From the NCBI GenBank assembly GCA_030622135.1, contig JAUXGL010000003.1, forward strand, positions 1 to 61,902: a stretch of DNA of 61,902 nucleotides, given 5' to 3'. Made by a program: the position numbers and the translations under genes. The notes under the pieces were generated by a model that was given only the letters and a program-made list of their open reading frames with translations, ran no database searches and was not told the DNA's origin. Source of the DNA: Deltaproteobacteria bacterium. Lineage in GTDB: Bacteria > Myxococcota > B64-G9. This document shows, piece by piece, positions 1 through 61,902 of the stretch (its first letter is position 1; every line of letters begins with the position of its first letter).

Positions 1-46
1 GGTGTGCGATCCGGCCTGCGTGCTGCCCCAAATCTGCGTGGACTAG
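1..46 (+). CDS. 3' end (partial) of a cysteine-rich secreted lipoprotein paralog; runs off the window start
   Basis: nt 1-105 match nt 452-556 at 104/105 positions (hand alignment). This covers the last 14 codons + TAG of the 138..497 gene plus its terminator. Frame begins at nt 2. Confidence 0.6.
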   Translation, partial: VCDPACVLPQICVD

Positions 47-78
47 AAGTCTCTGAGTATTCTGCATGGCTGTAATGT

Positions 79-103
79 CCCACGGCGACGTGGGGTTTTT
101 TTT
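79..103 (+). terminator. Rho-independent terminator
   Basis: CCCACG-GCGA-CGTGGG hairpin (79-94) followed by T8 (96-103), about 30 nt after the TAG at 44-46. Confidence 0.7.
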
Positions 104-137
104 ATCCTGTAACTAGTATCGAATAGGAGGAAGCAAA

Positions 138-497
138 ATGAAAAAGTTGGTGGTTATCTTCTCGTTATTGGCAGTTTGCGGTTTCGTGCTCGGCGCCTGC
201 GGCGACGACGACAACGGTGGCACTAGCGGGCCCCACTGCGTGGATCCGCCTGCAACGTGTGATCCTGACTGCACGGCACCCGAGATTTGTTGCGGCACCA
301 CCTGCCAGGAGATTAAGGTCTGCGAGCCGGTCTGCGAAGCGACTCATTGGTGCAATCCATGTGATGCCACCTGCATAAAGTTGTGCGATCCGCCGGCCTG
401 CAACCCTGACGGGACTGAGTGGTGTGATGACGGCACCTGCAAGACCATCCCGGTGTGCGATCCGGCCTGCGTGCTGCCCCAAATCTGCGTGGACTAG
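138..497 (+). CDS. cysteine-rich secreted lipoprotein (hypothetical)
   Basis: Signal peptide with lipobox (LLAVCGFVLGAC). The mature part is dominated by C-x-x-x-C / CDP repeats. AGGAGG lies upstream of the ATG. Confidence 0.75.
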   Translation: MKKLVVIFSLLAVCGFVLGACGDDDNGGTSGPHCVDPPATCDPDCTAPEICCGTTCQEIKVCEPVCEATHWCNPCDATCIKLCDPPACNPDGTEWCDDGTCKTIPVCDPACVLPQICVD

Positions 498-528
498 AAG
501 TCTCTGAGTATTCTGCATGGCTGTAATG

Positions 529-554
529 CCCCACGGCGACGTGGGGTTTTTTTT
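529..554 (+). terminator. Rho-independent terminator
   Basis: CCCCACG-GCGA-CGTGGGG hairpin (529-546) followed by T8 (547-554), about 30 nt after the TAG at 495-497. Confidence 0.8.
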
Positions 555-616
555 ATTACGACTGTGTCAACCCGCCAGTTGCATAAACGTAAGCCGCTCG
601 ATGGCTCCAAGACGCG

Positions 617-955
617 CTAGTCTTTCAACTCTATCAATTTCCCCGCGCACATCTGGCGGATGAACAGGGCCAGCCGGTCCCATAGCGGCTCGATGTCGTC
701 GCCGAAGCGATCCTTCAGTCTTTTTCCGATGTCGGCTACGGCGCTCTCGCCGTCGAAGCCCAGCCAGACGGCCGAGCCGATCTTATCCAGATGAAGCTGA
801 TAGCAGGGCTTCTTCAGCCGGCGCTGGACCCAACCCATCCAGCGCGAGCGAAAGCGGGGAATCTGGACGACGACCAAGTCGCCCTCCATCCGGTGCTCCA
901 CTAAGCGCACCGGGCGGAGCTCAAGAAGATTTCGGGGATCTTTCTTTCGAGCCAT
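617..955 (-). CDS. PqqD-family (RRE-like) small protein
   Basis: 112 aa. The segment LDKIGSAVWLGFDGESAVADIGKRLKDRFGDD...LALFIRQMCAGKLIEL resembles the PqqD peptide-chaperone fold signature. Starts 11 nt downstream of the OPT gene. Confidence 0.6.
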   Translation of the reverse strand: MARKKDPRNLLELRPVRLVEHRMEGDLVVVQIPRFRSRWMGWVQRRLKKPCYQLHLDKIGSAVWLGFDGESAVADIGKRLKDRFGDDIEPLWDRLALFIRQMCAGKLIELKD

Positions 956-966
956 GCCGACTTCAG

Positions 967-3291
967 CTAGGAGTCCTTACTCTCGGGCGGAGACGGACCG
1001 GAGCCCTCCCCCTCTTTCTTCGAACCCTTCAGTGACGTGCGCACCATGTAGAACCCAAGCCCGAAGATCACCAAGAAACCCAGCCAGGCCTGCCCGAACC
1101 ACCCGGGAGCCCGGCCCACCAGAGTGGTATCGGCTGTCGTTCGCAGGGCGGTGATCTTGCCCTTGATTTTCTCCGGTGTTACGCCCTCGGCTATTTTCGC
1201 GTCGATCTCTTTTTCGACCAGCTCCGCATCCGCCACAACCAGCATCCGGCGCAGCAATGCCGGGTCCGTGGCAACCCGTTCGGCCCGTTCATCCTCGCCG
1301 CCCTGGATCTGCTCCACCTGGGCCAGTACGTTCCGGGCCTGCTCCACCTTGTTTACAAATCCTTCGTCGGGAAGCAGCTTGATCCCCATGGCAACGGTCC
1401 CGGCAATCAGGATCCCCAGCAAGGCCTCCCCGGCCACCAGACCGGAGGCAACCAGCAAGCCCCGGTTCTCCACGGTTTTGGCGACCTTTTTGTCCTTTTC
1501 GGCCCGCTTCTTGGCGATACTGTCCAAAATCCACTTGATGATCCCGCCCGTGAAGATGGCCAGGGTGGTCTGGAAGGGCAGATACATACCCACGGCGATC
1601 AACATGGGAGAGGGGCTCTGGATCAGGATCAGGGCCAAGGCGAAAAACATGCCGATGACGATCAATTCCCAGGGCATCTGGCCGCTGATGATCCCGTCGG
1701 CCATGGTGGCCATCAAGCCGGCCTGGGGCGCCGGCAAGGCGTCCGACCCGATACCGCCGCCGTACTCGTGCAGCAGCATGATCGGAAGCACCAAAACCAG
1801 CGCGGCCGCGATTACCCCGATGATGCCGCCGATCTCCATACGCCACGGGGTACCGCCAAGGTTGTGGCCGACTTTCCAGTCCTGAATCATGTCGCCGGCC
1901 ACGCCGGCCACACAGCAAATTACCGTGGCCACGCCCAACACCGCCAGCACTCCGGCGGCCCAGGCCGCGGTGCCCTTATCCCCGCCCATCCCCAACATGA
2001 CCAGCAAGCCGGCGGCGATCAGCAGAGTAGAGAGGGTCAAACCCGAAATCGGGTTCGAGGAGGAACCGATAATGCTCACCAGGTAGCCGGCCACGGCCGC
2101 GAACAGGAAGCCGGCGATGGCCATGACGATCATGGTGATGACGGAGATACCGATGCTATCACACAGCCAGTAGTACAGCCCCAGCATGAGCGACAGCATA
2201 ACGGCGATGGCTATTAACACGGTCTTGAAACTCAGATCCTTCTCGGTGCGCTTCTCGACCACGCCACCGGCGCCACCGATCCCCTTGATCGAGCGGCCGA
2301 TACCGGTAATGAGGCTACCGCGCATCTTGTAGAGGGTAAAAAAGGCCCCGACGATCATGGCCCCGATGGCTATCATCTTGATGTTGTCGCTGTAGAACCC
2401 CTTGAGCCCACCGAAGGCGACCCCGGTGCCGCCATACAAACTCTCCCATCTGGCCACCGAGAGCCCGTCATAAAGAGCACCCCAGTTGCCCTCGGCGATC
2501 AGCTTCTTGAGCGCGACTGAAGTGTTCGAGTCGAACAAGGCCCGCACAAACAGGGCCACCGGCATCAAGAACATCCAGCCGAAGATGCCCCCGGCCGCGG
2601 TGATGGCCGAAAGCTTGGGACCGATGATGAATCCCACCCCCAGAAAGGCCGGGGAGCATGTGGGGGTCACATATGGGAAAGTACCATTTTCTCCGATGGT
2701 GAAGGCGCCCTTGATGTTTTCCTTGACGATGGCAATTCCGTTGGCATTCTTGAAAAACTCGATTACGGCAGCCAACCCCATGGCAACGAACACCGGGCCC
2801 GCTCCGCTGGAGCCTTTCTGGCCGGCCTTGACGATCTCGGTGCAGGCCTGACTCTCTGGAAACGGCAGGTTCTTGTCTTCCATGAACGTTCGCCGGAGCA
2901 AAATCACCATCAAAACGCCCAGGACACCGCCGACCAGCAGCAGTGCCGTTGAAGTGACATAGTCGAATTCGGTCCAGAGACCGGTCAGGATGAAGGCCGG
3001 GATGGTGAAGATTGCGCCGGCGGCCAGGGCTTCGCCGACCGCCCCGGTGGTCCGGGCGATGTTTTCCTCCAGAATGGTTCCCTTCAGGGGGCGCAGCACC
3101 GCCATGGCAATGACCGCCGCCGGAAAGGTGGCCGCCACGGTCATTCCGGCCTTCAGGCCCAAATAGGCGTTGGCCGCACCCAGTATCACCGCCATGACGA
3201 TACCGAGCAACAACGCCTTCAGGCTCAGTTCTTTCATGTCCGTATCGACGGGCACGTACGGTTTGAACTCTTCCGCCCCGGGTTCGCTCAT
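967..3291 (-). CDS. OPT-family oligopeptide transporter
   Basis: 774-aa polytopic ORF. The N-terminal KELSLKALLLGIVMAVILGAANAYLGLKAGMTVAATFPAAV is the typical OPT-family start, followed by many Gly-rich TM helices. Confidence 0.85.
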   Translation of the reverse strand: MSEPGAEEFKPYVPVDTDMKELSLKALLLGIVMAVILGAANAYLGLKAGMTVAATFPAAVIAMAVLRPLKGTILEENIARTTGAVGEALAAGAIFTIPAFILTGLWTEFDYVTSTALLLVGGVLGVLMVILLRRTFMEDKNLPFPESQACTEIVKAGQKGSSGAGPVFVAMGLAAVIEFFKNANGIAIVKENIKGAFTIGENGTFPYVTPTCSPAFLGVGFIIGPKLSAITAAGGIFGWMFLMPVALFVRALFDSNTSVALKKLIAEGNWGALYDGLSVARWESLYGGTGVAFGGLKGFYSDNIKMIAIGAMIVGAFFTLYKMRGSLITGIGRSIKGIGGAGGVVEKRTEKDLSFKTVLIAIAVMLSLMLGLYYWLCDSIGISVITMIVMAIAGFLFAAVAGYLVSIIGSSSNPISGLTLSTLLIAAGLLVMLGMGGDKGTAAWAAGVLAVLGVATVICCVAGVAGDMIQDWKVGHNLGGTPWRMEIGGIIGVIAAALVLVLPIMLLHEYGGGIGSDALPAPQAGLMATMADGIISGQMPWELIVIGMFFALALILIQSPSPMLIAVGMYLPFQTTLAIFTGGIIKWILDSIAKKRAEKDKKVAKTVENRGLLVASGLVAGEALLGILIAGTVAMGIKLLPDEGFVNKVEQARNVLAQVEQIQGGEDERAERVATDPALLRRMLVVADAELVEKEIDAKIAEGVTPEKIKGKITALRTTADTTLVGRAPGWFGQAWLGFLVIFGLGFYMVRTSLKGSKKEGEGSGPSPPESKDS

Positions 3292-3378
3292 GGTTCACCT
3301 CGGCTGGTTTCGTTTCAATTACAGATGGTTGGAGGTACCACGCGACTGCAATCGAGTCAAGGAAAACGGCAGCTATCG

Positions 3379-3422
3379 GCAATTAGCCTTTGGCTGTCAG
3401 CTAACGACCAAAGGCTAATTGC
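3379..3422. repeat. perfect 15-bp inverted repeat (hairpin/operator candidate)
   Basis: GCAATTAGCCTTTGG (3379-3393), a 14-nt loop, then CCAAAGGCTAATTGC (3408-3422). Lies in the divergent intergenic region between the OPT gene and the ATPase gene. Confidence 0.8.
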
Positions 3423-3548
3423 TAGGGGCAAGGGCATCCGACGACCTACCTGAGTGTGAGCTTCATTGCAGCTATCCGATGACGTAACTTGATTCCAATA
3501 GAATTCGATGCCATCATTACTAACAGCAAGCCAAAGGGGAATAGAGAA

Positions 3549-4631
3549 ATGGGTAAGCCTATTATCCACAGATTACGAGTGAAGAAGTACGGTTGCCTCC
3601 AAGACGTTGAAATTCCATTAACTCCACTGCATGCGCTCATTGGGCCTAACGATAGCGGTAAGAGCACGGTCCTGAGGGCTGTGCGAACAATCGTTCAGCT
3701 GTCAGCATCATATTTCCATGGAGGATTGAATGCGCTACGTCCATTCGACCCAATGACCAATGACGAGAAAAGGGATTTTGAGATCGACGCCGTTCTTCAC
3801 CCCATTAAGCCTTCTGTAGAATATCGCATTCAACGAAAGGGAAATAAGCTTGTTGAGTCTCTTTTTGTGGAGGGGAACCGACACAAAAGCGAGGAGCGAG
3901 AATGGACCGAGAAAACGAGAATACCGATTCCAGCAGTGTTGCCCGGCCCCTTTCAAAAATACGTGAGTCCGCTCGAGGGTTCACGATTGCTACGTTTCGA
4001 TCCCGACGTGCTCAGAAAACCGTCTCGTTTAATACGGAATGAAGAGTTTGTCGACTTCTTCGATGAACGCGGATATGGCCTAGCCGGCATACTAGATGCC
4101 GTTCTTAACCGAGGTGATGATTCCTTTGGCAGTCTTACCAACCAAGTTCGCGATCTTTTTCCTGTAGTTAAACACGTTCGCCTGAAGGTACTATCAGATA
4201 ATACCAAGGAACTTGAGTTTGTGCTTATCTCTGGAGAAAGTGTTCGGGCACCATTTATAAGCGAAGGATTGCTTTTCTATTTGGGCTTTGCGTGTATTCC
4301 ATATCTCTTGCCAACGTCTGTTTTGTTAGTTGAGGAGCCGGAGAATGGATTTCACCCTGCCCGTATACGTGATGTGGTCAAGGTCCTTCGTAAGATCTCT
4401 AAACAGACGCAAGTCCTGATCGCTACACATAGCCCGCTCGTGGTCAACGAGCTTGCTCCAGAAGAGGTGACGGTTCTTACACGATCGGATGATGAAGGCA
4501 CAAGAGCCAGACCAATTACCAACACACGCAATTTCGAGGAACGCTCAAAAGTGTACGAACTCGGCGAGCTTTGGCTAAGCTACGCCAATGGTGAAGATGA
4601 GGGTCCATTATTCAATCCGGAGAAAGGATGA
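3549..4631 (+). CDS. ABC-type (AAA_21/OLD-like) ATPase
   Basis: Walker A GPNDSGKST, signature-like FISEGLLFYLG, Walker B VLLVEEPENGFHP and H-loop IATHSPLVV. I chose the internal ATG at 3549 (GGGGA upstream) over the ORF-track start at 3489. Confidence 0.8.
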   Translation: MGKPIIHRLRVKKYGCLQDVEIPLTPLHALIGPNDSGKSTVLRAVRTIVQLSASYFHGGLNALRPFDPMTNDEKRDFEIDAVLHPIKPSVEYRIQRKGNKLVESLFVEGNRHKSEEREWTEKTRIPIPAVLPGPFQKYVSPLEGSRLLRFDPDVLRKPSRLIRNEEFVDFFDERGYGLAGILDAVLNRGDDSFGSLTNQVRDLFPVVKHVRLKVLSDNTKELEFVLISGESVRAPFISEGLLFYLGFACIPYLLPTSVLLVEEPENGFHPARIRDVVKVLRKISKQTQVLIATHSPLVVNELAPEEVTVLTRSDDEGTRARPITNTRNFEERSKVYELGELWLSYANGEDEGPLFNPEKG

Positions 4632-5236
4632 AGAAGGTCTTTATTGCCGGCGAGGGACCCAATGATCTGGGTTCCTGGGCCAAAGAACCGCAGGATAGAG
4701 AACCCTCATACCCCGGAGTAGTTGAATCTTTGCTCCTTCGAGTAAATCCATCTGGCTGGATGGTGTCCGGTTCCAGGCGCTGGAAACATATTCGAAAGTA
4801 TGTTGCCAACAGTCCAGCTCCCACGGAAAAACGTAACGTGCTGGGTATTGCCTTGGAAGCAGTTGAGTCTGGTTGTGATGTGCTTGCATTTGTACGCGAC
4901 CGAGATGGTCCCAAGAACAGGAAGAGGCAGCAAGATATTGAAGAAGGAGTCCAGGAAGCCCAGGAGATGCATGGCCAGACGCTGTGTATCATTGGAGGTA
5001 TGGCCATCGAAAGAATTGAATCCTGGTTGTGCGCTCTCCTCTGTGGGGCCAAGTCTGAAAAAATGGGAAAGAGCAAAGTCGATGAATTTCTGGCAGGGAA
5101 AGTAGTTAAGTTGAAAGACACTTCATCAATGGTCGATGTTGTCGAGAACGCCGAGCTGGACAAGATTCCTCGCGACGCAGTATCTCTTCGCAGCTGGCTT
5201 GATGCGGCAAATGCATCACTTTGTGAGTCAACTTAA
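4628..5236 (+). CDS. DUF4276/RloB-like Toprim-fold protein (putative nuclease partner of the ATPase)
   Basis: 202 aa with an ATGA start/stop overlap with the ATPase gene. Toprim-like motifs: VFIAGEG (Glu), AFVRDRDG (DxD) and ERIESWLCALL. Confidence 0.55.
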   Translation: MKKVFIAGEGPNDLGSWAKEPQDREPSYPGVVESLLLRVNPSGWMVSGSRRWKHIRKYVANSPAPTEKRNVLGIALEAVESGCDVLAFVRDRDGPKNRKRQQDIEEGVQEAQEMHGQTLCIIGGMAIERIESWLCALLCGAKSEKMGKSKVDEFLAGKVVKLKDTSSMVDVVENAELDKIPRDAVSLRSWLDAANASLCEST

Positions 5237-5248
5237 CAAACCCCACTT

Positions 5249-6121
5249 TTATTGACTGTCGCGGACACGTATGCTTCTAAAAGATCGCTGCATAAGCAAC
5301 GCGTCTTCTTCCAGGTTCGGGCTCTCGCAGATCAAGACACCGCCGGCGCCATGGCTCTTGAGGGCCTTGAGCAAATCGCGGTATTTGAAATCGGATTCTT
5401 TCAGTAGTAAATGACGCCGCTCGCCTTTCCGAGTGTACTCGATCCCGCTCACGTGCAGGTGCAAATCCGACAGGGCCGACTTGCCCAGCACCCGGGCATA
5501 GCGCTTCAACGTCTCCTCGAACTCCGCCAAGCTGTTTTGCGCCCCGGTACGGGCGTGGAAGTGAGAAAAATCGATGCAGGGAAAGACGCCCTCGATCTCA
5601 TTGGAGAGGGCCAGCAACTCCTCCAGATCCCCGTACTGGGAGGGCTTCCCGGTCAACTCGGGCCGGACCTGGACTTTGATCTTCTCCCGGTCGAGCGTGT
5701 CCATGATCCCGGCCAGGGCGTCCTGGACCACCCGGTGGACCTTTTGGGGATCCTGCTTCATGTAGAAGGCCGCGTGAAAGGTAATGGATCCGGCCCCGAC
5801 TCGGTGGGCCGCCCGGGCCGTGTCCAGGATCCTCTTGACGCTGGCCTGCCGCTTCTCTTTTTCCTGAGAGTTGAGATTGATGTAGTAGGGACCGTGGCAG
5901 GTGAGCCTGATTCCGTTTTCCTCGGCCACCCGCCGGACCCGGTCGGCCATCTCGTCGCGGATACGCACACCGTAGACGAACTCAAGCTCCATGGCCCCGA
6001 GCCCCAACTCGGCAATCCTGGAAACACCGGCGGCGGGATCGCTACCCTTGGAGGAATGGGGCACACCGGCGGTGCCGAAAAGCATGCCGGCTTTCTGCCG
6101 GCCGCGGCCGCCCGGGCTCAC
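5249..6121 (-). CDS. TIM-barrel AP-endonuclease family 2 / endonuclease IV-like (xylose-isomerase-like fold) protein
   Basis: Motifs LTCHGPYYINL, ITFHAAFY, RPELTG, IDFSHFH, HLHVSG. The GTG at 6121 overlaps the upstream stop (GTGA). An alternative ATG lies at 6085. Confidence 0.65.
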   Translation of the reverse strand: MSPGGRGRQKAGMLFGTAGVPHSSKGSDPAAGVSRIAELGLGAMELEFVYGVRIRDEMADRVRRVAEENGIRLTCHGPYYINLNSQEKEKRQASVKRILDTARAAHRVGAGSITFHAAFYMKQDPQKVHRVVQDALAGIMDTLDREKIKVQVRPELTGKPSQYGDLEELLALSNEIEGVFPCIDFSHFHARTGAQNSLAEFEETLKRYARVLGKSALSDLHLHVSGIEYTRKGERRHLLLKESDFKYRDLLKALKSHGAGGVLICESPNLEEDALLMQRSFRSIRVRDSQ

Positions 6122-6717
6122 CAGCCCTGGTCCTTTTGCTTATTGATTACCGAAAAGTTGATGGTGGTCAGCCAGGTGGGCTCACTCCTGGGACCGCTGA
6201 GGACGATGGCCCGGTTGACTTCGTCCAGGCTGTACACCCAGGTAGCCGGATAGCGAATCTCCAACTGGAGATCGGGGGAGCGCAGGACCTTCTCGTCCGC
6301 CTGCTTGACCACCGTGAGCGATCCGGCGTAGCGAACCACCTTCAGTTTCTTCAGCACTGACTGAAACACGGGGTATCCGGCCTCGAAGAGTTGGTTCTCG
6401 TCGGGCGCCGTGTAGTGAATCACCACAAATAGCGAGGGCAGGTCCACCACGTAGATGATCCCGCGGCGCCGCTGACCGCCATGCAGCCAGGTGGCCTCCA
6501 TGCGTACCGCCGGGTACCCGCACAGGCCCACCTCCAGTTGCTTCTCCAGCTTGAACCCGTCCAGTTCTCCAAACACCGAAAGAACAATCTCCCGCGCCCA
6601 GGCCAGCGTGTGCCGATCGTCCTTATCCCCCTGCCGGAGTGGCTGATTGTCCGAACAGGAAACCCCCGCTCCCGCGGCTATCGAGAGGGCCAGGATGAAG
6701 ACGAGCGTACCTTTCAT
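6118..6717 (-). CDS. hypothetical lipoprotein
   Basis: 199 aa with signal peptide + lipobox MKGTLVFILALSIAAGAGVSC. No recognisable catalytic motif. Confidence 0.6.
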   Translation of the reverse strand: MKGTLVFILALSIAAGAGVSCSDNQPLRQGDKDDRHTLAWAREIVLSVFGELDGFKLEKQLEVGLCGYPAVRMEATWLHGGQRRRGIIYVVDLPSLFVVIHYTAPDENQLFEAGYPVFQSVLKKLKVVRYAGSLTVVKQADEKVLRSPDLQLEIRYPATWVYSLDEVNRAIVLSGPRSEPTWLTTINFSVINKQKDQGW

Positions 6718-6729
6718 CGCGACGGATGC

Positions 6730-9700
6730 CTACTCCCAGGAAACCATACGAACGCGGTAATCTTCCGACCACAGAACGGTTATCGTCAGATCCGGATTAA
6801 CCAACAGGCACGGCTGCTTGCTGTCGATGTCCGGTATCCCATCGGAGAGGATTTCGGGCGTGACACTCCAGGCTCCGGCCGGAGGCTTCTGGAAGTGGTG
6901 GATCTCGGCGTAAGTCCCCGTGCTGTCCTCCACTACCGCGTGAAGGCTATCACCGGCATCCGCCACCAGATCCAGCGCCTCGGGAGCCGCCGCGGTGGCC
7001 GTGGGCGCAGTGCCCGCGGCCCACCCGGAGGCGTCCCGGTAGGCATACTTGAGAGTGGTGTCCCACCAGAGCGCGTGGAGAACGCCCAGTCCATCCGAGG
7101 CCAGGGACACCAGAGTGCCCGTGCCGGCCACGGCGACCGTCCCGCCGTCGTTCCAGGCGCCTCCATCAAACCAGGCGTGAACCAGGTCGGTGCCGTTAAT
7201 GAAAACGATATGGAAATTGCCGGAAGGATCCACGGCGCCGGACACGCTGCCGGCGTTGGTGCCGGCGGTCAATACGTCTCCGGCGGTCCCCCAAACGCCC
7301 GCGGGAGACCGGGTGTTGTAACGAACCGCACCGCCGGTGCTCCAGGCGGTTATCACGGTCCCGCCGGCCAGCAGTCCAACCGCCGGCCGGGCATCCATGC
7401 TCTCTCCGGCCACGGTTTCAACGGCCGACCAGGTGTCGTGCTTGCCGCTGGTGTACAGGATGGCACTATCGGCCACGCCGGCGTCCAGGCAGACCAGGTG
7501 GTAGGTTCCCGCGCCGTCCCCGGCGATCTCCGGCAGGGATGAATCATTAGAAGAGGTGTCACTGAGGTTGAAAAAGCCCACCAGCGACCCGCCCACCCGG
7601 GCCTCGCCGAGGATCTCCAGGTCGGTGGCCAGCGGATCCGTCTCGGTCCAGACCACCTGGACGTCCCCGTTCGACTCGGTGGCCGCCCGGGGGAAGACTG
7701 AAGGAACCGAACCGGGCGTGTCCGAGTTCCAGATGACCGGAGCGGTCCAACCACGCTCGTCGCCGTTAATCGTGAGTATGGGAGTGTTGGAGTCATGGGA
7801 ACCGACCGTGACCGTCACCGGTCCGGTTACCACGTCGCTGGTCACGTCCACGTTGATCTGCGTATCGGTCCAATCGGTATCTGTGACCGTGAAGACCGGA
7901 GCGGTTCCGGTGAAGGTGATGGTGTCCACGGTGGAGCCAAAACCGCTTCCGGTGATTACGATGCCGGCGGGAAGCGCGATCGTGTTCGGAGTTATGGCAT
8001 CGATGTGGGGTGTCACGTCAAAGACGGCGGTGGTGGAGAAGGTGGAGTCGTTGGTCAGCGTCACCGTCATGGTGCCGGTACTTCCCGCCGGGACCGCCGC
8101 CACGATCGCGGTGTCCGACCAGCTCAGGACGGTGGCAACCGTGGCGCCGAACTCCACCGTCCCGGTGCCCTGGGCCGCCCCGAAGTTGGTTCCGTCGATG
8201 GAAACGATGGCACCCACCGGGGCCGCCGGCGGGCGGAAGCCGCTGACCGTCGGACAGGCCGGGCAGGGCAGCAACTGGTCGACCTGGTTGGACATCCCCG
8301 ACTCGTTGCCCTTGTCGTCGGTCGTCTTCATGCGGATGTAGTAATGGTGCCCCTGGGTCAGCCCGGTGTCGATGGTAACCGTCTCGGTACTGCCGGCCGC
8401 CTGGGGCGCGGTGGGAAGATCGCCGAACTGCGTGGCCGCAGTCCACTCGGCGTCGCCGGCGATGGGCGCCTCGGCGAAGCGAATATCGTAGGCGGTCACG
8501 GTGCCGACGTTCCCGTCGTCTCCCGGGGCGGTCCACTGCAGGGAGATGGAAACCTCGTCGAAGGCCGTCATGGCGAGATCGACGATATCCTCGGGGGAAA
8601 CAATATCCGTTGGCGTGGCCGTGGGGCTGTTGGAGACATTCACCGACCAGTTGTTTTGTTCGTCCATCGTCTTCAGCGCGAAGTGGTACTGCGTGTCCGG
8701 CGTCAGCCCGGTGACGTCGAAGGTCTCCGCGGAACCCGGCGCCTGGGGGGCGGGCTCGCCGGTCACCTCGGTGGCCGCGGCCCAGTTGGCGGCGCCGATG
8801 GGCGTGGCCCCCTCCAGGTAGCGGATGTCGTAAGCGGTGGCCGTGTTCAGCCCGGTGCTCACATCCTCGGCGGGAGCCGTCCAGGCAAGCCGCACGGCGG
8901 TTTCGCCGGCCACCACCGCCGCCAGATCGATCACGTCCGCGGGCGGATCGGTGTCGGGTATGCCCACCTGCAAAGTTACCACATTGGAAATCGGCGACTC
9001 GTTGGGCACCTCGTCGTAGGCCTTCAGGGCGAAAGTGTAGGTGGCGCCGGTGGTCAAGCCGCCGATGGTGGTCGTATCCGTGCCGCCGGCCACCTGGGGA
9101 GCGGGAGGATTGGTGTCGATGGTCGCCGTGGCCCAGTTGGTATCGAAATCGGACTCGTTGTGGGTCCCTTGCAGGTAGCGGATATCGTAGTGATCGGCGG
9201 TGCCGATATCATCGTCGTCCCCCGGGGCGGTCCAATCGAGCGTCACCGAAGTATCGTCGCTGCTCGGCGACCTCAGATCGGTAACCTTGGCGGGAGCGAT
9301 CACGTCCGCGGGGGTGGCATCCACGGAGTTAGATAGCATCGACCAGTTGGGAACCTCGTCGCCGGTCTTCATGCCGAAGTAGTACTGCTGACCCTCGGTC
9401 AAGCCGGTAACCGTAAAGGTCTCGGCACTGCCCGCCGCCTGGGGAGTGGGCTCGCCGGCGGCTTCGGTGACCGTGGCCCAGTTGGTATCGTCGATGGCGG
9501 TCGAGCCGGCCAGGTAGCGAACGTCGTAGACCGTGGCGGTCCCGGCGCTTCCGTCATCGCCGGAGGCCGTCCAGGAAAGCGTCACCGTGGTGTCGGTCAC
9601 CGAGTATACCGCCAAGATGGAGGCTCCCGGAGCGGTGGTGTCGACGCCGCCGGTGGTAACGATGGCCTCGTTGGAAACCGCCGACCGGTTCCCTCTGTCG

Positions 9701-10395
9701 TCGTCGACCTTGAGCACGAAGTGATAGGTACCACCGGGGGACAACCCGGTCACGGTGAACTGCTCGGTGGAACCGGACGCGCCCGGGGAGGGCACTCCGG
9801 TCACGGGCGTGGCCGAATCGAAGTTGGCGGCCGAGATGGTCGACTCCGACCAGCGCAGATCGTAGGAAGCCGCCTGACCCACCCGGCCGTCGTCTCCCGT
9901 GGCCGTCCAACCGAGGTTGACGTCGGCCCCGGAGGCCTGTCCGCTCAGGTCCTCCACCGCGGCAGGCGCGTAAACGTCGTTGTCCGGGGTATACGCCGGC
10001 TCCATGTCGATCGCGATGGTGACCGTCTGGTTCTTGGCGATGGTGATATTGGACTTGGTTCCATGGTAGACCACGTCCTGTCCGGCCAGAGCCTGGACCA
10101 AAAACACCCGGCCGTCACCCACCGGGATGTCCGAAACGGTACCGGTGCGACCCTCGTAGTCGAAGGTCTCCGCGACCAGTTGCTCCCCACCGTGGCTTAC
10201 CGTCACCCTGACCGAGTCCACCACGCCGGAAAGCACTCCGCGGGTACCGGCCCCCGGGAAGGGGGGCGGAGAAAAACGAAGGTGCACCGCGGCGGCCCCG
10301 GTGTCCGGCCCTTCGATCTGGCAGGCGGCCAGGCAAACGGCCAATCCGACCGTGAACAAACATAAGAGCTGAATGGGTAGGCATCTGTTTCGCAT
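6730..10395 (-). CDS. large surface lipoprotein with fibronectin-III-like repeats, IPT/TIG-like domains and a C-terminal beta-propeller-like region
   Basis: Internal ATG at 10395 gives MRNRCLPIQLLCLFTVGLAVCLAAC (lipobox). There are five repeats of the type L.WTA.GDDG..G.A..YD(I/V/L)R(Y/W/F), plus two P.G..V.I.G..FG (IPT-like) units. The 111-codon upstream extension is Arg/Pro junk overlapping the neighbouring gene. Confidence 0.8.
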   Translation of the reverse strand: MRNRCLPIQLLCLFTVGLAVCLAACQIEGPDTGAAAVHLRFSPPPFPGAGTRGVLSGVVDSVRVTVSHGGEQLVAETFDYEGRTGTVSDIPVGDGRVFLVQALAGQDVVYHGTKSNITIAKNQTVTIAIDMEPAYTPDNDVYAPAAVEDLSGQASGADVNLGWTATGDDGRVGQAASYDLRWSESTISAANFDSATPVTGVPSPGASGSTEQFTVTGLSPGGTYHFVLKVDDDRGNRSAVSNEAIVTTGGVDTTAPGASILAVYSVTDTTVTLSWTASGDDGSAGTATVYDVRYLAGSTAIDDTNWATVTEAAGEPTPQAAGSAETFTVTGLTEGQQYYFGMKTGDEVPNWSMLSNSVDATPADVIAPAKVTDLRSPSSDDTSVTLDWTAPGDDDDIGTADHYDIRYLQGTHNESDFDTNWATATIDTNPPAPQVAGGTDTTTIGGLTTGATYTFALKAYDEVPNESPISNVVTLQVGIPDTDPPADVIDLAAVVAGETAVRLAWTAPAEDVSTGLNTATAYDIRYLEGATPIGAANWAAATEVTGEPAPQAPGSAETFDVTGLTPDTQYHFALKTMDEQNNWSVNVSNSPTATPTDIVSPEDIVDLAMTAFDEVSISLQWTAPGDDGNVGTVTAYDIRFAEAPIAGDAEWTAATQFGDLPTAPQAAGSTETVTIDTGLTQGHHYYIRMKTTDDKGNESGMSNQVDQLLPCPACPTVSGFRPPAAPVGAIVSIDGTNFGAAQGTGTVEFGATVATVLSWSDTAIVAAVPAGSTGTMTVTLTNDSTFSTTAVFDVTPHIDAITPNTIALPAGIVITGSGFGSTVDTITFTGTAPVFTVTDTDWTDTQINVDVTSDVVTGPVTVTVGSHDSNTPILTINGDERGWTAPVIWNSDTPGSVPSVFPRAATESNGDVQVVWTETDPLATDLEILGEARVGGSLVGFFNLSDTSSNDSSLPEIAGDGAGTYHLVCLDAGVADSAILYTSGKHDTWSAVETVAGESMDARPAVGLLAGGTVITAWSTGGAVRYNTRSPAGVWGTAGDVLTAGTNAGSVSGAVDPSGNFHIVFINGTDLVHAWFDGGAWNDGGTVAVAGTGTLVSLASDGLGVLHALWWDTTLKYAYRDASGWAAGTAPTATAAAPEALDLVADAGDSLHAVVEDSTGTYAEIHHFQKPPAGAWSVTPEILSDGIPDIDSKQPCLLVNPDLTITVLWSEDYRVRMVSWE

Positions 10396-10417
10396 CGGAC
10401 GCTCCTTGAAACCTGAA

Positions 10418-11566
10418 TCATTGCCACGTAATCGTGGCGGCTCCGTACCCGGGAGGCCCCTCTTCTCGCAACAGGAAATACCAGGCCGCCGTGCCTCCGG
10501 CCCCGGCAACCACCGCGACCGTCGCGGTCCAGAACCACCAGGCCTCGTAAAACTTGGTTTCTTCCCGCCTGGTCGGCTCCGGCTTCTCTTTGGGGTCGGG
10601 CAAGTAGGCCTGGCTCTTGGCAATCTGTTGCCAGGGCGGGATACCTCCCGCGGCTTTCTTCTCGTCTTCGGGAGCAGTGCCCTCCGGCTTCTCCTCGATT
10701 TTTTTCGGCTTGGGCTCTTTCTTCTCAAACACGGCCCAGGGCGGAAGATCGAGCTTCCTCTCCTTCTTCTTCACGGGCTCCTCCGGCACCATCGCGGCCA
10801 CCTCCACGGGCTCGGGCTCAGCCTCCCCCAGCGGCTCCAACTTGGCGGCGACCACCTGCTTTTGTCCCGGCTTGACCACCACCACGTCGCGGAAGGGCCC
10901 GTATCCCTCCGCCTTCACGAGGATGTCGAACACGCCCGACGACACCTTGAAGCTCTTCCCGGTGCGTTTGCCGAAATTCTTTCCGTTCAGGTAGAGATTG
11001 GCCCCGGGCTGTTCACAGTTGACCCGCAGCTTTCCCTTCCCCTTGGCCAGCGTGGTAATCATCGGAGACGATACTCGGCGCGCTACCCACCGGGCAGCCC
11101 GCTTGAGATCCGCGATCCCCTCGCCGGTCAGCTCCGAACTCCCGCGAACCTCCTTGCCCGACTTCACATCGAAGGTCCGCATGCTCAAGTTGACCTCCCC
11201 CTCCTCCTTCTTGGTCACGCTCATGAAGTAAAGCACCTTCGCCCGCAACGCCCTCCCCACGGCCCGGATGCATCGTTTTTGCTCGGTGCATTTTTTGGTG
11301 AAAATTTTCTTCTTCCTGAGCCGCCTTATTTTCTTCCAGACCACCTTACCCGGCACAACCCGGAACACACCGATTTCACGCAACTCCTTTACGACCACCG
11401 ACCCAAGCTCCTTGGCCGTCTTGACGGATAAGCCTTGCACCTTTACCGGCAGGATAGCCACGCGCACTTTTTTGGCTTTGGATCGTTTGCCCTGGGCGGA
11501 AGCAATTCCCAGGCAACCCAGCAACACCAAGACCACCGTAAGACCTGTACAAACTTTTCTCAGCAT
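10418..11566 (-). CDS. PEGA-domain protein with C-terminal membrane anchor
   Basis: ATG at 11566 is preceded by AAGGA and gives signal peptide MLRKVCTGLTVVLVLLGCLGIASA. PEGA-like unit LRVNCEQPGANLYLNGK...VKAEGYGPF. C-terminal FYEAWWFWTATVAVVAGAGG helix. Confidence 0.7.
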   Translation of the reverse strand: MLRKVCTGLTVVLVLLGCLGIASAQGKRSKAKKVRVAILPVKVQGLSVKTAKELGSVVVKELREIGVFRVVPGKVVWKKIRRLRKKKIFTKKCTEQKRCIRAVGRALRAKVLYFMSVTKKEEGEVNLSMRTFDVKSGKEVRGSSELTGEGIADLKRAARWVARRVSSPMITTLAKGKGKLRVNCEQPGANLYLNGKNFGKRTGKSFKVSSGVFDILVKAEGYGPFRDVVVVKPGQKQVVAAKLEPLGEAEPEPVEVAAMVPEEPVKKKERKLDLPPWAVFEKKEPKPKKIEEKPEGTAPEDEKKAAGGIPPWQQIAKSQAYLPDPKEKPEPTRREETKFYEAWWFWTATVAVVAGAGGTAAWYFLLREEGPPGYGAATITWQ

Positions 11567-11679
11567 GGTCCTTATCCTTTCAATCCACACAGATTCGCGA
11601 GCCATATTCATACTGCCAAACCCCCCTCGCCAGGTCAACGATTTTGCAAACGACGCAACAGTTGATAGTATGGTCGACC

Positions 11680-12468
11680 ATGAACGTAGCCATGCTGCAG
11701 TTCGCGCCGGTTTTCGGGGAAGTGCAGGAAAACCTGCGGGCGATCGAGGAAGCCTGTGCGGATCTCCCAGCCGACTTGGTGGTGCTGCCGGAGTTGTGCA
11801 CCACCGGGTACCAGTTCCGGGACCGCAAGGAACTTCTAGAACTGGCCGAGCCGGCCGGCGGGCCATCTATACAGAGGCTGTCCGGCGTGGCCGCCGCCTG
11901 CGGGGGGCATCTGGTGGCGGGCTTCGCCGAAAAGGAATCCGACCTGGTGTTCAACAGCGCGGCGCTGGTAGGACCGGAAGGCGTCGTGGGCGTTTACCGC
12001 AAGATCCACCTTTTCTCCGAGGAGAAGCGGCTGTTCGAGCCGGGGAACCGAGGGTTTCCGGTTTTCCGAGCGGGCGGCATACCCATCGGCATCATGATTT
12101 GCTTTGACTGGCTCTTCCCCGAATCGGCGCGCTCGCTGGCCCTGGGAGGCGCCTGGGTAATTGCCCACGCCGCCAACCTGGTGCTGCCGTTCTGCCAGGA
12201 TGCCCTGATCACCCGGGCACTGGAAAACCGCGTGTTCATTATGAGCTGCAACCGAACCGGCCGGGAGGAACGCATCGCCGGGAAAAAGTACGAGTTCACC
12301 GGCAGAAGTCGGATGGTGGGACCGGACGGGAAAATCCTGGCCGACGGGCCGCCCGACGCCCCGGCCGTGATCACCGCCGAGATCGATCCCCGCCGGGCCG
12401 ACGACAAGAAGGTCACCTCCCTCAACCACGTCATCCGGGATCGCCGGACCGATCAGTACCGGTTGTAG
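11680..12468 (+). CDS. carbon-nitrogen hydrolase (nitrilase superfamily)
   Basis: Glu-Lys-Cys triad context: VVLPELCTTGY, VYRKIHLF, MICFDWLFPE. The start MNVAMLQFAP at 11680 was chosen over 11644. Confidence 0.8.
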   Translation: MNVAMLQFAPVFGEVQENLRAIEEACADLPADLVVLPELCTTGYQFRDRKELLELAEPAGGPSIQRLSGVAAACGGHLVAGFAEKESDLVFNSAALVGPEGVVGVYRKIHLFSEEKRLFEPGNRGFPVFRAGGIPIGIMICFDWLFPESARSLALGGAWVIAHAANLVLPFCQDALITRALENRVFIMSCNRTGREERIAGKKYEFTGRSRMVGPDGKILADGPPDAPAVITAEIDPRRADDKKVTSLNHVIRDRRTDQYRL

Positions 12469-13748
12469 GGATTCTGGACCATGATGGTTTCGGCTCGGCC
12501 GGCGCCCACGGAGATAATGTCCACGGGTAGGTTGAGCAAATGTTCCAGGCACTCGACGTACCGCCGGGCCTGGAGGGGAAGATCCGCCTTGGTTCGGCCT
12601 TCCCCGAGATCTTCCTCCCAGCCCTCGAACTCCTCGTAAATCGGCTCCACCCGAGAAAAATCACGGATGTTGGCGGGCGGCGAGGTCAGCTCTTGCCCGG
12701 CGAGCTTGTACCCCACCCCGATGCGGATGGGATTGATTCCGCTCAGAACGTCCAGCTTGGTGATACACAGCGAGGTCAGCCCGTTTATGGCGGCGGTGTA
12801 CCGCAGAGCCACCAGATCCAGCCACCCGCATCGCCGGGACCTTCCGGTGGTCGCTCCGTATTCGCCACCGGCCTCGCGGAGCTTGTCGCCCAGTTCATCC
12901 TTCAACTCGGTGGGGAAGGGCCCCGCGCCGACGCGGGTGGTGTACGCCTTGGCTACGCCCACCACACCATCTACCCGCTTGGGCCCGAATCCGACCAGCG
13001 GACAAACCGCGCCGGCCGAAGTGCTGGACGAAGTGACGAACGGATAGGTGCCGTGGTCGATGTCCAGCAATGTGCCCTGGGCACCCTCGAAGAGAACGTT
13101 CTTGCCCCGATCCATCTCCTGCCGGACAACCTCCCCCACGTCGCCCACGTACGGAGCCAGGCAGGCGGAGAGCTCCGCCAGGCGGGGAAGGATGTCCTCC
13201 GCCTGCACGGTATCCCGGCCGTAATGCGACAGTAGGGCGTTGACTTCCGGCAGCTTGACTGACAGGCGCTCCGCCAACACCTCGGAGTCGAGCAGATCAC
13301 TCAGGCGAATGCCGGTGCGGGCCGCCTTGTCCTCCAGGCAGGGACCGATCCCCCGCAGGGTGGTGCCGATCTTCTTCGAACCCCGGGCCGCTTCCCGAGC
13401 CGCGTCCAGCAAGCGATGGTAAGGCATCACCAGGTGCGCGCGGTGGCTGATTACCAACACATCGGGACTCACCTGGATGCCTCGCTGGGAGATGGCGTCG
13501 ATCTCCTCCACCAATGTCTCCGGGTCCACCACCACCGCCGGGCCGATGGCGCACCGCTTGGTCGGATGCAGGATGCCCGAGGGAACCAGATGGGTAATCA
13601 GCTGCTTCCCATCCACGATGAGCGTGTGTCCGGCGTTGGCTCCCCCCTGAAACCGGACCACCATATCGGCAAACTCGGCCAGGATATCGACCAGCTTACC
13701 CTTACCCTCATCGCCCCACTGAGTACCCACGACTACCAGGTTTGACAT
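12453..13748 (-). CDS. purA: adenylosuccinate synthase
   Basis: MSNLVVVGTQWGDEGKGKLVDILA...RFQGGANAGHT is the canonical PurA N-terminus. GGAGG upstream of the ATG at 13748. 431 aa. Confidence 0.95.
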   Translation of the reverse strand: MSNLVVVGTQWGDEGKGKLVDILAEFADMVVRFQGGANAGHTLIVDGKQLITHLVPSGILHPTKRCAIGPAVVVDPETLVEEIDAISQRGIQVSPDVLVISHRAHLVMPYHRLLDAAREAARGSKKIGTTLRGIGPCLEDKAARTGIRLSDLLDSEVLAERLSVKLPEVNALLSHYGRDTVQAEDILPRLAELSACLAPYVGDVGEVVRQEMDRGKNVLFEGAQGTLLDIDHGTYPFVTSSSTSAGAVCPLVGFGPKRVDGVVGVAKAYTTRVGAGPFPTELKDELGDKLREAGGEYGATTGRSRRCGWLDLVALRYTAAINGLTSLCITKLDVLSGINPIRIGVGYKLAGQELTSPPANIRDFSRVEPIYEEFEGWEEDLGEGRTKADLPLQARRYVECLEHLLNLPVDIISVGAGRAETIMVQNPYNRY

Positions 13749-13797
13749 CAGGTAACCTCCAGAACCGCCGGGCAAATACCACCCGCCCGTGCCGATG

Positions 13798-14706
13798 TCA
13801 AGACTGCGGCAGGATCTCTACCGGTACCTCCAGCCAGTCAGTCCCGTAGCGCCCGTCGCGTACCACCAGCCAGAGGGTGTGCTCCGGGGACAAGACGCTA
13901 GCGGGCAGACTCCAGGTATTGGTGTCCAGACGCTCGCCGTGGCTGTCGACGTCGAGGATGGTGCGCCGGTGAAGAAACACGCCCGAGGTGCAAAACCAGC
14001 TAAACAGGAAGTCCTCCAGCCGCTCGATGTCGTCGTCTTCACGCATGTAGGTCTGGCGGGTGCCCACGTCCGCCTCCGGAACCACCAGAACCTTTTGGTT
14101 GGCTACAATCTCCAGCGGATCGGCGCCGGCTTCCCAGCGCATTCCTCCCACGCTCACCCCCCGCAGTCTCGGATTCCGGTTGGGCTCCTCTGGTGTGGCG
14201 GCCAGACGAACCCCGATCCGCTTAAATCCTCTGGCTGTCTCGGCGCCGCTTTCCGGCGCCGTGCCATTTGGTACGGTGGCGGCCTGCACCTGAAGCCCCA
14301 CGATCAGGGGCAACTCCCGCATGGGTGGGTTGTCCGGATCGAACCGGCCGACTTGGAATCCCTGCTCGGCCAGCCAGGCGACCAAGTCGTTCATGCGCAC
14401 AGTAGCGGAATCACAGTCGCCCGACAGGTAGAAACTGCCCGGCCCCGGGCAGGAAATATCGGTGGCCGCGCCGCCAAGCTCGAACAGGCAGACCGCCCAG
14501 GTGCAATCCAACGGCCGGCCGGCCCCGCGGGGATCGGCGATGAGCGCGGACAGCTCCACTTCGCCGAATATGTCGGTCTCGGGCGGCTCGGCCCGGATGC
14601 CCAAAATGCGAAGCCGCTCCACCAACGTGATGTGGGCAAACTGTCCGCCGCAGCCTACGGCTGTAAAAACGAGAACCGCGGGCAAGATGAAAATATAACG
14701 GCGCAT
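13798..14706 (-). CDS. hypothetical lipoprotein coupled to the TonB-dependent receptor
   Basis: ATG at 14706 overlaps the receptor's TAA by 1 nt (TAATG). Signal + lipobox MRRYIFILPAVLVFTAVGC. Confidence 0.65.
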   Translation of the reverse strand: MRRYIFILPAVLVFTAVGCGGQFAHITLVERLRILGIRAEPPETDIFGEVELSALIADPRGAGRPLDCTWAVCLFELGGAATDISCPGPGSFYLSGDCDSATVRMNDLVAWLAEQGFQVGRFDPDNPPMRELPLIVGLQVQAATVPNGTAPESGAETARGFKRIGVRLAATPEEPNRNPRLRGVSVGGMRWEAGADPLEIVANQKVLVVPEADVGTRQTYMREDDDIERLEDFLFSWFCTSGVFLHRRTILDVDSHGERLDTNTWSLPASVLSPEHTLWLVVRDGRYGTDWLEVPVEILPQS

Positions 14707-17027
14707 TAGAAGCTCCCGATGATTCCCAGATAGGGAATGAGGGGCAGGCCCTCGATATAGGCCCGCTCGGTGAAGTCGTAGTTGTAGCGGATGCCTTCGA
14801 CGGCCTCGTAGTTGTACACGTTCTGGACGTCCAGGAAGACGGTCAGCGCCCAAATCGGAAACGCCCAGGTGTAGTCCACCCTGAGATCCAGGCGGTGATA
14901 GAACGGAAGCCGCTCGCTGTTGACCAGCCCGGGAATGGGCAGGTAGGTGTCGTAGTCGTTGTCGAAGTATCCGCCGATCAGCGGAGTAACCGGGTTTCCG
15001 GACACCAGTTGGAAGCGCAGCCCGAACCCCCAGCCGTCCCGCCGGCCGTGGGCGAGCTTGACCGGGCCGGTGGGGAGGCTGTAGCCCAGCACCAGGGTAA
15101 GGATGTGGGTCTGGTCGAAGGAGAACAGCCGCCAGGGCGCGTCGGGGCCGTCCTTACGTTTGCTCTGCATCAGGGTGTAGGCCAGCCAGCCGAACAGATC
15201 CTGGGCCAGTTCCCGGCGGATCAGGATCTCCAGCCCGGCGATCTTGCCGATGCCCTGGTTTGAGAAAACCGTGTCCTTATCGGTAACCACCAACCGGTCC
15301 AGGATCTTGTAGAAGTACTGGACGTCCAACTTGACCCTGGCGGGCATCTGCTGCTGAAGCCCGATGGTGAAGTGCCAGGCCCGCTCCAGCTTCAAGTTCG
15401 GGTTCCCCATGGTTTCGGACAGCTCGTCCTCTTGGGCAATCTGCTGGTAAAGACCCACACCGGTCTTGAACACCGTGCCGGGCCGGACCTCGTAGTGCAG
15501 GGAAAAACGGGGCATCAGGGCCGCTTCAAAAAGCGGGTCACCATAGGCCTCCAGGCGCAGGCCGCCGGTCAAGAGCAGTTTTTCAACGGGAGCATAACCC
15601 ACCGTCGCGTACGCGGATCCCCCGTATGCCAGGATCTGCTCGTCTCCCTCGATCAGCTCCAGGGTCTGGAACTTCCCCGGAACTTCTCCTTCCTTGGGCA
15701 TCCGGGGAAGGCGCTGCTCCGACTGGTAGGAATACACCCCGCCGCTCAATCCCGCCCGCAGCTTCCAATGCTCGGCGATCTGCCACTCCAGGTCCGCGCG
15801 GCTGCTCAGGTTGGGAACCGATATATCCAGGTAGCGCAGCTCGCCGATCTGCAGCTTGGCCCGATCCAGCCCGCCAACCACCGACCACTTCAGCTGCCAG
15901 GACGACTTCGGCGAGTGCACCCACACCGCGTAGATCCGGTGGAAATCCATCCACATGGAGAAGTCGCCCCGCAGCGACGGGTCGGAGGACATAGGTCTCT
16001 CGAAGAGGAACTCCAACTCGTCGTGAGATCCGATGACCATCATGTAGAAGCGGTTCTTGGTCGAAGGGATCCACTCGACCTTGGTCTGGTAGTCCCAGTA
16101 ATAGGGCGCCACGGTAAGGTCCAGGGAAACCCCCTCCGGCAGAAGCTCGGGCAGCACTTCCGGAAGCCACATATCCACCGTGCTGCGGCGGGCGGCGGCA
16201 GTGAAGCCCACCTGGTCACCGATGGGCCCTTCCAGGAAGAACCCCGCGTCCAGCATGCTCAGCTCCACGTAGCCGTCGTACCGCTTGGTCGAACACGGCC
16301 GCGTCTGGACGTCGATGACGCCCCCGATGGCGTCCCCGAATTCCGCGCCGAAACCGCCGGGCAAGAAATCGATCCGCTTCAACATGTCCGAGTTGAGCAC
16401 CGACTTTACCTGGCCGAAGTGGTACAAAAGCGGCACCTCGTGCCCGTCGATGAGCACCTTGGAATCCTCCGGCGCCGCTCCCCGAACCACCACCCCGAGC
16501 CCGGAGGCCCCGGTGATGGCCAGGTTCCGGGCCACCCCCGGCAGGCTCTGGACGATCTTGACGATGTCGCCCTGGGTGCCGGGGATCTTCTTGACCTCCT
16601 CCACCTCCAGAACCACGTCGGAGACCTGGGCTTCCAGGCGCTCCGAGCGGATGATTACCTCCTGCACCTCCTCCCGGCCCAGTGGATCCAGCGCGTAGCG
16701 CAGACGGGTGGTTTTCCCGGCGGTCACCTCGAAAGCAGCCCGGAATTGGACGTGCTCGGGATCCCTCACGACTATCTCGTGCCGGCCCGGGCCGACCCCC
16801 GCGAAGTCGAAGCGGCCCTGCTCGTCGGTCACCTCGACCGGCTCCCGGCCGTCGAGCCACAAAGGCGCCCCCATAATCGGCTCGCCGGACAGCTTGTCCA
16901 CCAGGACGCCCGCGACAGAGCCTTTTTCCCGAGCCCCGACGCCGGCCGGAAACCCGGCCGCCAGCAGGATGATGAAAACAATCCACCTGTTTTTTACAAA
17001 CGGCACCATTGTAGACATTATCCCCAA
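14706..17027 (-). CDS. TonB-dependent outer-membrane receptor with N-terminal carboxypeptidase-regulatory-like domain
   Basis: CarboxypepD_reg-like GVLVDKLSGEPIMGAPL...DEQGRFDFAGVGPGRHEIVV. Plug-like IPGTQGDIVKIVQSLPGVAR. Terminal aromatic ...GIIGSF. The true start may be the ATG at 17018 or 17009. Confidence 0.85.
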   Translation of the reverse strand: MGIMSTMVPFVKNRWIVFIILLAAGFPAGVGAREKGSVAGVLVDKLSGEPIMGAPLWLDGREPVEVTDEQGRFDFAGVGPGRHEIVVRDPEHVQFRAAFEVTAGKTTRLRYALDPLGREEVQEVIIRSERLEAQVSDVVLEVEEVKKIPGTQGDIVKIVQSLPGVARNLAITGASGLGVVVRGAAPEDSKVLIDGHEVPLLYHFGQVKSVLNSDMLKRIDFLPGGFGAEFGDAIGGVIDVQTRPCSTKRYDGYVELSMLDAGFFLEGPIGDQVGFTAAARRSTVDMWLPEVLPELLPEGVSLDLTVAPYYWDYQTKVEWIPSTKNRFYMMVIGSHDELEFLFERPMSSDPSLRGDFSMWMDFHRIYAVWVHSPKSSWQLKWSVVGGLDRAKLQIGELRYLDISVPNLSSRADLEWQIAEHWKLRAGLSGGVYSYQSEQRLPRMPKEGEVPGKFQTLELIEGDEQILAYGGSAYATVGYAPVEKLLLTGGLRLEAYGDPLFEAALMPRFSLHYEVRPGTVFKTGVGLYQQIAQEDELSETMGNPNLKLERAWHFTIGLQQQMPARVKLDVQYFYKILDRLVVTDKDTVFSNQGIGKIAGLEILIRRELAQDLFGWLAYTLMQSKRKDGPDAPWRLFSFDQTHILTLVLGYSLPTGPVKLAHGRRDGWGFGLRFQLVSGNPVTPLIGGYFDNDYDTYLPIPGLVNSERLPFYHRLDLRVDYTWAFPIWALTVFLDVQNVYNYEAVEGIRYNYDFTERAYIEGLPLIPYLGIIGSF

Positions 17028-17120
17028 GGAGACTACGTCGCAACAAAACCCTTGCAGACAACGGCCGGGTGAATAGAATAATGTTCTATTTTTACATATC
17101 TATATCGTCTGGAGGTTTTC

Positions 17121-17876
17121 ATGAAATGGATTACTGCACGGGTCGTGCTCGCGGTGCTTTTGGTTGCGGGTCTCGCCCTGGATGCCGGGGCGGGCAAAAA
17201 GAAGAGACTGAAGATCCCCCCTGCCCCCATGAACAAGCAGGTCAAGTTCGAGGCCTACCCGGGCACCGACATCGCCATGGTGACCTACCTCACCTCCCGC
17301 CAAGAGTTTCGGGTGGGCCACGCGCCCTACCAAGCCGAACGGTTTCACGTGGCCGAGTTCATCATCATCACCAACCACACCCGCAAGTACCTTAGGCCCG
17401 ACCTGAAGGCGGAAATCAAGATGGCCCCCCAGCGGAGCCGGCCCAAGCTGATGGCCAACCCGACCTTCCATAAGAAATGGAAGTCCCAGGTGAGCGCCTA
17501 CCGGCAAACGCTCGAAGCATATAAAAAAACCAGGATCCCCAAGTCCTGCAAAAGCGCCTTCGCCAAGTTCACCCAAGCCTTCCATGACGAGATCTTCTTG
17601 GCGGAGAAGATCGCCACGCGCATGTTCGCATCCCAGAAGATCCGCGCCCGCGAGCTTTTGCGCGGCGACCTCAAGGAACGCTTCCGCTCCCGGGAAAAAG
17701 ACTGGTTCGACCGCCTGCTGGACGACTTCGAGGAAAATCCCAACCTGGAGAAGTTCTACACGCGTTTCGCGGACATATTCATCGACGGCGCTTTAAAGAA
17801 AGCCGGCGAACAGGCCGAGGCGGTCATGCAGAAAGTCGAGTTGGAGTACGCCACCGCCGACAAGGAAACCGACTAA
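17121..17876 (+). CDS. hypothetical secreted protein
   Basis: 251 aa with signal peptide MKWITARVVLAVLLVAGLALDAGAG and a Lys/Glu-rich helical composition. No family recognised. Confidence 0.6.
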   Translation: MKWITARVVLAVLLVAGLALDAGAGKKKRLKIPPAPMNKQVKFEAYPGTDIAMVTYLTSRQEFRVGHAPYQAERFHVAEFIIITNHTRKYLRPDLKAEIKMAPQRSRPKLMANPTFHKKWKSQVSAYRQTLEAYKKTRIPKSCKSAFAKFTQAFHDEIFLAEKIATRMFASQKIRARELLRGDLKERFRSREKDWFDRLLDDFEENPNLEKFYTRFADIFIDGALKKAGEQAEAVMQKVELEYATADKETD

Positions 17877-17929
17877 GGATATTATCGAATAGCCGCTACT
17901 ACCGCAAAAAGCGCGGCACAAGACGTACG

Positions 17930-18154
17930 ATGCGCGGCGTTGGTGGCTCCGGTAAGACTCGCGAAGCTGCACCTGATTTGGAGGTGTTCCTGAGGCTGGC
18001 CCTAGAGACCTTCAGGCGGGAAGAGATCTCGCGGGCGAAGCTCGTCGAAGTCACGGCCATGGTCGATGTGGCCGCGAGCGATGTGGATCGAGCCACTTTG
18101 GACCTGGGCCTCGATGATGACGGGGGTGCCGAGGTTCACCTCCCCGGAGCGTAG
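17930..18154 (+). pseudogene. remnant 3' end of an XRE-ImmA/IrrE-type gene
   Basis: The last ~55 codons (LALETFRREEISRAKLVEV...GAEVHLPGA*) duplicate the C-terminus of the intact gene at 33039..34304. No HTH or HExxH part lies upstream. Confidence 0.75.
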
Positions 18155-18193
18155 TCGATGGCTGCTGTGGAACGAACACGCATCGTCGTGACC
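17994..18193 (+). repeat. left copy of 200-bp direct repeat flanking the island
   Basis: Ungapped hand alignment with 34144-34343 gives 192/200 identical. Confidence 0.9.
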
Positions 18194-18323
18194 GACGCCA
18201 ATGTGCTCATCAACCTGATCCATGTGGAAGTTCTTCGCCTTATAAATGCCATTCCTGAAGGGCACCTGGTAGAGCGACTGGAACTCGGTCTCGGTCCACT
18301 TCATCCCACCAACTCCTCAAAAT
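18158..18323 (+). pseudogene. 5' fragment of a PIN-domain (VapC-like) gene, truncated at the island edge
   Basis: MAAVERTRIVVTDANVLINLIHVEVLRLINAIPEGHLV matches a PIN N-terminus (D-x-N-V-L-I). Beyond ~18300 the frame reads antisense to the DUF1016 gene. Confidence 0.55.
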
Positions 18324-19352
18324 TCATTCCATGCCCTCCAGCAGGCTGGAGATTTCTTCAGGTGAGGGCAACTGGCCTTTTAGCTCCTTGGGTAAACGCT
18401 TGATGGTGCGATAGGTCGCGACGCCAACGGGTTTGCGGGCATCGTGCAAGGCGTATTCGACTACCGTCCGGTTTTTTTCTTTGCAGAGTATGATGCCGAT
18501 GGATGGGTTTTCGTCTTCCATGCGCACCTGGCGGTCGAGGGCGGCGAGGTAGAATTGCATCTTGCCCACGAACTCGGGCTGGAACTTGCCGATCTTGAGC
18601 TCGATGGCGACCAGGGCCTTCAAGCGGCGGTGGTATAGCAACAAGTCAATGAAGTATTCGTCGCCGTCCACCTCCAGCCGAAACTGGCTGCCCACGAAGG
18701 CAAACAACCCACCCATGGTGCGAAGGAAATCCTCGATACGGGCAATGAGTGCGCGTTCTAGCTCGCGCTCGGAATGTTCCTCGCCAAGTTCCAGAAAATC
18801 GAAGGTGTATTCGTCCTTGACGGCAAGTTTTGCCTGCGCTTGAAGCTCCGGGGTGAGAGCCTGGTCGAAATTGGTCTGGCCGAGCAGTGTCTTCTCGTAG
18901 CTTTGGTTTTCAACCTGATGCAGCAGGACATTCCTGGACCACCCGAATTTGCGGGTCATGCGGAGGTAGAACTCCCGTTCCTGCGGGTCTGAACAACGCT
19001 GCAAAATAACGAGATTGTGGCTCCAGCCGATTTCTCGCACAAGCAGTGCGAGTTTTTCAGAATCTGTGTACGCTTCGAAAAAGGCCTTCATGCGCCAGAG
19101 GTTGGAGGTGGAAAAACCGCCAACTCCGGGGAATTCAGTTCGCAAATCCTTGGCCAGTTGTTGAACAACCGACTTGCCCCATGTATCTCCGGCCTGCCGC
19201 TCCAGGATCAGCTTGCCGATATCCCAATACAGGCCGACCAGCTCGTTGTTGACCATCTTGAGAGCTTGATACTGGGCGGCACGGACTCGCTCTTTGATCT
19301 CGATCAGCAGGCCTGCGTAGTCTGCGGGAAGCTGGAGTGAGTTTTTGCTCAT
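18324..19352 (-). CDS. DUF1016/YhcG-family PD-(D/E)xK nuclease
   Basis: 342 aa from the ATG at 19352. Family-typical LVGLYWDIG, GFS.SNLWRMKAFF, SWSHNLVIL, and the core FIDLLLYHRRLKALVAIELKIGKF. ATGA overlap with the upstream gene. Confidence 0.85.
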   Translation of the reverse strand: MSKNSLQLPADYAGLLIEIKERVRAAQYQALKMVNNELVGLYWDIGKLILERQAGDTWGKSVVQQLAKDLRTEFPGVGGFSTSNLWRMKAFFEAYTDSEKLALLVREIGWSHNLVILQRCSDPQEREFYLRMTRKFGWSRNVLLHQVENQSYEKTLLGQTNFDQALTPELQAQAKLAVKDEYTFDFLELGEEHSERELERALIARIEDFLRTMGGLFAFVGSQFRLEVDGDEYFIDLLLYHRRLKALVAIELKIGKFQPEFVGKMQFYLAALDRQVRMEDENPSIGIILCKEKNRTVVEYALHDARKPVGVATYRTIKRLPKELKGQLPSPEEISSLLEGME

Positions 19353-19810
19353 CCCACCAACTCCTCGAAGTTGGCGGTGATGGTCTTCGCCAGTTCCGTC
19401 GCTTCCTCGCGGGCGTGGTCGATGACGCGGATCGTGAGCTTCTGCACCTCGTTGATCTGTTTTCGTAGCGAGGCGAAACGGGTAACAAAGGGCAAGAAGC
19501 TCTCGTGGAGTGCCCGCTGCTGGGCGTTGGTTGTCTTGGTGCCCGCGCCTTTCTTGCCGGCCCAAGTCTGCAAGTCCTTGAACAGCGTAATTCGCTCGGA
19601 CGTGAAGGTGACGATCGTTTCGGTTCGCTTCTTCTGGATAGCCTTGAAGTAGAACACCGCGACATCATCGACCCCGTCAGCAGGGTCGTGCTCAAGTACA
19701 ACACGCTGAACCTTGGAGCCTTCTCTGAGAAGCTCTGCGGCTTGGCGCCAGAAGAACAGACCCTGGTAAACATCGCCTTCCGTACGTGAACCTACCTGTC
19801 CGAGCGCCAT
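19349..19810 (-). CDS. small DUF4297-like PD-(D/E)xK nuclease-domain protein
   Basis: 153 aa. EGDVYQGLFFWRQAAELL...VVLEHDPADGVDDVAVFYFKAIQKK resembles the N-terminal nuclease core of DUF4297/Cap4-type endonucleases. The TGATG junction overlaps the upstream stop by 1 nt. Confidence 0.5.
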   Translation of the reverse strand: MALGQVGSRTEGDVYQGLFFWRQAAELLREGSKVQRVVLEHDPADGVDDVAVFYFKAIQKKRTETIVTFTSERITLFKDLQTWAGKKGAGTKTTNAQQRALHESFLPFVTRFASLRKQINEVQKLTIRVIDHAREEATELAKTITANFEELVG

Positions 19811-21405
19811 CACGCACCTCCTGTCGGAAGCTCTTCGGCCAGGCGCGCGAAGAGCTCGATGCAGGCAAAGCAAATCGATGCGGCGTAGGCCGTGGTCAGC
19901 TTGTCCTCGAGGTGTTGACCCAGATCGCCGGCGCTCTTGACGTGCTCGACGAGAATGTAGCTCGACCGCGTGACATGCTTGGCGACCGTGGGTAGGTTGC
20001 CGTACCCACCTGTAATCTCCCGGAGGACCGCACACTGTTGTCCGTCTTGCTTCGGGAACACTCGTTGCGTGCGTTCGATCGGCTTGACCCCGTCCTTCTC
20101 TTCGCCTTTCCAGGTGTCGATCCAGGACTGCGGCCACTTACCAGCATCCAGCTCTGCATCCCAGATGAGCTCAAGCGCCCGACGCGAGATGAGCCGGATC
20201 GAGTTGAGTGTCTCCGCTGGTCCCACCGCCAGCTCCCGGGTGGCTCGCTCGACATAGCCTCGAAGCTTCGCGTCCCCCCCAGGCACTTGCGCCAGTCGGA
20301 GTTCGAGAACTCGTTGGATCTGTTTGGCGTACAGGTCTTCTGTCAGAAACAGCCTCTTGAGCTCGACCGCTTCACTACCATGGCGGAGTGCCATCTTCTC
20401 CATGAAGCGGCAGTTCAGCTTGGGCTTCCTGCTCGGCGTGAGAAAGCCACGCTGGGCGCCAAACAGAGCACGGTCCTGCGGAATCGAATCCGCAGCGGGT
20501 TGTTTGGCGGCGAGCGCATGAAGGTCTCCGCGCACCTCGATCGGGCAGTCATCCCACAGGTGTTGGAGCAGTGCGTAGGCGCCGCCGGCGATGGCCTCCG
20601 CTTTCTCGTTCACTGCTTGTCCATCGATTTTCGAGCCGGAGCCAGCGGTTTCAACGAGACCACGGCACAAAAGGGCAACCAGAGCTGGGTGACCACCGGA
20701 CCAGTTGAAGATCTCCTTGCGCGCCGACGTGGCAAGATTCTCGACGTGAGCGGCGAGCGGAGCCAGGACCATGTCCTGTTCGTTCTCTTCGAATGGCTCC
20801 AGCACAACCACGGGATCTGCAAAGATGTTCCAGAACTCCGAAGCCAGCGAGTCGGGGTTGTTGCAGAGATCCTGAATTCGACGCCTTGTTCCTGTCACAA
20901 AGGTGCATGACGACTTCAACCCGATTTCACGTAGATAGTCCCAGAGGTTACGGCTGATCGTCGGAGAGCTGAGGACGTGATCGAGCCCGTCCATGATCAC
21001 CAGAAGCCGACCGGTGTCAGTGAGGTAGTCGAAGACCCCCGCCAGCACCTGCGGGAGATCCTCTTCGGTTGTTTCGAGGTCGATCAGTTCAGCGGATTCA
21101 TCGTTCGCATTCTTCAGAGCCGCGTGCACTTCATCGAGGAGTCTTTGACGAAACTCGTGATCCGTTCGAGGCGTATGGTAACGCAGGTCTAGAAAGGCCG
21201 ACGTAACATAGCCGCCGCGCTCAGGACCCACGACGCCGGCGAGATGGTGGAGGAAAGTGGTCTTGCCGATGTACGGCGCTCCAACCATGGAGATGTGGTC
21301 GCCTGTCGCCTTGCCGATTCTGCTCAGGACTGCATTCAGCACCTTCTGACGGCCGAGCATAGGTACCTGAGGAGCATTGGCCAGCGGGTAGAGGTCTTTG
21401 GTCAT
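19810..21405 (-). CDS. NACHT-like STAND P-loop NTPase with helical C-terminal domain
   Basis: 531 aa from the ATG at 21405 (ATGA overlap with the upstream gene). Walker A GAPYIGKTT and Walker B LLVIMDGLDHV (NACHT-style DGLD), followed by a helical C-terminal region. Confidence 0.7.
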   Translation of the reverse strand: MTKDLYPLANAPQVPMLGRQKVLNAVLSRIGKATGDHISMVGAPYIGKTTFLHHLAGVVGPERGGYVTSAFLDLRYHTPRTDHEFRQRLLDEVHAALKNANDESAELIDLETTEEDLPQVLAGVFDYLTDTGRLLVIMDGLDHVLSSPTISRNLWDYLREIGLKSSCTFVTGTRRRIQDLCNNPDSLASEFWNIFADPVVVLEPFEENEQDMVLAPLAAHVENLATSARKEIFNWSGGHPALVALLCRGLVETAGSGSKIDGQAVNEKAEAIAGGAYALLQHLWDDCPIEVRGDLHALAAKQPAADSIPQDRALFGAQRGFLTPSRKPKLNCRFMEKMALRHGSEAVELKRLFLTEDLYAKQIQRVLELRLAQVPGGDAKLRGYVERATRELAVGPAETLNSIRLISRRALELIWDAELDAGKWPQSWIDTWKGEEKDGVKPIERTQRVFPKQDGQQCAVLREITGGYGNLPTVAKHVTRSSYILVEHVKSAGDLGQHLEDKLTTAYAASICFACIELFARLAEELPTGGA

Positions 21406-24400
21406 GATTCCGATCTCCCTTCCTGTACCGCGAGCTTGAGCAGCTCCCTGCGGTCGACGTTCCGCTCGATCCACAGACCCATGAGTGGGACCGTGAGCCG
21501 ATAGACATGGAAGGTGCCGTCCGGCACCTGTGAGATCAGCTCCAGCTCCCTCAGGTGATCGAGGTCATCGCGTAGGCCCTCGACGCTCACGACGTCGCCA
21601 TAGCCAAACCCGGAGCCATCACCACTTCCGCTGCCGTATCCGGAGCCATCGCCAAATCCGGAGCCATCACCGCTCCCGCTGCCGTATCCGGAGCCATCGC
21701 CGTATCCGGAGCCATCGCCGCTCCCGCTCCTGCTCCTACCGCCGAATACATCGTCATAACCGTAACCAATACGAGCGGCCTCGAGCTGGTTCTGCAGCAA
21801 ATCGAAGGTGACGGGATCCGGACCATCCTGGAGGTCGTGGCACAGTTGAAGGACGTACCGTGTGCGCTCCGAGCCAGCATAGCCCCACAGCGTGCGAAAG
21901 TGCTCATTGTCACGGATCATGTCCTCGACTGCGGCATCCACCTGCTTCTTCGAAACGTGACGGACCTCCTCCGCTACGGCCCTATCGAACACCCGAGCGC
22001 ACAGGAGTTGGATGAGGAAGGGATGACGTGCACACAGGGTGGTGATCCGCTCGATGGCGTCTGGTTGGTAGGCCAAGCGACCAGCGACAGGCTTTTGGAC
22101 AAGATCCTCCGCGGCACCTTGCGGGAGGACGGTCACGGAGATTGCGAAACCGAAACCAAACAGTACGTTCCAGTACTCCTCGCGCAGCCTTCGGATCCGT
22201 CGTGAGCCGGTGAGAATGCCTGCCATGCCGGTGTTGTTCTGGAACAGGTAGCGGATGTTCTCCGGTACCTGCGGGCTGGTGACGCCTGAGTCGATACCCT
22301 CCTGTAACTTGTCGAACTCATCGAGCATCAAGAGCAGGCGCCTCGGCGCAACGGCATCGACGGCCACGGCTACCAGCGAATCCAGCGATGTGAATGCAGC
22401 TCGCTCCCTAAACCAGGCATTCACCAGGCTGGGCAGCTTCATGTGTACAAAGGCCTTGCGCTTCTTGTCCGGCCACTGGAGCAAATCGTCGGGCGTGCCG
22501 GGGATGGGGAGTGGATATCCAGCGAGGGCACAGTCTCCCGCAAGCGCTCGGCCAATCGTCTTGAAGACCTCGTCGGTGGGAACGCCAACCTTCGTGCTGT
22601 CACCGGCCGAAGCCTGAAAAGAACAGTACACCGGGACGTGGGACGGGAGTGTATCTGGCCGTTGCAAGCTTTTGAGGATAGAGGTCTTGCCGGTCCGCCG
22701 GTTGCCTTCGAGCAGGATGACGTTCGCGACCCCGTCCTGGCTGAGATGCAGCCGCATCTTGTCGAGGATGTCTTCTCGACCGAAAAACATCTCGGGCCTA
22801 TCAACAGGGTTTCCCACGATGTAAGGGCTCGAACCCATCGCTTCGGGCTCAGTGTCCTTGGCTGCGTGGTCTTTAGCCTCGCCGAGGCTCAGGTCGACGG
22901 TGACCTCCCCCTTGACGGGCTCGAGCGTAGCTGTTGTCCCCTTCCAGGACAGCGTGGCTCGAAACGAATCATCGAGTTCATCGGGGATGCCGATCACGTA
23001 GCGCTCTTCCTGCTCTCCAAGCAGCATATCCTCAGAGATCTTGCGCAAAAGCACGGAAGGCGAAGCGCTCAAGGCTGCTTCGATCCGCAACAGGGGCGCA
23101 GAACCCGCATTGCGTACTCCGATCGTTACCGTTCGTCCAAGCTCCGGCGTCTCAAAGAGCACGCCTTGTTTCACCGTCGGGCCGGGGTCAGGCATCTCAA
23201 AGAGTACGTTTTGCCTCGAGTGGGAATTCGGATGGATCTGGAAAGCCTCGATAGCTACATCGCGTACCAGCGAGCGGCTTGCGTGGATCAACAGGAACCA
23301 TGCCGAGTCCAGCGCTCGCTCCAGACCTCGGCTGTGTGCCCGGAGGCCCTCGGGAATGGACCGGCTGGCCTCCTTCAGGGCCGTAACGACGGCCGATTGG
23401 GCGGACACTTGAATGGGCACAGCGGAGGGGGCCACCACATCGGTCGCCACACCCGCCAGACCATCAGCGATCGGATGTAGCGCACTCACCCAGCTCGAAA
23501 TCTCATCGCCGATGTGGAGCCGGATCGGATCGTCCGCCGCAGCGAGCGCACGTGTAAGCCCCTTACCGAACAGCCGGAGCACCGCGACGGGGTCTTCTTG
23601 GGTCTCCGCAGTGCGCGCGTGGGCGAGCGCGTTTCTCAGTTGGCGGACCGCCTGCACAGCGGGGTCAGATTCCAAGTAGGTAACCACCGGGTGAGTGTCT
23701 TCGGTGAGAACCAAGCGAAGCAAAGCGAGAGCGTCGCCTCCGCGATTCTCGATGGCGTCCGCGATGCGCTCCTGGATCGGGATCGGTGGGCGGGGCAGTC
23801 GGATACGCTTGAGAACCGATAGCGAGAGATGTTGAACAGCGATGCCACGGGCCTGAGACTTCATTAGCTCTTGAAGAGCTGGCGATCGCAATAGCCCACC
23901 CAGGTAACGACTGGACACACCCTGCCGCGGCCGAACGACGATGACACCGTTGGTGGCGATGCACCCGACGCTTCCATTGGTTACCGTTCCAACCCGGCCG
24001 ATGCTGCCTGAAGTGGTCACCACGAGGTCGCCCAAGCGCAACACCTGTCCCTCTTTGGCTCGCTGCACAAGCTCTTGGCGTGCGAAAAGCGATGGGGACT
24101 GCACTCGCCGTTCGTTGACATCGCGCACACGGATCAGGCCTCGGGTTTCCTCGGCTGCGTTGATGTCCTCGGTTGTCTTTGCGCGTGTGTAGCCCAAGCC
24201 GTTGCTCAGAGACGCCATCTCGCCCAAGGACACTACATCCACGTCGTCGAGCTGTTCGAGCTCTGTCAGGGTGACCTGAAGCTCTTCTTCCGCCGCAGAC
24301 GGTGCGATGAGGTTCCAGTCGTGTTCGGCAAGCTCTGACAAGCCAACAACGCGAACGGGACCGTCTGTAGATTCACCTCGGACCCAAGAGATAATCCTGT

Positions 24401-25598
24401 CGAGGTCGCGGTCCAGGTTGAGTGTCTCTCCAAGTACGTTAAGATCGACAAAGCGTACCTGCTTTGCGCTGCCGGTCTTGGAGAGCACCAACAGGGAGAT
24501 CTGAACGCCGGTGTAAGGCAGAAAAGACCCGGTGGGCAGTTGGAGAACGGCTTCGAGGTGATGGTCCTCGATCAGCCACTGCCGCAAGGCCTGTTCCGCG
24601 CCGCCACGAAAGAGAAGCCCGTTCGGCACGGCAACGACAGCTCTTCCCCCAGGACGAAGCGAAGCCATGGCGAGTTGGAGAAAGGTCGCCTCCAATGTGT
24701 TTGTCTTGAAGGGGAGATGCTCGTGTACGGTGGCTTCGCGCGGGCTGCGCTTGCCCCAGGGCGGTACCGCAACCACCACGTCGAAGCGCTGGGCATGTCC
24801 ATTTTCCAGCGGGCGCTGAAGCGCATCTCCGAGAACAAGGCCCGGGTGGTGAACGCCAGCCAGCAGAACTCGTACAAGGCCGATGAGGTGAATGGCGGGC
24901 GAGATCTCCACACCGAAAACGCTCTCTGCCTGAACGCGCTCCCATAACTCGGCAGTGTGAAACTCCGCTGATTGCTGCAACTTGTCGATGCACCGGATGA
25001 GGACCTCCCCCGAACCAAAACAAGGGTCAAAGATCCGTTCACCAGGCGCGGGCGCCGCAAGGCGTGCCATTAGCTCTGCCACCGCCGGAGGGGTCGCATA
25101 GGCTCCACTGTAACGAGACTTGGCGACAGTCTTTCGAAGCAGGTCTCCAAATATCTCGCCGGCGCGTCGCTGGTCAGCATTGGTCTCAAAGGGCAGCTCG
25201 GCCACGGCCTGTAGCAGGTCTTGGAGATCACCGTGTGAGCTGAGCGCATCTTTGATGCTTGGATGCGAAAAATCGACAGAGAGGACGTCGGGGCGTGCTT
25301 CAGCCAGGGCGGGCACGAGCTTGTCTTGGACGTAACCCGCGAGATCAGGTCCCTGCAAGCCGGACCAGGTGTCCCATGCGAGTTCACGCGGCAGCATGTG
25401 CTCGTAGTTCTCGTCGTTGAAGAGCGCGATAGCCTCGCGCTCGGCATCGATCAGGTCGACCCAGCGCAGCAGAAGCAACACCGCCAACTGCGGCAGGGTC
25501 TCGGTCCACGGGTCGACGGCGTTGCCCCTGCGGGCATCGGCCGCCGACCACAAAGCGTGGCTGAGCCTGTCTTCGATGCTGGTGGGGGTGGGCTGCAT
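21402..25598 (-). CDS. fusion protein: HsdM-like N6-adenine methylase module + single HsdS-type TRD + STAND/Arch-type ATPase + low-complexity G/S/D/Y insert
   Basis: 1398 aa from the ATG at 25598. HsdM_N-like LWSAADARRG..LLLLRW. Motif I FDPCFGSGE (25005-25031). Motif IV reads VPPW. TRD-like LGEMASL.NG..., ...ATNGVIVVRP, ...HLSLSVLKRIRLPRPPIPIQERI. FFGRE + Walker A GNRRTGKTS (22680-22706). Walker B LLLMLDEFD (22311-22337). Confidence 0.8.
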   Translation of the reverse strand: MQPTPTSIEDRLSHALWSAADARRGNAVDPWTETLPQLAVLLLLRWVDLIDAEREAIALFNDENYEHMLPRELAWDTWSGLQGPDLAGYVQDKLVPALAEARPDVLSVDFSHPSIKDALSSHGDLQDLLQAVAELPFETNADQRRAGEIFGDLLRKTVAKSRYSGAYATPPAVAELMARLAAPAPGERIFDPCFGSGEVLIRCIDKLQQSAEFHTAELWERVQAESVFGVEISPAIHLIGLVRVLLAGVHHPGLVLGDALQRPLENGHAQRFDVVVAVPPWGKRSPREATVHEHLPFKTNTLEATFLQLAMASLRPGGRAVVAVPNGLLFRGGAEQALRQWLIEDHHLEAVLQLPTGSFLPYTGVQISLLVLSKTGSAKQVRFVDLNVLGETLNLDRDLDRIISWVRGESTDGPVRVVGLSELAEHDWNLIAPSAAEEELQVTLTELEQLDDVDVVSLGEMASLSNGLGYTRAKTTEDINAAEETRGLIRVRDVNERRVQSPSLFARQELVQRAKEGQVLRLGDLVVTTSGSIGRVGTVTNGSVGCIATNGVIVVRPRQGVSSRYLGGLLRSPALQELMKSQARGIAVQHLSLSVLKRIRLPRPPIPIQERIADAIENRGGDALALLRLVLTEDTHPVVTYLESDPAVQAVRQLRNALAHARTAETQEDPVAVLRLFGKGLTRALAAADDPIRLHIGDEISSWVSALHPIADGLAGVATDVVAPSAVPIQVSAQSAVVTALKEASRSIPEGLRAHSRGLERALDSAWFLLIHASRSLVRDVAIEAFQIHPNSHSRQNVLFEMPDPGPTVKQGVLFETPELGRTVTIGVRNAGSAPLLRIEAALSASPSVLLRKISEDMLLGEQEERYVIGIPDELDDSFRATLSWKGTTATLEPVKGEVTVDLSLGEAKDHAAKDTEPEAMGSSPYIVGNPVDRPEMFFGREDILDKMRLHLSQDGVANVILLEGNRRTGKTSILKSLQRPDTLPSHVPVYCSFQASAGDSTKVGVPTDEVFKTIGRALAGDCALAGYPLPIPGTPDDLLQWPDKKRKAFVHMKLPSLVNAWFRERAAFTSLDSLVAVAVDAVAPRRLLLMLDEFDKLQEGIDSGVTSPQVPENIRYLFQNNTGMAGILTGSRRIRRLREEYWNVLFGFGFAISVTVLPQGAAEDLVQKPVAGRLAYQPDAIERITTLCARHPFLIQLLCARVFDRAVAEEVRHVSKKQVDAAVEDMIRDNEHFRTLWGYAGSERTRYVLQLCHDLQDGPDPVTFDLLQNQLEAARIGYGYDDVFGGRSRSGSGDGSGYGDGSGYGSGSGDGSGFGDGSGYGSGSGDGSGFGYGDVVSVEGLRDDLDHLRELELISQVPDGTFHVYRLTVPLMGLWIERNVDRRELLKLAVQEGRSES
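21597..21743. repeat. in-frame 48-nt tandem repeat (about 2.75 units) encoding SGSGDGSG(Y/F)GDGSGYG
   Basis: The peptide GGRSRSGSGDGSGYGDGSGYGSGSGDGSGFGDGSGYGSGSGDGSGFGYG is read directly from the ORF. The DNA shows repeating ccggagccatc(a/g)cc units. Confidence 0.85.
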
Positions 25599-25602
25599 GG
25601 TC

Positions 25603-26778
25603 TCAGAGCTCTCCCGCAAAGGCTTTGCGGAGGATGGCTGCGCGGAAAGTTGCCGAATCATCAATGCCGTACTCTTTGCAGAGCGCAGTTGACGCTCGCC
25701 AAGCCTCGTCCAAGCGCTCGATCAAGACTTGTTGCACTGCTAGTTTGGGAACTGGAATCTCGACTGACCGAAGCCTTTTTCCAGAGATCTTCACCATGCT
25801 CTGGCTACTACCCGTTGCTCTTTCTTGAATCTGTTTGCGAGTGTCAGGAAATCGCAATGTATACATTAGGTACTTAGGAAGAATGATCGCATCATTTGCG
25901 CAGAGACGAATCATCAAGTCTGGATAGATAACTCGGTCTTCGACTGCGGCCTCAGCAATAGCCGATAACCCGACGAATTCGACAGTGTTGGCGCGCGAAA
26001 TGAATACGTCGCCAATAGCAACTTGGTATTTCTTGGCAACTCCGTCATCCATTTCGACCCACTTGAACTTTGACACGTCCAGATGTGGTTCGCGTACAGA
26101 TGCCAACGTCAGGATGCGCCCTGTCCCATGATCGCCCAATGATTTGATTGACCTGCCGTTTCGACTGTCGACCAGGATGTTGTCCATGGTCATCATGTTC
26201 GTTCCGGCATCAGTCTCCGCGCGATGCAGAAAGGAGCCGAATAGCGCCTTTGCCTCATCTTCTGCCTTATTGCGCAACCTCCGCAGCTCATCCACTCGCT
26301 CCATGGCATCACGAATTCGCGTCACGATGCGCTGTTGTTCATTGAGTGGGGGAGTGGGTATCTCAATCGACTCCAACTTCCCCTTTGTTATGTGTCGCAA
26401 TCCGACCCCGCCATGGGCCAGCTCGATCATCTCATCAAGCTGGGAGTTGACCGCATGCAAGAAAAACAGTGGGAGTATTCTCTTCGGGTCAACAAGGACT
26501 TTGAAGATGTGTTGATTGAGGACGGCATTACCGCCATGCCATTGGAAACACCCAAACGACGTGCCAGGCGTGCCCGACCATGAAAGCAGAATGTCACCGC
26601 TTTCGATAATGTGCTTATCCTTGACCTCTCCATTGTAGCGATTGAACGGCTTTGATGGATTGTTGAGGTTCTGTATCCGGACGATCTTCAGTCCTTCTTT
26701 GGTCCAGTCAGATGGCTTGAAGGCTCGTCCGTTGACAAGGTCGCATAGGTCACCAATGTGGGTACGCCTCCAGTTCAT
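25603..26778 (-). CDS. hsdS: type I restriction-modification specificity subunit
   Basis: 391 aa with two TRDs separated by the conserved spacer PPLNEQQRIVTRIRDAMERVDELRRL. C-terminal conserved helix ...AILRKAFAGEL. ATGA overlap with hsdM. Confidence 0.9.
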   Translation of the reverse strand: MNWRRTHIGDLCDLVNGRAFKPSDWTKEGLKIVRIQNLNNPSKPFNRYNGEVKDKHIIESGDILLSWSGTPGTSFGCFQWHGGNAVLNQHIFKVLVDPKRILPLFFLHAVNSQLDEMIELAHGGVGLRHITKGKLESIEIPTPPLNEQQRIVTRIRDAMERVDELRRLRNKAEDEAKALFGSFLHRAETDAGTNMMTMDNILVDSRNGRSIKSLGDHGTGRILTLASVREPHLDVSKFKWVEMDDGVAKKYQVAIGDVFISRANTVEFVGLSAIAEAAVEDRVIYPDLMIRLCANDAIILPKYLMYTLRFPDTRKQIQERATGSSQSMVKISGKRLRSVEIPVPKLAVQQVLIERLDEAWRASTALCKEYGIDDSATFRAAILRKAFAGEL

Positions 26779-28295
26779 ACCTCCCCCTCCAACATCTCCT
26801 CTAACTCCCCAAGAAGCTCGAAGATCCGCTCTTCTTTCGTCTTGATGGATCGCACCAGCTCCAGCGCCGGAACGTGCTCGTAGTCGTCTTTCTTGTTGGG
26901 GTTACGAGCCGTGAGGTCCCAGCCATCTTCCTCAAAGGCAACCTCATCGAACTCGACCACCCATGAGTTGTCGCCCTCGACCTGCTTCTTCCGCTTCTTG
27001 AGAAAATCGGGGAGTTGGCTGCCCTCGATTGGTTTGCGCGTCTGCTTCAACTCGAAGCCGTCGTTGGTCAGCTCGTAGAACCAGATCTTGTTTGTGGTAG
27101 CGGCCTTCTTCGGTCGGTCAAAAAAGATGACGTTGGTCTTTACGCCGGTGTAGGGCAAGAATGCTCCGGCCGGCAGAGATAGGATGGTGTGCACCTTGAA
27201 CTGGGTTAGCAGCTTCTTGCGCACCTTGGCATCCGGACCGCCGCGAAACAGCACGCCCTCGGGAAGGATCACTCCCGCTCGTCCGCCCTTGGCCAGGTTG
27301 GTCATGATGTGCTGCAAGAAGAGGATCTCGGTCGCGGCCGACTGGATGGTGAAGTTGCCCTGGGAGTCCCGGTCCATCTTGCCGCCATAGGGCGGATTGG
27401 AGAGGATCACAGAAAAACGGCGCTGCTCGGCCACGTTGTTCTCGTGGCGCTCCAGGGTGTCGGCCAGGGCCAGCTTGGCCTTGTCGATACCGTGTAGGAT
27501 CATGTTCATGACCCCGAGCAAGTAGGAAAGCGGCTTGAGCTCGTTGCCGGCGAAGGTGTCTCTTTGAAAACGCTCGAAGTCTTCGCCGCTCATGTTGGAG
27601 TCGTGGTGCTTGATGTACTCTGCCGACTCGAAGAGAAAGCCGGCCGTCCCCATGCAGGGATCGTAAACGCGGTCACCAAGACGTGGTTTGACCACTTCGA
27701 CCATGGCCTTGACGATGTGGCGTTGGGTGTAAAACTCGCCCGCGTACCCGGCGGAGTCACCGGCAACGTCCTTGAGCAGGCGCTCGTAGATCTCCGACAG
27801 CTCGATAACGTCGGCCTGGCGGCTGAAATCGATCCGTTCGACCTGACTGACCACGCGGGCAAAGCTGCCGGGGCGCCGGCTGTGATTGCGGATCGTGCTG
27901 AAGATGCGCTGGAATTGGAGGCCAAGGGTATCGTCGCCGAGGGTCGTGAGCTTCTCGAAGAGGTCGGCGTTGACAAAACGAAAGACCTCTTCGGGAGTCT
28001 TCAGGCCTTTGACAGCCTTACTCTTGCCGGTGAGCGCGCGAGTCCACGTCGACCAACGGTACTTGCCATTGAGCCGCCTCTCATAGGGCGTGTCCTCGAA
28101 GGCGGACTCTTCTTCTCGGCGGTCCTCCGATGCCTCGAAGGCTTTCAGGAAAAATAGCCAGGAGAGTTGCTCGACGTAATTTCGCGGCTCGACACCGTCG
28201 CTGTTGAGCTGATCGCAGGCATTGTTGACCGCCTGCCGTACATTGTCGCGTCGTGCCTCGGCTCCGTTTCCTGGTTTTGTGGTCTTTGAAGTCAT
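26775..28295 (-). CDS. hsdM: type I restriction-modification DNA methyltransferase subunit
   Basis: 506 aa. HsdM_N-like YVEQLSWLFFLKAF, motif I VYDPCMGTAGFL and canonical motif IV ILSNPPYGG. Confidence 0.92.
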   Translation of the reverse strand: MTSKTTKPGNGAEARRDNVRQAVNNACDQLNSDGVEPRNYVEQLSWLFFLKAFEASEDRREEESAFEDTPYERRLNGKYRWSTWTRALTGKSKAVKGLKTPEEVFRFVNADLFEKLTTLGDDTLGLQFQRIFSTIRNHSRRPGSFARVVSQVERIDFSRQADVIELSEIYERLLKDVAGDSAGYAGEFYTQRHIVKAMVEVVKPRLGDRVYDPCMGTAGFLFESAEYIKHHDSNMSGEDFERFQRDTFAGNELKPLSYLLGVMNMILHGIDKAKLALADTLERHENNVAEQRRFSVILSNPPYGGKMDRDSQGNFTIQSAATEILFLQHIMTNLAKGGRAGVILPEGVLFRGGPDAKVRKKLLTQFKVHTILSLPAGAFLPYTGVKTNVIFFDRPKKAATTNKIWFYELTNDGFELKQTRKPIEGSQLPDFLKKRKKQVEGDNSWVVEFDEVAFEEDGWDLTARNPNKKDDYEHVPALELVRSIKTKEERIFELLGELEEMLEGEV

Positions 28296-28307
28296 GTCAG
28301 CAAATCC

Positions 28308-30602
28308 TCATGCGCTAAGCGGAACGTAGAGATGGCGCTTGACCTCCTCGAGGTCACTGCGCAGTTGCTTGGCGTTTCCGTAGCGTCTGAGCAACTGCGT
28401 GAAGCTGCCAAAGCGACCTACGAACTGCGGGGTGCGGAACGTGCGGGCATCTTCGAGATCATCGACGCCAAACAGGGTGTAGTGGTCGAGGCAGGTCTCC
28501 CAGAATTGCAGGCGAATCCGGTCTTCCTGCGAGATGTTCTCCTCGCCGATATGCGCGAGCAGCCAGTCCTGGTCGTACTCCCAGAAGTGGGCGACACGAT
28601 CCCGTCGCTCGGGAACCCTGACCAGATCAAAGGCTACCTTTGACAAGACATCGACATCGTCCGTCTCCGGGAGGTCGAAGAAGTGGCGAAAGGCGGCTAC
28701 GTGGACATCCTGGTCACGAAGCTCAGCCCGGAGCTCCTGGCGCGTTCGCTTGTCAATCCATGCGTCCAGCAGCGCCTTGAGGTCAGGCGTTACGAGCGTT
28801 CGTATCGCGCCCTTTGATTGCTCCTTGTATTCCTCGAATGGGATCTTGCGTCCATCCGCCAGGCACACGAAGCGGCGGTTGTCAGAGAGCTCGATGGTGA
28901 CTCCCTGCTCGACCGGAATGTCTTTGGGCTCGCTTTTCTTGCGAGGTTTCTTCGCGGGCTTTCGCGACTTGTCCTGATTGGCCGGGTGGCCGTCGAACTC
29001 GGAGTCCTCGAGCGTGCTCGCGCCAGAGTAATCCCAGATCGTGAAGTAGCGCTTGTCGACCTCTGGGTCGTCGCACAATCGAGTGCCGCGACCCTTCATC
29101 TGTTTGTAGAGAATGGAGCTGCGGAGGGGGCGTACAAAGACGATGTTCTTGACGTCAGGGGCGTCGTATCCCGTGGTCAGTAGATCGACGGTGACGGCGA
29201 CGCGAGGATTTGTGCGGCCGACTTCCTGAAAGTTCCGCTCCAGCTGGTGGGAGTTCCTCTCGGCGCGGGTAATTCGCGCGGCGTATTCGGGGTCTCCGGT
29301 GATCCGTCTGAGCTCCTGCGCCATGAAAGCCGCGTGAGTGTCATTGACGCAGAAGACGATGCTCTTCTCGTTCTCGAGCCCGTACCTCTTGAGCTGAGCG
29401 TAGAGGTCTTCCGCGATCCACTTGGTGCGATCCGGCAGAGACACATCACGCTCAAAGTGTTTGGTCTCGTATCGGCGCCCATCGGGGCCGTCGTAACCCT
29501 CTTCGTCGACGTTGGTGATGCGCTGCTCGAGAAGGTAGGGCACCAGGTAGCCATCTTCGATGGCCTGTTTGAGCGAATAGGTGAAAATGGGCTCGCCGAA
29601 ATACTCATAGCTGTCCCGACGGAGTTCCTCGGGGCTAAGGTCCCGGCCCTCTTTGTAAAGCTCACGCGGAGTGGCCGTCAGGCCTAACTGGTAGGCCTTA
29701 CCAAAGTGCTCCAAGACCCCGAACCAGTCGCCAAATCCAGAGCGATGGCACTCATCGATGACGATGAGATCAAAGAAGTCGGCCTCGTAGTGTTCATAGA
29801 GCTTTTTGCCGTCCAGCTCCTCGTCGAGGTTCTGGTAGTTGGCGAAGAACACCTTACCAACTCGGTGGGTCCCGGCTTTGACAGCGTTCTTGTCAATGGT
29901 GACGCGCTCGTCCGTTGGGAAACCATTGAACGCTCGGTAGGCCTGACCCTTGAGGCTGTTGCGATCCGTGAGAAAGAGGACGTTTCCTCGTGGAAGGATA
30001 TCGGTTTGCAGGAGCTTCCACACGAGTTGAAAGACCGTGAAGGTCTTGCCCGTGCCCGTGGCCATGAGCAACAAGACCCGGCGGTTGTCTTGCGAGAACT
30101 GGTACAGCGCCTCAGTGATGGCGCGCTCTTGATACGGACGGACCTTCTTGCGCGAGATCTGATCGACGTGCCAGTCGGCAAGGAAGGCGTCATTCCAACT
30201 GCGGGGGATCATGTTGAGCCCCATATAATGGAGAACATCGCCAGGTGGAGGAGGCGTATCCTGGGTGTGGTACTCGCCAGTCTTGTTGTCAGTGACGATG
30301 TACTCGTGGCCGTTGCTCGCGATGGAGAAGCGGAGGCTCAGACGCTGTGCGTAGCGCGAGCCTTGCTGCATCCCGTCAGATGCGTCTTCGTCCTCCCTCT
30401 TCGCTTCAAGAATGGCCAGAGGCATACCATAGAGCTTGAGGACGTAGTCGGCGACGATGTGCTGATGCTCATCGTACATTCGTTCGCCGGAGAGATTCAC
30501 TCGTCCGGGGCCAATCATCACCTCACGAGACCATGTCCAGCCTGCAGCTTCGAGCGCAGGCTCGATAAGCTCTCGGCAGGTTTGGTTCTCGTTGCGGCTC
30601 AT
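28308..30602 (-). CDS. hsdR: type I restriction endonuclease subunit R
   Basis: 764 aa. N-terminal nuclease region ETCRELIEPALEAAGW...ADYVL...AILEAK. SF2 helicase motifs LLLMATGTGKT and VIDECHR. GAGGAG SD 5 nt upstream of the ATG. Confidence 0.9.
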   Translation of the reverse strand: MSRNENQTCRELIEPALEAAGWTWSREVMIGPGRVNLSGERMYDEHQHIVADYVLKLYGMPLAILEAKREDEDASDGMQQGSRYAQRLSLRFSIASNGHEYIVTDNKTGEYHTQDTPPPPGDVLHYMGLNMIPRSWNDAFLADWHVDQISRKKVRPYQERAITEALYQFSQDNRRVLLLMATGTGKTFTVFQLVWKLLQTDILPRGNVLFLTDRNSLKGQAYRAFNGFPTDERVTIDKNAVKAGTHRVGKVFFANYQNLDEELDGKKLYEHYEADFFDLIVIDECHRSGFGDWFGVLEHFGKAYQLGLTATPRELYKEGRDLSPEELRRDSYEYFGEPIFTYSLKQAIEDGYLVPYLLEQRITNVDEEGYDGPDGRRYETKHFERDVSLPDRTKWIAEDLYAQLKRYGLENEKSIVFCVNDTHAAFMAQELRRITGDPEYAARITRAERNSHQLERNFQEVGRTNPRVAVTVDLLTTGYDAPDVKNIVFVRPLRSSILYKQMKGRGTRLCDDPEVDKRYFTIWDYSGASTLEDSEFDGHPANQDKSRKPAKKPRKKSEPKDIPVEQGVTIELSDNRRFVCLADGRKIPFEEYKEQSKGAIRTLVTPDLKALLDAWIDKRTRQELRAELRDQDVHVAAFRHFFDLPETDDVDVLSKVAFDLVRVPERRDRVAHFWEYDQDWLLAHIGEENISQEDRIRLQFWETCLDHYTLFGVDDLEDARTFRTPQFVGRFGSFTQLLRRYGNAKQLRSDLEEVKRHLYVPLSA

Positions 30603-30613
30603 CGTGACTCCTC

Positions 30614-30631
30614 GGTGACTAGCGTGTCACC
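30614..30631 (-). promoter_or_regulatory. 6-bp inverted repeat in the hsdR leader (GGTGAC-N6-GTCACC)
   Basis: Read directly. Lies between the predicted sigma-54 start site and the hsdR SD, so it is either an operator or a 5'-UTR hairpin. Confidence 0.4.
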
Positions 30632-30641
30632 CAGTCTAAGT

Positions 30642-30657
30642 TGCAGATGTCGTGCCA
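30642..30657 (-). promoter_or_regulatory. sigma-54 (-24/-12) promoter driving hsdR and the downstream operon
   Basis: The minus strand reads TGA-TGGCACG-ACAT-CTGCA, against the consensus TGGCACG-N4-TTGCW. It starts immediately after the activator gene's stop and lies about 40 nt upstream of the hsdR ATG. Confidence 0.75.
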
Positions 30658-32175
30658 TCATCTCTCCACCCCATATTTCTTGAGCCAGTTCGTTAGCGTC
30701 TGATAGCTCGGGAGGCCCACCAGCTCGGCGGCCTTGGTCTTGTTTCCGCTCGCCTCATCGATGGCGCGCCCCAGATAATGCCTGGCTATTTCTGTTAGTA
30801 AATCCGGTAGGTTGAACTTGCCACCAAGCTGCCGCCCGAACGCCTCCGACCGGCTTGCGAAGCCGGAAGGGAGCAGAGCCTCTCGCGCATCTTCGACGGT
30901 GATCGTCGCGCTGTCGGACCAGATCGCTGCACGTCGGAGCGTGTTGAGCAACTCCCTGACATTGCCGGGCCAGGGATGCGAAAGCATAAGATTTCTTGCC
31001 CCAGCGGAAAGTTTCTTGTGCTTGAACTCAGGTTCGACCATAGCCTCTTCATTCACCTGCTGGAGAAGTCGGTCGATGAGTAGTCCAAGGTCGCCAGCGC
31101 GATCGCGAAGCGGTGGGATATTCAGGACGGCAACCGCCAGTCGGTAAAAGAGGTCTTCACGGAAGCGGCCGGCTGCAATCTCCTCGGTGAGGGTCCTATT
31201 CGTCGCGGCAATGATGCGGACGTTGACCTTGGCGGCTTTGGTCGACCCGAGACGAACAACCTCTCCCTCTTGGATGACCCGGAGCAGCTTCACCTGGGCC
31301 GAACCGGGCAGATCCCCGAGTTCATCGAGAAACAGGGTCCCGGTGTTCGCAGCCTCGAAGTAGCCCTTCCGCGGTTCATTCGCGCCAGTAAACGCTCCCT
31401 TCTCGTGCCCAAAGAGCTCTGACTCCACGAGGTCGTCGGGTATTGCCCCGCAGTTGACCGCTACGAACGGCGCCTGGCTCCGAGTGCTCGCCTGATGGAT
31501 CGCGCGCGCGATCATCTCCTTGCCTGTTCCTGACTCTCCCTCGATCAAGACGGGTACGTTGCGAACCGCTACTCGCCGCGCTCGTTGGATGAGTCGGTCC
31601 ATCACCCGGCTTCGATAGATGATATCGGCGAACTCGGGCGCCTCAGGCGACTCGGCGCCGCTCAGCTCCCGCAAGCGTTCATCGCGTTCGCGGAGCAGAT
31701 CTGGCAGGAAGTCGACGGCGATATCGAACGGGACCTCGGCGGTGCGCACGCCATGGTCCCTTGAAGACTCAATCAGCTCTGCCGGGAACCGTGTCTTGGC
31801 GAGTAGTATCCAGACCGCCGCCATCGCCGGCGTGCCCGGGCTCAAGTGGAAGCTGAGCGAGGCCTCTTTCGCGCGTCCGTCCAGAGCTGCGCTGATCGTG
31901 CGGACGGCAGCCTTGTAGATCTCCCCAAAGTTAGTCGGGCCAGAACGCGGCTCGAATTGTAGGTCGATCTTTGCTGCCGTTCGAGCCCGCACCCACGCGG
32001 CGTAGGGTTTGACCTCCGCCTTGGGATAATCGTGAAGAAGAATGATGCGGTCGAACGCAAGCGCATCCACTGCCTGAGCAATGGGCCCGACTCCGACCGT
32101 CTCCTCCTCCGTTCGTGCGCGGAGATCCGTTCGGCCGACCCAGCTGACAAGAACCTTCTCCATGCCGAAAGACAT
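30658..32175 (-). CDS. RtcR-family sigma-54-dependent transcriptional activator (CARF-type N-domain + AAA+ + Fis-type HTH)
   Basis: The N-domain [32 protein letters not shown] parallels E. coli RtcR's YLIHITTGTHVAQICWFLLAEARYLPARLIQSS. AAA+ motifs GESGTGKE, the GAFTGA loop and FLDELGDL. C-terminal [26 protein letters not shown]. Confidence 0.85.
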
Positions 32176-32239
32176 ACAAGAAATCTACTGAAAACACAAG
32201 ATCTCTTGCAGGCTGCCACGTGTGCAGGTGTACGGAATG

Positions 32240-32533
32240 CTACATGGAAAGGCGACTCCACACCCGCCGCTGCTCGGCCAACCCCGCGCACCTCACCACA
32301 TCCCGGAGCCCCCGCTCGGTCACCGGCTCCACGCCGTCCACACGCTCGAGGTTCTTGTGCCGAGCGAACTGCAGGCCCTGCTTGAGGCTGCGCTCGATGA
32401 AGATCACTCCGCGCCGCTCGGCGCTGTAGGGGAAGTTGCTGCCGCCCCTGAGCGTCCGCGACCCATCGATAAACTTGCAGCGGGGTGTGAGCACGAACAG
32501 TGTCAGATAACACTGCAAGCCAACTCTTGACAT
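32240..32533 (-). CDS. hypothetical 97-aa ORF (doubtful; possible gene remnant)
   Basis: Composition is more protein-like than the opposite-strand ORF. However, there is no SD, the start overlaps the -35 box of the divergent promoter, and no family was recognised. Confidence 0.3.
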
Positions 32534-32555
32534 TCTGTGTGCGAATTGCTAACCT
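32527..32555 (+). promoter_or_regulatory. sigma-70-like promoter for the DUF457 / XRE-ImmA genes
   Basis: TTGACA (32527-32532), a 17-nt spacer, then TAACCT (32550-32555). AGGAG SD at 32563-32567 and ATG at 32573. Confidence 0.45.
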
Positions 32556-32572
32556 TCTAGTCAGGAGATCAC

Positions 32573-33025
32573 ATGGCGAACCGAAAAATGCACATGATTG
32601 TTGGGGCTGCCGCTGGTGGTGCCAGCGCTTGCTTTCTCGCCCGTGACCAAGAGCCGGCCCACCAGCTCGTAGAAACTCTTGGCGGCGTGCTCGCGGGCAC
32701 CTTGGGCGGGAGACTCCCCGACATCATCGAGCCCGCGCTTCATCCAGGGCATCGCAGCGTCGCGCACGCCATGCTTCCCACTGGCGCGGCCGGAGTTGCT
32801 GTTGTCCCGCGCCTACGCGCCGGACAACAGCGCGGCCGGCGGTGGGCCGATCAATGCCACGCACGTCGCGATGGCGCCGAGAACCTGCTCGCGCAGATCC
32901 TCTGGTGGCTCGCCGAGATGGCATGTCGACTCGTATCGGGCGCAGTGGGCGGGATCGCGGCGGGTTACGCGTCCCACCTCGTCTTGGATGCGACCACCCC
33001 GATGGGATTGCCACTGCTTGCGTGA
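32573..33025 (+). CDS. DUF457/YdjM-like membrane-bound metal-dependent hydrolase
   Basis: RLPDIIEP...HPGHRSVAHA and GYASHLVLDATTPMGLPLL parallel E. coli YdjM's LPDIDHP, GHRGFTHS and GYLSHILADMLTPAGVPLL. Confidence 0.7.
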   Translation: MANRKMHMIVGAAAGGASACFLARDQEPAHQLVETLGGVLAGTLGGRLPDIIEPALHPGHRSVAHAMLPTGAAGVAVVPRLRAGQQRGRRWADQCHARRDGAENLLAQILWWLAEMACRLVSGAVGGIAAGYASHLVLDATTPMGLPLLA

Positions 33026-33038
33026 GGGAGGAGAGCAC

Positions 33039-34304
33039 ATGGCCATCGATCAGAAAGAGCTTGGACAACGGCTGAAAGGTGCGCGCGAGGCCTGCGGGAT
33101 GACCCAGGACGATGTTGCGCGGCAGCTCGGCGTCTCGCGCTCCACCGTGGCGCAGATGGAGCTCGGCAACCGCGCGGTTACAGGCATCGAGTTGTCACGC
33201 CTCGCCTACCTGTTCGGCAAGGACCTGCGGAGCTTCGTCGCAGTCGAGGCTCCCGATCAGGAGGACGCCCTGGTCGCGCTCTTCCGTCTCCATCCGGAGC
33301 TGTCGAGCCAGGAGGACGTGATCGAGGCCCTGCGGCAATGTCTGGCGCTCGGCCGCGAGCTGACCAATCTGGAGCGGCTGCTCGGCGTCGATCGAGGCCT
33401 CGCCACGGTCGCCGCCTATCCCCTGCCGAGACCGCGAACCAAGTGGGAGGCCATCCAACAGGGAGAGCGCATCGCGCTCGAAGAGCGCAGGCGCCTCGGG
33501 CTTAGCCTCGCCGCACTGCAGGACGTCGCCGAGCTGCTCGAAGCGCAAGGCATCCGCACGGCTCAGGTGACCTTGCCCGAGGACATCTCGGGCCTGACCC
33601 TCATCGAGCCCAAGATTGGCTTCTTCGTGGTGGCCAACCTGGAGCATCACATCCTGCGCAGACGCTTCTCCTATGCACACGAGTACTGCCACGTGCTGGT
33701 CGACCGTAACGAACGCGGGCTCGTGAGCCGTGGACAAGACCGCGATGAGCTGCTGGAGATCCGTGCCAACGCCTTCGCCGCGAGCTTCCTCATGCCGGCC
33801 GACGCCGTGCGTCGGTTCATCAGCGCCCTGGGCAAGGGGCAGCCGAGCCGAATGGAAGCCGAGGTATTCGACGAGGGGGCGCCGGTCTCCGCGCGGGCGC
33901 GATCGGCGCCGGGCAGCCAGGACATCCAGCTCTACGACGTGGTCCAGATGGCCCACCACTTCGGGGTAAGCCGGGCAGCGGCCTGCTACCGTCTCAAGAG
34001 CGCTCGGCTGCTCACGAGCGCAGAGCTCGATTCCCTGCTTGAGCACGACCGCGCCGGTCGAGGCCGCGAGATCGAGAAGCTCCTGGGTCTCCCGGAACCC
34101 GACCATCAGGCCCGGCGAGATGATTTCCGCCACCGCTTCCTGGGGCTGGCCCTAGAGGCCTTCAGGCGGGAGGAGATCTCGCGGGCGAAGCTCGTCGAGG
34201 TCGCGGCCATGGTCGATGTGGACGCGAGCGATGTGGATCGAGCCACTTTGGACCTGGGCCTCGATGATGACGGGGGTGCCGAGGTTCACCTCCCCGGAGC
34301 GTAG
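33039..34304 (+). CDS. fused XRE-family HTH regulator / ImmA-IrrE (COG2856) zinc metallopeptidase
   Basis: ATG at 33039 after GGAGGAG. HTH LGQRLKGAREACGMTQDDVARQLGVSRSTVAQMELGNR. HExxH as YAHEYCHVLVD. Confidence 0.85.
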   Translation: MAIDQKELGQRLKGAREACGMTQDDVARQLGVSRSTVAQMELGNRAVTGIELSRLAYLFGKDLRSFVAVEAPDQEDALVALFRLHPELSSQEDVIEALRQCLALGRELTNLERLLGVDRGLATVAAYPLPRPRTKWEAIQQGERIALEERRRLGLSLAALQDVAELLEAQGIRTAQVTLPEDISGLTLIEPKIGFFVVANLEHHILRRRFSYAHEYCHVLVDRNERGLVSRGQDRDELLEIRANAFAASFLMPADAVRRFISALGKGQPSRMEAEVFDEGAPVSARARSAPGSQDIQLYDVVQMAHHFGVSRAAACYRLKSARLLTSAELDSLLEHDRAGRGREIEKLLGLPEPDHQARRDDFRHRFLGLALEAFRREEISRAKLVEVAAMVDVDASDVDRATLDLGLDDDGGAEVHLPGA

Positions 34305-34343
34305 GCGATGGCTGCTGTGGAACGAACACGCGTCGTCGTAACC
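34144..34343 (+). repeat. right copy of 200-bp direct repeat flanking the island
   Basis: 192/200 identical to 17994-18193. Covers the last ~53 codons of the XRE-ImmA gene, the 3-nt spacer and the first 12 codons of the next ORF. Confidence 0.9.
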
Positions 34344-34450
34344 GTCGAGGAGGCGGATCAGGACAAGCAGGTGATCGAGGAGCACCGATTCAAGATGCGG
34401 TTCTCATCGTTCCGAGACGTACTCGGTACCGAGACCAAGGAGTAGAGATC

Positions 34451-34564
34451 ATGGCAAAAAGAACCAAGTACCACGTGACGAAACGCCCAGACGGGCAGTG
34501 GCAAGCCAAGGCCGTCTGTAAACCACCCCGCCGGTCAGACCACGCCCGGTACCCGTTCTCATGT
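34451..34564 (+). pseudogene. DUF2188-like gene fragment (truncated or frameshifted)
   Basis: MAKRTKYHVTKRPDGQWQAKAV matches the DUF2188 N-terminal pattern (YHV.p..dG.W.vk). It then degenerates and stops after 37 codons. Confidence 0.35.
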
Positions 34565-34685
34565 CCCTGAATGATGACATCCAAGAACATGAGCAAGCGT
34601 CTATGTCGGCCGGGGCTTTCTTGTACAAGCGCGGAAACTCAACGGTGTGACTCAAGCGTGAAGGTCGTATGCCGTATCAAGCGGT

Positions 34686-36305
34686 TTAGCGGTAGGGAGT
34701 CTCGGGGACGAAAAGCTGGCTCTGGACGATGGCCTGGGTATCGGGAGCCTGGCTGGCCAGACCACCGCAGAGGAACACCCACCCGTTGCCCAGCGCGGCG
34801 GCCGCGTGCAGGTACCGGGCGGGATCGATCGGATCGGCCAGCGGGTTGACGGAGTAGGTGTCCCGAATCAGTATCACTTCCCCCGAGCCGGTCGCCTGCC
34901 CGGAACCGGTCAGCCCTCCGGCCACCAGCACGTCCCCGGTCCCATCCAGCAGGGTGCAGGTGTGATCCATGCGGGCGTTGGTCAGGTTTAGGGTTTGCTG
35001 CCTGAAGCCGCCGAATGCCCCCCCCAGGCCGGAACTGTAAATTTCCACGCCGGCGTTCACGTCCGCCACGTCGTTAGTGGTGGTACCACCGGCCACCAGG
35101 ACCTCCCCGTTCCGCAGGAGCACCGCGCAGTGGTGCGTACGGTTGACGGCCATGAGCGGATCCGGGTTGGGGTAAAACTGGTTGTCCACCGGGTCGTAGA
35201 TCTCCACGGTCTTGAGCGGACCGGTCGCGTCCGACCCTCCGGTGACCAACACCTTACCCTGGTCGGCGTTGGGATCCAGTTCGGTGGTCGTGTGAAACGC
35301 GCGTTGAGCACCCATGCTGTTGTTGGCCACAGTCCAGGTGTTGGTGCTGGGATCGTAGACCTCGGCGCTATCGTGGTAGGTGACGATGTTCTGGGCGTCG
35401 TAAATGCCCCCGCCCACGACCAGCACCTTTCCCGAGGCAGTCAGCATGGTTGCGGTGTGGCTGGCCCGAGCCTTGTCGGTGACGCCGATGAGATTCTGCG
35501 GGAAGGTCTCCGACTCGACGTCGAATACCTCCGACGAACGCAGCGAGGTCCGCTGGTCCTGCACAATCCCCACACCGCCTACGATCAGCACGTTTCCGTC
35601 ACGCAGCTTCGTGGCGGTGTGAAACGCCCGGCCGGAGCCGGCGTTCATGGAAAGCGGCAGGCTGCCGGGGCCAACGAGCTGGCGGTGCACACCGGTTTCG
35701 GGATCGAAGATCTCCGCGGTGGCCAGAATCTTCTCCACCTGCCCGATCCGGCGGATGCCGCCGACGATCAGCACGCGGCCGTCGTCCAGCCGGGTGGCGG
35801 TGTGCCCGAAACGACCGCCATCTTGCTCCATGGTCGAGCAGGTGCCGACCTCGCTCCCCTGGAGATGGGTGGTCTCCACGAAACCGTTGATGGTGCCGAG
35901 CAACAGGTTGAAAGTCCCGCCCCCGCTCTCGTCCAACAATAAAGCCGGGGAGGTGGCCCTAGCCACCGGGGGATTGGCCCGGTCCACGTAACACTGCACG
36001 TCCACGATCCTTCCGGGCCCGAGCAGTTCCGAGCCCCCCACGTTGCAGTTTCCCAGGTCGATGCCGCACTCTCGCGCCAGCGGGCCGGGGTAGTTACCCG
36101 GATACAGATCGTCACGCGCACTCAGGGAGGAGACCACCAGCCGAATGAATTGGCATCCCTCCTCGTAAAGCACGTCGCTACTGCAGGGATCGATCAGGTT
36201 GAAGGTGACATTCACGTCGGAACCACATCTGGGTACCATGAGACCCAACAGCACCACCGGCAACAACCTGTAGAGTGGAACTCTGCGCGTGGGACTGTTT
36301 TTCAT
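34686..36305 (-). CDS. Kelch-repeat beta-propeller lipoprotein
   Basis: Signal/lipobox ...LLGLMVPRCG. Repeated units of the type R.GHTAT.L.DGRVL(I/V)VGG (RFGHTATRLDDGRVLIVGG, RAFHTATKLRDGNVLIVGG, HHCAVLLRNGEVLVAGG). Confidence 0.8.
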   Translation of the reverse strand: MKNSPTRRVPLYRLLPVVLLGLMVPRCGSDVNVTFNLIDPCSSDVLYEEGCQFIRLVVSSLSARDDLYPGNYPGPLARECGIDLGNCNVGGSELLGPGRIVDVQCYVDRANPPVARATSPALLLDESGGGTFNLLLGTINGFVETTHLQGSEVGTCSTMEQDGGRFGHTATRLDDGRVLIVGGIRRIGQVEKILATAEIFDPETGVHRQLVGPGSLPLSMNAGSGRAFHTATKLRDGNVLIVGGVGIVQDQRTSLRSSEVFDVESETFPQNLIGVTDKARASHTATMLTASGKVLVVGGGIYDAQNIVTYHDSAEVYDPSTNTWTVANNSMGAQRAFHTTTELDPNADQGKVLVTGGSDATGPLKTVEIYDPVDNQFYPNPDPLMAVNRTHHCAVLLRNGEVLVAGGTTTNDVADVNAGVEIYSSGLGGAFGGFRQQTLNLTNARMDHTCTLLDGTGDVLVAGGLTGSGQATGSGEVILIRDTYSVNPLADPIDPARYLHAAAALGNGWVFLCGGLASQAPDTQAIVQSQLFVPETPYR

Positions 36306-36336
36306 GTTCCCTCTCCAGTGAGTATGCTTTTGTCGT

Positions 36337-38019
36337 TCAAGGCGCGGGCCAGCGTGTGGTGATGTTTATGTTGTCGACTCCGCCGTCGAACACGCCGGCA
36401 CCATGGAGCACTCCGGCGGTTCCGCCCACGACCACCACACTCGCGATGGTCCAGAACCACCAGGTCTTGTAAAACGCCGGCCCTCCGTTCTTCTGTTCAT
36501 CGATGGGCTTGATCGTCTCGGCCACCGGCACAGTCGACACCACAATCGGCGCGGCCGGTGATATCGCGCTGGAACCGGTGGTGACCAGCCCCTCCTTGGT
36601 CGTGGTCACTCGGGGAGGCTCCGCGGGCATCTTGCGCGGGGGAAGCGCGGGCGCCCGGCCCGGCACCGCCGGGCCCTTGGCGGGCACGGCAACTCGGGAA
36701 ACCACCGAGGGAGGGGGCGTTGCCGGGGTTCTTCCCGGCGACGGGGCGATGACCCTGGAGGGACCGACGGCCACGCTGCGAATCCCGGTCTTCCGCTTGG
36801 CCGTCTGGACGACCGCCACCACCTGGCCCTTGACCGGATCGGGACACCCCTCGACGCGCTTGTACATGACGGAGGCCATGTTGTAGACCTCCACGCTGGC
36901 GCCCAGCAAATCGGGATCGAACCGGATCTCGGGAAGCGGGCACAGCTCCTGGCTCTTGACATTGAGCAGGAAGCTGCCCACCCGGTAGTTGTCGCCCAGC
37001 TTGGCCACCCCGCCCAGCACCACGTAGTCGGCCCCGACCTGCTTGCCCAAATCGGCGGCCTTTTTCAGCACGTCGGGCGAGATCCGGTTCGACCGGATGG
37101 CCATGGCAATCTCTCCCAGGGGCCCGGTGGCCTTCTTGACGCCGCCCAGCGCCGCCAGCACCCGCTTGCGCTGGGTGGACACCACGGTGACCTTGCCGGC
37201 CCAGGGTTGCAGGCCCTCCTTCTCTACGCGCACAAAATGATCACCCGGCACCAACTCCTTTAACAAGACGGGAGTGGACCCCACCTTGCGCCCGTCGAAG
37301 AACACCAGCGCGTCTTCTTCGTTGGCTACCACTTCCACTTCCCCGCGCCGCTTCAAGAGCAGCTTCTTGCTGATAGCCTCCGCGATGTTGCGAAACATGG
37401 GGGGATACTTCTCCGGATCCAGGATCAGGTCCGGCTTGAGACGGATGACCCTGGCCAGCATCTTGGCGCCGTCCTTCTCCTGGTCTTGCCGATAGTAGCA
37501 CACCGAGAGCATGAGCAGCGTGTCCAGGACCGGCGTGATGTCCGCCATCTGGGCCAAGGAAGTCTCGAACTTGGCCAAGGCGAAAGCAAAGGACTTGACG
37601 GCCCGGTCGAACCGGAGCGCCTGGTAGTGCTTCTTTCCTTCCTGGTGATAGCGCATGGCCCGCTTCAGGTCCTTATCGCTCAGCGGCCGGACCTTGGTGG
37701 TTTCGGCTTCGGGGATGAAGATGGGCCCCTTCTGGAGACGCACCTCATCCGAGTGTTTGATCTCGTTCTTCAGCAAATCGGTGGTCTGGCCGCCGATATT
37801 CTTGGAAATGCCCTTGAACACCGGCTGGTAGGGAAACACGTAGATCTTCGGCCCGGGCCCCACCGCGGCCTGCGCCACCGGAACCGGCCCCGGTACGAAT
37901 AGCCCGATTAAAACACCCGCCATCACGGCGCACAGCCCCCGACTCCATCCACTCGCCTTCGGGAGGATGCCCCGTAGCTTGCCACGGGAAGCTTCACTGG
38001 TAAGCGTCGTCCGGATCAT
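36337..38019 (-). CDS. PEGA-domain protein with C-terminal membrane anchor (paralogous architecture to 10418..11566)
   Basis: PEGA-like VEVVANEEDALVFFDGRKVGSTPVLLKELVPGDHFVRVEKEGLQPW. C-terminal FYKTWWFWTIASVVVVGGTAG. Confidence 0.75.
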   Translation of the reverse strand: MIRTTLTSEASRGKLRGILPKASGWSRGLCAVMAGVLIGLFVPGPVPVAQAAVGPGPKIYVFPYQPVFKGISKNIGGQTTDLLKNEIKHSDEVRLQKGPIFIPEAETTKVRPLSDKDLKRAMRYHQEGKKHYQALRFDRAVKSFAFALAKFETSLAQMADITPVLDTLLMLSVCYYRQDQEKDGAKMLARVIRLKPDLILDPEKYPPMFRNIAEAISKKLLLKRRGEVEVVANEEDALVFFDGRKVGSTPVLLKELVPGDHFVRVEKEGLQPWAGKVTVVSTQRKRVLAALGGVKKATGPLGEIAMAIRSNRISPDVLKKAADLGKQVGADYVVLGGVAKLGDNYRVGSFLLNVKSQELCPLPEIRFDPDLLGASVEVYNMASVMYKRVEGCPDPVKGQVVAVVQTAKRKTGIRSVAVGPSRVIAPSPGRTPATPPPSVVSRVAVPAKGPAVPGRAPALPPRKMPAEPPRVTTTKEGLVTTGSSAISPAAPIVVSTVPVAETIKPIDEQKNGGPAFYKTWWFWTIASVVVVGGTAGVLHGAGVFDGGVDNINITTRWPAP

Positions 38020-38312
38020 GACTCCCTCCCGATTGTCGGGGCAAGCCCCGGAGGTCTGGGCACACCCACTCCAGGGAGATCGGACGTATTATCGCTCTAT
38101 CCGATCTACCACTCCAGGTAGCGAAAAACGCTAACACAGTGGTTTTCAACCTGTCAACATCATCACGCCATCCGCACATCCGCCGCCACGTTGTTTGCGG
38201 CGTTGTTTGCGGTCCTGTTTTTTAGGGCCGTCCGCGCAGTTCGAGGGTCACCGGTGATGACGTTATTGTTGTCTACAGGCCCCCACTTTTGCTATAACAT
38301 ATTCCTGATACC

Positions 38313-39587
38313 ATGCGCGCAAGAAACCACAATTCCGCCTACTTCATCTCCGGCTGCCTGACCGGCAGCGCCGTCACCGCCACGCTCGTCTTCTTCGTGT
38401 GGCTGCAGACGCGCCCCGCCACGCCCCCGCCGGAGGTGGTGGCTGAAGCGGAGCCGGCCCCGACCGCAGCGGCCGCGCCGGAAGCCGAAGCGAAGTGCCC
38501 GGGATATACCCTGGTCGCGCCGGACTGGCTGCCGGCCGCGGAGGGCAACAACGCCAAGATCACCCGGCTCAAGATCCCCCGCAGCCTGCGCAAGCGAGTT
38601 GATTTCTGGAAATCGGTCTGGGGAAAGCGGCCCAACCACGTCCACCTCCTGGTGGACAAGCGACGCCCCTGGGTGGTCCACAAGACGGTGGACTGCCAAC
38701 GCCTGTTCAACTCCGGCACCCCCACCAGGAAGAAGGAAAACCAGTGCGGCTATTGGATCTCTCAGGCCAAGAAAAAAGTCATCAAGAAGCTGCGCAAGCA
38801 GCGGCGCCGGCCACGCCGGGCACTCTTGAAGGCCTTCGGCCGCAACCGCAAGCTGGCCCGGACGGCTTACCAGAACATCATCAAGATCGAGGGCCGGAGA
38901 GAGAACCTTCAAAAAGCCCTGGAACGCGCCGAGCCATTCCTGGCCGACGTCGAGCGGGTTTTCACGGATGCCGGCCTGCCGGCGTCTCTGGCCCGCATGA
39001 CCATCATCGAGTCGCTGGCCCATGCCGGAGCCGTCTCTCCCCGCGGAGCCGTGGGCGCCTACCAGTTCGTCCTCGACACCGCCCGCTACTACCTGATGGT
39101 CCGGGACGGCGTGGACGAACGGCTCGATCCGCTACGCGAGGGCTGGGCCGCGGCCCGATACATCAAGGAGTTACACAAGAGCTTCCGCAACTGGCCGCTG
39201 GCGCTGACCGCCTACAATACCGGCCCCACGCGCCTCAAGCGCCTGATCGAGAAGCGGCGCACCCGCGACGTAGGCAAGCTGGCCGATCACGGAAATCACG
39301 GTTCTTTCGGCTTCGACGGCCAGAACTACTACGCCCAGATCGCCGCGGTGGTGGAGCTCACCGCCAAGTTCGACGGGCGGCCGAACAACCACAGGACCAA
39401 AGTCTACCGGGTGCCCAAGCCCATGCCATTGAAGGAGGTGGCCGCCTGCCTGGAGTCCCCCGTCGAAAAGCTCATCTCCGCCAACCCGGCGCTCACCAAA
39501 CCCATCGCGTTCGAAGGCGCGCCGGTGCCCGAAGGCTACCTGATTGCGGTATCCGAAGACGGCACTAAAACGGCAGCGAACCCATGA
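38313..39587 (+). CDS. lytic transglycosylase (SLT domain) protein
   Basis: SLT catalytic region TIIESLAHAGAVSPRGAVGAYQFVLDTARYY...ALTAYNTGP. N-terminal TM helix. Confidence 0.75.
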   Translation: MRARNHNSAYFISGCLTGSAVTATLVFFVWLQTRPATPPPEVVAEAEPAPTAAAAPEAEAKCPGYTLVAPDWLPAAEGNNAKITRLKIPRSLRKRVDFWKSVWGKRPNHVHLLVDKRRPWVVHKTVDCQRLFNSGTPTRKKENQCGYWISQAKKKVIKKLRKQRRRPRRALLKAFGRNRKLARTAYQNIIKIEGRRENLQKALERAEPFLADVERVFTDAGLPASLARMTIIESLAHAGAVSPRGAVGAYQFVLDTARYYLMVRDGVDERLDPLREGWAAARYIKELHKSFRNWPLALTAYNTGPTRLKRLIEKRRTRDVGKLADHGNHGSFGFDGQNYYAQIAAVVELTAKFDGRPNNHRTKVYRVPKPMPLKEVAACLESPVEKLISANPALTKPIAFEGAPVPEGYLIAVSEDGTKTAANP

Positions 39588-39671
39588 GCTGGGAGCATAA
39601 GGGCACAGGGAATCCTTGCAACCCGTGCCGTCCCGGCGGTACCATGAGGCTAATTTTCCGGGAGGACTAAC

Positions 39672-40187
39672 ATGACCGACGATCCGCGTACCCAGTTCGC
39701 ACTGGCGGCCGTAGACTTCGCCCAGCTGTTCAACGACACCTTCGGAAGCGTCAACCTTTCCGGCTACACGCCGAAGCTCACCACCCCCTCGGGTCAGTCG
39801 ACCGGAGGCGGGGTCCAGGCCCTGCAGCACATCACCCTGGACAACGACGCCGAAGGAAAAACCATCGTGGTGGGCTCCTGCGACAACACCACCAAGCAGG
39901 CCGAGCTGCGCGTCTACGACCACGTGGCCGGCTCGTTCATTCAGCGTTTCGACGGCATGGTCTTCCCGGTCGGCAAGGCCGAGTTCACCAATCTGCACGA
40001 CCGCTTCAAGGATTTCCTGGAGATGCAGGCCATCCGCGTGAACCTGGCCCGCCCCCCCGTAGCCCAGCCCCAAGCCGCAACGGCTCCTTTGGGCAAACCC
40101 TCCCAGGTCCTCTGGATCGCAATCGCCGTTTTGGTCATGGCAATCGCCGGGGGCCTGGTGTACTACTTAGGCTTCTACCAGCAATAG
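39672..40187 (+). CDS. hypothetical protein with C-terminal TM helix
   Basis: 171 aa, with GGAGGA upstream of the ATG and C-terminal VLWIAIAVLVMAIAGGLVYYLGF. Confidence 0.6.
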   Translation: MTDDPRTQFALAAVDFAQLFNDTFGSVNLSGYTPKLTTPSGQSTGGGVQALQHITLDNDAEGKTIVVGSCDNTTKQAELRVYDHVAGSFIQRFDGMVFPVGKAEFTNLHDRFKDFLEMQAIRVNLARPPVAQPQAATAPLGKPSQVLWIAIAVLVMAIAGGLVYYLGFYQQ

Positions 40188-40201
40188 AATAGACCGGAAT
40201 A

Positions 40202-41404
40202 TCAGCCGCACTGGCCAGACTGGTCGCAGCAACCCGGGGTTCCGTCCACCACGCACGGCCAGGGGCTGGCCTCCGGGCAACAACTGACGTGGCCGTCGGG
40301 GAAGATCACCCCAATGGGGGAGGCCGTACCGTTGCAACAGACGCGACAGGTTTCGTCGGTGGTACCATCGCAGCGGCGGGGATTCTCCGCCACCATCGGG
40401 CAGCACACCTTATCCAACGAACCGCAGGCGAGGAACGGATAGGGCGCCTCCGCGGCGCAGCAGGAGGTCTCCCCGTCGGACCACAGGACCGGGTTGGGAT
40501 ACTCCAAGTCGGTACAGCAGGCCTCGCAGCTATCGTCTACGGATCCGTCGATCTTCTTGGGATGATCGGGCATAACCACGCAGCACTTGTTTTCCCGCGA
40601 CCGGCAGGTCATGAAACAGTAGGGATGCTCGGGCGGACACTGCGCGCCGGTCCAGCAATCCCCCACACCCGCCAGAATGCACTGATATTCGGAGCAAAAC
40701 GATCCCTGCGCACACAGCCCGCAGGAATCCCCCGCACAATTCACCCCGCACTGCTTACCGGTGCAGTCGAACAGACAACATTCATCGTTCTGGCAGGTCT
40801 CCCCCGCAGCGCAGCAGACCTCGCCGCATACCTCGTAATTGCAAACGCAGACGCCGTTCGCGCAGTCGTAGCCCGGGTTGCAAGTGCCGCAGTCTCCCCC
40901 ACACCCGTCGGAACCGCAGTTCTTGCCGTTACAGTTCGGCGTACACTGTCCCTCGCATCGGCAGGTAGCATCGTTGCAGGTCTGCCCGGTGGCCGCGCAG
41001 TCGTCCGGGCAGGTCCCCCCGCAGGCGTCGCTACCGCAGCACTTACCAATGCAGACAGTCTGGCACTGGCCCTCGCAGACTCCGTTTACGCAAGTCTGCC
41101 CGGAGCTGCACCCCGGCAGGCAGGTGCCACCGCACCCGTCGTCTCCGCACTCCTTGTTGACACAATCAGAAACACACTCGCACGGCTTCTTGCAGGCGGT
41201 GAAGTCCGCGTTGCAGCCACACTCGCAGTCCCCGGCCTTGTCCCCCCGTTCCCCGCAGCTATCCACCCAGTAAACAACGTCCTCCTTGCAGACGGTATGG
41301 TGGTTCGGCGTACAGTCCTCGGATCCATTCTGGCCGCACCCCAGGAGAAAAAACGTTCCGAGCAAAAATAAAAAGAGTAACCATCTCCTCGCAGGCATCG
41401 GCAT
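40202..41404 (-). CDS. cysteine-rich repeat lipoprotein
   Basis: Lipobox FFLLGCG. Repeated C-G-x-D-x-C-G-G-x-C units (CGDDGCGGTC, CGSDACGGTC, CGSDGCGGDC, CGVNCAGDSC). Confidence 0.75.
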   Translation of the reverse strand: MPMPARRWLLFLFLLGTFFLLGCGQNGSEDCTPNHHTVCKEDVVYWVDSCGERGDKAGDCECGCNADFTACKKPCECVSDCVNKECGDDGCGGTCLPGCSSGQTCVNGVCEGQCQTVCIGKCCGSDACGGTCPDDCAATGQTCNDATCRCEGQCTPNCNGKNCGSDGCGGDCGTCNPGYDCANGVCVCNYEVCGEVCCAAGETCQNDECCLFDCTGKQCGVNCAGDSCGLCAQGSFCSEYQCILAGVGDCWTGAQCPPEHPYCFMTCRSRENKCCVVMPDHPKKIDGSVDDSCEACCTDLEYPNPVLWSDGETSCCAAEAPYPFLACGSLDKVCCPMVAENPRRCDGTTDETCRVCCNGTASPIGVIFPDGHVSCCPEASPWPCVVDGTPGCCDQSGQCG

Positions 41405-41501
41405 GTCTCCTCCCTCGGAACCAGTCTACCACCAGAGCAACAAAAAAGGGACCTCTCCAGAAGGAAAGCCCCTTCTTCAAGTTGGTCCGCGATGTTGGCG
41501 T

Positions 41502-41786
41502 CTACTTCTTGGACGTCTTCTCCAACGCCTTGTCGCGCGTGCCGCAACTGGAGACGTTGGCAGCCGTGGGGCACGAAGAAGTCCCGCCGCGCCTGCAACC
41601 CAGCTTCTTGCAGTACTTGTCCCCGTCCGACTGGCTCATGCCGCTGGGGTAGCAGCAGTACTTCCGGCCCGCGCACTTGCCGGTGCTGTCAGACTTGCAG
41701 ATGATGGCCGGATCGCCCGCCGAGGCCACCGGCGCGAAGGTCAACACCAGAGCTGCCGCCGTCAGAATGACAATGATTGATTTCAT
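41502..41786 (-). CDS. small secreted cysteine-rich protein
   Basis: The ATG at 41786 is preceded by AAGGAGG. Signal peptide MKSIIVILTAAALVLTFAPVASA. 94 aa with 9 Cys in the mature part. Confidence 0.7.
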   Translation of the reverse strand: MKSIIVILTAAALVLTFAPVASAGDPAIICKSDSTGKCAGRKYCCYPSGMSQSDGDKYCKKLGCRRGGTSSCPTAANVSSCGTRDKALEKTSKK

Positions 41787-41820
41787 GTCTCTCTCCCTCC
41801 TTAAAGTGACTGGAAATGGA

Positions 41821-42135
41821 TCAACAATCCGGACCGCCGTGTTCCGGTGCCAAGAAACAGATGCACTCCGTTTTCGGGGTGGTGGCGTTTTCGATGCACT
41901 CCTCCCTGCAGAGAAACAAATCCTTGTACTCCTCGGCCGTGTCGGCCTTGTCGAAGGCGTCGCAGGAGGAGATGCATTTATCATAGTCAAGGGGTTTGGT
42001 GGAGCACCGCTTGACGACCTCGCAAAGATGATCCACGCATTGAGCCTTCAGCTTTTTCCACTGGTCATCCTCTCCGCAACCTGAAATGTTCCCGGCCGCC
42101 ACCACCCAGAGCACAACGAGTAAAAATCGTTTCAT
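41821..42135 (-). CDS. small cysteine-rich lipoprotein
   Basis: ATG at 42135 with GAGGTG SD. MKRFLLVVLWVVAAGNISGC lipobox. Confidence 0.65.
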   Translation of the reverse strand: MKRFLLVVLWVVAAGNISGCGEDDQWKKLKAQCVDHLCEVVKRCSTKPLDYDKCISSCDAFDKADTAEEYKDLFLCREECIENATTPKTECICFLAPEHGGPDC

Positions 42136-42479
42136 CGAACACCTCATTGAAAAACTGTTTCAGGAAACTGGCTTCAGAGGATATATCCAACCGACCCCGC
42201 CGTCAAACCCCAAAAATGTCACAAGGTGCTCCAGCAAGTGTCACAACGTTGATCACATTTATCTATTTGATTTATATGGATTTACACACCCATTCTTGAT
42301 AATTCGGTTGCCTTCGTGTACCATTTACGAGACACGGGTTGGGAAGTCTTAAGGGTGATTCTACTCCAACTAACCGAAATCACTAAAGGTATTCCTTCAT
42401 CCGTCCATCTGGCCCGGTTCTTGTATTACCTAGGGGAAACTGGCTTTCCCTCTACGGGTAATAACAACGGGAGAAAACC

Positions 42480-43766
42480 ATGAAAAAATCGCATTTCCCC
42501 TTGGCGTTGCTTCTGGCAGCCCTTCTGGCCCTTTTCGGTCTCCCGGCTTGCGGACCGGACGAAGGCGTGGGAACCGGCGACAACTCGGGCGGTGGCGGCT
42601 CAGACGATCCGGGTGATCCGGGCGACCCGGGTGATCCGGGAGACCCCGGTGATCCGGGCGGCGGAGGCGGGCTCGATCTCGGCCCGGGCGGCGAAGAGAT
42701 TTGCGGTACTATGAGAATCGGCGCTGACGGCGTGGGGCCCAACATGATGCTGGTGGTGGACAAATCCGGCTCCATGGACTACCCCATCTCCAGCGCACGC
42801 CCGGGCAGAAAGGTCGACGACCTGAAGGTCGCCCTCGATATCCTGCTCGACCTGGGCGATGGCGAAATCCGCTTCGGGTGGATGCAGTACCCCAGCAACA
42901 GTCACTGCGCCCCCGGCTCGGTGTCCATCCCCTGCGGGGACGACACGGTGTCCGACATCCGTAGCCTGGCCAACCAACTATCGCCCAGCGGCGGAACCCC
43001 CACCGGCGACTCGCTGTTCAACATCGTCGACCACCCCAGCCTGAGTGACGAGACCCGGGCCAACTACGTGGTGCTGCTCACCGACGGCGTGCCCACCTGC
43101 CCCAACGGCAACGGCCAGGTGTCCACGCCGGCCGACAAAAGTGCGGCCATCGCATCTATCCAGGCCCTTTACCAGCGCCGGGTCCAGACCTTCGTGATCG
43201 GCATCGGCGAGGACCTGAACAATCCGGAGGGCCTTGAGAGCAACGACCCCGACCTGCTCAACCAGATGGCCGAAGAAGGCGGCCGCCCCCAGGCCGGAGC
43301 AGTCAAGTACTACCCGGCCAACAGCCGCGAGGAGTTGGAGCAAGCCTTGGAGAACATCGGCAACATGGTCATCGGCTGCACCTTCGCCCTGAACCCCCAG
43401 CCCCAAGATCCCGGCAGTATCTGGGTTTCCTTCGACGACAAGTGGATCAAGCGGGACCGCGATCACGTCAACGGATGGGATTACGACCGCAACGTCAACC
43501 AGCTGGATTTCTACGGCCCCGCCTGCGACCGCCTGCGCTCCGGCCAGGTCAACATCATGGATATCCTGATGGGCTGCGCTATCTGCGACGACCCCGAAGA
43601 CGGCTGGGACATCGACCCCGGCGACATCGCCGACAATGACACCGGCGGCGGCTCCGGGGATGGATCGTTCGTGGATCCCGAAGACGGCTGGGACATCGAT
43701 CCCGGCGACATCGTAGGCGACGAACCCTGCGACCCCGCAGTCGACGACACCTGCCGCCCGCAGTAA
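42480..43766 (+). CDS. von Willebrand factor type A (VWA) domain lipoprotein
   Basis: Lipobox LFGLPAC, (DPG)6 linker, MIDAS motif MMLVVDKSGSMD, and a duplicated DPEDGWDIDPGDI motif near the C-terminus. Confidence 0.8.
   Translation: MKKSHFPLALLLAALLALFGLPACGPDEGVGTGDNSGGGGSDDPGDPGDPGDPGDPGDPGGGGGLDLGPGGEEICGTMRIGADGVGPNMMLVVDKSGSMDYPISSARPGRKVDDLKVALDILLDLGDGEIRFGWMQYPSNSHCAPGSVSIPCGDDTVSDIRSLANQLSPSGGTPTGDSLFNIVDHPSLSDETRANYVVLLTDGVPTCPNGNGQVSTPADKSAAIASIQALYQRRVQTFVIGIGEDLNNPEGLESNDPDLLNQMAEEGGRPQAGAVKYYPANSREELEQALENIGNMVIGCTFALNPQPQDPGSIWVSFDDKWIKRDRDHVNGWDYDRNVNQLDFYGPACDRLRSGQVNIMDILMGCAICDDPEDGWDIDPGDIADNDTGGGSGDGSFVDPEDGWDIDPGDIVGDEPCDPAVDDTCRPQ
42606..42659. repeat. in-frame 9-bp tandem repeat x6 (GAYCCSGGN) encoding (DPG)6
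   Basis: Read directly: gatccgggt gatccgggc gacccgggt gatccggga gaccccggt gatccgggc. Confidence 0.9.
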
Positions 43767-43810
43767 CCGGCTTCGCCAAAAACCAGATGGAGAAGAAGCC
43801 GCGTTGGGCT

Positions 43811-44833
43811 TTAGAATCCTATCGAGTTGAAGATGAACGGATAGGTCACCTTCACGACACCGCCGCCACGCGGCTTTGGGAACTTCCACTTGAGGATCTC
43901 GGCAAGAAGGCACTTCCCGACACCCGGATTGCCGAGGGTATCGGTTTTCAGCTCGGCATCCCGAACGGTACCGTCGGTGTCGATGGTCCAGCTCAGGACC
44001 AGCTTGCCGGTCAGGCCGGGGTTGACCAACAGGTTCTTTTCGTAGCAGAACTGAACGCCACGCAGGTTGGCCCGCACCACCTTGGCGATCTCTCCCCGGG
44101 TTAGATGACCCATGCGGGTCATCATCTCCTTCTTGGGAGCCACGGCCAGGCGCTTGACCGGCCGGGTGGCCGCCACCAGCCTGTAACCGGTGGCCTTGGA
44201 CTCCAGCTTGGCCCCGATCTTACCCGCGATCATGGCCAACGCGTCGTACGCTGCAATATTTTCGGCTCTGACCGTCACGGGTTTGTCGGCCAGGGCCGGA
44301 TCGATATCCAGCGAGATCCGGAAGGCCTGCTTGAACACGGCCTGGACGTCGGCCAGCTTGGCTTCCTTGAAGTTCACACTGATTACACGATCGCGAATTT
44401 TCAACTTGTAGGCTTTCGACTGTTTGTCGGGACGGACTCCGGCGACATCCTGGGCACCGAGCTTGTCGAGCTGACCCTTGGCTTCCAGGGTGGCCCAGGG
44501 GATGTGGGAGAAACGATCCAGCACGTCCAGGTAGAGCTCGATGGCCCGCTCTTTCTCATCGAGTTGAACCTTGAGCGCGGCCGCACGCAGCCAGGTCTGG
44601 GCGGCGAGCGGACCGGCGGCTTCGAACAGGGTGAGAAGATCGTCGTAGACGGCATCGGCTTCCCGCAGCTTGCCCTCTTCCCCGAGTTCCCGGGCTTCCT
44701 CGATCCGGTAGGCCAGGGTGTTGCGGATGCGTTCCATGTCCTGGAACTCATCCGGGCCATCCGCAACGGGCTGCTGACCCCGGGCGATAGGCAGGAGCAG
44801 GAAAAAAACGGTCAGGACGGTGGCTGGCTTCAT
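43811..44833 (-). CDS. secreted protein with AgmX/PglI-type (TonB-C-like) C-terminal domain
   Basis: ATG at 44833 after AAGGAGGA. Signal peptide MKPATVLTVFFLLLPIARG. C-terminal GEIAKVVRANLRGVQFCYEKNLLVNPGLTGKLVLSWTIDTDGTV...KWKFPKP. Confidence 0.7.
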   Translation of the reverse strand: MKPATVLTVFFLLLPIARGQQPVADGPDEFQDMERIRNTLAYRIEEARELGEEGKLREADAVYDDLLTLFEAAGPLAAQTWLRAAALKVQLDEKERAIELYLDVLDRFSHIPWATLEAKGQLDKLGAQDVAGVRPDKQSKAYKLKIRDRVISVNFKEAKLADVQAVFKQAFRISLDIDPALADKPVTVRAENIAAYDALAMIAGKIGAKLESKATGYRLVAATRPVKRLAVAPKKEMMTRMGHLTRGEIAKVVRANLRGVQFCYEKNLLVNPGLTGKLVLSWTIDTDGTVRDAELKTDTLGNPGVGKCLLAEILKWKFPKPRGGGVVKVTYPFIFNSIGF

Positions 44834-44976
44834 GGTCTTCCTCCTTCGAGTTTGGGTTGCATGTCTCCTCCCACGGTAGCCGGCCACGTGTTTCCGATTG
44901 TCATGGTTGTGTAAGAAACCTGCAAAATTTCACTCGCCTTCGCCAGGAGGCCCGACGTAGCCTTGGCGAAGTCGGG

Positions 44977-45684
44977 TCACTCCAGCACCAGCCGGTAACC
45001 CACCGAGCGGATCGAGATAAGGTGCCTGGGTTTTCCAGGGTCCGGTTCGATTACTCTTCGTATGCGTACGATGTGATTGTCCACCGTACGTGTGGTGGGA
45101 TAACTCTCGTAGCCCCACACCTCGTTCAGCAGCTCATCACGGCTCACGACTTCTTCCTTGCGTCCCAGCAGGTAGTGCAGAACCGCGAACTCCCGCGGGG
45201 TCATCCGAGCTTTCTTTCCCTTGCGCCGGACCTCGTAGCGTCGGAAGTCGATCTCTGCCACGCCAATGGTTACCGGTTTTCCGGACGGGGCCTCCCCCGC
45301 CTGCATCTTCTGCTGTCGCCGCAGCACGGCCTTGATGCGGGCCAGCAGTTCCCTGAGCCGGAAAGGCTTGGTGATGTAATCGTCGGCGCCCAACTCGAGC
45401 CCCAGGACGATGTCCACCTCCTGGTCGCGGGCACTCAGGATGACGACGGGGGTAATCACGCCACGGGCCTGCAGTTCCCGGCAAACATCCAGACCGTTCA
45501 TCTTGGGCATCATGATGTCCAGCAATAGCAGGTCGGGCTTCAACTCCAGAGCCTTTTGCAGAGCCTCCTCGCCGTCCGAGACCACCTCGACCCGGTAGCC
45601 CTCCAGATCGAGGTTGTCCCGCAGCGGCAGAACGAAACCTGGCTCATCATCGGCCAGGAGGAGCAGGGGACGCTCATCTGCCAT
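44977..45684 (-). CDS. OmpR-family response regulator
   Basis: Receiver LLLADDEP...DLLLLDIMMPKMNG...ITKPF, and a winged-helix C-terminus LTPREFAVLHYL...TVDNHIVRIRRVIE. Confidence 0.92.
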   Translation of the reverse strand: MADERPLLLLADDEPGFVLPLRDNLDLEGYRVEVVSDGEEALQKALELKPDLLLLDIMMPKMNGLDVCRELQARGVITPVVILSARDQEVDIVLGLELGADDYITKPFRLRELLARIKAVLRRQQKMQAGEAPSGKPVTIGVAEIDFRRYEVRRKGKKARMTPREFAVLHYLLGRKEEVVSRDELLNEVWGYESYPTTRTVDNHIVRIRRVIEPDPGKPRHLISIRSVGYRLVLE

Positions 45685-47389
45685 GGGACCATCCCTCCGT
45701 CTCCATCCCCTCGATCGGTATCCACAGATCGAAACGTGTCCCGGTACCGAGACGGCTGTGGACCTCCACCCTCCCGCCGTGACGGGTGGCCACCTCGCGA
45801 ACGATGGCCAGCCCCAGTCCGGTCCCTTTGGTCTCCCGGTTCAGCTCGTCCCCGGGCCTGTAGAACCAGTCAAAGATCCTCTTCTGTTCCCGGGGAGAAA
45901 TGCCTGGTCCGCGATCCCGCACGGTGAAGTGGACGGCACCAGTATCCATCGAGGCAGCCACGGAAACCCGGCTTCCCGCCGGGGAAAACTTGATGGCGTT
46001 GTCGATCAGGTTGAGCAAGGCCATCTGGATGAGATCGGCGTCCCCGGCACCTTCCGGCAGAGCCGCGTCAACGGCCATGGCTATCTCGATGTTCTTGCCG
46101 ATCGCTTCGCCCCGCACCTGTTCGACGGCGGTCTCGACGGCATGCCCCGGAGACCAGGCATCCCGGCGCATTTCATCGGTGCGTTGCATGCGGCCGAGCG
46201 CCAGCAGGTTTTCCGACAGGCGAGAGAGCCTGCGGGTCTCTTTCTTCATTTGTTCCAGGTATTCAAGGCGCTTCGGTTCCGAATTGACTTTGCCTTCCAG
46301 AAGCGTATCGATCATGAGTTCCAGGCCACCGAGGGGAGAACGAAACTCGTGGCTGACGCTGGCCACGAAATTCTCACGCAGCTGCACGTTCTCCATGGCT
46401 CCCCGGACCGCCCGGTAGGCAAGCACCAGGGATGCCAGCAACACCAGCCCGGCCAGCGAGAACCACAGGATCAGGAGGTCGGTTCCGTGCCGGGCTTCCG
46501 AGAGCCGGCTTTCGAAACGCGGATCCTCGACGACCAGAAACCCGACCCGTTCGTCCACGAAGGCCAGGCTGGCAATCCGGGTATCGTGTTGGGGGGGATC
46601 CTGGTGCAGACGCATTTTGAAGTCGAAGCTTCCTCCCTTCAACACGTTGCGGGTTACCAGGAAATCCCTTACATCCACAGAACGGGGCTGGCTGTTGAAT
46701 CCCAGCACCCGGCCCCCATCCCCCGTGCCGGTGAGCCGGTAACGCCCCACCTGCAACCACCGGGTCCAGGCTCCGGGATTCGTCTTGTCCGGACGGAAAA
46801 GTGACCTCAGCTTTTTGAAGTGCCTGCGCACGGAGTCTTCGAACAGGATCCTTTCGAGGCGCCAGCGCAGCCGGTAGGTGGCGTCCGCCCGGGGTTTGAT
46901 CCGTTCGAGGGTCCAGAGCACGGGCGGCCCGTGGTGGGCCAGGAGGGGATCGGACCAGGAGTCGGTTGCCACCATGCGATCGGCCAGAGCCAGGCATTCG
47001 GGCAAACCTGCCCCCCCGGGCGCACATCCTCCGCGGAATGCTTGCCGTCGGTCTTCTTCCCTGGCGCCCACCGGAGGCCTGCCCTTGTCGCCGGCGGGAT
47101 CGCCCATGATGAACCAGTGAAAGGGGGAATCGCCCGCCCGGGTACCTGCACAGCCGCTCGTCCGGGCAGACTCGTTCGGTGCGACAAGTACCCGGCGGCA
47201 TCTCTCCAACTCGTCGGCCAGGGCCCCCGCCGACCAGGCCGCCAGGAACGAGCGCTCGCGCAGCAGATCTTCCTCGATCTCGGCCCGATCGGACAAGAAC
47301 CTGAACAGACCGAATCCGATCAGCACGGCCGCGGCCAGGCCTCCGAAAACCAGAAACAGGATCAGACGCCGGTGTCGCACGGGTTGCAT
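45674..47389 (-). CDS. sensor histidine kinase
   Basis: H-box SHEFRSPLGGL, N-box LLNLIDNAIKFS, G-boxes DRGPGI and GTGLGLAIV, and an N-terminal TM helix. Overlaps the response-regulator start by 11 nt. Confidence 0.9.
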   Translation of the reverse strand: MQPVRHRRLILFLVFGGLAAAVLIGFGLFRFLSDRAEIEEDLLRERSFLAAWSAGALADELERCRRVLVAPNESARTSGCAGTRAGDSPFHWFIMGDPAGDKGRPPVGAREEDRRQAFRGGCAPGGAGLPECLALADRMVATDSWSDPLLAHHGPPVLWTLERIKPRADATYRLRWRLERILFEDSVRRHFKKLRSLFRPDKTNPGAWTRWLQVGRYRLTGTGDGGRVLGFNSQPRSVDVRDFLVTRNVLKGGSFDFKMRLHQDPPQHDTRIASLAFVDERVGFLVVEDPRFESRLSEARHGTDLLILWFSLAGLVLLASLVLAYRAVRGAMENVQLRENFVASVSHEFRSPLGGLELMIDTLLEGKVNSEPKRLEYLEQMKKETRRLSRLSENLLALGRMQRTDEMRRDAWSPGHAVETAVEQVRGEAIGKNIEIAMAVDAALPEGAGDADLIQMALLNLIDNAIKFSPAGSRVSVAASMDTGAVHFTVRDRGPGISPREQKRIFDWFYRPGDELNRETKGTGLGLAIVREVATRHGGRVEVHSRLGTGTRFDLWIPIEGMETEGWSHGR

Positions 47390-47575
47390 CGACGTCGAGT
47401 GTAACAGAGCCTCCTCGGATGAGTGTCATGAAAATGTAAAAAGCCCGTCGCGTATCCCCACCTCCACGGGCAAACTGTCCAAATTTTTGGGTCCACTATA
47501 CTGTAGACAATCTGCTTGCTAAATTACCCGACAAGCTCTAGTTATCGGACAAGCGATTCGCAGGAAGAGGCAACG

Positions 47576-48280
47576 ATGAAACCCCTGGAAAAACTCGACC
47601 AGGTAACGACGGTTGACGGTAAGGAGCTGGCACTGTACCGGCGCAGCGAGGACTTCTATATAAAGATCGACGGTAGCGACCTGATGACCAGCCGGGCGCA
47701 CGGCTCCGAGGAGGAAATGGCTCGACTGGCCTGGCGGGGTCTGGGGCGCGTCCCCCCAGAACCGCAAGTGCTCGTCGGGGGACTCGGGATGGGCTACACC
47801 CTCCGGGCAACCCTGGACCAACTCCCCGACGGTGCCAAAGTCGTCGTGGCCGAGGTGTTTCCCCAGGTAGTCCGCTGGAACCGCGAGTTGCTGGGACACC
47901 TCGCGCGACACCCCCTGAGTGATCCACGGGTGCTCGTGGAGAAAGCCGACGTCAACGACCTGCTCCGGATCGACGCCTATGACATGATCCTGTTCGACGT
48001 GGACAGCGGACCGAACGCCTTGACCCTGGCGGCCAACCATCGTCTATACGACGACGCGGGGCTCGCTCGTCTCCGCCAAGCGCTCAAGGCGGGCGGCGTA
48101 CTGTCGATCTGGTCGGTATCGCCGGATAGTGGGTTTACAAAGCGCATGCGAAGAGCCGGGTTCGAGGCCACCCGCCAGACGGTCTGGGCCAGAAGCTGCG
48201 CCAAGGGAGGCCGCCACGCGATCTTCCTGGGGCGCAAGAAAAACCAGGAGCGAACCCGGAAGAGCCCGAAACGGAGATAG
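47576..48280 (+). CDS. spermidine-synthase-like (SAM-dependent transferase fold) protein
   Basis: YRRSEDFYIKIDGSDLMTSRAHGSEEEMA...VLVGGLGMGYTLRATLD...DMILFDVD resembles the spermine/spermidine synthase family. ATG at 47576. Confidence 0.6.
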   Translation: MKPLEKLDQVTTVDGKELALYRRSEDFYIKIDGSDLMTSRAHGSEEEMARLAWRGLGRVPPEPQVLVGGLGMGYTLRATLDQLPDGAKVVVAEVFPQVVRWNRELLGHLARHPLSDPRVLVEKADVNDLLRIDAYDMILFDVDSGPNALTLAANHRLYDDAGLARLRQALKAGGVLSIWSVSPDSGFTKRMRRAGFEATRQTVWARSCAKGGRHAIFLGRKKNQERTRKSPKRR

Positions 48281-48296
48281 GCCATCCGGTTTGGGT

Positions 48297-48333
48297 GGCA
48301 CGTTGGCACATCGGCACGTCGGCACATCGGCAG
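48297..48333. repeat. 8-bp tandem repeat (GGCACRTY x4 plus a partial unit) in a convergent intergenic region
   Basis: ggcacgtt ggcacatc ggcacgtc ggcacatc ggcag, read directly. Confidence 0.85.
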
Positions 48334-48348
48334 GAGCAACCTAAAAAG

Positions 48349-51300
48349 TTACCGGATACGCAGGACTTTGTTTAGCTGGAAGAACTGGGACCTGGTCAAC
48401 GTGGGCATGCCCACCTCGATTTGTTCGAACTCTTTCCGGCTCATGATCTTCAGGGGGTTGAGCTTCTTGGCGCCAAGTTCCTGATTGAAGCCATCCACCT
48501 GCTTCAGGTAGGATTCCAGGATCTTCTTGTCGCCGTCCAATTCACCGGAAAGGACTTTCAGGCGGGTCATCTGAGAGCCGGTCGGGCGTCCGCCGTAGTT
48601 GCTTACAGCCCCATACAACTCGACGATTTTCTTCCGCAACTGACGCTCGTCGGTCAACAGACCCTCCCTGGTTTCCACCATGATGGCGTGCAGCTCGTCC
48701 AGTTTGTCGGCATATTGTCCCAGGCGCTTGCCCAAATCGGAGTCTTGGTCGGCCTTTTCCGACATCTTCCGAGCCTGATCGCGAAGCGAAGTGACCGTCT
48801 TGTCCAAGAAGCTCAACTCTTCCTGCATACGGTAAAGACGCCAGACAGTCTTATGTTGCAGAAGCCTGGCTTCCTTTGAGTAGGGAGATTCGGGATCGAG
48901 CACCAACTCCAGCTTGCCGGTATGAGTCTGCTTGCCTTGGATTAGCTTGACCGTGTATGTCCCGGCGGGAACCACGGGGCCGAACAAGGCCATACCGGCC
49001 AACTGGGGCGACGGCGGTATCTTGGGAGCTTTTTCCCGCATGGCCCAGCTGACTCGGTTGATGCCCCGACGTCGGGAGCCCGGCAAAGTCTTTATCAGCT
49101 TGCCGTCGGGAGCGTAAATCTCCAGCTTGAGCTTTCCAAAAACATGCCTCTTTTTCAGGTAGTAGGTGATAATGGCTGTTGGATCCGGATTTCTGCCGAC
49201 AAACTCATCGTCTCCGGGAAAAGACATTTGACTGGTGGGCACTTTGACCACCGACGGCCTGGCGGGCAAGAAAGCGACTTTTTGGTTCAGCACTTCGGCG
49301 GTCAAATGGCGCAGGGGGGTGATGTCGTCCAAAATGAACACGCCCCGACCGTGGGTGCCGATGATCACGTCCCCTTCCCGGGGATGGATGGCGATGTCGT
49401 GGACGGCCACCTTGGGTAGCTTCCCAGTCAGGCGCGCCCACTGCTGGCCACCATCCACGCTGATGTACAGGCCGAATTCGGTCCCCAAAAAGAGCAGGTG
49501 GGGGTTGACCAGATCCTGGCGAACGACCCGGGCAAAACCCTCGATCCGATCGCCGGCCAGCGAAGTCCAGGTCTTGCCGTAGTCGTCGGTCCGGTACACG
49601 TACACACCCATGTCACCGGTCCTGTGTCCGTCGAAAACCGCAAATGCCTGAGCCGGATGGAACCGGCCGGCTTCCACGCCGGTCACCCAGGTACCCTTGG
49701 GCAGGTCGGGCACATTTTTCACCACGTTGGTCCAGGTCTTGCCGTCATCTCTGGTCAACTGAAGGTTGCCGTCGTCGGTGCCCACCCAAATGACCTTGCC
49801 GTCCATCGGCGATTCGGAAATGGTTACGATGGTGCAATGGTTTTCGGCCGTGGAGTTGTCGATGGTCAAACCGCCCGATTCCTCTTGACGCTGTTTTTGG
49901 GGATCATCGGTGGTCAAGTCGCCTGACAGCCTTTGCCAGTTTTCCCCTTTGTCCATAGAACGGAACAAGAACTGGGCTCCGGCGTAAATGGCTCCCGGCC
50001 GGGTAGGACTGAGATGCAGGGGCGTATCCCAATTAAAGCGGTATTTGGGCTCCCCTTCCTTGGGGTAGGGCCGGATTTCTTTGACCTCCTGGGTGGAGTG
50101 GTGATGGCGCAGGATGTTGCCGCCCTGGTACTCACAATAGACGATATCCGGATCGGTCGGATCGGAGTACACGTGGAAGCCGTCGCCCATGCCCACCCCC
50201 TTCCAATCTCGGTTTTCGATGCCATTAATGGACCTGGAAGGGCCCATCCAGGAACCGTTGTCCTGCAACCCACCGTAAACGTTGTAAGGCCTATCGTTGT
50301 CAACGCTGACGTGATAAAACTGAGCCAAGGGCATGCTGTTTAAAAAGAACCAGTTGTTGCCTCGATCCATCGACTTGTAGACGCCGCCGTCCGTTCCCAA
50401 CAGGATCTCATCGGAATTCTTGGGATTGATCCAAATGGCGTGCATGTCCGGATGAACCCCGCCGATGCCCGCTCCGCTGGTGAAAGGGGAAGAAAAGGAT
50501 TCCCCGCCATCCTCGGACACGGTCACCAGCAGACCGAGTTTGTACACCCGCCTGGGATCATCGGGAGCCACGGCCAACTCGGAAAAGTAGAAAGGCCGTA
50601 TGGTGGTGTTGAACGACGAGTCCAACCGCAGCCAGTTTTCACCCATGTCATCCGAGCGATACAAGGCGGTCTTCTCGGCCTCGACCACTGCGTAAACCGT
50701 CTTGGGTTGAGACCCGGCGATCGCCAAACCGATGCGGCCCAGGTTCCCTTCGGGCAGGCCGCGCTGAATCTTGCGCCAGGTTTTACCACCGTCGACACTT
50801 TTATACAGGCCGCTGCCGGGACCACCGGATTCGAAAAAGTCGGGGTAACGCCTGAGTTGCCACATGGCGGCGTAGAGAACCTTGGGATTTTTGGGATCCA
50901 TCTTCAGATCGGTACAACCGGTGTTCTCGTCCACGTACAACATGCGCTGCCAAGTCTTGCCGCCGTCTTGGCTGCGGTAGACACCGCGCTCTTCGTTCGC
51001 GTCCCATAGATGCCCCAAGACCGCCACGAACACTTCGTCGGGGTTTTGGGGATTGATAACAATTTTGGAAATGCGTTCGCTGTCCAAAAGACCCATGCGC
51101 ATCCAATTGTCACCACCGTCGGTTGTCTTGTAGATGCCGTCGCCTACCGTGACGCTGTTGCGGGGACAGCCTTCACCGGTTCCCACCCAAATCACTTTGG
51201 GATTCTTGGGATCCAAGGCCACCGCACCAATAGACTGGTTGTGCTTGTCGAAGATGGGCTCGAAATTAGCGCCGCCGTTTTTGGTACGCCATAGGCCGCC

Positions 51301-51585
51301 GGAGGCGGTCCCCACGTAGAACTCCTTGGGGTCGTCGGGTCGGGCCTCGATGGACATGATCCTTCCACCCATGACCGCAGGGCCTATGGCCCGGGCTTCG
51401 ATGGCCCCAAAGGTAGCCGAATCGATCTTGATTTTAAAAGCCGGGGGCTTGGCTATGCTCGGAGTCTTTTTTGCAACCTGTTTTATGACCGCTTCCGGTT
51501 TGGTGGATTCCACCACATGGGTGCAGGCGAATAAACCCAACGCCAAAGGAAGCGCCACCAGGCATTTGTACCGGCAAGATTTCAT
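48349..51585 (-). CDS. BNR/Asp-box repeat, sortilin/VPS10-like beta-propeller lipoprotein
   Basis: The ATG at 51585 gives MKSCRYKCLVALPLALGLFAC (lipobox). Repeated Asp-boxes: WRTKNGGANF, YKTTDGGDNW, YRSQDGGKTW, YKSVDGGKTW, RSDDMGENW, TRDDGKTW. Confidence 0.85.
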   Translation of the reverse strand: MKSCRYKCLVALPLALGLFACTHVVESTKPEAVIKQVAKKTPSIAKPPAFKIKIDSATFGAIEARAIGPAVMGGRIMSIEARPDDPKEFYVGTASGGLWRTKNGGANFEPIFDKHNQSIGAVALDPKNPKVIWVGTGEGCPRNSVTVGDGIYKTTDGGDNWMRMGLLDSERISKIVINPQNPDEVFVAVLGHLWDANEERGVYRSQDGGKTWQRMLYVDENTGCTDLKMDPKNPKVLYAAMWQLRRYPDFFESGGPGSGLYKSVDGGKTWRKIQRGLPEGNLGRIGLAIAGSQPKTVYAVVEAEKTALYRSDDMGENWLRLDSSFNTTIRPFYFSELAVAPDDPRRVYKLGLLVTVSEDGGESFSSPFTSGAGIGGVHPDMHAIWINPKNSDEILLGTDGGVYKSMDRGNNWFFLNSMPLAQFYHVSVDNDRPYNVYGGLQDNGSWMGPSRSINGIENRDWKGVGMGDGFHVYSDPTDPDIVYCEYQGGNILRHHHSTQEVKEIRPYPKEGEPKYRFNWDTPLHLSPTRPGAIYAGAQFLFRSMDKGENWQRLSGDLTTDDPQKQRQEESGGLTIDNSTAENHCTIVTISESPMDGKVIWVGTDDGNLQLTRDDGKTWTNVVKNVPDLPKGTWVTGVEAGRFHPAQAFAVFDGHRTGDMGVYVYRTDDYGKTWTSLAGDRIEGFARVVRQDLVNPHLLFLGTEFGLYISVDGGQQWARLTGKLPKVAVHDIAIHPREGDVIIGTHGRGVFILDDITPLRHLTAEVLNQKVAFLPARPSVVKVPTSQMSFPGDDEFVGRNPDPTAIITYYLKKRHVFGKLKLEIYAPDGKLIKTLPGSRRRGINRVSWAMREKAPKIPPSPQLAGMALFGPVVPAGTYTVKLIQGKQTHTGKLELVLDPESPYSKEARLLQHKTVWRLYRMQEELSFLDKTVTSLRDQARKMSEKADQDSDLGKRLGQYADKLDELHAIMVETREGLLTDERQLRKKIVELYGAVSNYGGRPTGSQMTRLKVLSGELDGDKKILESYLKQVDGFNQELGAKKLNPLKIMSRKEFEQIEVGMPTLTRSQFFQLNKVLRIR

Positions 51586-51604
51586 CAGGAACTCTCCCCA
51601 CCAA

Positions 51605-52399
51605 TCAACTGGCCTTCTTGGGTGTCTTGGGTGTCTTGGGTGTCTTGGGTGTCTTGGGTGTCTTGGGTGTCTTGGACACTTCGGGCATTTTGAAAACGCC
51701 GTCATCGATGTCCAGATTCAACTCCACTTTCTTGATGCTGATCTGTCCGCCCTGACCTTGGGCGTTTTTGGTGTCAACGGTATGCGGAAACATGACCCCG
51801 CCCACTTCCTGGTAATCACCCAAAAACGAATGCTGAATCACCTCGACACCCTGCCGCTTTATCTTGGCGGTTTGCTTCAATTCGATGAAATTCTCCGAAT
51901 CCAGATAGTAGACCCGTTCTTTACCGCTCTTGAGCTTGATCCTGAGTTTGAATGTGTCCGACCCTTCCATATCCTCTTTGCCCAGCAATTCAACGCTGTG
52001 GCCCTTCTTTTTATACTCGAACAAAGGGCCTTCGATCATATCGTCGGCCTGATCCTTAATCTGCTCCAGCTCATCCTTGGGCATTTTCTGCGGGTCCTTG
52101 GAACCCAACATGGGCATGATCATCCAACCGATCTTTCCATCATATGCCTGAACGATTTGGTTGCCTTGAAAGGAGATCTCCAAACGCACCTTGTTGGGAC
52201 GTTTCCAAAGTATTGTGATCGGCATTTCCAGGGGGCCGCCGGTCATGGTGGCGGTAAACTTGGCCGTCTTGATGGCTTTGATGTTCTTGGCACCACCGCG
52301 AGCTTCGGTATTCTTGGCAATCAGTTCATCAACCGTTTGCGCCACGGCAGGCACGGTAAAACAGATCAAACCAAGGACCAACATTGTTCTTTTCAACAT
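51605..52399 (-). CDS. LolA-like outer-membrane lipoprotein-sorting family protein with (KTP)n tail
   Basis: Signal peptide MLKRTMLVLGLICFTVPAVAQ. VDELIAKNTEARGG...KVRLEI..QG..IVQAYDGK.GW resembles the lipoprotein-sorting (LolA-fold) family. Confidence 0.55.
   Translation of the reverse strand: MLKRTMLVLGLICFTVPAVAQTVDELIAKNTEARGGAKNIKAIKTAKFTATMTGGPLEMPITILWKRPNKVRLEISFQGNQIVQAYDGKIGWMIMPMLGSKDPQKMPKDELEQIKDQADDMIEGPLFEYKKKGHSVELLGKEDMEGSDTFKLRIKLKSGKERVYYLDSENFIELKQTAKIKRQGVEVIQHSFLGDYQEVGGVMFPHTVDTKNAQGQGGQISIKKVELNLDIDDGVFKMPEVSKTPKTPKTPKTPKTPKTPKKAS
51617..51670. repeat. perfect 9-bp tandem repeat x6 (CTTGGGTGT) encoding (TPK)6 on the minus strand
   Basis: Read directly. Followed by a partial seventh unit up to 51675. 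Confidence 0.95.
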
Positions 52400-52470
52400 G
52401 GCAATCCTCCTAGAAAGGGCTTTTACTCAAGGAAACTTGAAAAGTGACTCACGTTCATGCGACCGGCGAG

Positions 52471-53817
52471 TCAATTGGAGAAGGCCGCCTTGCGAATCTT
52501 TTCGGCGGTGTCCGACTCCAGGTTTTCCACTACCAGGACGCGGCTCTTGCGACGTTCCACGTATACCACCCGGTTTTGCTTGTTTTCCCAGGTGATTTTC
52601 GGTTCCTTGGTCAGGGGCTTTCTGGTGAAACCTTTTACCCGCGACGAGACGGTCTTGGCGAAGGCGCCGGCGAACTCGACGGCGTCTTTTTCGGTGTCCC
52701 ATACGCTCAGCTGCACCCAGGCCAGGTCCTGGCCCTGCTTAAAAACCCAGACCTTGTCACCGTCCCAACCGGCGGCGGCCTTCTTCTCCTCGTCCTGGTC
52801 GTCGACCGGGTCGAGCAGTTGCAGGGTCATGAACTCGCCCAGCACGTCCGTGTAGATCTTCTCCCACTTTTCCGGGACCAGCTTAGCTATGAAGTCGAGG
52901 GACACCTCGGTGGGGGGATCGCGCTGGTCGAAGTACCTGGCCGGATGCATGATTTGCTCGGTGGACTCGGGAATGTCGGCGTAAATTTTATCGATGCGCT
53001 TCCAGCCTCCCTGGCGGCGGCCGTAGTTCACGAAGCCCAGGCCCTTGATGTAGGGAAACATCAGGGTCTCGCGCAGGGCTTTTGGAGCCTCGGCGAACTT
53101 GGGAAACTGGGCCGCGGACATCTGAATCATGAGCTGGCCGAAGACGCCGTCCATGTCCAGCATGGAGAGGTCCATCTCCACGCCCAGGTTGTCCATGGAA
53201 TCCGCCAGCATGACCAGGGTGGCCTCGCCTTCGACCAGCGCCGCCCGGGCGTACATGGCGTCGGAGTTGCCCTTGATGCGGTCGATGAACTTGTCGATGT
53301 CGAAGTGCTGATCCTGCAACGCGTGGGTCAGCTCGTGGGCAATGATGGTCTCCTGCATGCCCGGAGCGATCCAGTCCGCCAGGTAGAAGGTCTCTTTCAC
53401 CGGATCGTAGTAGCCGCCCACCTGCTCCTCGTAGAGCGCTATGATGAACTCCTTGAAATTCATGTTCCGGGAGATGAAACCCAGGGCCTGCATGGCCTGG
53501 CCCTCTTTCTCCATTTCCCCGGGAGCGTACTGCTCATCCAGCGTCTTCTGCAGGTAGGCCCGCACCTTGTCCTTGGTGGTCACTTCCCAGCGGATGGGCT
53601 TCTTCACCTCAAGCCCGCGGAGCTTGACCACTCGCTGCTCCACCCGTTTGCCCAGCTCGATGAGACTCTCGGCCCCCGCGCCGGCCCAGGCGCTCCGGCC
53701 GGCGAACAGCAGCAGGATCAGAACAAGGCCCAGCCGCCGCTCACTCGCTTTTGCCAGGATGCCCCGCGGCTTGCCGGGGGTAGCTTCACTCCATGTGTTC
53801 ATCCAGGTACCTGGCAA
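52471..53817 (-). CDS. putative secreted HExxH zinc metalloprotease
   Basis: Hydrophobic signal LGLVLILLLFAGRSAWA. Zinc motif IIAHELTHALQDQHF. The start is uncertain (53817 or 53802) and overlaps the end of the PilZ gene. Confidence 0.65.
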   Translation of the reverse strand: MPGTWMNTWSEATPGKPRGILAKASERRLGLVLILLLFAGRSAWAGAGAESLIELGKRVEQRVVKLRGLEVKKPIRWEVTTKDKVRAYLQKTLDEQYAPGEMEKEGQAMQALGFISRNMNFKEFIIALYEEQVGGYYDPVKETFYLADWIAPGMQETIIAHELTHALQDQHFDIDKFIDRIKGNSDAMYARAALVEGEATLVMLADSMDNLGVEMDLSMLDMDGVFGQLMIQMSAAQFPKFAEAPKALRETLMFPYIKGLGFVNYGRRQGGWKRIDKIYADIPESTEQIMHPARYFDQRDPPTEVSLDFIAKLVPEKWEKIYTDVLGEFMTLQLLDPVDDQDEEKKAAAGWDGDKVWVFKQGQDLAWVQLSVWDTEKDAVEFAGAFAKTVSSRVKGFTRKPLTKEPKITWENKQNRVVYVERRKSRVLVVENLESDTAEKIRKAAFSN

Positions 53818-54169
53818 TAATCATCTCGGATTTTAGATCCAGACTGACGAAACGGACGCGAGTGCCCTTCTCCTCGGGAGTGCCTACCGCGGTGATCTCC
53901 ATCACCTCCCCCTTGAGCAGCAGTTCCTTTTCGGAGCCCGGAAGGGCGAACCGGAGTTGGACAACCGCGCCAACGGGCATAGCCAAGGGCTTCTGGAAGA
54001 AAATCCCCCCGATGGAGATGTTGCCGTCGTGCTTCTCGAACGGCCGGTTGCCCTCGCTTACCTCCACCGCGATGGGAATCCTATGGGAATCCCGCCGGTC
54101 CCCCATCCGGCGCTCCTCGCCCCGGGAACCATCGTCCCGACGATCGTCACTAAACCTTCTTTCCGACAT
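53786..54169 (-). CDS. PilZ-domain protein
   Basis: The ATG at 54169 is preceded by GGGAGGAG. RRxxxR-type DRRDSHRIPIA and D.S.GG (DGNISIGGIFF) c-di-GMP-binding motifs. Confidence 0.75.
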   Translation of the reverse strand: MSERRFSDDRRDDGSRGEERRMGDRRDSHRIPIAVEVSEGNRPFEKHDGNISIGGIFFQKPLAMPVGAVVQLRFALPGSEKELLLKGEVMEITAVGTPEEKGTRVRFVSLDLKSEMIIARYLDEHME

Positions 54170-54244
54170 CCGAACACTCCTCCCAGACTCCCCAAGGGCT
54201 TGTACCGTAACGCCGGCACCCCCAATCGTCAAGACAAATCCCGA

Positions 54245-56803
54245 CTAGATCCTCCGCACGAGCACTTCTAAAAGAAACAACCCCAGGGCCAAAAACAAGA
54301 AGGGCGGCCAGTGCTCCTTGCGCTGCTCGCGCTGCTTTTGTCCCGGGGCGTAGACGTCCTTGGCGACCGGGTTCAGCTTGCCGCCGGTGGCCCGGGCAAC
54401 GGCCTCGAGCAAGTCGGGGTTGGCCCCGGCGGAAAGATGCTCCTCCATGTAGGTGCGGCTGAGTGAGGCATAGGCCCGCTCGACGGCCTCCCGCTCCCCG
54501 GTCCGTTCCGCCTCGAAGGCATAGGGGCCCAGACGGACAAGCGGCAACTCCGCGCGGTAGGTGCCCAGGCCCCGGCGCACCACCGAAAGCTCCGTCTCCT
54601 TGCCGGCGGGATCGATGGCCAAAAGTCGGGGAACCCGGGCGGGCCGATCGGGTCTTTCGGCCGGGATGCGTATGGTGAGCACCGAAAGATCCTCGATAAC
54701 CTTCCCGAACAGGCGAATGTCTCCCGGAGGCGTGTTGCGCAGTGTGTCGTTCACCAGCCGGGGCCACAGGCGCTCGAATCCTTTCCATTGGGTCCACTCA
54801 CCGCCCCAACCTCCCTGGGCATCCGTGGTGAAAACCGCCACCCGGCCCAGGCCGAACCTCCAGCGGGCCAACAGCGGCTCGGAGCGGTCGGAGCTCTTCA
54901 GCAACACCTCCGAGGTGGGCCGGGCCTCACTGGCGATATAGCCTTTCAGCGGCGGAGCGGAATCGAAGTCGATCCCCGAAAGCACCTCGACCAGCTTGGC
55001 CGGGAGCGCGCGGATGGACTGCTCCACCACGTTGCTCTCGGTTATGTTCTCGGTCTCCGCCGAGAATATCTTGGGCACGTTTTGCATGCTGTCGGTGAAG
55101 TAGAACCGGCCGCCGCTGCGGCCGGCAATGCGCTTCAACTCCTCCTGATCCGCGTCCGCTCCCAGCGCGACCGTGGTAACGGTGATCTTGTCGCGGGCGA
55201 TTTTCTCCACCACGTAGCCATAGTGGGCATAGATGCTGATGCTCTGCCCATCCGAAAGCAGAATTATGTGTTTCAACCGGGCCGCGCTCTTCTTCAACTG
55301 CTGGTGGGCCGCCTGCAGTGCCGGGTAGATGGAGGTTCCCCCACCGACCCGCTGGGACATGAGGATCTTGCGGATTTTCTTACGGTGCTTGGCATCGGTG
55401 AGCGGCACCACCACGTCCGGAAAATCGTCGAACATGACCATGGACACCTGCGCGGTGTCCCGCAGCCTATCCAGGGCGTCCACCACCGCCCGCATCAGGA
55501 TGACGAACTTGGCGCCCCGCTCCATGGAGGAAGAACGATCCATGACGAAGATCAGTGCAGCGGGTATTTTCTCCTTCTTCTTGACCTGCCTGAAGTGCAC
55601 CGGAAGCAGCGCCTCGATGGGAAAGTCCTCGGGGCCGGCCAGATCGGACGAGCTTGCGCCGGCGGTAACCAGTAGGCCGCCGGCGTACTCCTCCACGTAG
55701 CTTCTCAGGTTTTTGGTGGTCTTCTCATCGAACCTGGACAGGGCCAGGTCATCCAGGATCACCAGATCGAACTCGGACAACTCATCGAAGCGCTCCGGCA
55801 CCCGGCCCACCGTCAGCCGGACATCCTGACTGGAAAGCAGGCTTTTTAGCGGATTCTTCGCGGTGGTACGCTGAACCAGAAGCACCCGCGGCCGGCCGGT
55901 GACAAAAACCCGGCAGGCAGTCTTGTTGTTGTCCGGATAGCGATCTTTCGTGTAAACCCGTGCTCCCAGGTCGTGCCAACCCTCGCCTTCCAGGGTCGCT
56001 GAAAAAGGGACCCGGGTGACGCCACGTTCCAGCTTCACCACCCGGCGCTCGATCGGCTTCTGGTCGCGCAGCAGTTGCACGGACACCCGCCGACGAGTAT
56101 CCGAGGCAATCTGGATCTCCAGGTCAAACGGCTCGCCGGACCGCACGGACGGGGGAGCCACCACCCTTTCCATCCGGACATCGGTGCCGGACCGGGGGAT
56201 CAAGGCAACCGCCGATACGCTGATCCCAAACTGCCTTGCCCGAACCGCTTCGGCCCGGAGATCTCCCCGGGTTTCCACGCCGTCTGAAAAAATCACCACG
56301 CGCCGGTCATGCTCCGGCGGGAACAGGCCATAGGAAAACCGCAGCGCACCGGCGATGTCGGTGGCCCCGGATTCCGGCGCCGGGGGTAAGCGGATCCGGC
56401 GATTCTCCGGCCGAGCGACCAGAAACGGCTCCTTCCCGAAACCGACCAGATAGGTGGCCGCCTCGCCGCGCTGGGCCCACAAGTCACGAATTCGATCCTG
56501 CATGCTATCCCGAATCTGCTCGGAAATGCTGTCGGAAAGGTCCGCCAGAAAAACCACCGCCGGAGCGTTTTCCTTCGACACCTTCACCGGCTGGGCCAAT
56601 GCCACCGCCAGAACCGCAATCAGGGCCGCCCGCAGGATCTGCACGATCAGTCGACGGTACCAACGCAAGTCCCGCCCCATCCAGAGCCCCAGGACGAAAA
56701 ACACCGGAATGGCCAGTATGAGCAAGAGCCCCTCGGGGTTCTCGAGCCTCAGATCGTATTGACCCAGGAAAAACTGTATAGCTCTGGTTAGCTCTTCAAA
56801 CAT
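54245..56803 (-). CDS. BatA-N/VWA-domain membrane protein
   Basis: N-terminal double-TM region ...LENPEGLLLILAIPVFFVLGLW. VWA MIDAS motif IFVMDRSSSME. 852 aa. Confidence 0.75.
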   Translation of the reverse strand: MFEELTRAIQFFLGQYDLRLENPEGLLLILAIPVFFVLGLWMGRDLRWYRRLIVQILRAALIAVLAVALAQPVKVSKENAPAVVFLADLSDSISEQIRDSMQDRIRDLWAQRGEAATYLVGFGKEPFLVARPENRRIRLPPAPESGATDIAGALRFSYGLFPPEHDRRVVIFSDGVETRGDLRAEAVRARQFGISVSAVALIPRSGTDVRMERVVAPPSVRSGEPFDLEIQIASDTRRRVSVQLLRDQKPIERRVVKLERGVTRVPFSATLEGEGWHDLGARVYTKDRYPDNNKTACRVFVTGRPRVLLVQRTTAKNPLKSLLSSQDVRLTVGRVPERFDELSEFDLVILDDLALSRFDEKTTKNLRSYVEEYAGGLLVTAGASSSDLAGPEDFPIEALLPVHFRQVKKKEKIPAALIFVMDRSSSMERGAKFVILMRAVVDALDRLRDTAQVSMVMFDDFPDVVVPLTDAKHRKKIRKILMSQRVGGGTSIYPALQAAHQQLKKSAARLKHIILLSDGQSISIYAHYGYVVEKIARDKITVTTVALGADADQEELKRIAGRSGGRFYFTDSMQNVPKIFSAETENITESNVVEQSIRALPAKLVEVLSGIDFDSAPPLKGYIASEARPTSEVLLKSSDRSEPLLARWRFGLGRVAVFTTDAQGGWGGEWTQWKGFERLWPRLVNDTLRNTPPGDIRLFGKVIEDLSVLTIRIPAERPDRPARVPRLLAIDPAGKETELSVVRRGLGTYRAELPLVRLGPYAFEAERTGEREAVERAYASLSRTYMEEHLSAGANPDLLEAVARATGGKLNPVAKDVYAPGQKQREQRKEHWPPFLFLALGLFLLEVLVRRI

Positions 56804-56810
56804 TTCTCTC

Positions 56811-58703
56811 TCAGAACAAGATCCTGAACACGTAGAAGATCCAGTCGAACAACAAGAGCCAGGCTATCGCCAGCAAAACGATCGGCCACTGCAGCGGCGG
56901 TTCGGGATACTCGGCCTGGTCGAATCCGGCGACCACCGGGCCCGGCGGCTCCCCGGTCCGCCAGCGTACCCGGCCGGCCGACTCCCGCCGGTCACCCACC
57001 GGGACGGATTCTCTCTCCAGGTAGAAGTTCACCGGAACCACCCAGCGATTCTGGTGCCTCCGCGCGGAATAGTACCCGGGCAACCGCGGTCTCAGCAGGA
57101 GCTTGCCACCGACCTCCCGGGGCATCACCCGGTTGCCGGCCGGATCCTCGACTCCCTTCGCGGGCTCCACCCAGAGCGGAAGCTCCACCAGGTCTCCGAC
57201 ACTCGATTCGTTGAAGCCTCCAATGACCGCTTCCCCGAGAAACCAATCCAGCACGTTGTGTAACAGGAGAGGAAAAGCCACCCGCAGCGGCAGATCGCTC
57301 TTGGACACGTCGAACCCAACCCCCAACAAGCGAACCGGACCCTTCTCCCGAGCGATGACCAGGGGCCCACCGTCGTCGGAGAGCAGCTCCACATCTCCCG
57401 GTTCGGGAAGCAGCCGGCAGGCCTGCTGGACCTGAACATCAATGAGGGTGATTCCCCGGGTGACCGGATGGTCGCCCCGCAACGGCAGCAGAACGGGAAA
57501 CTCGACCTCCCGATCGTGCGCGAACGGACACCCCAAGCTCCCCGGCGGATTGAAATACATCGCATGAACCGGCGCCGGCGGGCAGATCCCGTCGAAAAAC
57601 ACAGCCTGGGCCCCCGCCAGGACTTCCGGACGAAAACGCGCGGGTGACACCACCTGCACCTCGATGGCGGGATTCAACCCAAGCGCCTTCTCCAGATACA
57701 GGTTCCCCGCGGTAACCAGCACCACCCGGCGGGTGCTACGCTCCGGTGTCAGCGCGTAGGCCCGGTCGTCGAGCGCGAATCCGTCGACCGGGCCGCCGCC
57801 CCGCTCTGCCGTGATGGTTGCCATCACCCGATCGGTCTCGAGGGGCTTTAGAAAATATGATCGCGTGACGGTTCCGCCGGCGGGAACACCGAGAATCTCC
57901 TCCCCCAGCAGCGCCTTTTTTGTATGAATGCAGAGCCGCGCCTTCCGGGCCCGTTTGCCGTAGTTGGTCACCTCCAGAAACACCTCGCTTCCCCGCGCGG
58001 CACCGCCACGAGGCCGGATATCAAAGGCGGTCACTGAAAGGTTCTCGGTGCTCTCCCCGACCGTCACCTGAACCAGTTCGAACCCCTCGGGAGCCTGCAC
58101 GGCATGAAAACGATCGCTCACCAGCACGATTCTCCCTACCGCGTTCTCGGCAAACCCGGCACCCGTCATGGTGCTGGAGGCGAAGTTCACGGCCTGCTGG
58201 GCTTCTTCGGACACCGTCGTGGGATTCAGTTCGGCCAGCGCCGACTTGATCAGGTCCGGATTGGATGTAAGCGGCACCAGCGGGCGGCAGGAATCGTCCA
58301 TGCTCATGAGCACCATGCGGTCCCGGGGCCCCATGGCATCCGCAATGCCGTTGGACAGTTCCACGGCCCGATCGAGGCGGGTGCCTCCCTTTTCCCGGGC
58401 GCCCATGCTGGCTGAGATATCCACCACCAGAACCAGGGTAACCGGCGGCTTGGCTTTTTCTGGTAGCAAGCGAGGATCCCCGAGTGCCAGCGACAACAAG
58501 AACAATACCAGCAGTTGGATTGCCAATGCCAACAGCTTGCGGAACGGCGTCCGGCGTTTGCCGACAATCTTCCGCCAGATTGGATCGGCCGCGACCACCA
58601 CGGTGCGTTTCCTAAACGACAGCAGATAGATGATCACCGCCGACAGGGCAGTCACGCAGAATAGCAAGGTGAACTCGGTAGATGTCAGACCGAAAAACCG
58701 CAT
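56811..58703 (-). CDS. BatA-N/VWA-domain membrane protein
   Basis: N-terminal TM pair, VWA MIDAS motif LVLVVDISASMG and a C-terminal TM helix. 7-nt gap to the downstream paralog. Confidence 0.75.
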   Translation of the reverse strand: MRFFGLTSTEFTLLFCVTALSAVIIYLLSFRKRTVVVAADPIWRKIVGKRRTPFRKLLALAIQLLVLFLLSLALGDPRLLPEKAKPPVTLVLVVDISASMGAREKGGTRLDRAVELSNGIADAMGPRDRMVLMSMDDSCRPLVPLTSNPDLIKSALAELNPTTVSEEAQQAVNFASSTMTGAGFAENAVGRIVLVSDRFHAVQAPEGFELVQVTVGESTENLSVTAFDIRPRGGAARGSEVFLEVTNYGKRARKARLCIHTKKALLGEEILGVPAGGTVTRSYFLKPLETDRVMATITAERGGGPVDGFALDDRAYALTPERSTRRVVLVTAGNLYLEKALGLNPAIEVQVVSPARFRPEVLAGAQAVFFDGICPPAPVHAMYFNPPGSLGCPFAHDREVEFPVLLPLRGDHPVTRGITLIDVQVQQACRLLPEPGDVELLSDDGGPLVIAREKGPVRLLGVGFDVSKSDLPLRVAFPLLLHNVLDWFLGEAVIGGFNESSVGDLVELPLWVEPAKGVEDPAGNRVMPREVGGKLLLRPRLPGYYSARRHQNRWVVPVNFYLERESVPVGDRRESAGRVRWRTGEPPGPVVAGFDQAEYPEPPLQWPIVLLAIAWLLLFDWIFYVFRILF

Positions 58704-59183
58704 TGAAAAAACGCTCCTTCAGGCACCACTCCTAGTCGAATTTACACTCACCAAAATGGACGAAACCTTGACCTGCTTCCTGTTCCACATCCCAAATCCA
58801 GGACATCTTCCGGTCAAATCTGCTCCTGTAATCACTCACGAAACTACGTTGGCATTAACACCGCGAGGAGCACATTCAGGTGGCCAGGTTTAGAGCCTGC
58901 CGCATTAATGTAGGCCGTTCATCGCACCAGTTCAAGCCTGCTTCCACAAAAAACCATGTCTGTCCGGAATCCGGACACGGTGTACGGATTCCGGACACCT
59001 CCGGATGGTCCGACTGGTCCGGGTGATAGCCCCAACCCTCTGACACGGTCCACTATCAGTAACTTACCTTGCAGATTGAAAATCACTATAGGATTTGAGT
59101 CGGTAAAAACCCTTGCTCTGGACTATCCTGTCTGCTACCTCCCTACGTGAGTAGTTGCATTGAAATTCACTATCAAACGAACA

Positions 59184-61112
59184 ATGCAGTCCGGGCCTCA
59201 TCGCAATATCGCCGCCATTCTGCTGCTCGCCGTGTTGGTGATTGCCGGCCGCCCGGCGTCCGCGGTGACAGCACGCTGGGCGTTCGAGACTGCATACGGC
59301 GACGGCCAGTGGTACCAGGGCTACGACAACGAGTCGGCGACGCTGGCCTGGGGCGAGTCGTTCGTGATGATGTCACTGGCGGCAATGTATCGGGCGACCG
59401 GTGACCGTGCCTATCTCGACCGTCTCGCTGCTCACGCCGACGCTGTCATGTCGCAACGCGACCATGCTCGCGGGGTAACCGACTACCGCGGCATCTCGAC
59501 CGCGTGCTGGCGCAACACCTCCTACCAGGTTCGGCCTTACTGCTACGTCGTCCACTCGGGAATGATCGCCTACCCGGTCGCGGAGCTCGTACGCCTGATC
59601 GGAGCCTGTCCTGATCTCGCCGATGTCGAGACCTATGACGGTACGACCTACGCCGCGAAAACCACGTCGCTGCTCGCCGCGGCCGAAGAGGTAGTCGCCG
59701 CTCACGATGACCAGTTCGTGCCTTCGGGAAACGCCGGTGACTACATCTTTCGCCCCGACGCCAACTTCCTTACCTACGCCGGCTCCCCGGTCCCGCTCAA
59801 TCAGCAAAACGCCATGGGGCGCCTCCTCGTCACGTTGTGGCAGATTACCGGGAACCCGGACTATCTCGACAAAGCCCAACGGCTCGCGATCCGTCTCCGC
59901 TCCGCGATCTCTCTCGGAGGCAATGGCGAGTATCTGTGGAACTACTGGGGTGGTTCCTACTCCGCGCCCGGCGAAGACATTTCCCACGCCGCGATCAACG
60001 TCGGCTTCGCGGCGCTGGCGGCTTCAGCCGGGATCGAATTCGATGAAGATGACCTCGAGGCATTCGCCCACACCTTCGTGGTCCACGTCTACGTCGATGA
60101 CGCAACCCTCTCCAATAACGTCGGTGGTGGTGGTGGCGTCAACGGCTCTTCCTACAAGCCTCAAGCCGGGCGCTGGCTGATCCTGGCTCCGATCCGAACG
60201 GTGATCTATCAGGCGGTGCGCAACTACTACGATAGAGAGATCGATCCCGTTGGTGTCGACAGTGGCTGGACCCTGCTCGGTTGGGCATACCTGGCCGAAT
60301 TCGAGCCCCCGCTTTGCGAGCAATTCTTCTACGACTTGAACTGGGCCGACATGGGTAGTTATATGGAGGCAACGGCGCAAGACCCCTATATCCTCACCAT
60401 TCCGCCGGATCCAACCCTGCCCTGCCTGGTGCCGCTTTCCATCGCGACCCACCGCACCGTCACCGTGTCGCAGTATGACGGCGAGGCCTATCACGCCAAC
60501 GCGGTCTGGTTGTCGACTGGCGGCTCGTTCGTCGATCGCCTCCTTGCCTACGAACCGCGCTGGCACTACGAGTACTGGAACGGCGGAGACCTCTATCAAT
60601 TCGAGGATGCATTCGTCCCCGGCGAAGGAGTGCGGGTGGAACACCCGGTGGGACGCACTGCGCCGGTGATAACCAGCACCGCGCGAACGACCGCCGAGAT
60701 CGGCTCCCCCTATTCCTACGACGATGACGGGTTACCCGCGGCTACCGGTGACGAGCCGCTGTGGTGGTCGGTCACCAGCGGCCCCGCCGAGGCTCGGCTT
60801 GACCCCGCGATTGGCGAGCTCTCGTGGGTACCAGATGAGGCTGGTTCCGTGACCATCGTCCTTCGCGTCGCCAACGACCTTGGCTTTGCCGAGCAGAGCT
60901 TCACGGTCGAGGTCGTGGATCCAAACGCGCCAGATGGAGGAACATCTGGAGATGCCGGTGAAGCTGGTGATGGTGGATCGAGCGCCGACAACATAGTTGG
61001 CGGGTGCGGCTGCTCGGCGGGAACGCGATCGGATCGTGGGGCGATAATGGGGGGCGGATTCCTGCTGCTGCTCGGTTTTTGGCGAACGCGATCACCTCCT
61101 CGAACCCCATAG
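59184..61112 (+). CDS. secreted alpha-helical-toroid-like protein with Ig-like domain and MYXO-CTERM-type sorting tail
   Basis: Signal peptide MQSGPHRNIAAILLLAVLVIAGRPASA. Ig-like region ...GDEPLWWSVTSGP...GELSWVPDEAGSVTIVLRVAND. Tail GGCGCSAG...GGFLLLLGFWRTR. The ORF-track TTG at 59160 is an alternative start. Confidence 0.75.
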   Translation: MQSGPHRNIAAILLLAVLVIAGRPASAVTARWAFETAYGDGQWYQGYDNESATLAWGESFVMMSLAAMYRATGDRAYLDRLAAHADAVMSQRDHARGVTDYRGISTACWRNTSYQVRPYCYVVHSGMIAYPVAELVRLIGACPDLADVETYDGTTYAAKTTSLLAAAEEVVAAHDDQFVPSGNAGDYIFRPDANFLTYAGSPVPLNQQNAMGRLLVTLWQITGNPDYLDKAQRLAIRLRSAISLGGNGEYLWNYWGGSYSAPGEDISHAAINVGFAALAASAGIEFDEDDLEAFAHTFVVHVYVDDATLSNNVGGGGGVNGSSYKPQAGRWLILAPIRTVIYQAVRNYYDREIDPVGVDSGWTLLGWAYLAEFEPPLCEQFFYDLNWADMGSYMEATAQDPYILTIPPDPTLPCLVPLSIATHRTVTVSQYDGEAYHANAVWLSTGGSFVDRLLAYEPRWHYEYWNGGDLYQFEDAFVPGEGVRVEHPVGRTAPVITSTARTTAEIGSPYSYDDDGLPAATGDEPLWWSVTSGPAEARLDPAIGELSWVPDEAGSVTIVLRVANDLGFAEQSFTVEVVDPNAPDGGTSGDAGEAGDGGSSADNIVGGCGCSAGTRSDRGAIMGGGFLLLLGFWRTRSPPRTP

Positions 61113-61266
61113 GAATTTTTGATCCGAAGTGGTAACTCAAGGTAGCAACCTGGGACCCGGAAAAGGATTGAACTGCTACCTGGAGGTTGCATCCTTGCTT
61201 GAACACCGAGGCGGTGGAAAGCCAAGTTTTCAGAAAAACCAAGCTATTAGGCATATCAGGGGTGCC

Positions 61267-61282
61267 TGGCACCGTTGTTGCT
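61267..61282 (+). promoter_or_regulatory. sigma-54 (-24/-12) promoter
   Basis: TGGCAC-CGTTG-TTGCT matches TGGCAC-N5-TTGCW exactly. Lies 84 nt upstream of the ATG at 61366. Confidence 0.7.
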
Positions 61283-61365
61283 AATGATCTAACCGATGGA
61301 GAATGAAATGGGGATTTGTTGGAGATGTGAGAAGTCACATTGTCAGAGAGTAAAGGAGCCTAATT

Positions 61366-61902
61366 ATGAACAAAACAATCACGATCATGGGGATTTCGAC
61401 AATTGCGCTCTTTTTGGTCGTAGGATGCACGCAAGAAGGACAAGAACCCGGGTGCGGCAACCAGATTTGCGAATCGGGAGAAGACGGCTTTACCTGTCCG
61501 CGGGATTGCTGTGTTGACGGGGATGGAGTTTGCAGGGATGGTTGCACTCCGGCAATTGACGACGATTGTAAAGCCAAAACAATCCAGGATTTAGCGGTGG
61601 GCATCCATTTGGAAAGTACAAGGGATTTTGGGGATGATGCTTATAAATATATAAAAAAAGCGGTTGATGATGTCGGATCTCAATTGATATCTCGCGGTTG
61701 GAGTGGTCATGGGTTTACAAAATATAGTGAGTATAGCGATTGGTTCTCTCATACTCAAGCTGCAAATGACGCTGGAGCGTTCTTTGGAGCATGGCAATCA
61801 GTAGCCAGAATAAAGAGGGAATTTGGAGGACAGGACGATCTCCTCACCAGTATGGAATTTAACGATTATACTACCCGAGGCGCGGATGGAAAATCATATT
61901 AC
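61366..61902 (+). CDS. cysteine-rich lipoprotein (partial; open to the window end, so absent from the ORF track)
   Basis: My own translation: MNKTITIMGISTIALFLVVGCTQEGQEPGCGNQICESGEDGFTCPRDCCVDGDGVCRDGC..., with no stop in 179 codons. AAGGAG SD. AT-rich (21/60 G+C at 61621-61680). Confidence 0.7.
   Translation, partial: MNKTITIMGISTIALFLVVGCTQEGQEPGCGNQICESGEDGFTCPRDCCVDGDGVCRDGCTPAIDDDCKAKTIQDLAVGIHLESTRDFGDDAYKYIKKAVDDVGSQLISRGWSGHGFTKYSEYSDWFSHTQAANDAGAFFGAWQSVARIKREFGGQDDLLTSMEFNDYTTRGADGKSYY

What the first reader, a model, noticed from the sequence alone, without database searches (positions are those of the whole stretch)
30603..30657. Near-consensus sigma-54 promoter directly upstream of hsdR, with a palindromic leader
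On the minus strand, the activator gene's TGA is followed immediately by TGGCACG-ACAT-CTGCA. Against the consensus TGGCACG-N4-TTGCW, the GG and GC dinucleotides are correctly spaced. Downstream lie GGTGAC-N6-GTCACC (30614-30631), a GAGGAG SD and the hsdR ATG at 30602. Restriction-modification operons are generally thought to be constitutively or C-protein controlled. Strict enhancer-dependent (off-by-default) sigma-54 control of a restriction nuclease and the downstream effectors would be an unusual regulatory mode.
Basis: partly seen in the sequence, partly recalled or inferred. Interest (0 to 1): 0.75.

Follow-up and report, generated by a model that had tools for sequence, protein, structure and literature searches.

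The report
Sensor-controlled sigma-54 switch for restriction operon
A real sigma-54 promoter sits directly after the stop codon of a CARF-sensor activator gene and faces a type I restriction-modification operon; this conserved, portable switch was predicted in earlier genome surveys but has not been tested experimentally.

Summary
On the minus strand the activator's TGA (30660-30658) is followed at once by TGGCACG-ACAT-CTGCA (30657-30642). Then come GGTGAC-N6-GTCACC, a GAGGAG ribosome-binding site and the hsdR ATG (30602).

The motif is not a chance match. In 72 orthologous loci from many phyla, 62 carry a match of at least 10/12 next to the activator stop (0.63 expected). In 43 it starts on the very next base.

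The activator is a CARF-AAA+-HTH enhancer-binding protein of the catalogued RtcR_PspF2 family. It is not an RtcR orthologue. In 52 of 72 loci the first downstream gene is an hsdR.

Makarova et al. 2014 and Bell et al. 2024 already noted this association and predicted sigma-54 control. The regulatory mode is therefore real and untested, but not new in concept.

I found no description of the cis-architecture in the papers I searched:
- Two dyad sites are embedded in the activator's coding sequence, kept by rare codons. They are a candidate enhancer.
- The same dyads overlap the activator's own sigma-70-like promoter, which appears to give a leaderless mRNA.

The leader palindrome is not conserved and is not statistically notable. 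"Strictly off by default" is doubtful, because no terminator separates the activator gene from hsdR.

The parts
32194..32208 (-). Distal operator dyad U1 (CAAGAGATCTTGTGT). It overlaps the -35-like hexamer TTGTGT (32199-32194) of the activator's own sigma-70-type promoter.
   Evidence: PWM hit of 14.4 bits. The same motif sits at the same position in most orthologous loci.
32177..32191 (-). Proximal operator dyad U2 (TCAGTAGATTTCTTG on the gene strand). It abuts the -10-like hexamer TATGTC (32176-32171), 17 nt after the -35.
   Evidence: PWM hit of 17.9 bits. Family consensus acAAGa.ttCTTGTA...T, with the start codon 16-18 nt after the C of CTTGTA in most of 59 aligned loci.
30658..32163 (-). 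CARF-AAA+-HTH enhancer-binding protein (RtcR_PspF2 family), 501 aa if read from the ATG at 32163. The ORF-list start at 32175 lies inside the -10 hexamer and is probably not used. In 505-aa numbering: CARF about residues 5-150, Sigma54_activat 185-350 (with GAFTGA), HTH_8 462-501.
   Evidence: Pfam; NCBIfam RtcR model 343 bits, below its 650-bit cut-off; PADLOC RtcR_PspF2--CARF_AAA_HTH E = 8.7e-200 over the full length; AlphaFold model pLDDT 85 whose PDB matches at E <= 0.001 are all CARF proteins; start codon from the alignment of orthologues.
31004..31018 (-). Intragenic dyad I1 (CAAGAAACTTTCCGC; core AGAA-N3-TTCC in the window, TTCT in the family consensus), inside codons 387-391 of the activator.
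   Evidence: Rare codons conserved across 73 orthologues; PWM hit of 23.9 bits.
30984..30998 (-). Intragenic dyad I2 (CAAGAAATCTTATGC), 20 nt after I1 and about 330-350 bp upstream of the sigma-54 promoter. I1 and I2 together are the candidate enhancer (UAS).
   Evidence: Also present in a distant plasmid homologue (L081) and absent from E. coli rtcR.
30642..30657 (-). Sigma-54 promoter TGGCACGACATCTGCA (GG at -25/-24, GC at -13/-12), starting on the first base after the activator's TGA. Predicted transcript start about 30631 (+/-2).
   Evidence: Position conserved in 43/72 loci exactly and in 62/72 nearby.
30614..30631 (-). Palindrome GGTGAC-N6-GTCACC, beginning at the predicted +1. It could form a 5'-terminal stem-loop on the mRNA. 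It is specific to this locus.
   Evidence: Not significant (z = -1.1) and not conserved.
30608..30613 (-). GAGGAG Shine-Dalgarno sequence, 5 nt before the hsdR ATG.
28308..30602 (-). hsdR, type I restriction subunit R (764 aa).
   Evidence: Pfam ResIII, HSDR_N, EcoEI_R_C; PADLOC REase_I. The N-terminus MSRNE.QTCRELIEP is shared with L019/L020/L046/L050/L077.
26775..28295 (-). hsdM (506 aa), starting 12 nt after the hsdR stop.
25603..26778 (-). hsdS (391 aa); its start overlaps the hsdM stop.
21402..25597 (-). Fusion protein of an HsdM-like methyltransferase, one S-type target-recognition domain and a STAND-like ATPase (weak AAA_16 match). The ATG at 25597 is 5 nt after the hsdS stop.
   Evidence: In six related loci this gene directly follows the activator.
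19810..21474 (-). STAND-type ATPase (AAA_16/nSTAND2, both matches below Pfam's cut-offs), partner of the fusion protein. Its start is uncertain.
18324..19351 (-). YhcG/DUF1016 PD-(D/E)XK nuclease (PADLOC PDC-S02), the last same-strand gene of the island.
   Evidence: It is found downstream of the R-M genes in several related loci.

Best explanation
The 16-nt motif is a functional sigma-54 promoter. It belongs to a conserved, self-contained regulatory cassette. The proposed steps follow, each marked as shown, supported or inferred.

(a) Activator expression (supported by comparison). The CARF-AAA+-HTH activator is made from its own sigma-70-like promoter, apparently as a leaderless mRNA. Two dyad sites (AAGA-N2-3-TCTT) overlap the -35 and -10 hexamers, which suggests negative autoregulation.

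(b) Basal expression of the operon (inferred). No terminator follows the activator gene, so this transcript should continue into hsdR-hsdM-hsdS and the downstream genes. That would supply enough methyltransferase for self-protection.

(c) Induction (inferred by analogy with RtcR and other CARF proteins). A nucleotide-type signal of infection or RNA damage binds the CARF domain. Candidates are RNA ends with a 2',3'-cyclic phosphate or a cyclic oligonucleotide. Binding relieves inhibition of the AAA+ ring.

(d) Enhancer (element shown by comparison, function inferred). The activated protein assembles on a second pair of the same dyads. This pair lies inside its own coding sequence, about 330-350 bp upstream of the promoter, and would act as the enhancer.

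(e) Promoter activation (promoter shown by comparison, activity inferred). The activator remodels sigma-54 RNA polymerase waiting at the promoter that abuts its stop codon. Transcription starting near 30631 then boosts the type I R-M genes, the methyltransferase-STAND pair and the YhcG nuclease.

Sensor, enhancer and promoter all lie within or at the edge of one gene. The cassette can therefore be placed in front of different defence cargos, and that is what related loci show.
For: Promoter:
- One mismatch to consensus with exact GG/GC spacing.
- 62/72 orthologous loci have a match of at least 10/12 beside the stop codon against 0.63 expected; 43 lie exactly at offset 0.
- In the 62 matching loci (chosen by their match, so the consensus positions are high by construction) the N4 spacer and the downstream flank carry almost no information.
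- A distant plasmid homologue has the same layout.

Activator:
- Sigma54_activat with GAFTGA, plus HTH_8.
- Full-length hit to PADLOC RtcR_PspF2--CARF_AAA_HTH, E = 8.7e-200.
- The N-terminal model (pLDDT 85) matches Csm6/Can2/Card1/Cam1 CARF domains, best E = 3e-7, TM 0.64.

Cargo:
- hsdR is the first gene in 52/72 loci, in three HsdR size classes.
- The methyltransferase-STAND pair is the direct cargo in six loci.

Embedded element, codons 389-396 versus gene-wide use of the same codon:
- CTT 86% vs 14%
- TCT 77% vs 8%
- GCA 94% vs 12%
- AGA 67% vs 5%
- CTT 95% vs 14%
Median GC3 of these genes is 0.75. The element consists of two dyads 20 nt apart.

Same motif at the activator's 5' end:
- 37 PWM hits in the 14 kb upstream of activator starts against 68 in about 1 Mb elsewhere, clustered at -15 and -34.
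- In the window these are the best non-training hits in 62 kb.
- Consensus -35 TTGTGn, 17 nt, -10 TAnnnT, with the start codon 16-18 nt after the C of CTTGTA in most loci.

Other:
- No terminator-like site lies between the activator and hsdR.
- Published predictions agree: PMC4012209 and PMC11090510.
Against: - There are no transcript, binding or genetic data for this or any family member in the papers I could search.
- rpoN is not in the window and the source genome is unknown, so the presence of sigma-54 is assumed. It rests on the apparent myxobacterial affinity and on a second sigma-54-like site at 61267.
- The window's promoter has C instead of T at -15. That position is T in 55 of the 62 matching loci.
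- An enhancer at about -350 inside a coding sequence is unusual. Binding of this activator to the dyads is inferred only from co-occurrence.
- The upstream dyads are not evident in the distant Azotobacter homologue.
- The CARF ligand is unknown. Makarova et al. note that the RtcR-like CARF mostly lacks the conserved basic residue.
- Full induction of R together with M and S raises no obvious benefit unless basal levels are limiting.
Confidence: 0.8

Rival explanations
1. The sigma-54 promoter is real but contributes little. hsdRMS is expressed mainly by read-through from the activator's sigma-70 promoter or from internal promoters, so the R-M system is in practice constitutive.
For: There is no spacer and no terminator between the activator stop and the promoter. 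R-M systems need continuous methylation (established knowledge). The window's promoter deviates at -15.
Against: A promoter that contributed nothing would not keep its consensus and its exact position across phyla and across unrelated cargo types.
Confidence: 0.12
2. The motif is a chance match to the sigma-54 consensus in GC-rich DNA.
For: In the window alone, 9 of 100 shuffles give two or more sites with at most 1 mismatch.
Against: 62/72 orthologous loci carry the motif next to the stop codon against 0.63 expected. 43 have it at the identical position, and it sits next to a sigma-54 activator gene.
Confidence: 0.01
3. The palindrome GGTGAC-N6-GTCACC is the main control element, for example an operator for a C-protein-like repressor or for the neighbouring HTH-peptidase protein, and the sigma-54 motif is secondary.
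For: A perfect 6-N6-6 dyad lies between the promoter and the ribosome-binding site. The divergent neighbour encodes an HTH_3 protein with a weak match to the PADLOC control-protein model.
Against: The palindrome occurs once in the window, with no second copy near the HTH gene. It is absent from the closest relative and from all other loci. The HTH-M78 neighbour is not conserved with the cassette. No small C gene is present.
Confidence: 0.05
4. The conserved rare-codon stretch at codons 387-397 is not an enhancer. It could be an RNA-level or translational element (a programmed pause, an RNase or sRNA site), or one half of a repression loop formed with the upstream operators.
For: It lies unusually far from the promoter for a UAS. 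Rare codons can slow translation (established knowledge). The upstream pair clearly overlaps the sigma-70 promoter, which fits repression.
Against: Specific nucleotides are conserved, not merely codon rarity. The same dyad motif recurs in untranslated DNA upstream of the gene with the same 20-nt pair spacing. No other candidate UAS was found in the last 60 codons or in the leader.
Confidence: 0.3

Closest known systems
RtcR / rtcBA of E. coli and Salmonella (CARF-AAA+-HTH activator of a sigma-54 RNA-repair operon)
   Same: Same three-domain architecture. It gives the best NCBIfam hit, covering the N-terminal domain. The sigma-54 promoter is nearly identical in sequence: E. coli rtcBA has TGGCACGACGGTTGCA and the window has TGGCACGACATCTGCA. 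The CARF domain is presumed to gate the AAA+ ring.
   Different: Only about 27% identical overall. It scores 343 bits against the 650-bit equivalog cut-off. The cargo is a type I R-M system plus STAND proteins, not rtcBA. The genes are co-directional with the promoter abutting the stop codon, whereas rtcR is divergent from rtcBA. The embedded dyad element is absent from E. coli rtcR.
R-M-associated RtcR-like CARF/NtrC-type regulators (Makarova et al. 2014; PADLOC model RtcR_PspF2--CARF_AAA_HTH)
   Same: This is the family the activator belongs to: a full-length HMM match, E = 8.7e-200. [quoted passage not shown]
   Different: Nothing differs in kind. The held papers do not describe the promoter position, the embedded dyads or the leaderless autoregulated promoter. 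No experiment is reported.
RtcR-homologue superoperons with type I R-M and CoCoNuT systems (Bell et al. 2024)
   Same: An RtcR homologue sits at the 5' end of a long same-strand array of defence genes that includes HsdR/M/S.
   Different: No McrBC/CoCoNuT genes are in this window. The array ends with a methyltransferase-STAND pair and a YhcG nuclease instead.
PspF / pspA (sigma-54 activator that represses its own promoter through its UAS)
   Same: A Fis-type HTH sigma-54 activator whose binding sites overlap its own sigma-70 promoter, giving negative autoregulation (established knowledge). The dyads over the -35 and -10 hexamers suggest the same arrangement here.
   Different: PspF has no sensor domain and is controlled by PspA. 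Its UAS lies in a divergent intergenic region, not inside a coding sequence.
C-protein-controlled R-M systems
   Same: Both place an R-M system under a dedicated transcription factor encoded next to it.
   Different: No small C gene or repeated C-box is present. Control here would be by a sigma-54 enhancer-binding protein with a ligand sensor, responding to a signal rather than timing establishment.

Membership tests
Sigma-54 (-24/-12) promoter | GG and GC doublets exactly 10 nt apart within TGGCACG-N4-TTGCW | tested here: met
   TGGCACGACATCTGCA at 30657-30642, 11 of 12 specified positions.
Sigma-54 (-24/-12) promoter | Correct orientation and distance upstream of a gene, with a cognate enhancer-binding protein encoded nearby | tested here: met
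   The GC doublet is 41 nt upstream of the hsdR ATG. The activator gene ends on the base before the motif.
Sigma-54 (-24/-12) promoter | Conservation of the motif in orthologous loci beyond chance | tested here: met
   62/72 loci against 0.63 expected; 43 at the identical offset. In the matching loci the spacer and flank carry almost no information.
Sigma-54 (-24/-12) promoter | rpoN present in the genome; transcript start 11-12 nt after the GC; dependence on rpoN and on the activator | not testable with these tools
   rpoN is not in the window and the source genome was not identified. No expression data are available.
Sigma-54 (-24/-12) promoter | Upstream activator sequence bound by the activator | tested here: inconclusive
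   A candidate exists: conserved tandem dyads at 31018-30984. Binding has not been shown.
RtcR_PspF2 CARF-AAA+-HTH regulators | N-terminal CARF (Rossmann-like) sensor domain | tested here: met
   PADLOC model covers residues 7-504. The AlphaFold model's PDB matches at E <= 0.001 are all CARF proteins.
RtcR_PspF2 CARF-AAA+-HTH regulators | Sigma-54 interaction AAA+ domain with GAFTGA, and a C-terminal Fis-type HTH | tested here: met
   PF00158 E = 2.4e-71; GAFTGA present in the translation; PF02954 at its 22-bit cut-off.
RtcR_PspF2 CARF-AAA+-HTH regulators | Genomic association with R-M or other defence genes rather than rtcBA | tested here: met
   hsdRMS is directly downstream here and hsdR is the first gene in 52/72 relatives.
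RtcR (RNA-repair activator, NCBIfam NF038308 equivalog) | Score above the equivalog cut-off (650 bits) | tested here: not met
   343 bits.
RtcR (RNA-repair activator, NCBIfam NF038308 equivalog) | Controls an adjacent rtcB/rtcA operon | tested here: not met
   No rtcA or rtcB in the window.
Type I restriction-modification system | HsdR (helicase/nuclease), HsdM (N6-adenine methyltransferase) and HsdS with two target-recognition domains, in one operon | tested here: met
   Pfam and PADLOC hits for all three. The genes are 12 nt apart or overlapping.
C-protein-controlled R-M system | Small HTH C gene preceding or overlapping the R gene, with repeated C-boxes upstream | tested here: not met
   There is no small HTH gene in the operon. 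The single palindrome has no second copy. The only HTH_3 protein nearby is a 400-540 aa HTH-M78 protein on the other strand, and it is not conserved with the cassette.
CoCoNuT superoperon (Bell et al. 2024) | McrB/McrC-like CnuB/CnuC and coiled-coil nuclease genes downstream of the RtcR homologue | tested here: not met
   Same-strand genes down to 18324 are R-M, methyltransferase-STAND, STAND and YhcG. Housekeeping genes follow.

The most novel reading that the evidence does not exclude
The CARF activator gene is a complete, portable induction cassette. Its own coding sequence carries the enhancer as two dyads held by rare codons. Its stop codon is fused to the sigma-54 promoter. Its leaderless sigma-70 promoter is shut off by the same dyads. 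Whatever defence operon lands behind it, whether type I R-M of three classes or a methyltransferase-STAND pair, then becomes inducible by an infection-derived nucleotide signal. This would be the first R-M systems shown to be transcriptionally induced by a second-messenger-type sensor, with an enhancer embedded in an open reading frame.
Probability: 0.45. Interest if true: 0.7.

Novelty: new member of a known kind. Interest (0 to 1): 0.5.

Why it matters
R-M systems are usually treated as constitutive or as C-protein-timed. A widespread family in which a CARF sensor drives them through sigma-54 would make innate DNA restriction part of an inducible, signal-dependent response, as CARF effectors are in type III CRISPR.

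The idea has been in the literature since 2014 without an experiment. The exact promoter, predicted start site, candidate enhancer and operator sites defined here turn it into a set of simple tests: point mutations, synonymous recoding, a CARF deletion and ligand screens.

The compact cassette could also be useful as a portable, tightly gated expression switch.

Tried and rejected
- Conserved leader hairpin. Folding the window leader gives z = -1.1 and a 141-nt context gives z = -0.8. Leaders of 62 loci have mean z +0.46. Rejected.
- Second copy of the GGTGAC...GTCACC palindrome. None in the window.
- UAS in the last 60 codons or the HTH-coding region. Only weak synonymous bias at a few Asn/Gln/Ser codons. 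Not convincing.
- Generic repeat search around the gene. It gave many chance pairs. Family D4 made sense only after the codon analysis.
- Conserved upstream partner genes (97-aa ORF, YdjM-like, HTH-M78). Not conserved with the cassette.
- CoCoNuT or McrBC genes in the window. Absent.
- Sigma-70 consensus scan of 25-35 kb. No hits; the activator's promoter was found only by comparison.
- PDB sequence search with the N-terminal domain. No meaningful hit; the fold search was needed.
- PDB sequence searches with the STAND parts of the two downstream proteins. Uninformative.
- Exact-sequence look-up of the activator to identify the source genome. Not on record.
- The 2020 CARF classification paper (NAR gkaa635 / PMC7498327) is not held, so what it says about RtcR_PspF2 could not be checked.
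- Viral contigs. Only 7 distant relatives, so the cassette is not notably phage-borne.

Full report
**1. The observation**

Reading the minus strand gives ...GTGGAGAGA TGA TGGCACG ACAT CTGCA ACTTAGACTGG GTGAC ACGCTA GTCACC GAGGAG TCACG ATG AGC CGC AAC GAG.
- activator stop at 30660-30658
- TGGCACG-N4-CTGCA at 30657-30642
- palindrome at 30631-30614
- GAGGAG at 30613-30608
- hsdR ATG at 30602

The GG (30656/55) and GC (30644/43) doublets have the canonical spacing. The only departure from TGGCACG-N4-TTGCW is C for T at -15.

Inside the window the motif is only mildly unusual: 2 sites with at most 1 mismatch against 0.54 expected. The window alone therefore cannot decide the question.

**2. The genes**

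Pfam confirms the following:
- a 505-aa sigma-54 activator (Sigma54_activat E = 2e-71, AAA_lid_14, HTH_8)
- HsdR (764 aa), HsdM (506 aa) and HsdS (391 aa), spaced 12 nt apart or overlapping
- a roughly 1400-aa fusion of an HsdM-like methyltransferase, one S-type domain and a weak AAA_16/STAND module
- a 554-aa protein with weak AAA_16/nSTAND2 matches
- a YhcG/DUF1016 nuclease

- The best NCBIfam hit is the RtcR model, covering residues 31-493, but at 343 bits against a 650-bit cut-off.
- PADLOC's model "RtcR_PspF2--CARF_AAA_HTH" matches residues 7-504 with E = 8.7e-200.
- An AlphaFold model of the domain (pLDDT 85) finds CARF proteins in the PDB: Csm6, Can2, Card1, Cam1, Cad1 and ring nucleases. 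All 38 matches at E <= 0.001 are of this kind; the best has E = 3e-7 and TM 0.64.

The activator is therefore a CARF-sensor enhancer-binding protein. It is related to RtcR but is not its orthologue: about 27% identical to E. coli RtcR.

**3. Comparative test of the promoter**

A search with the N-terminal domain found 425 proteins. A scan of species-representative genomes found at least 444 encoded relatives, of which 80 loci were retrieved. They come from Myxococcota, Planctomycetota, Gemmatimonadota, Latescibacterota, Acidobacteriota, Desulfobacterota, Magnetococcales, Gammaproteobacteria and others.

Seventy-two loci have a full-length activator of about 505 aa, 60-75% identical to the window's.

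In 62 of these 72, a match of at least 10/12 to the sigma-54 consensus lies within -25..+60 of the stop codon. The background rate in the same loci predicts 0.63. In 43 loci the T of TGGCAC is the first base after the stop.

Among the 62 matching loci, which were chosen by their match, the four spacer positions and the downstream flank carry about 0.1 bit each. A more distant plasmid homologue (Azotobacter pAcX50d, 45% identity) has TGA-aac-CTGGCACGGTCCTCGCT followed by an hsdR.

This is what a functional -24/-12 promoter should look like. Chance is excluded.

**4. What the promoter drives**

The first downstream gene is an HsdR homologue in 52 of 72 loci. They fall into three divergent size classes: 28 long (about 1140 aa), 17 of about 912 aa, and 7 of the window's 760-aa type. 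HsdM and HsdS usually follow, and often an OLD-type or AAA_15/DUF3696-like ATPase as judged by eye from the sequences.

In six loci the methyltransferase-STAND fusion and its STAND partner follow the activator directly. The window carries both cargos in tandem.

The cassette is thus the constant element and the cargo varies. All recognisable cargos are defence-type genes.

**5. The leader palindrome**

With C(-12) at 30643, the predicted start is about 30631, the first G of GGTGAC. The mRNA could begin with a 6-bp stem-loop.

The fold is not better than shuffles (z = -1.1). The closest relatives lack the palindrome. Leaders of 62 loci are, if anything, less structured than shuffles (mean z +0.46). 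No second copy exists in the window.

I treat it as locus-specific and probably incidental. At most it is a 5' stabilising hairpin.

**6. Search for the enhancer**

The promoter touches the stop codon, so any upstream activator sequence must lie inside the activator gene. The last 60 codons show nothing convincing.

A codon-level scan of the whole gene picked out codon 393 as an extreme outlier. It lies in a run, codons 387-396 ([10 protein letters not shown]), where specific and mostly rare codons are conserved across all phyla:

| Codon position | Codon | Use at this position | Use elsewhere in these genes |
|---|---|---|---|
| 389 | CTT | 86% | 14% |
| 390 | TCT | 77% | 8% |
| 393 | GCA | 94% | 12% |
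| 394 | AGA | 67% | 5% |
| 395 | AAT | 72% | 28% |
| 396 | CTT | 95% | 14% |

The median GC3 of these genes is 0.75.

The DNA consensus is AAGAAnCTTTCTGCnGGCGCAAGAAATCTTCT. This is two AGAA-N3-TTCT dyads 20 nt apart. In the window they lie at 31018-31004 and 30998-30984.

The element is also present in the distant Azotobacter homologue. It is absent from E. coli rtcR, whose promoter lies in the divergent rtcR-rtcB intergenic region where its binding sites would be expected.

**7. The same motif at the activator's own promoter**

A weight matrix built from the internal sites finds 37 further hits in the 200 nt upstream of the 72 activator starts (14 kb). It finds 68 hits in the remaining roughly 1 Mb. 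The upstream hits cluster at about -15 and -34.

In the window the two best non-training hits in 62 kb are at 32208-32194 and 32191-32177.

Aligning 59 loci gives a.AAGa...cTTGTg-N5-acAAGa.ttCTTGTA...T. This reads as a -35-like TTGTGn, a 17-nt spacer and a -10-like TAnnnT, each overlapped by a dyad. The start codon lies 16-18 nt after the C of CTTGTA in most loci, and no Shine-Dalgarno sequence is visible.

The simplest reading is a leaderless activator mRNA from a sigma-70-type promoter that the activator itself can occlude, as PspF and NtrC do at their own promoters (established knowledge).

In the window the ATG at 32175 lies inside the -10 hexamer. The real start is almost certainly the ATG at 32163 (MEKVLVSW..., matching the M[RK]K[VI]L[VI]SW starts of the orthologues).

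**8. Mechanism**

Shown by sequence and comparison:
- the promoter
- the CARF-AAA+-HTH activator
- the conserved dyads in two places
- the sigma-70-like promoter
- the absence of any terminator between activator and cargo

Inferred:
- The dyads are bound by the activator's HTH. It is the only protein conserved with them.
- The internal pair is the enhancer, about 330-350 bp from the promoter, a distance at which DNA looping needs no bending protein.
- The upstream pair mediates autorepression.
- Read-through supplies basal R-M expression and the sigma-54 promoter adds an induced burst.
- The CARF domain senses a nucleotide-type signal. By analogy with RtcR this could be 2',3'-cyclic-phosphate RNA ends (PMC11090510). 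Makarova et al. point out that this branch mostly lacks the usual basic pocket residue, so the ligand may differ.

"Strictly off by default" is therefore unlikely. It would also be hard to reconcile with self-methylation.

**9. Comparison with what is known**

Makarova et al. [quoted passage not shown] Bell et al. 2024 described RtcR homologues heading same-strand superoperons that include type I R-M and CoCoNuT systems. The family has a PADLOC model.

Full-text searches found no experimental study of sigma-54-dependent R-M expression. They also found no description of the promoter position, the embedded dyads or the leaderless promoter. The 2020 CARF classification paper could not be read.

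**10. Verdict**

The core interpretation, a sigma-54 promoter under the adjacent activator, is strongly supported by comparison. The palindrome and the "off by default" reading are not supported, and the claim of an unprecedented mode is overstated.

The locus is a new member of a known, computationally predicted kind. The cis-architecture defined here appears to be undescribed and makes the old prediction directly testable.

Noticed in passing
window 61267-61282 (+): A second near-consensus sigma-54 motif, cTGGCACCGTTGTTGCTa, lies in an AT-richer intergenic region about 85 nt upstream of an ATG (61367) that has an AGGAG ribosome-binding site. That gene encodes a small protein with a hydrophobic, signal-like N-terminus. 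This suggests the organism uses sigma-54 elsewhere.
   Followed up: partly
window 32573-34304 (+): Divergent from the activator lie a 150-aa membrane-like ORF and an HTH_3 + peptidase M78 (ImmA/IrrE) protein. The latter hits many PADLOC RmrA models (best E = 5e-23). RmrA is, from memory, the antitoxin of the RosmerTA defence module, so this may be such a module. The pair is not conserved with the cassette in other loci.
   Followed up: partly
window 21402-25597 and 19810-21474 (-): The methyltransferase + half-S + STAND-like fusion (about 1400 aa) and its 554-aa STAND partner recur as a pair at 33-38% identity. In six loci they follow the CARF activator's promoter directly. The 554-aa protein has no PADLOC hit, and PDB sequence searches were uninformative. 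This may be an unnamed defence system.
   Followed up: partly
window 18300-19365 (-): The yhcG (DUF1016 nuclease, PADLOC PDC-S02) gene is flanked by an 18-nt direct repeat, GAGGAGTTGGTGGGATGA. Each copy ends an ORF with ...FEELVG* and starts the next gene. This looks like a cassette insertion or recombination scar. The ORF after it (from 18302) resembles, by eye, the N-terminus of an HsdS.
   Followed up: no
L004-L007, L010-L016, L021-L023, L041, L064, L065, L070, L072, L075 (just after the activator stop): In the loci with long HsdR, a conserved in-frame ATG sits 29 nt after the stop codon. That is within about 2 nt of the predicted sigma-54 start and 15-24 nt upstream of the MKSQNFEFL start. 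This suggests leaderless hsdR mRNAs made from a sigma-54 promoter.
   Followed up: partly
L004-L032 and others (promoter position 15): In 20 of the 62 matching loci, including many of the long-HsdR type, the -12 element reads TTGAA instead of TTGCA. The normally near-invariant C(-12) is an A. Whether this changes activator dependence is unknown.
   Followed up: no
window 3489-5236 (+): An AAA_21/AAA_15 (AbiEii-like) ATPase gene is followed by an overlapping 202-aa ORF. This may be another small defence module, far from the island.
   Followed up: no
L081 (Azotobacter chroococcum plasmid pAcX50d) 9001-18444: A mobilizable plasmid carries a more distant member of the cassette: activator, sigma-54 motif, then a stretch with no annotated gene (probably a decayed hsdR), fragmented hsdM, hsdS and an AAA ATPase. 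The cassette therefore also travels on plasmids and can outlive its cargo.
   Followed up: partly

Follow-up and report, generated by a model that had tools for sequence, protein, structure and literature searches.

RtcR, which activates the rtcBA RNA-repair operon of E. coli and Salmonella, combines a CARF-like N-terminal domain with a sigma-54 AAA+ module and a helix-turn-helix (HTH). Its CARF domain binds 5' tRNA halves ending in a 2',3'-cyclic phosphate and then oligomerises (PMC7790460), while activation also needs the binding of RtcA and RtcB, according to PMC9650030. A group of RtcR-like activators that is not tied to rtcBA, but is linked to restriction-modification (R-M) genes and acts via sigma-54, was predicted computationally by Makarova et al. 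(2014, Front Genet; PMC4012209), and Bell et al. (2024, eLife; PMC11090510) extended this prediction. In the CoCoNuT Type IV "superoperons" of the latter study, an RtcR-like CARF gene at the 5' end is immediately followed by a co-directional Type I R-M system and then by further defence genes. The regulatory hypothesis considered below is therefore not new. In the literature searched we found no experimental test of the R-M-linked activators (transcription, binding or ligand) and no description of a stop-codon promoter, a palindromic operator or an intragenic site pair; a Geobacter RpoN-regulon paper mentions hsdR in strain genotypes only. The cis-regulatory layout described here thus appears to be new. 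Two other kinds of regulator resemble this group in part: Csa3, a CARF-wHTH protein of CRISPR loci, likewise couples a CARF sensor to dedicated control of an immunity locus, and the controller C-proteins of Type II R-M systems are likewise dedicated to R-M control, although they time R against M at establishment and carry no sensor domain. Unlike either, the activator studied here uses sigma-54 and an ATP-driven AAA+ motor and is not a simple sigma-70 activator or repressor.

The window analysed is a stretch of 61,902 nucleotides from a deltaproteobacterial contig (JAUXGL010000003.1). The activator gene and the domains that it encodes are as follows.

30658–32175, minus strand: gene for a CARF-AAA+-HTH sigma-54 enhancer-binding protein, a 505-aa ORF (Pfam domains; PADLOC RtcR_PspF2, 8.7e-200)
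31696–32163, minus strand: N-terminal CARF-like sensor domain, residues ~5–160 (AlphaFold model, Foldseek, hhalign)
30868–31623, minus strand: sigma-54 AAA+ module with lid, residues 185–436 (Pfam Sigma54_activat and AAA_lid_14)
30673–30792, minus strand: C-terminal Fis-type HTH, residues 462–501 (Pfam HTH_8)

The initial annotation, made by eye from the sequence, had recognized a sigma-54 AAA+ module with a GAFTGA loop and a Fis-type HTH, and the Pfam domains and motif positions bear this out. Sigma54_activat matches residues 185–350 far above its cut-off (2.4e-71; 239.3 bits versus 20.2), AAA_lid_14 matches residues 357–436 (5.6e-17), the Walker A motif GESGTGKE occupies residues 213–220 (DNA 31516–31539) and the GAFTGA loop residues 260–265 (DNA 31381–31398); the first of these matches together with the two motifs identifies the protein as an enhancer-binding protein. 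The HTH_8 match barely passes its threshold (22.2 bits versus 22.0), and the HTH is strongly kept across the family, with 80–99% conservation per column. The whole protein matches the PADLOC model PDLC01995, "RtcR_PspF2--CARF_AAA_HTH", with 662.9 bits (8.7e-200), residues 7–504 aligning to profile positions 2–481 of 481. Since homologues begin at the position of M5 and a candidate operator abuts the ATG at 32175, the true start is probably the ATG at 32163, which would give a protein of 501 aa. No ORF for the sigma-54 factor itself (the rpoN product) was found among the window ORFs scanned against Pfam or NCBIfam.

Contigs representing one genome per species yielded 509 relatives of this protein. 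The analysis covered 80 loci, drawn from many phyla, and the best relative shares 73% identity with the activator over the N-domain. The relationship to RtcR is real. BLASTP aligns the activator with E. coli K-12 RtcR at 30% identity (E 6e-51), the alignment running through the N-domain and pairing residues 110–138, including the strand-4 motif, with HITTGTHVAQICWFLLAEARYLPARLIQSS of RtcR. Profile comparison of the two N-domains alone by hhalign gives a probability of 90.9% (E 1.2e-6) over 70 columns, so that the visual alignment of the sensor domains proposed in the initial annotation holds up by both methods. One could accordingly ask whether the protein is a genuine RtcR whose real target, rtcBA, lies elsewhere, its adjacency to R-M genes being coincidental. 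The 30% identity speaks for this, as does the fact that its best NCBIfam match is the RtcR equivalog model NF038308 (343.3 bits, 2.7e-102). That score, however, lies far under the model's cut-off of 650 bits, and PDLC01995, a different family model, fits far better. Queries with E. coli RtcA and RtcB gave no tblastn match in the window or in the 80 related loci with flanks of up to 10 kb, which agrees with the earlier statement that neither gene is present here; relatives of the activator are associated with R-M genes, not rtc genes. In addition, the promoter and the R-M synteny described below are kept across phyla, the target operon is co-directional and downstream where that of RtcR is divergent, and the palindrome rCAAG-N4-CTTGT found at this locus does not occur between rtcR and rtcB in E. 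coli. We consider the genuine-RtcR reading extremely improbable and already largely refuted: the activator is a member of the R-M-associated RtcR-like CARF-AAA+-HTH sigma-54 activators (PMC4012209; PDLC01995), from which it differs in nothing essential, and is not RtcR.

The N-terminal domain has a CARF fold as judged from structural modelling. The AlphaFold (AF2) model (pLDDT 85.5) shows the six-stranded CARF topology, with strands at residues 6–12, 43–48, 69–74, 105–110, 132–138 and 142–145, and its top 38 PDB matches in Foldseek are all CARF proteins (best E 3.4e-7). This assignment rests on structure prediction and Foldseek, because Pfam returned no match for the isolated N-domain even at E 10 and its sequence profile found no match among PDB chains. 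The PADLOC Csx1/Csm6 CARF model matches the activator at 7e-8, and other CARF models match as well. Two sensor motifs are conserved in the family, W-x-G-x-T-D after strand 1 and H-L-S-P-G-T-P after strand 4, in which G14, T16 and D17 and H110, S112, G114 and T115 are invariant or nearly so. Four positions after S112, where canonical CARF members have a basic residue, the activator has Pro116, a feature that by the criterion of PMC4012209 is shared with the divergent RtcR branch.

What the sensor might bind can be approached from two sides. By analogy with RtcR, the ligand would be RNA of the tRNA-half type, ending in a 2',3'-cyclic phosphate: the two N-domains are homologous, the RtcR domain binds such ends and oligomerises (PMC7790460), both proteins lack the basic residue four positions past the conserved Ser/Thr that follows strand 4, and the same ligand has been suggested for this family (PMC11090510; PMC4012209). 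Yet the likeness of the N-domain to that of RtcR is limited, with only 70 columns aligned in the profile comparison, the nearest structural matches are CARF domains that bind cyclic oligoadenylates, and RtcA and RtcB, which attach to RtcR's CARF domain and are required for RtcR activation according to PMC9650030, are missing from the window and likewise from each of the 80 related loci. Among the operon products, moreover, none shows a domain (HEPN, for instance) that could be recognised as an RNase, and their nuclease is of the PD-(D/E)xK YhcG type; the initial annotation's further idea of positive feedback through RNA cleavage loses its footing for the same reason. An RNA ligand of this kind seems unlikely. 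The structural matches point to a cyclic oligonucleotide or other small nucleotide messenger whose source would lie elsewhere in the genome, such as a Type III CRISPR or CBASS-like system. The closest of them in Foldseek are the CARF domains of Csm6, Can2, Card1 and Cam1 with bound cA4 or cA6; the matches to the Csx1/Csm6 and other PADLOC CARF models and the near invariance of the strand-1 and strand-4 loop motifs agree with such a messenger. On the other hand, no cyclase or Cas10 gene lies within the window or appears repeatedly when the neighbour genes of the 80 loci are clustered, and the family falls in the divergent RtcR-like branch that is said to bind distinct ligands (PMC4012209). This second possibility is a tentative one and somewhat doubtful.

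Downstream of the activator lies an operon that runs in the same direction.

28308–30602, minus strand: hsdR, EcoAI/FtnUII-like Type I restriction subunit, first operon gene (Pfam ResIII, HSDR_N, EcoEI_R_C; PADLOC REase_I)
26775–28295, minus strand: hsdM, Type I methyltransferase subunit, 12 nt after hsdR (Pfam N6_Mtase, HsdM_N; PADLOC MTase_I, 6.8e-136)
25603–26778, minus strand: hsdS, Type I specificity subunit, ATGA overlap with hsdM (two Pfam Methylase_S domains; PADLOC Specificity_I)
21402–25598, minus strand: fusion protein of ~1398 aa joining an HsdM-like methyltransferase, a half-HsdS target-recognition domain and an AAA_16/STAND-like ATPase, beginning 4 nt after hsdS (Pfam)
19810–21405, minus strand: STAND-type NTPase of ~531 aa, ATGA overlap with the fusion gene (weak Pfam AAA_16, nSTAND2, NACHT)
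19349–19810, minus strand: 153-aa ORF, coupled in translation to both neighbours (TGATG and ATGA overlaps)
18324–19352, minus strand: YhcG/DUF1016 PD-(D/E)xK nuclease, last operon gene (Pfam YhcG_C 7e-62, DUF1016_N; PADLOC PDC-S02, 2e-152)

From hsdR to the YhcG gene, start and stop codons overlap or nearly abut over 12.3 kb. Pfam, NCBIfam and PADLOC together indicate that the Type I R-M system is complete, with HsdR, HsdM and HsdS all encoded; HsdR scores 513 bits against the NCBIfam restrict_EcoAI model, whose cut-off is 550. The methyltransferase-ATPase fusion recurs behind the activator in other loci, and the STAND NTPase is its conserved partner in relatives. The 153-aa ORF has no confident Pfam domain, and a suspected N-terminal likeness to the Cap4/DUF4297 nucleases was dropped when Pfam gave no support. 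The YhcG nuclease, which starts at 19352, corresponds to PDC-S02, a PADLOC candidate defence gene, and beyond it lie genes for a TonB-dependent receptor and purA. The arrangement resembles the CoCoNuT superoperons at its 5' end, but the McrB-like GTPase and McrC-like nuclease (CnuB/CnuC) and the CnuH helicase with HEPN are missing; here the operon closes with the YhcG nuclease, followed by housekeeping genes, and its extra cargo consists of the methyltransferase-ATPase fusion and the STAND NTPase (PMC11090510). Among the relatives, a Type I hsdR comes first of the downstream genes on the same strand in 44 of the 68 loci that were informative, which answers the survey of RtcR-like homologues without rtcBA that the initial annotation had proposed, and the other downstream cargos are also defence-like.

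The operon is preceded by a candidate sigma-54 promoter.

30642–30657, minus strand: sigma-54 promoter TGGCACGACATCTGCA, with the −24 GG at 30656–30655 and the −12 GC at 30644–30643 (pattern search and conserved position)

This promoter begins at the base following the TGA of the activator gene and lies 40 nt ahead of the hsdR ATG. Transcription is predicted to start near 30631, ahead of a ribosome-binding site, GAGGAG, at 30612–30607. The −12 element reads CTGCA rather than TTGCA, and in the window alone sigma-54 sites with at most one mismatch are no more frequent than chance would have it (2 versus 1.7 expected), so the significance of the promoter comes from its conservation across related loci and not from the match in the window. 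Indeed, 65 of 77 loci have a −24 element adjoining the activator stop codon, and 47 have it at exactly +1, while the sequence flanking the promoter is not conserved among relatives. When 2.75 M positions were scanned, 22 of the 29 sites scoring at least 11/12, and all five perfect sites, fell within 30 nt of the activator stop codon. In Myxococcota-type loci this +1 position is occupied by TGGCACG-N4-TTGAA, a form that a scan requiring GC at −12 misses. The activator is placed to drive the R-M/ATPase/nuclease operon, as had been claimed from the window sequence, and the comparison of related loci lends strong support to such a regulatory role. For neither the activator nor hsdM did a simple scan turn up a sigma-70 consensus promoter, and simple sigma-70 and terminator scans inside the operon gave nothing decisive.

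A 14-bp palindrome, rCAAG-N4-CTTGT, occurs as a tandem pair before the activator start codon and as a second tandem pair inside the coding sequence.

32176–32209, minus strand: candidate operator/enhancer pair A, two 14-bp palindromes 20 bp apart start to start, GCAAGAGATCTTGT (32209–32196) and AGTAGATTTCTTGT (32189–32176)
30986–31019, minus strand: candidate enhancer pair B, within the activator coding sequence and also 20 bp apart start to start, ACAAGAAACTTTCC (31019–31006) and GCAAGAAATCTTAT (30999–30986)

These four sites are exactly the four best motif matches in a PWM scan of the whole window. Related loci totalling 1.37 Mb contain 133 near-perfect matches to the palindrome, of which 52 lie within 100 bp upstream of an activator start. 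Pair A, which immediately precedes the start codon, is likely to overlap the promoter of the activator gene itself, a position that would allow the activator to regulate itself. Pair B lies 344–364 bp upstream of the sigma-54 promoter in a stretch encoding 12 residues, and it is conserved at −364/−344 from the stop codon in most loci. Codon choice there is strongly skewed to the motif: alanine is GCA in 60 of 63 cases, leucine CTT in 47 of 50 and arginine AGR in 49 of 50, compared with 12% AGR gene-wide. No other peak of synonymous constraint in the activator gene spans several codons, and the conserved binding-site motif is under selection at the DNA level. The HTH is the candidate reader of the rCAAG-N4-CTTGT palindromes, and pair B the putative enhancer for the stop-codon promoter. 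The initial annotation had held that a true target elsewhere with matching activator sites, and none near hsdR, would refute the regulatory link; pair B supplies such candidate sites near hsdR, 344 bp upstream of the promoter.

At glnAp2, bound by NtrC, and at pspA, bound by PspF, two dyad sites about two helical turns apart serve a GG-N10-GC promoter, and in systems of this type the sites overlap the promoter region of the activator's own gene, as proposed here. The present locus differs in that one pair lies inside the activator coding sequence, the promoter follows the stop codon without a gap and enhancer and promoter are ~340–360 bp apart. No operator was found within 250 bp of the promoter, the sites lying at −344/−364 instead; pair B is thus ~360 bp from the predicted transcription start, whereas typical enhancers lie nearer, at ~100–150 bp. 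This unusual distance raises the possibility that the palindromes serve only to autoregulate the activator, through a repression loop between pairs A and B, with the promoter activated from solution or by another activator, or acting mainly as a closed-complex roadblock that insulates the operon from read-through. The overlap of pair A with the likely promoter or 5' end of the activator gene in nearly all loci, and the retention of pair B in three loci with no detected promoter, are compatible with this. So is the fact that in some loci a divergent sigma-54 promoter lies ~100 bp from pair A, so that not every pair has to act on the downstream promoter. Against it, pair B and the downstream promoter co-occur (59/8/3/7; Fisher p 2e-4, odds ratio 17, the kinship of the loci being ignored), the spacing between them is conserved at 341–350 bp in most loci, and no other activator gene is conserved in these loci. 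A role in autoregulation only is accordingly improbable, and an enhancer function of pair B for the stop-codon promoter remains our preferred reading.

The divergent gene found under a sigma-54 promoter in some relatives, which we call "c5", is absent from the window; it has no Pfam match above the gathering cut-off (one weak match to DUF2130) and none in PADLOC or NCBIfam.

The domain architecture, the CARF fold, the conservation of the promoter position and of the R-M cargo, and the motif under DNA-level selection are all established in silico. These observations have led us to propose a model in which pair A, pair B, the stop-codon sigma-54 promoter and the coupled 12.3-kb cargo operon form a self-contained regulatory cassette, in which the CARF-gated activator switches on restriction; we think that this is probably the case. 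When no signal is present, the CARF domain would keep the AAA+ module in an inactive, low-order state, as in RtcR; in both proteins the N-domain is probably an inhibitory gate that ligand binding releases. A nucleotide-derived ligand arising from infection or nucleic-acid damage would then bind the CARF dimer, and the ligand-bound activator would oligomerise on pair B, possibly on pair A too. DNA looping would bring it to the closed complex of the sigma-54 holoenzyme at 30657–30642, and ATP-driven opening of this complex would turn the restriction operon on. Because a fully inducible R-M system would endanger an unmethylated host, a constitutive hsdMS promoter or leakiness must be assumed; basal hsdMS expression from an internal promoter would keep the host methylated.

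The 16-bp promoter, the 14-bp operator and the codon-kept intragenic pair are exact sequences that make the prediction directly testable, and a cassette this compact could be transferred to a tractable host. An enhancer located in the coding sequence of its own activator would also be a clear case of overlapping protein and DNA-binding codes. R-M systems are usually regarded as constitutive innate immunity. The presence of a dedicated ligand-sensing sigma-54 activator before an R-M system implies that a danger signal can switch restriction on. On a broader reading, to which we give about even credence, sensor, enhancer and promoter make up a compact, portable cassette that has been recombined before many defence cargos in at least eight phyla, among them two Type I R-M lineages, the methyltransferase-ATPase/STAND pair, a Type IIG/DISARM-like methylase and an ABC-ATPase pair, and restriction in these systems would be induced by infection rather than constitutive.

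The activator gene, which lies directly ahead of the hsdR operon, was annotated initially as an RtcR-like CARF-type sensor joined to a sigma-54 AAA+ module with a GAFTGA loop and a Fis-type HTH.

30658..32175, minus strand: activator ORF, 505 aa

Domain searches and structural modeling bear out this description. Pfam places the sigma-54 interaction AAA+ domain at residues 185-350 (2.4e-71), matches the lid domain, and assigns a Fis-type HTH to residues 462-501 at a score barely over the cut-off; by motif position, Walker A lies at residues 213-220 and the GAFTGA loop at 260-265. Residues 1-189 have no Pfam match, even at E 10. The whole protein matches the PADLOC model RtcR_PspF2--CARF_AAA_HTH (8.7e-200) and, more weakly, the models for RtcR, Csx1/Csm6 and other CARF proteins. 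The AlphaFold model of the N-domain (pLDDT 85.5, alignment of 121 sequences) has the predicted CARF strand order, including the strand 5-6 hairpin, and its best 38 PDB matches are without exception CARF proteins (Csm6, Can2, Card1, VC1899 and Cam1).

The N-terminal peptide first aligned by eye with E. coli RtcR is a genuine match, as the motif falls inside an alignment of 30% identity over 487 residues, and an N-domain-only profile finds the RtcR N-domain with 90.9% probability. Nevertheless, the activator is RtcR-like and not RtcR: a genuine RtcR is all but ruled out by a score of 343 bits against the NCBIfam RtcR cut-off of 650, and by the lack of tblastn matches to E. coli RtcA and RtcB both in the 61.9-kb window and in the best 80 related loci, each taken with as much as 10 kb of flanking sequence per side. 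Its N-domain marks out a distinct, strongly conserved family (50-73% identity across phyla) with 1497, 945 and 286 members at E ≤1e-3, 1e-10 and 1e-30, respectively, when 1.84 billion cluster representatives were searched with a profile. Residues H110, S112, P113, G114, T115, P116, K127, T128, R129 and E136-S138 show no variation among the 20 closest sequences and are conserved to 90% or more in 121. Several database proteins of about 185-190 aa from 68-230 kb contigs (P0048, P0063, P0102) consist of the N-domain only, and may be either CARF proteins that stand alone or frameshift-split gene calls.

The fold bears on the identity of the ligand. RNA with cyclic-phosphate ends seems unlikely: the family, like RtcR, lacks the basic residue that canonical members have after strand 4 (the criterion of PMC4012209), but the structures closest to the N-domain bind cyclic oligoadenylates. 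That same structural likeness speaks for a cyclic-nucleotide messenger, a possible though doubtful ligand.

Downstream of the activator, on the same strand, lies a set of tightly coupled genes running from hsdR to a YhcG-type nuclease:

28308-30602, minus strand: hsdR (Pfam, NCBIfam, PADLOC), first gene downstream of the activator
minus strand, starting 12 nt after hsdR: hsdM
minus strand, ATGA overlap with hsdM: hsdS
minus strand, 4 nt after hsdS: fusion of HsdM-like methyltransferase, half-HsdS target-recognition domain and AAA_16/STAND-like ATPase, about 1398 aa
minus strand, ATGA overlap with the fusion gene: STAND NTPase, 531 aa (fusion and NTPase genes together, 19810-25598)
19349-19810, minus strand: 153-aa ORF overlapping the STAND stop codon (TGATG) and the YhcG start codon (ATGA)
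minus strand, last gene of the operon: YhcG-type PD-(D/E)xK nuclease (PADLOC PDC-S02)

A TonB-dependent receptor gene and then purA follow the YhcG gene, and the remainder of the window contains housekeeping genes. The 153-aa ORF has no confident domain; its residues 1-29 share 69% identity with the beginning of a terminal gene in a related locus (L007, 20463-20549). The fusion protein matches only generic methyltransferase and specificity-subunit models, the ATPase half gives no hit to any defence model, and the STAND NTPase has no PADLOC or NCBIfam match. This pair, which is the sole cargo behind the activator in seven related loci (L024, L028, L039, L040, L052, L055, L077) and lies upstream of it in another (L035), may be an undescribed defence module. 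Domain searches of the operon genes found neither a McrBC/CoCoNuT module nor a recognisable RNase, and the suggested positive feedback through an RNA-cleaving operon product is thus unsupported.

The initial annotation proposed a survey of RtcR-like homologues without rtcBA. A scan of one genome per species yielded 509 relatives, and the best 80 loci, from Myxococcota, Acidobacteriota, Gemmatimonadota, Planctomycetota, Latescibacterota, Desulfobacterota, Magnetococcales, Binatia and Gammaproteobacteria, were analysed. Type I hsdR was the first same-strand gene after the activator in 44 of the 68 informative loci, each with at least 2 kb of downstream sequence, while 6-8 of the 68 carried the fusion-STAND pair without hsdR. 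In the remainder the cargo differs but is mostly defence-like; it includes a pair of ABC-ATPases similar to PADLOC NsnB/PDC-M55A, a DUF4007 protein together with a Type IIG/DrmMI-like methylase, and two paired TPR proteins.

The operon is preceded by a predicted sigma-54 promoter whose first base directly follows the activator TGA:

30657-30642, minus strand: sigma-54 promoter TGGCACGACATCTGCA

The hsdR ATG lies 40 nt downstream, preceded by a GAGGAG ribosome-binding site. Within the window alone the match lacks significance (2 sites with no more than one mismatch versus 1.7 expected); at the sequence level, conservation across loci is decisive. Sites scoring at least 11/12 occur 29 times in 2.75 million scanned positions, and 22 of these, along with all 5 perfect sites in the related-loci scan, lie on the coding strand within 30 nt of an activator stop codon. 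Of 77 loci, 65 have the −24 element, 47 of them exactly at +1 after the stop codon, and neither the last activator codons nor the downstream leader is conserved around it. The −12 element reads TTGC in 32 loci; in another 19, mostly of Myxococcota type, it reads TTGA. Within the 16 nt that follow the stop codon, a non-canonical but conserved TTGAA/TTGAT is found in L003-L007, L010, L013, L014, L016, L020, L021, L023, L027, L029 and L032; in most such loci the hsdR start codon is only about 28 nt from the activator stop codon, so that hsdR mRNA would be nearly leaderless. At L077 an IS element with a DDE transposase gene (11646-13364) separates the activator from the promoter-plus-cargo unit, and at L040 a second strong sigma-54 promoter (about 17093) follows the first cargo pair, ahead of further genes.

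Tandem 14-bp palindromes, rCAAG-N4-CTTGT, 20 bp apart, were first seen in the non-coding region of loci with a divergent sigma-54 promoter. Just upstream of the activator start codon lie 52 of the 133 near-perfect palindromes in 1.37 Mb, a strong enrichment contributed by nearly all loci. With a position weight matrix derived from the upstream sites, a second pair was located inside the activator coding sequence, with the same 20-bp spacing, at −364/−344 from the stop codon:

32209-32196 and 32189-32176, minus strand: pair A, second site abutting ATG 32175
31019-31006 and 30999-30986, minus strand: pair B, within the activator coding sequence

Codon usage indicates that pair B is maintained at the DNA level. 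In 63 genes (62% G+C), its Ala codon is GCA in 60/63 (12% gene-wide), its Arg codon AGA/AGG in 49/50 (12%), its Leu codons CTT in 47/50 and 44/48 (15%), and its Ser codon TCT in 51/63 (7%); a gene-wide scan identifies pair B as the sole multi-codon synonymous-constraint peak of the activator gene. Pair B and the downstream promoter co-occur (59/8/3/7; Fisher p 2e-4, without correction for phylogeny). Conservation of the HTH across the activator family, at 80-99%, fits one common motif, and the motif is absent from the E. coli rtcR-rtcB control region. The four best matrix matches in the whole window are exactly those of pairs A and B. Activator-type sites do therefore lie near hsdR, contrary to the pattern that the initial annotation named as evidence against its hypothesis, matching sites elsewhere but none beside hsdR.

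Since the second pair A site abuts ATG 32175, the activator probably starts at ATG 32163. Between 32163 and 32215 (minus strand), a −35-like TTGTGT lies at the end of the first pair A palindrome and a −10-like element directly after the second, neither reported by a simple sigma-70 scan. The activator's own promoter may thus be built into pair A, with a very short or absent leader.

Other sigma-54 sites and neighbours were observed:

32679-34304, plus strand: XRE-type HTH and M78 (ImmA/IrrE-like) peptidase fusion (PADLOC RmrA and CapP matches), divergent neighbour of the activator
61267-61282, plus strand: perfect sigma-54 consensus TGGCACCGTTGTTGCT near the window end, target gene cut off

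The XRE-M78 ORF start is probably over-extended. Relatives do not retain the gene beside the activator, and it is thus probably an independent member of a defence island. Near the 61267-61282 promoter the sole palindrome match is weak (61616-61633, score 10.0) and downstream, so another activator presumably serves it. Nineteen related loci (L002-L005, L007, L011, L013, L014, L016, L018, L020, L021, L023, L026, L027, L032, L033, L068, L069) carry an extra canonical sigma-54 promoter on the opposite strand, directed away from the activator; it lies about 100 bp from pair A and about 100 nt ahead of the activator start. In at least 10 of these loci (including L002, L003, L007, L013, L016, L018, L023 and L033) it leads into a conserved gene of 560-600 aa, for which Pfam gives nothing over the gathering cut-off (one weak DUF2130 hit) and neither PADLOC nor NCBIfam gives a match. 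Both that gene and the extra promoter are missing from the window.

These comparisons establish well the architecture, the CARF fold, the conservation of the promoter, DNA-level selection on the motif and the conserved R-M cargo. The predicted role of the activator as regulator of the downstream defence operon, put forward in the initial annotation, is strongly supported by the conserved promoter, the palindrome pairs and the R-M cargo. We propose a model whereby the activator HTH binds the rCAAG-N4-CTTGT palindromes, pair A would overlap the activator's own promoter and mediate autoregulation, and pair B would serve as the enhancer of the stop-codon promoter. By analogy to RtcR, whose N-terminal truncation is constitutive and whose ligand drives oligomerisation (PMC7790460), the CARF domain would hold the AAA+ domain inactive until ligand binding, and activation would lead to transcription of hsdR together with its coupled genes. 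Since the host would go unmethylated if the R-M operon were fully silent, a basal or internal hsdMS promoter, or promoter leakiness, is assumed; a simple scan found no consensus promoter for basal hsdMS expression.

An RtcR-related family with the same architecture, not Rtc-linked and often R-M-associated, was described by Makarova, Anantharaman, Grishin, Koonin and Aravind in 2014 (PMC4012209). Bell et al. made the same ligand proposal as that for the RtcR-like family in PMC4012209, and proposed a feedback loop via the HEPN RNases of CoCoNuT systems (PMC11090510); the window locus differs from those cases in having no CoCoNuT module. The locus therefore belongs to an already known, computationally predicted kind, the regulator idea itself is not new, and the activator-R-M association would not surprise a specialist. 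Literature searches found no experimental work on R-M-associated RtcR-like activators, and no description of the cis-regulatory layout of stop-codon-fused promoter, palindromic operator and intragenic enhancer pair. With these cis-elements defined, the twelve-year-old prediction of CARF-sensor-inducible restriction is now directly testable.
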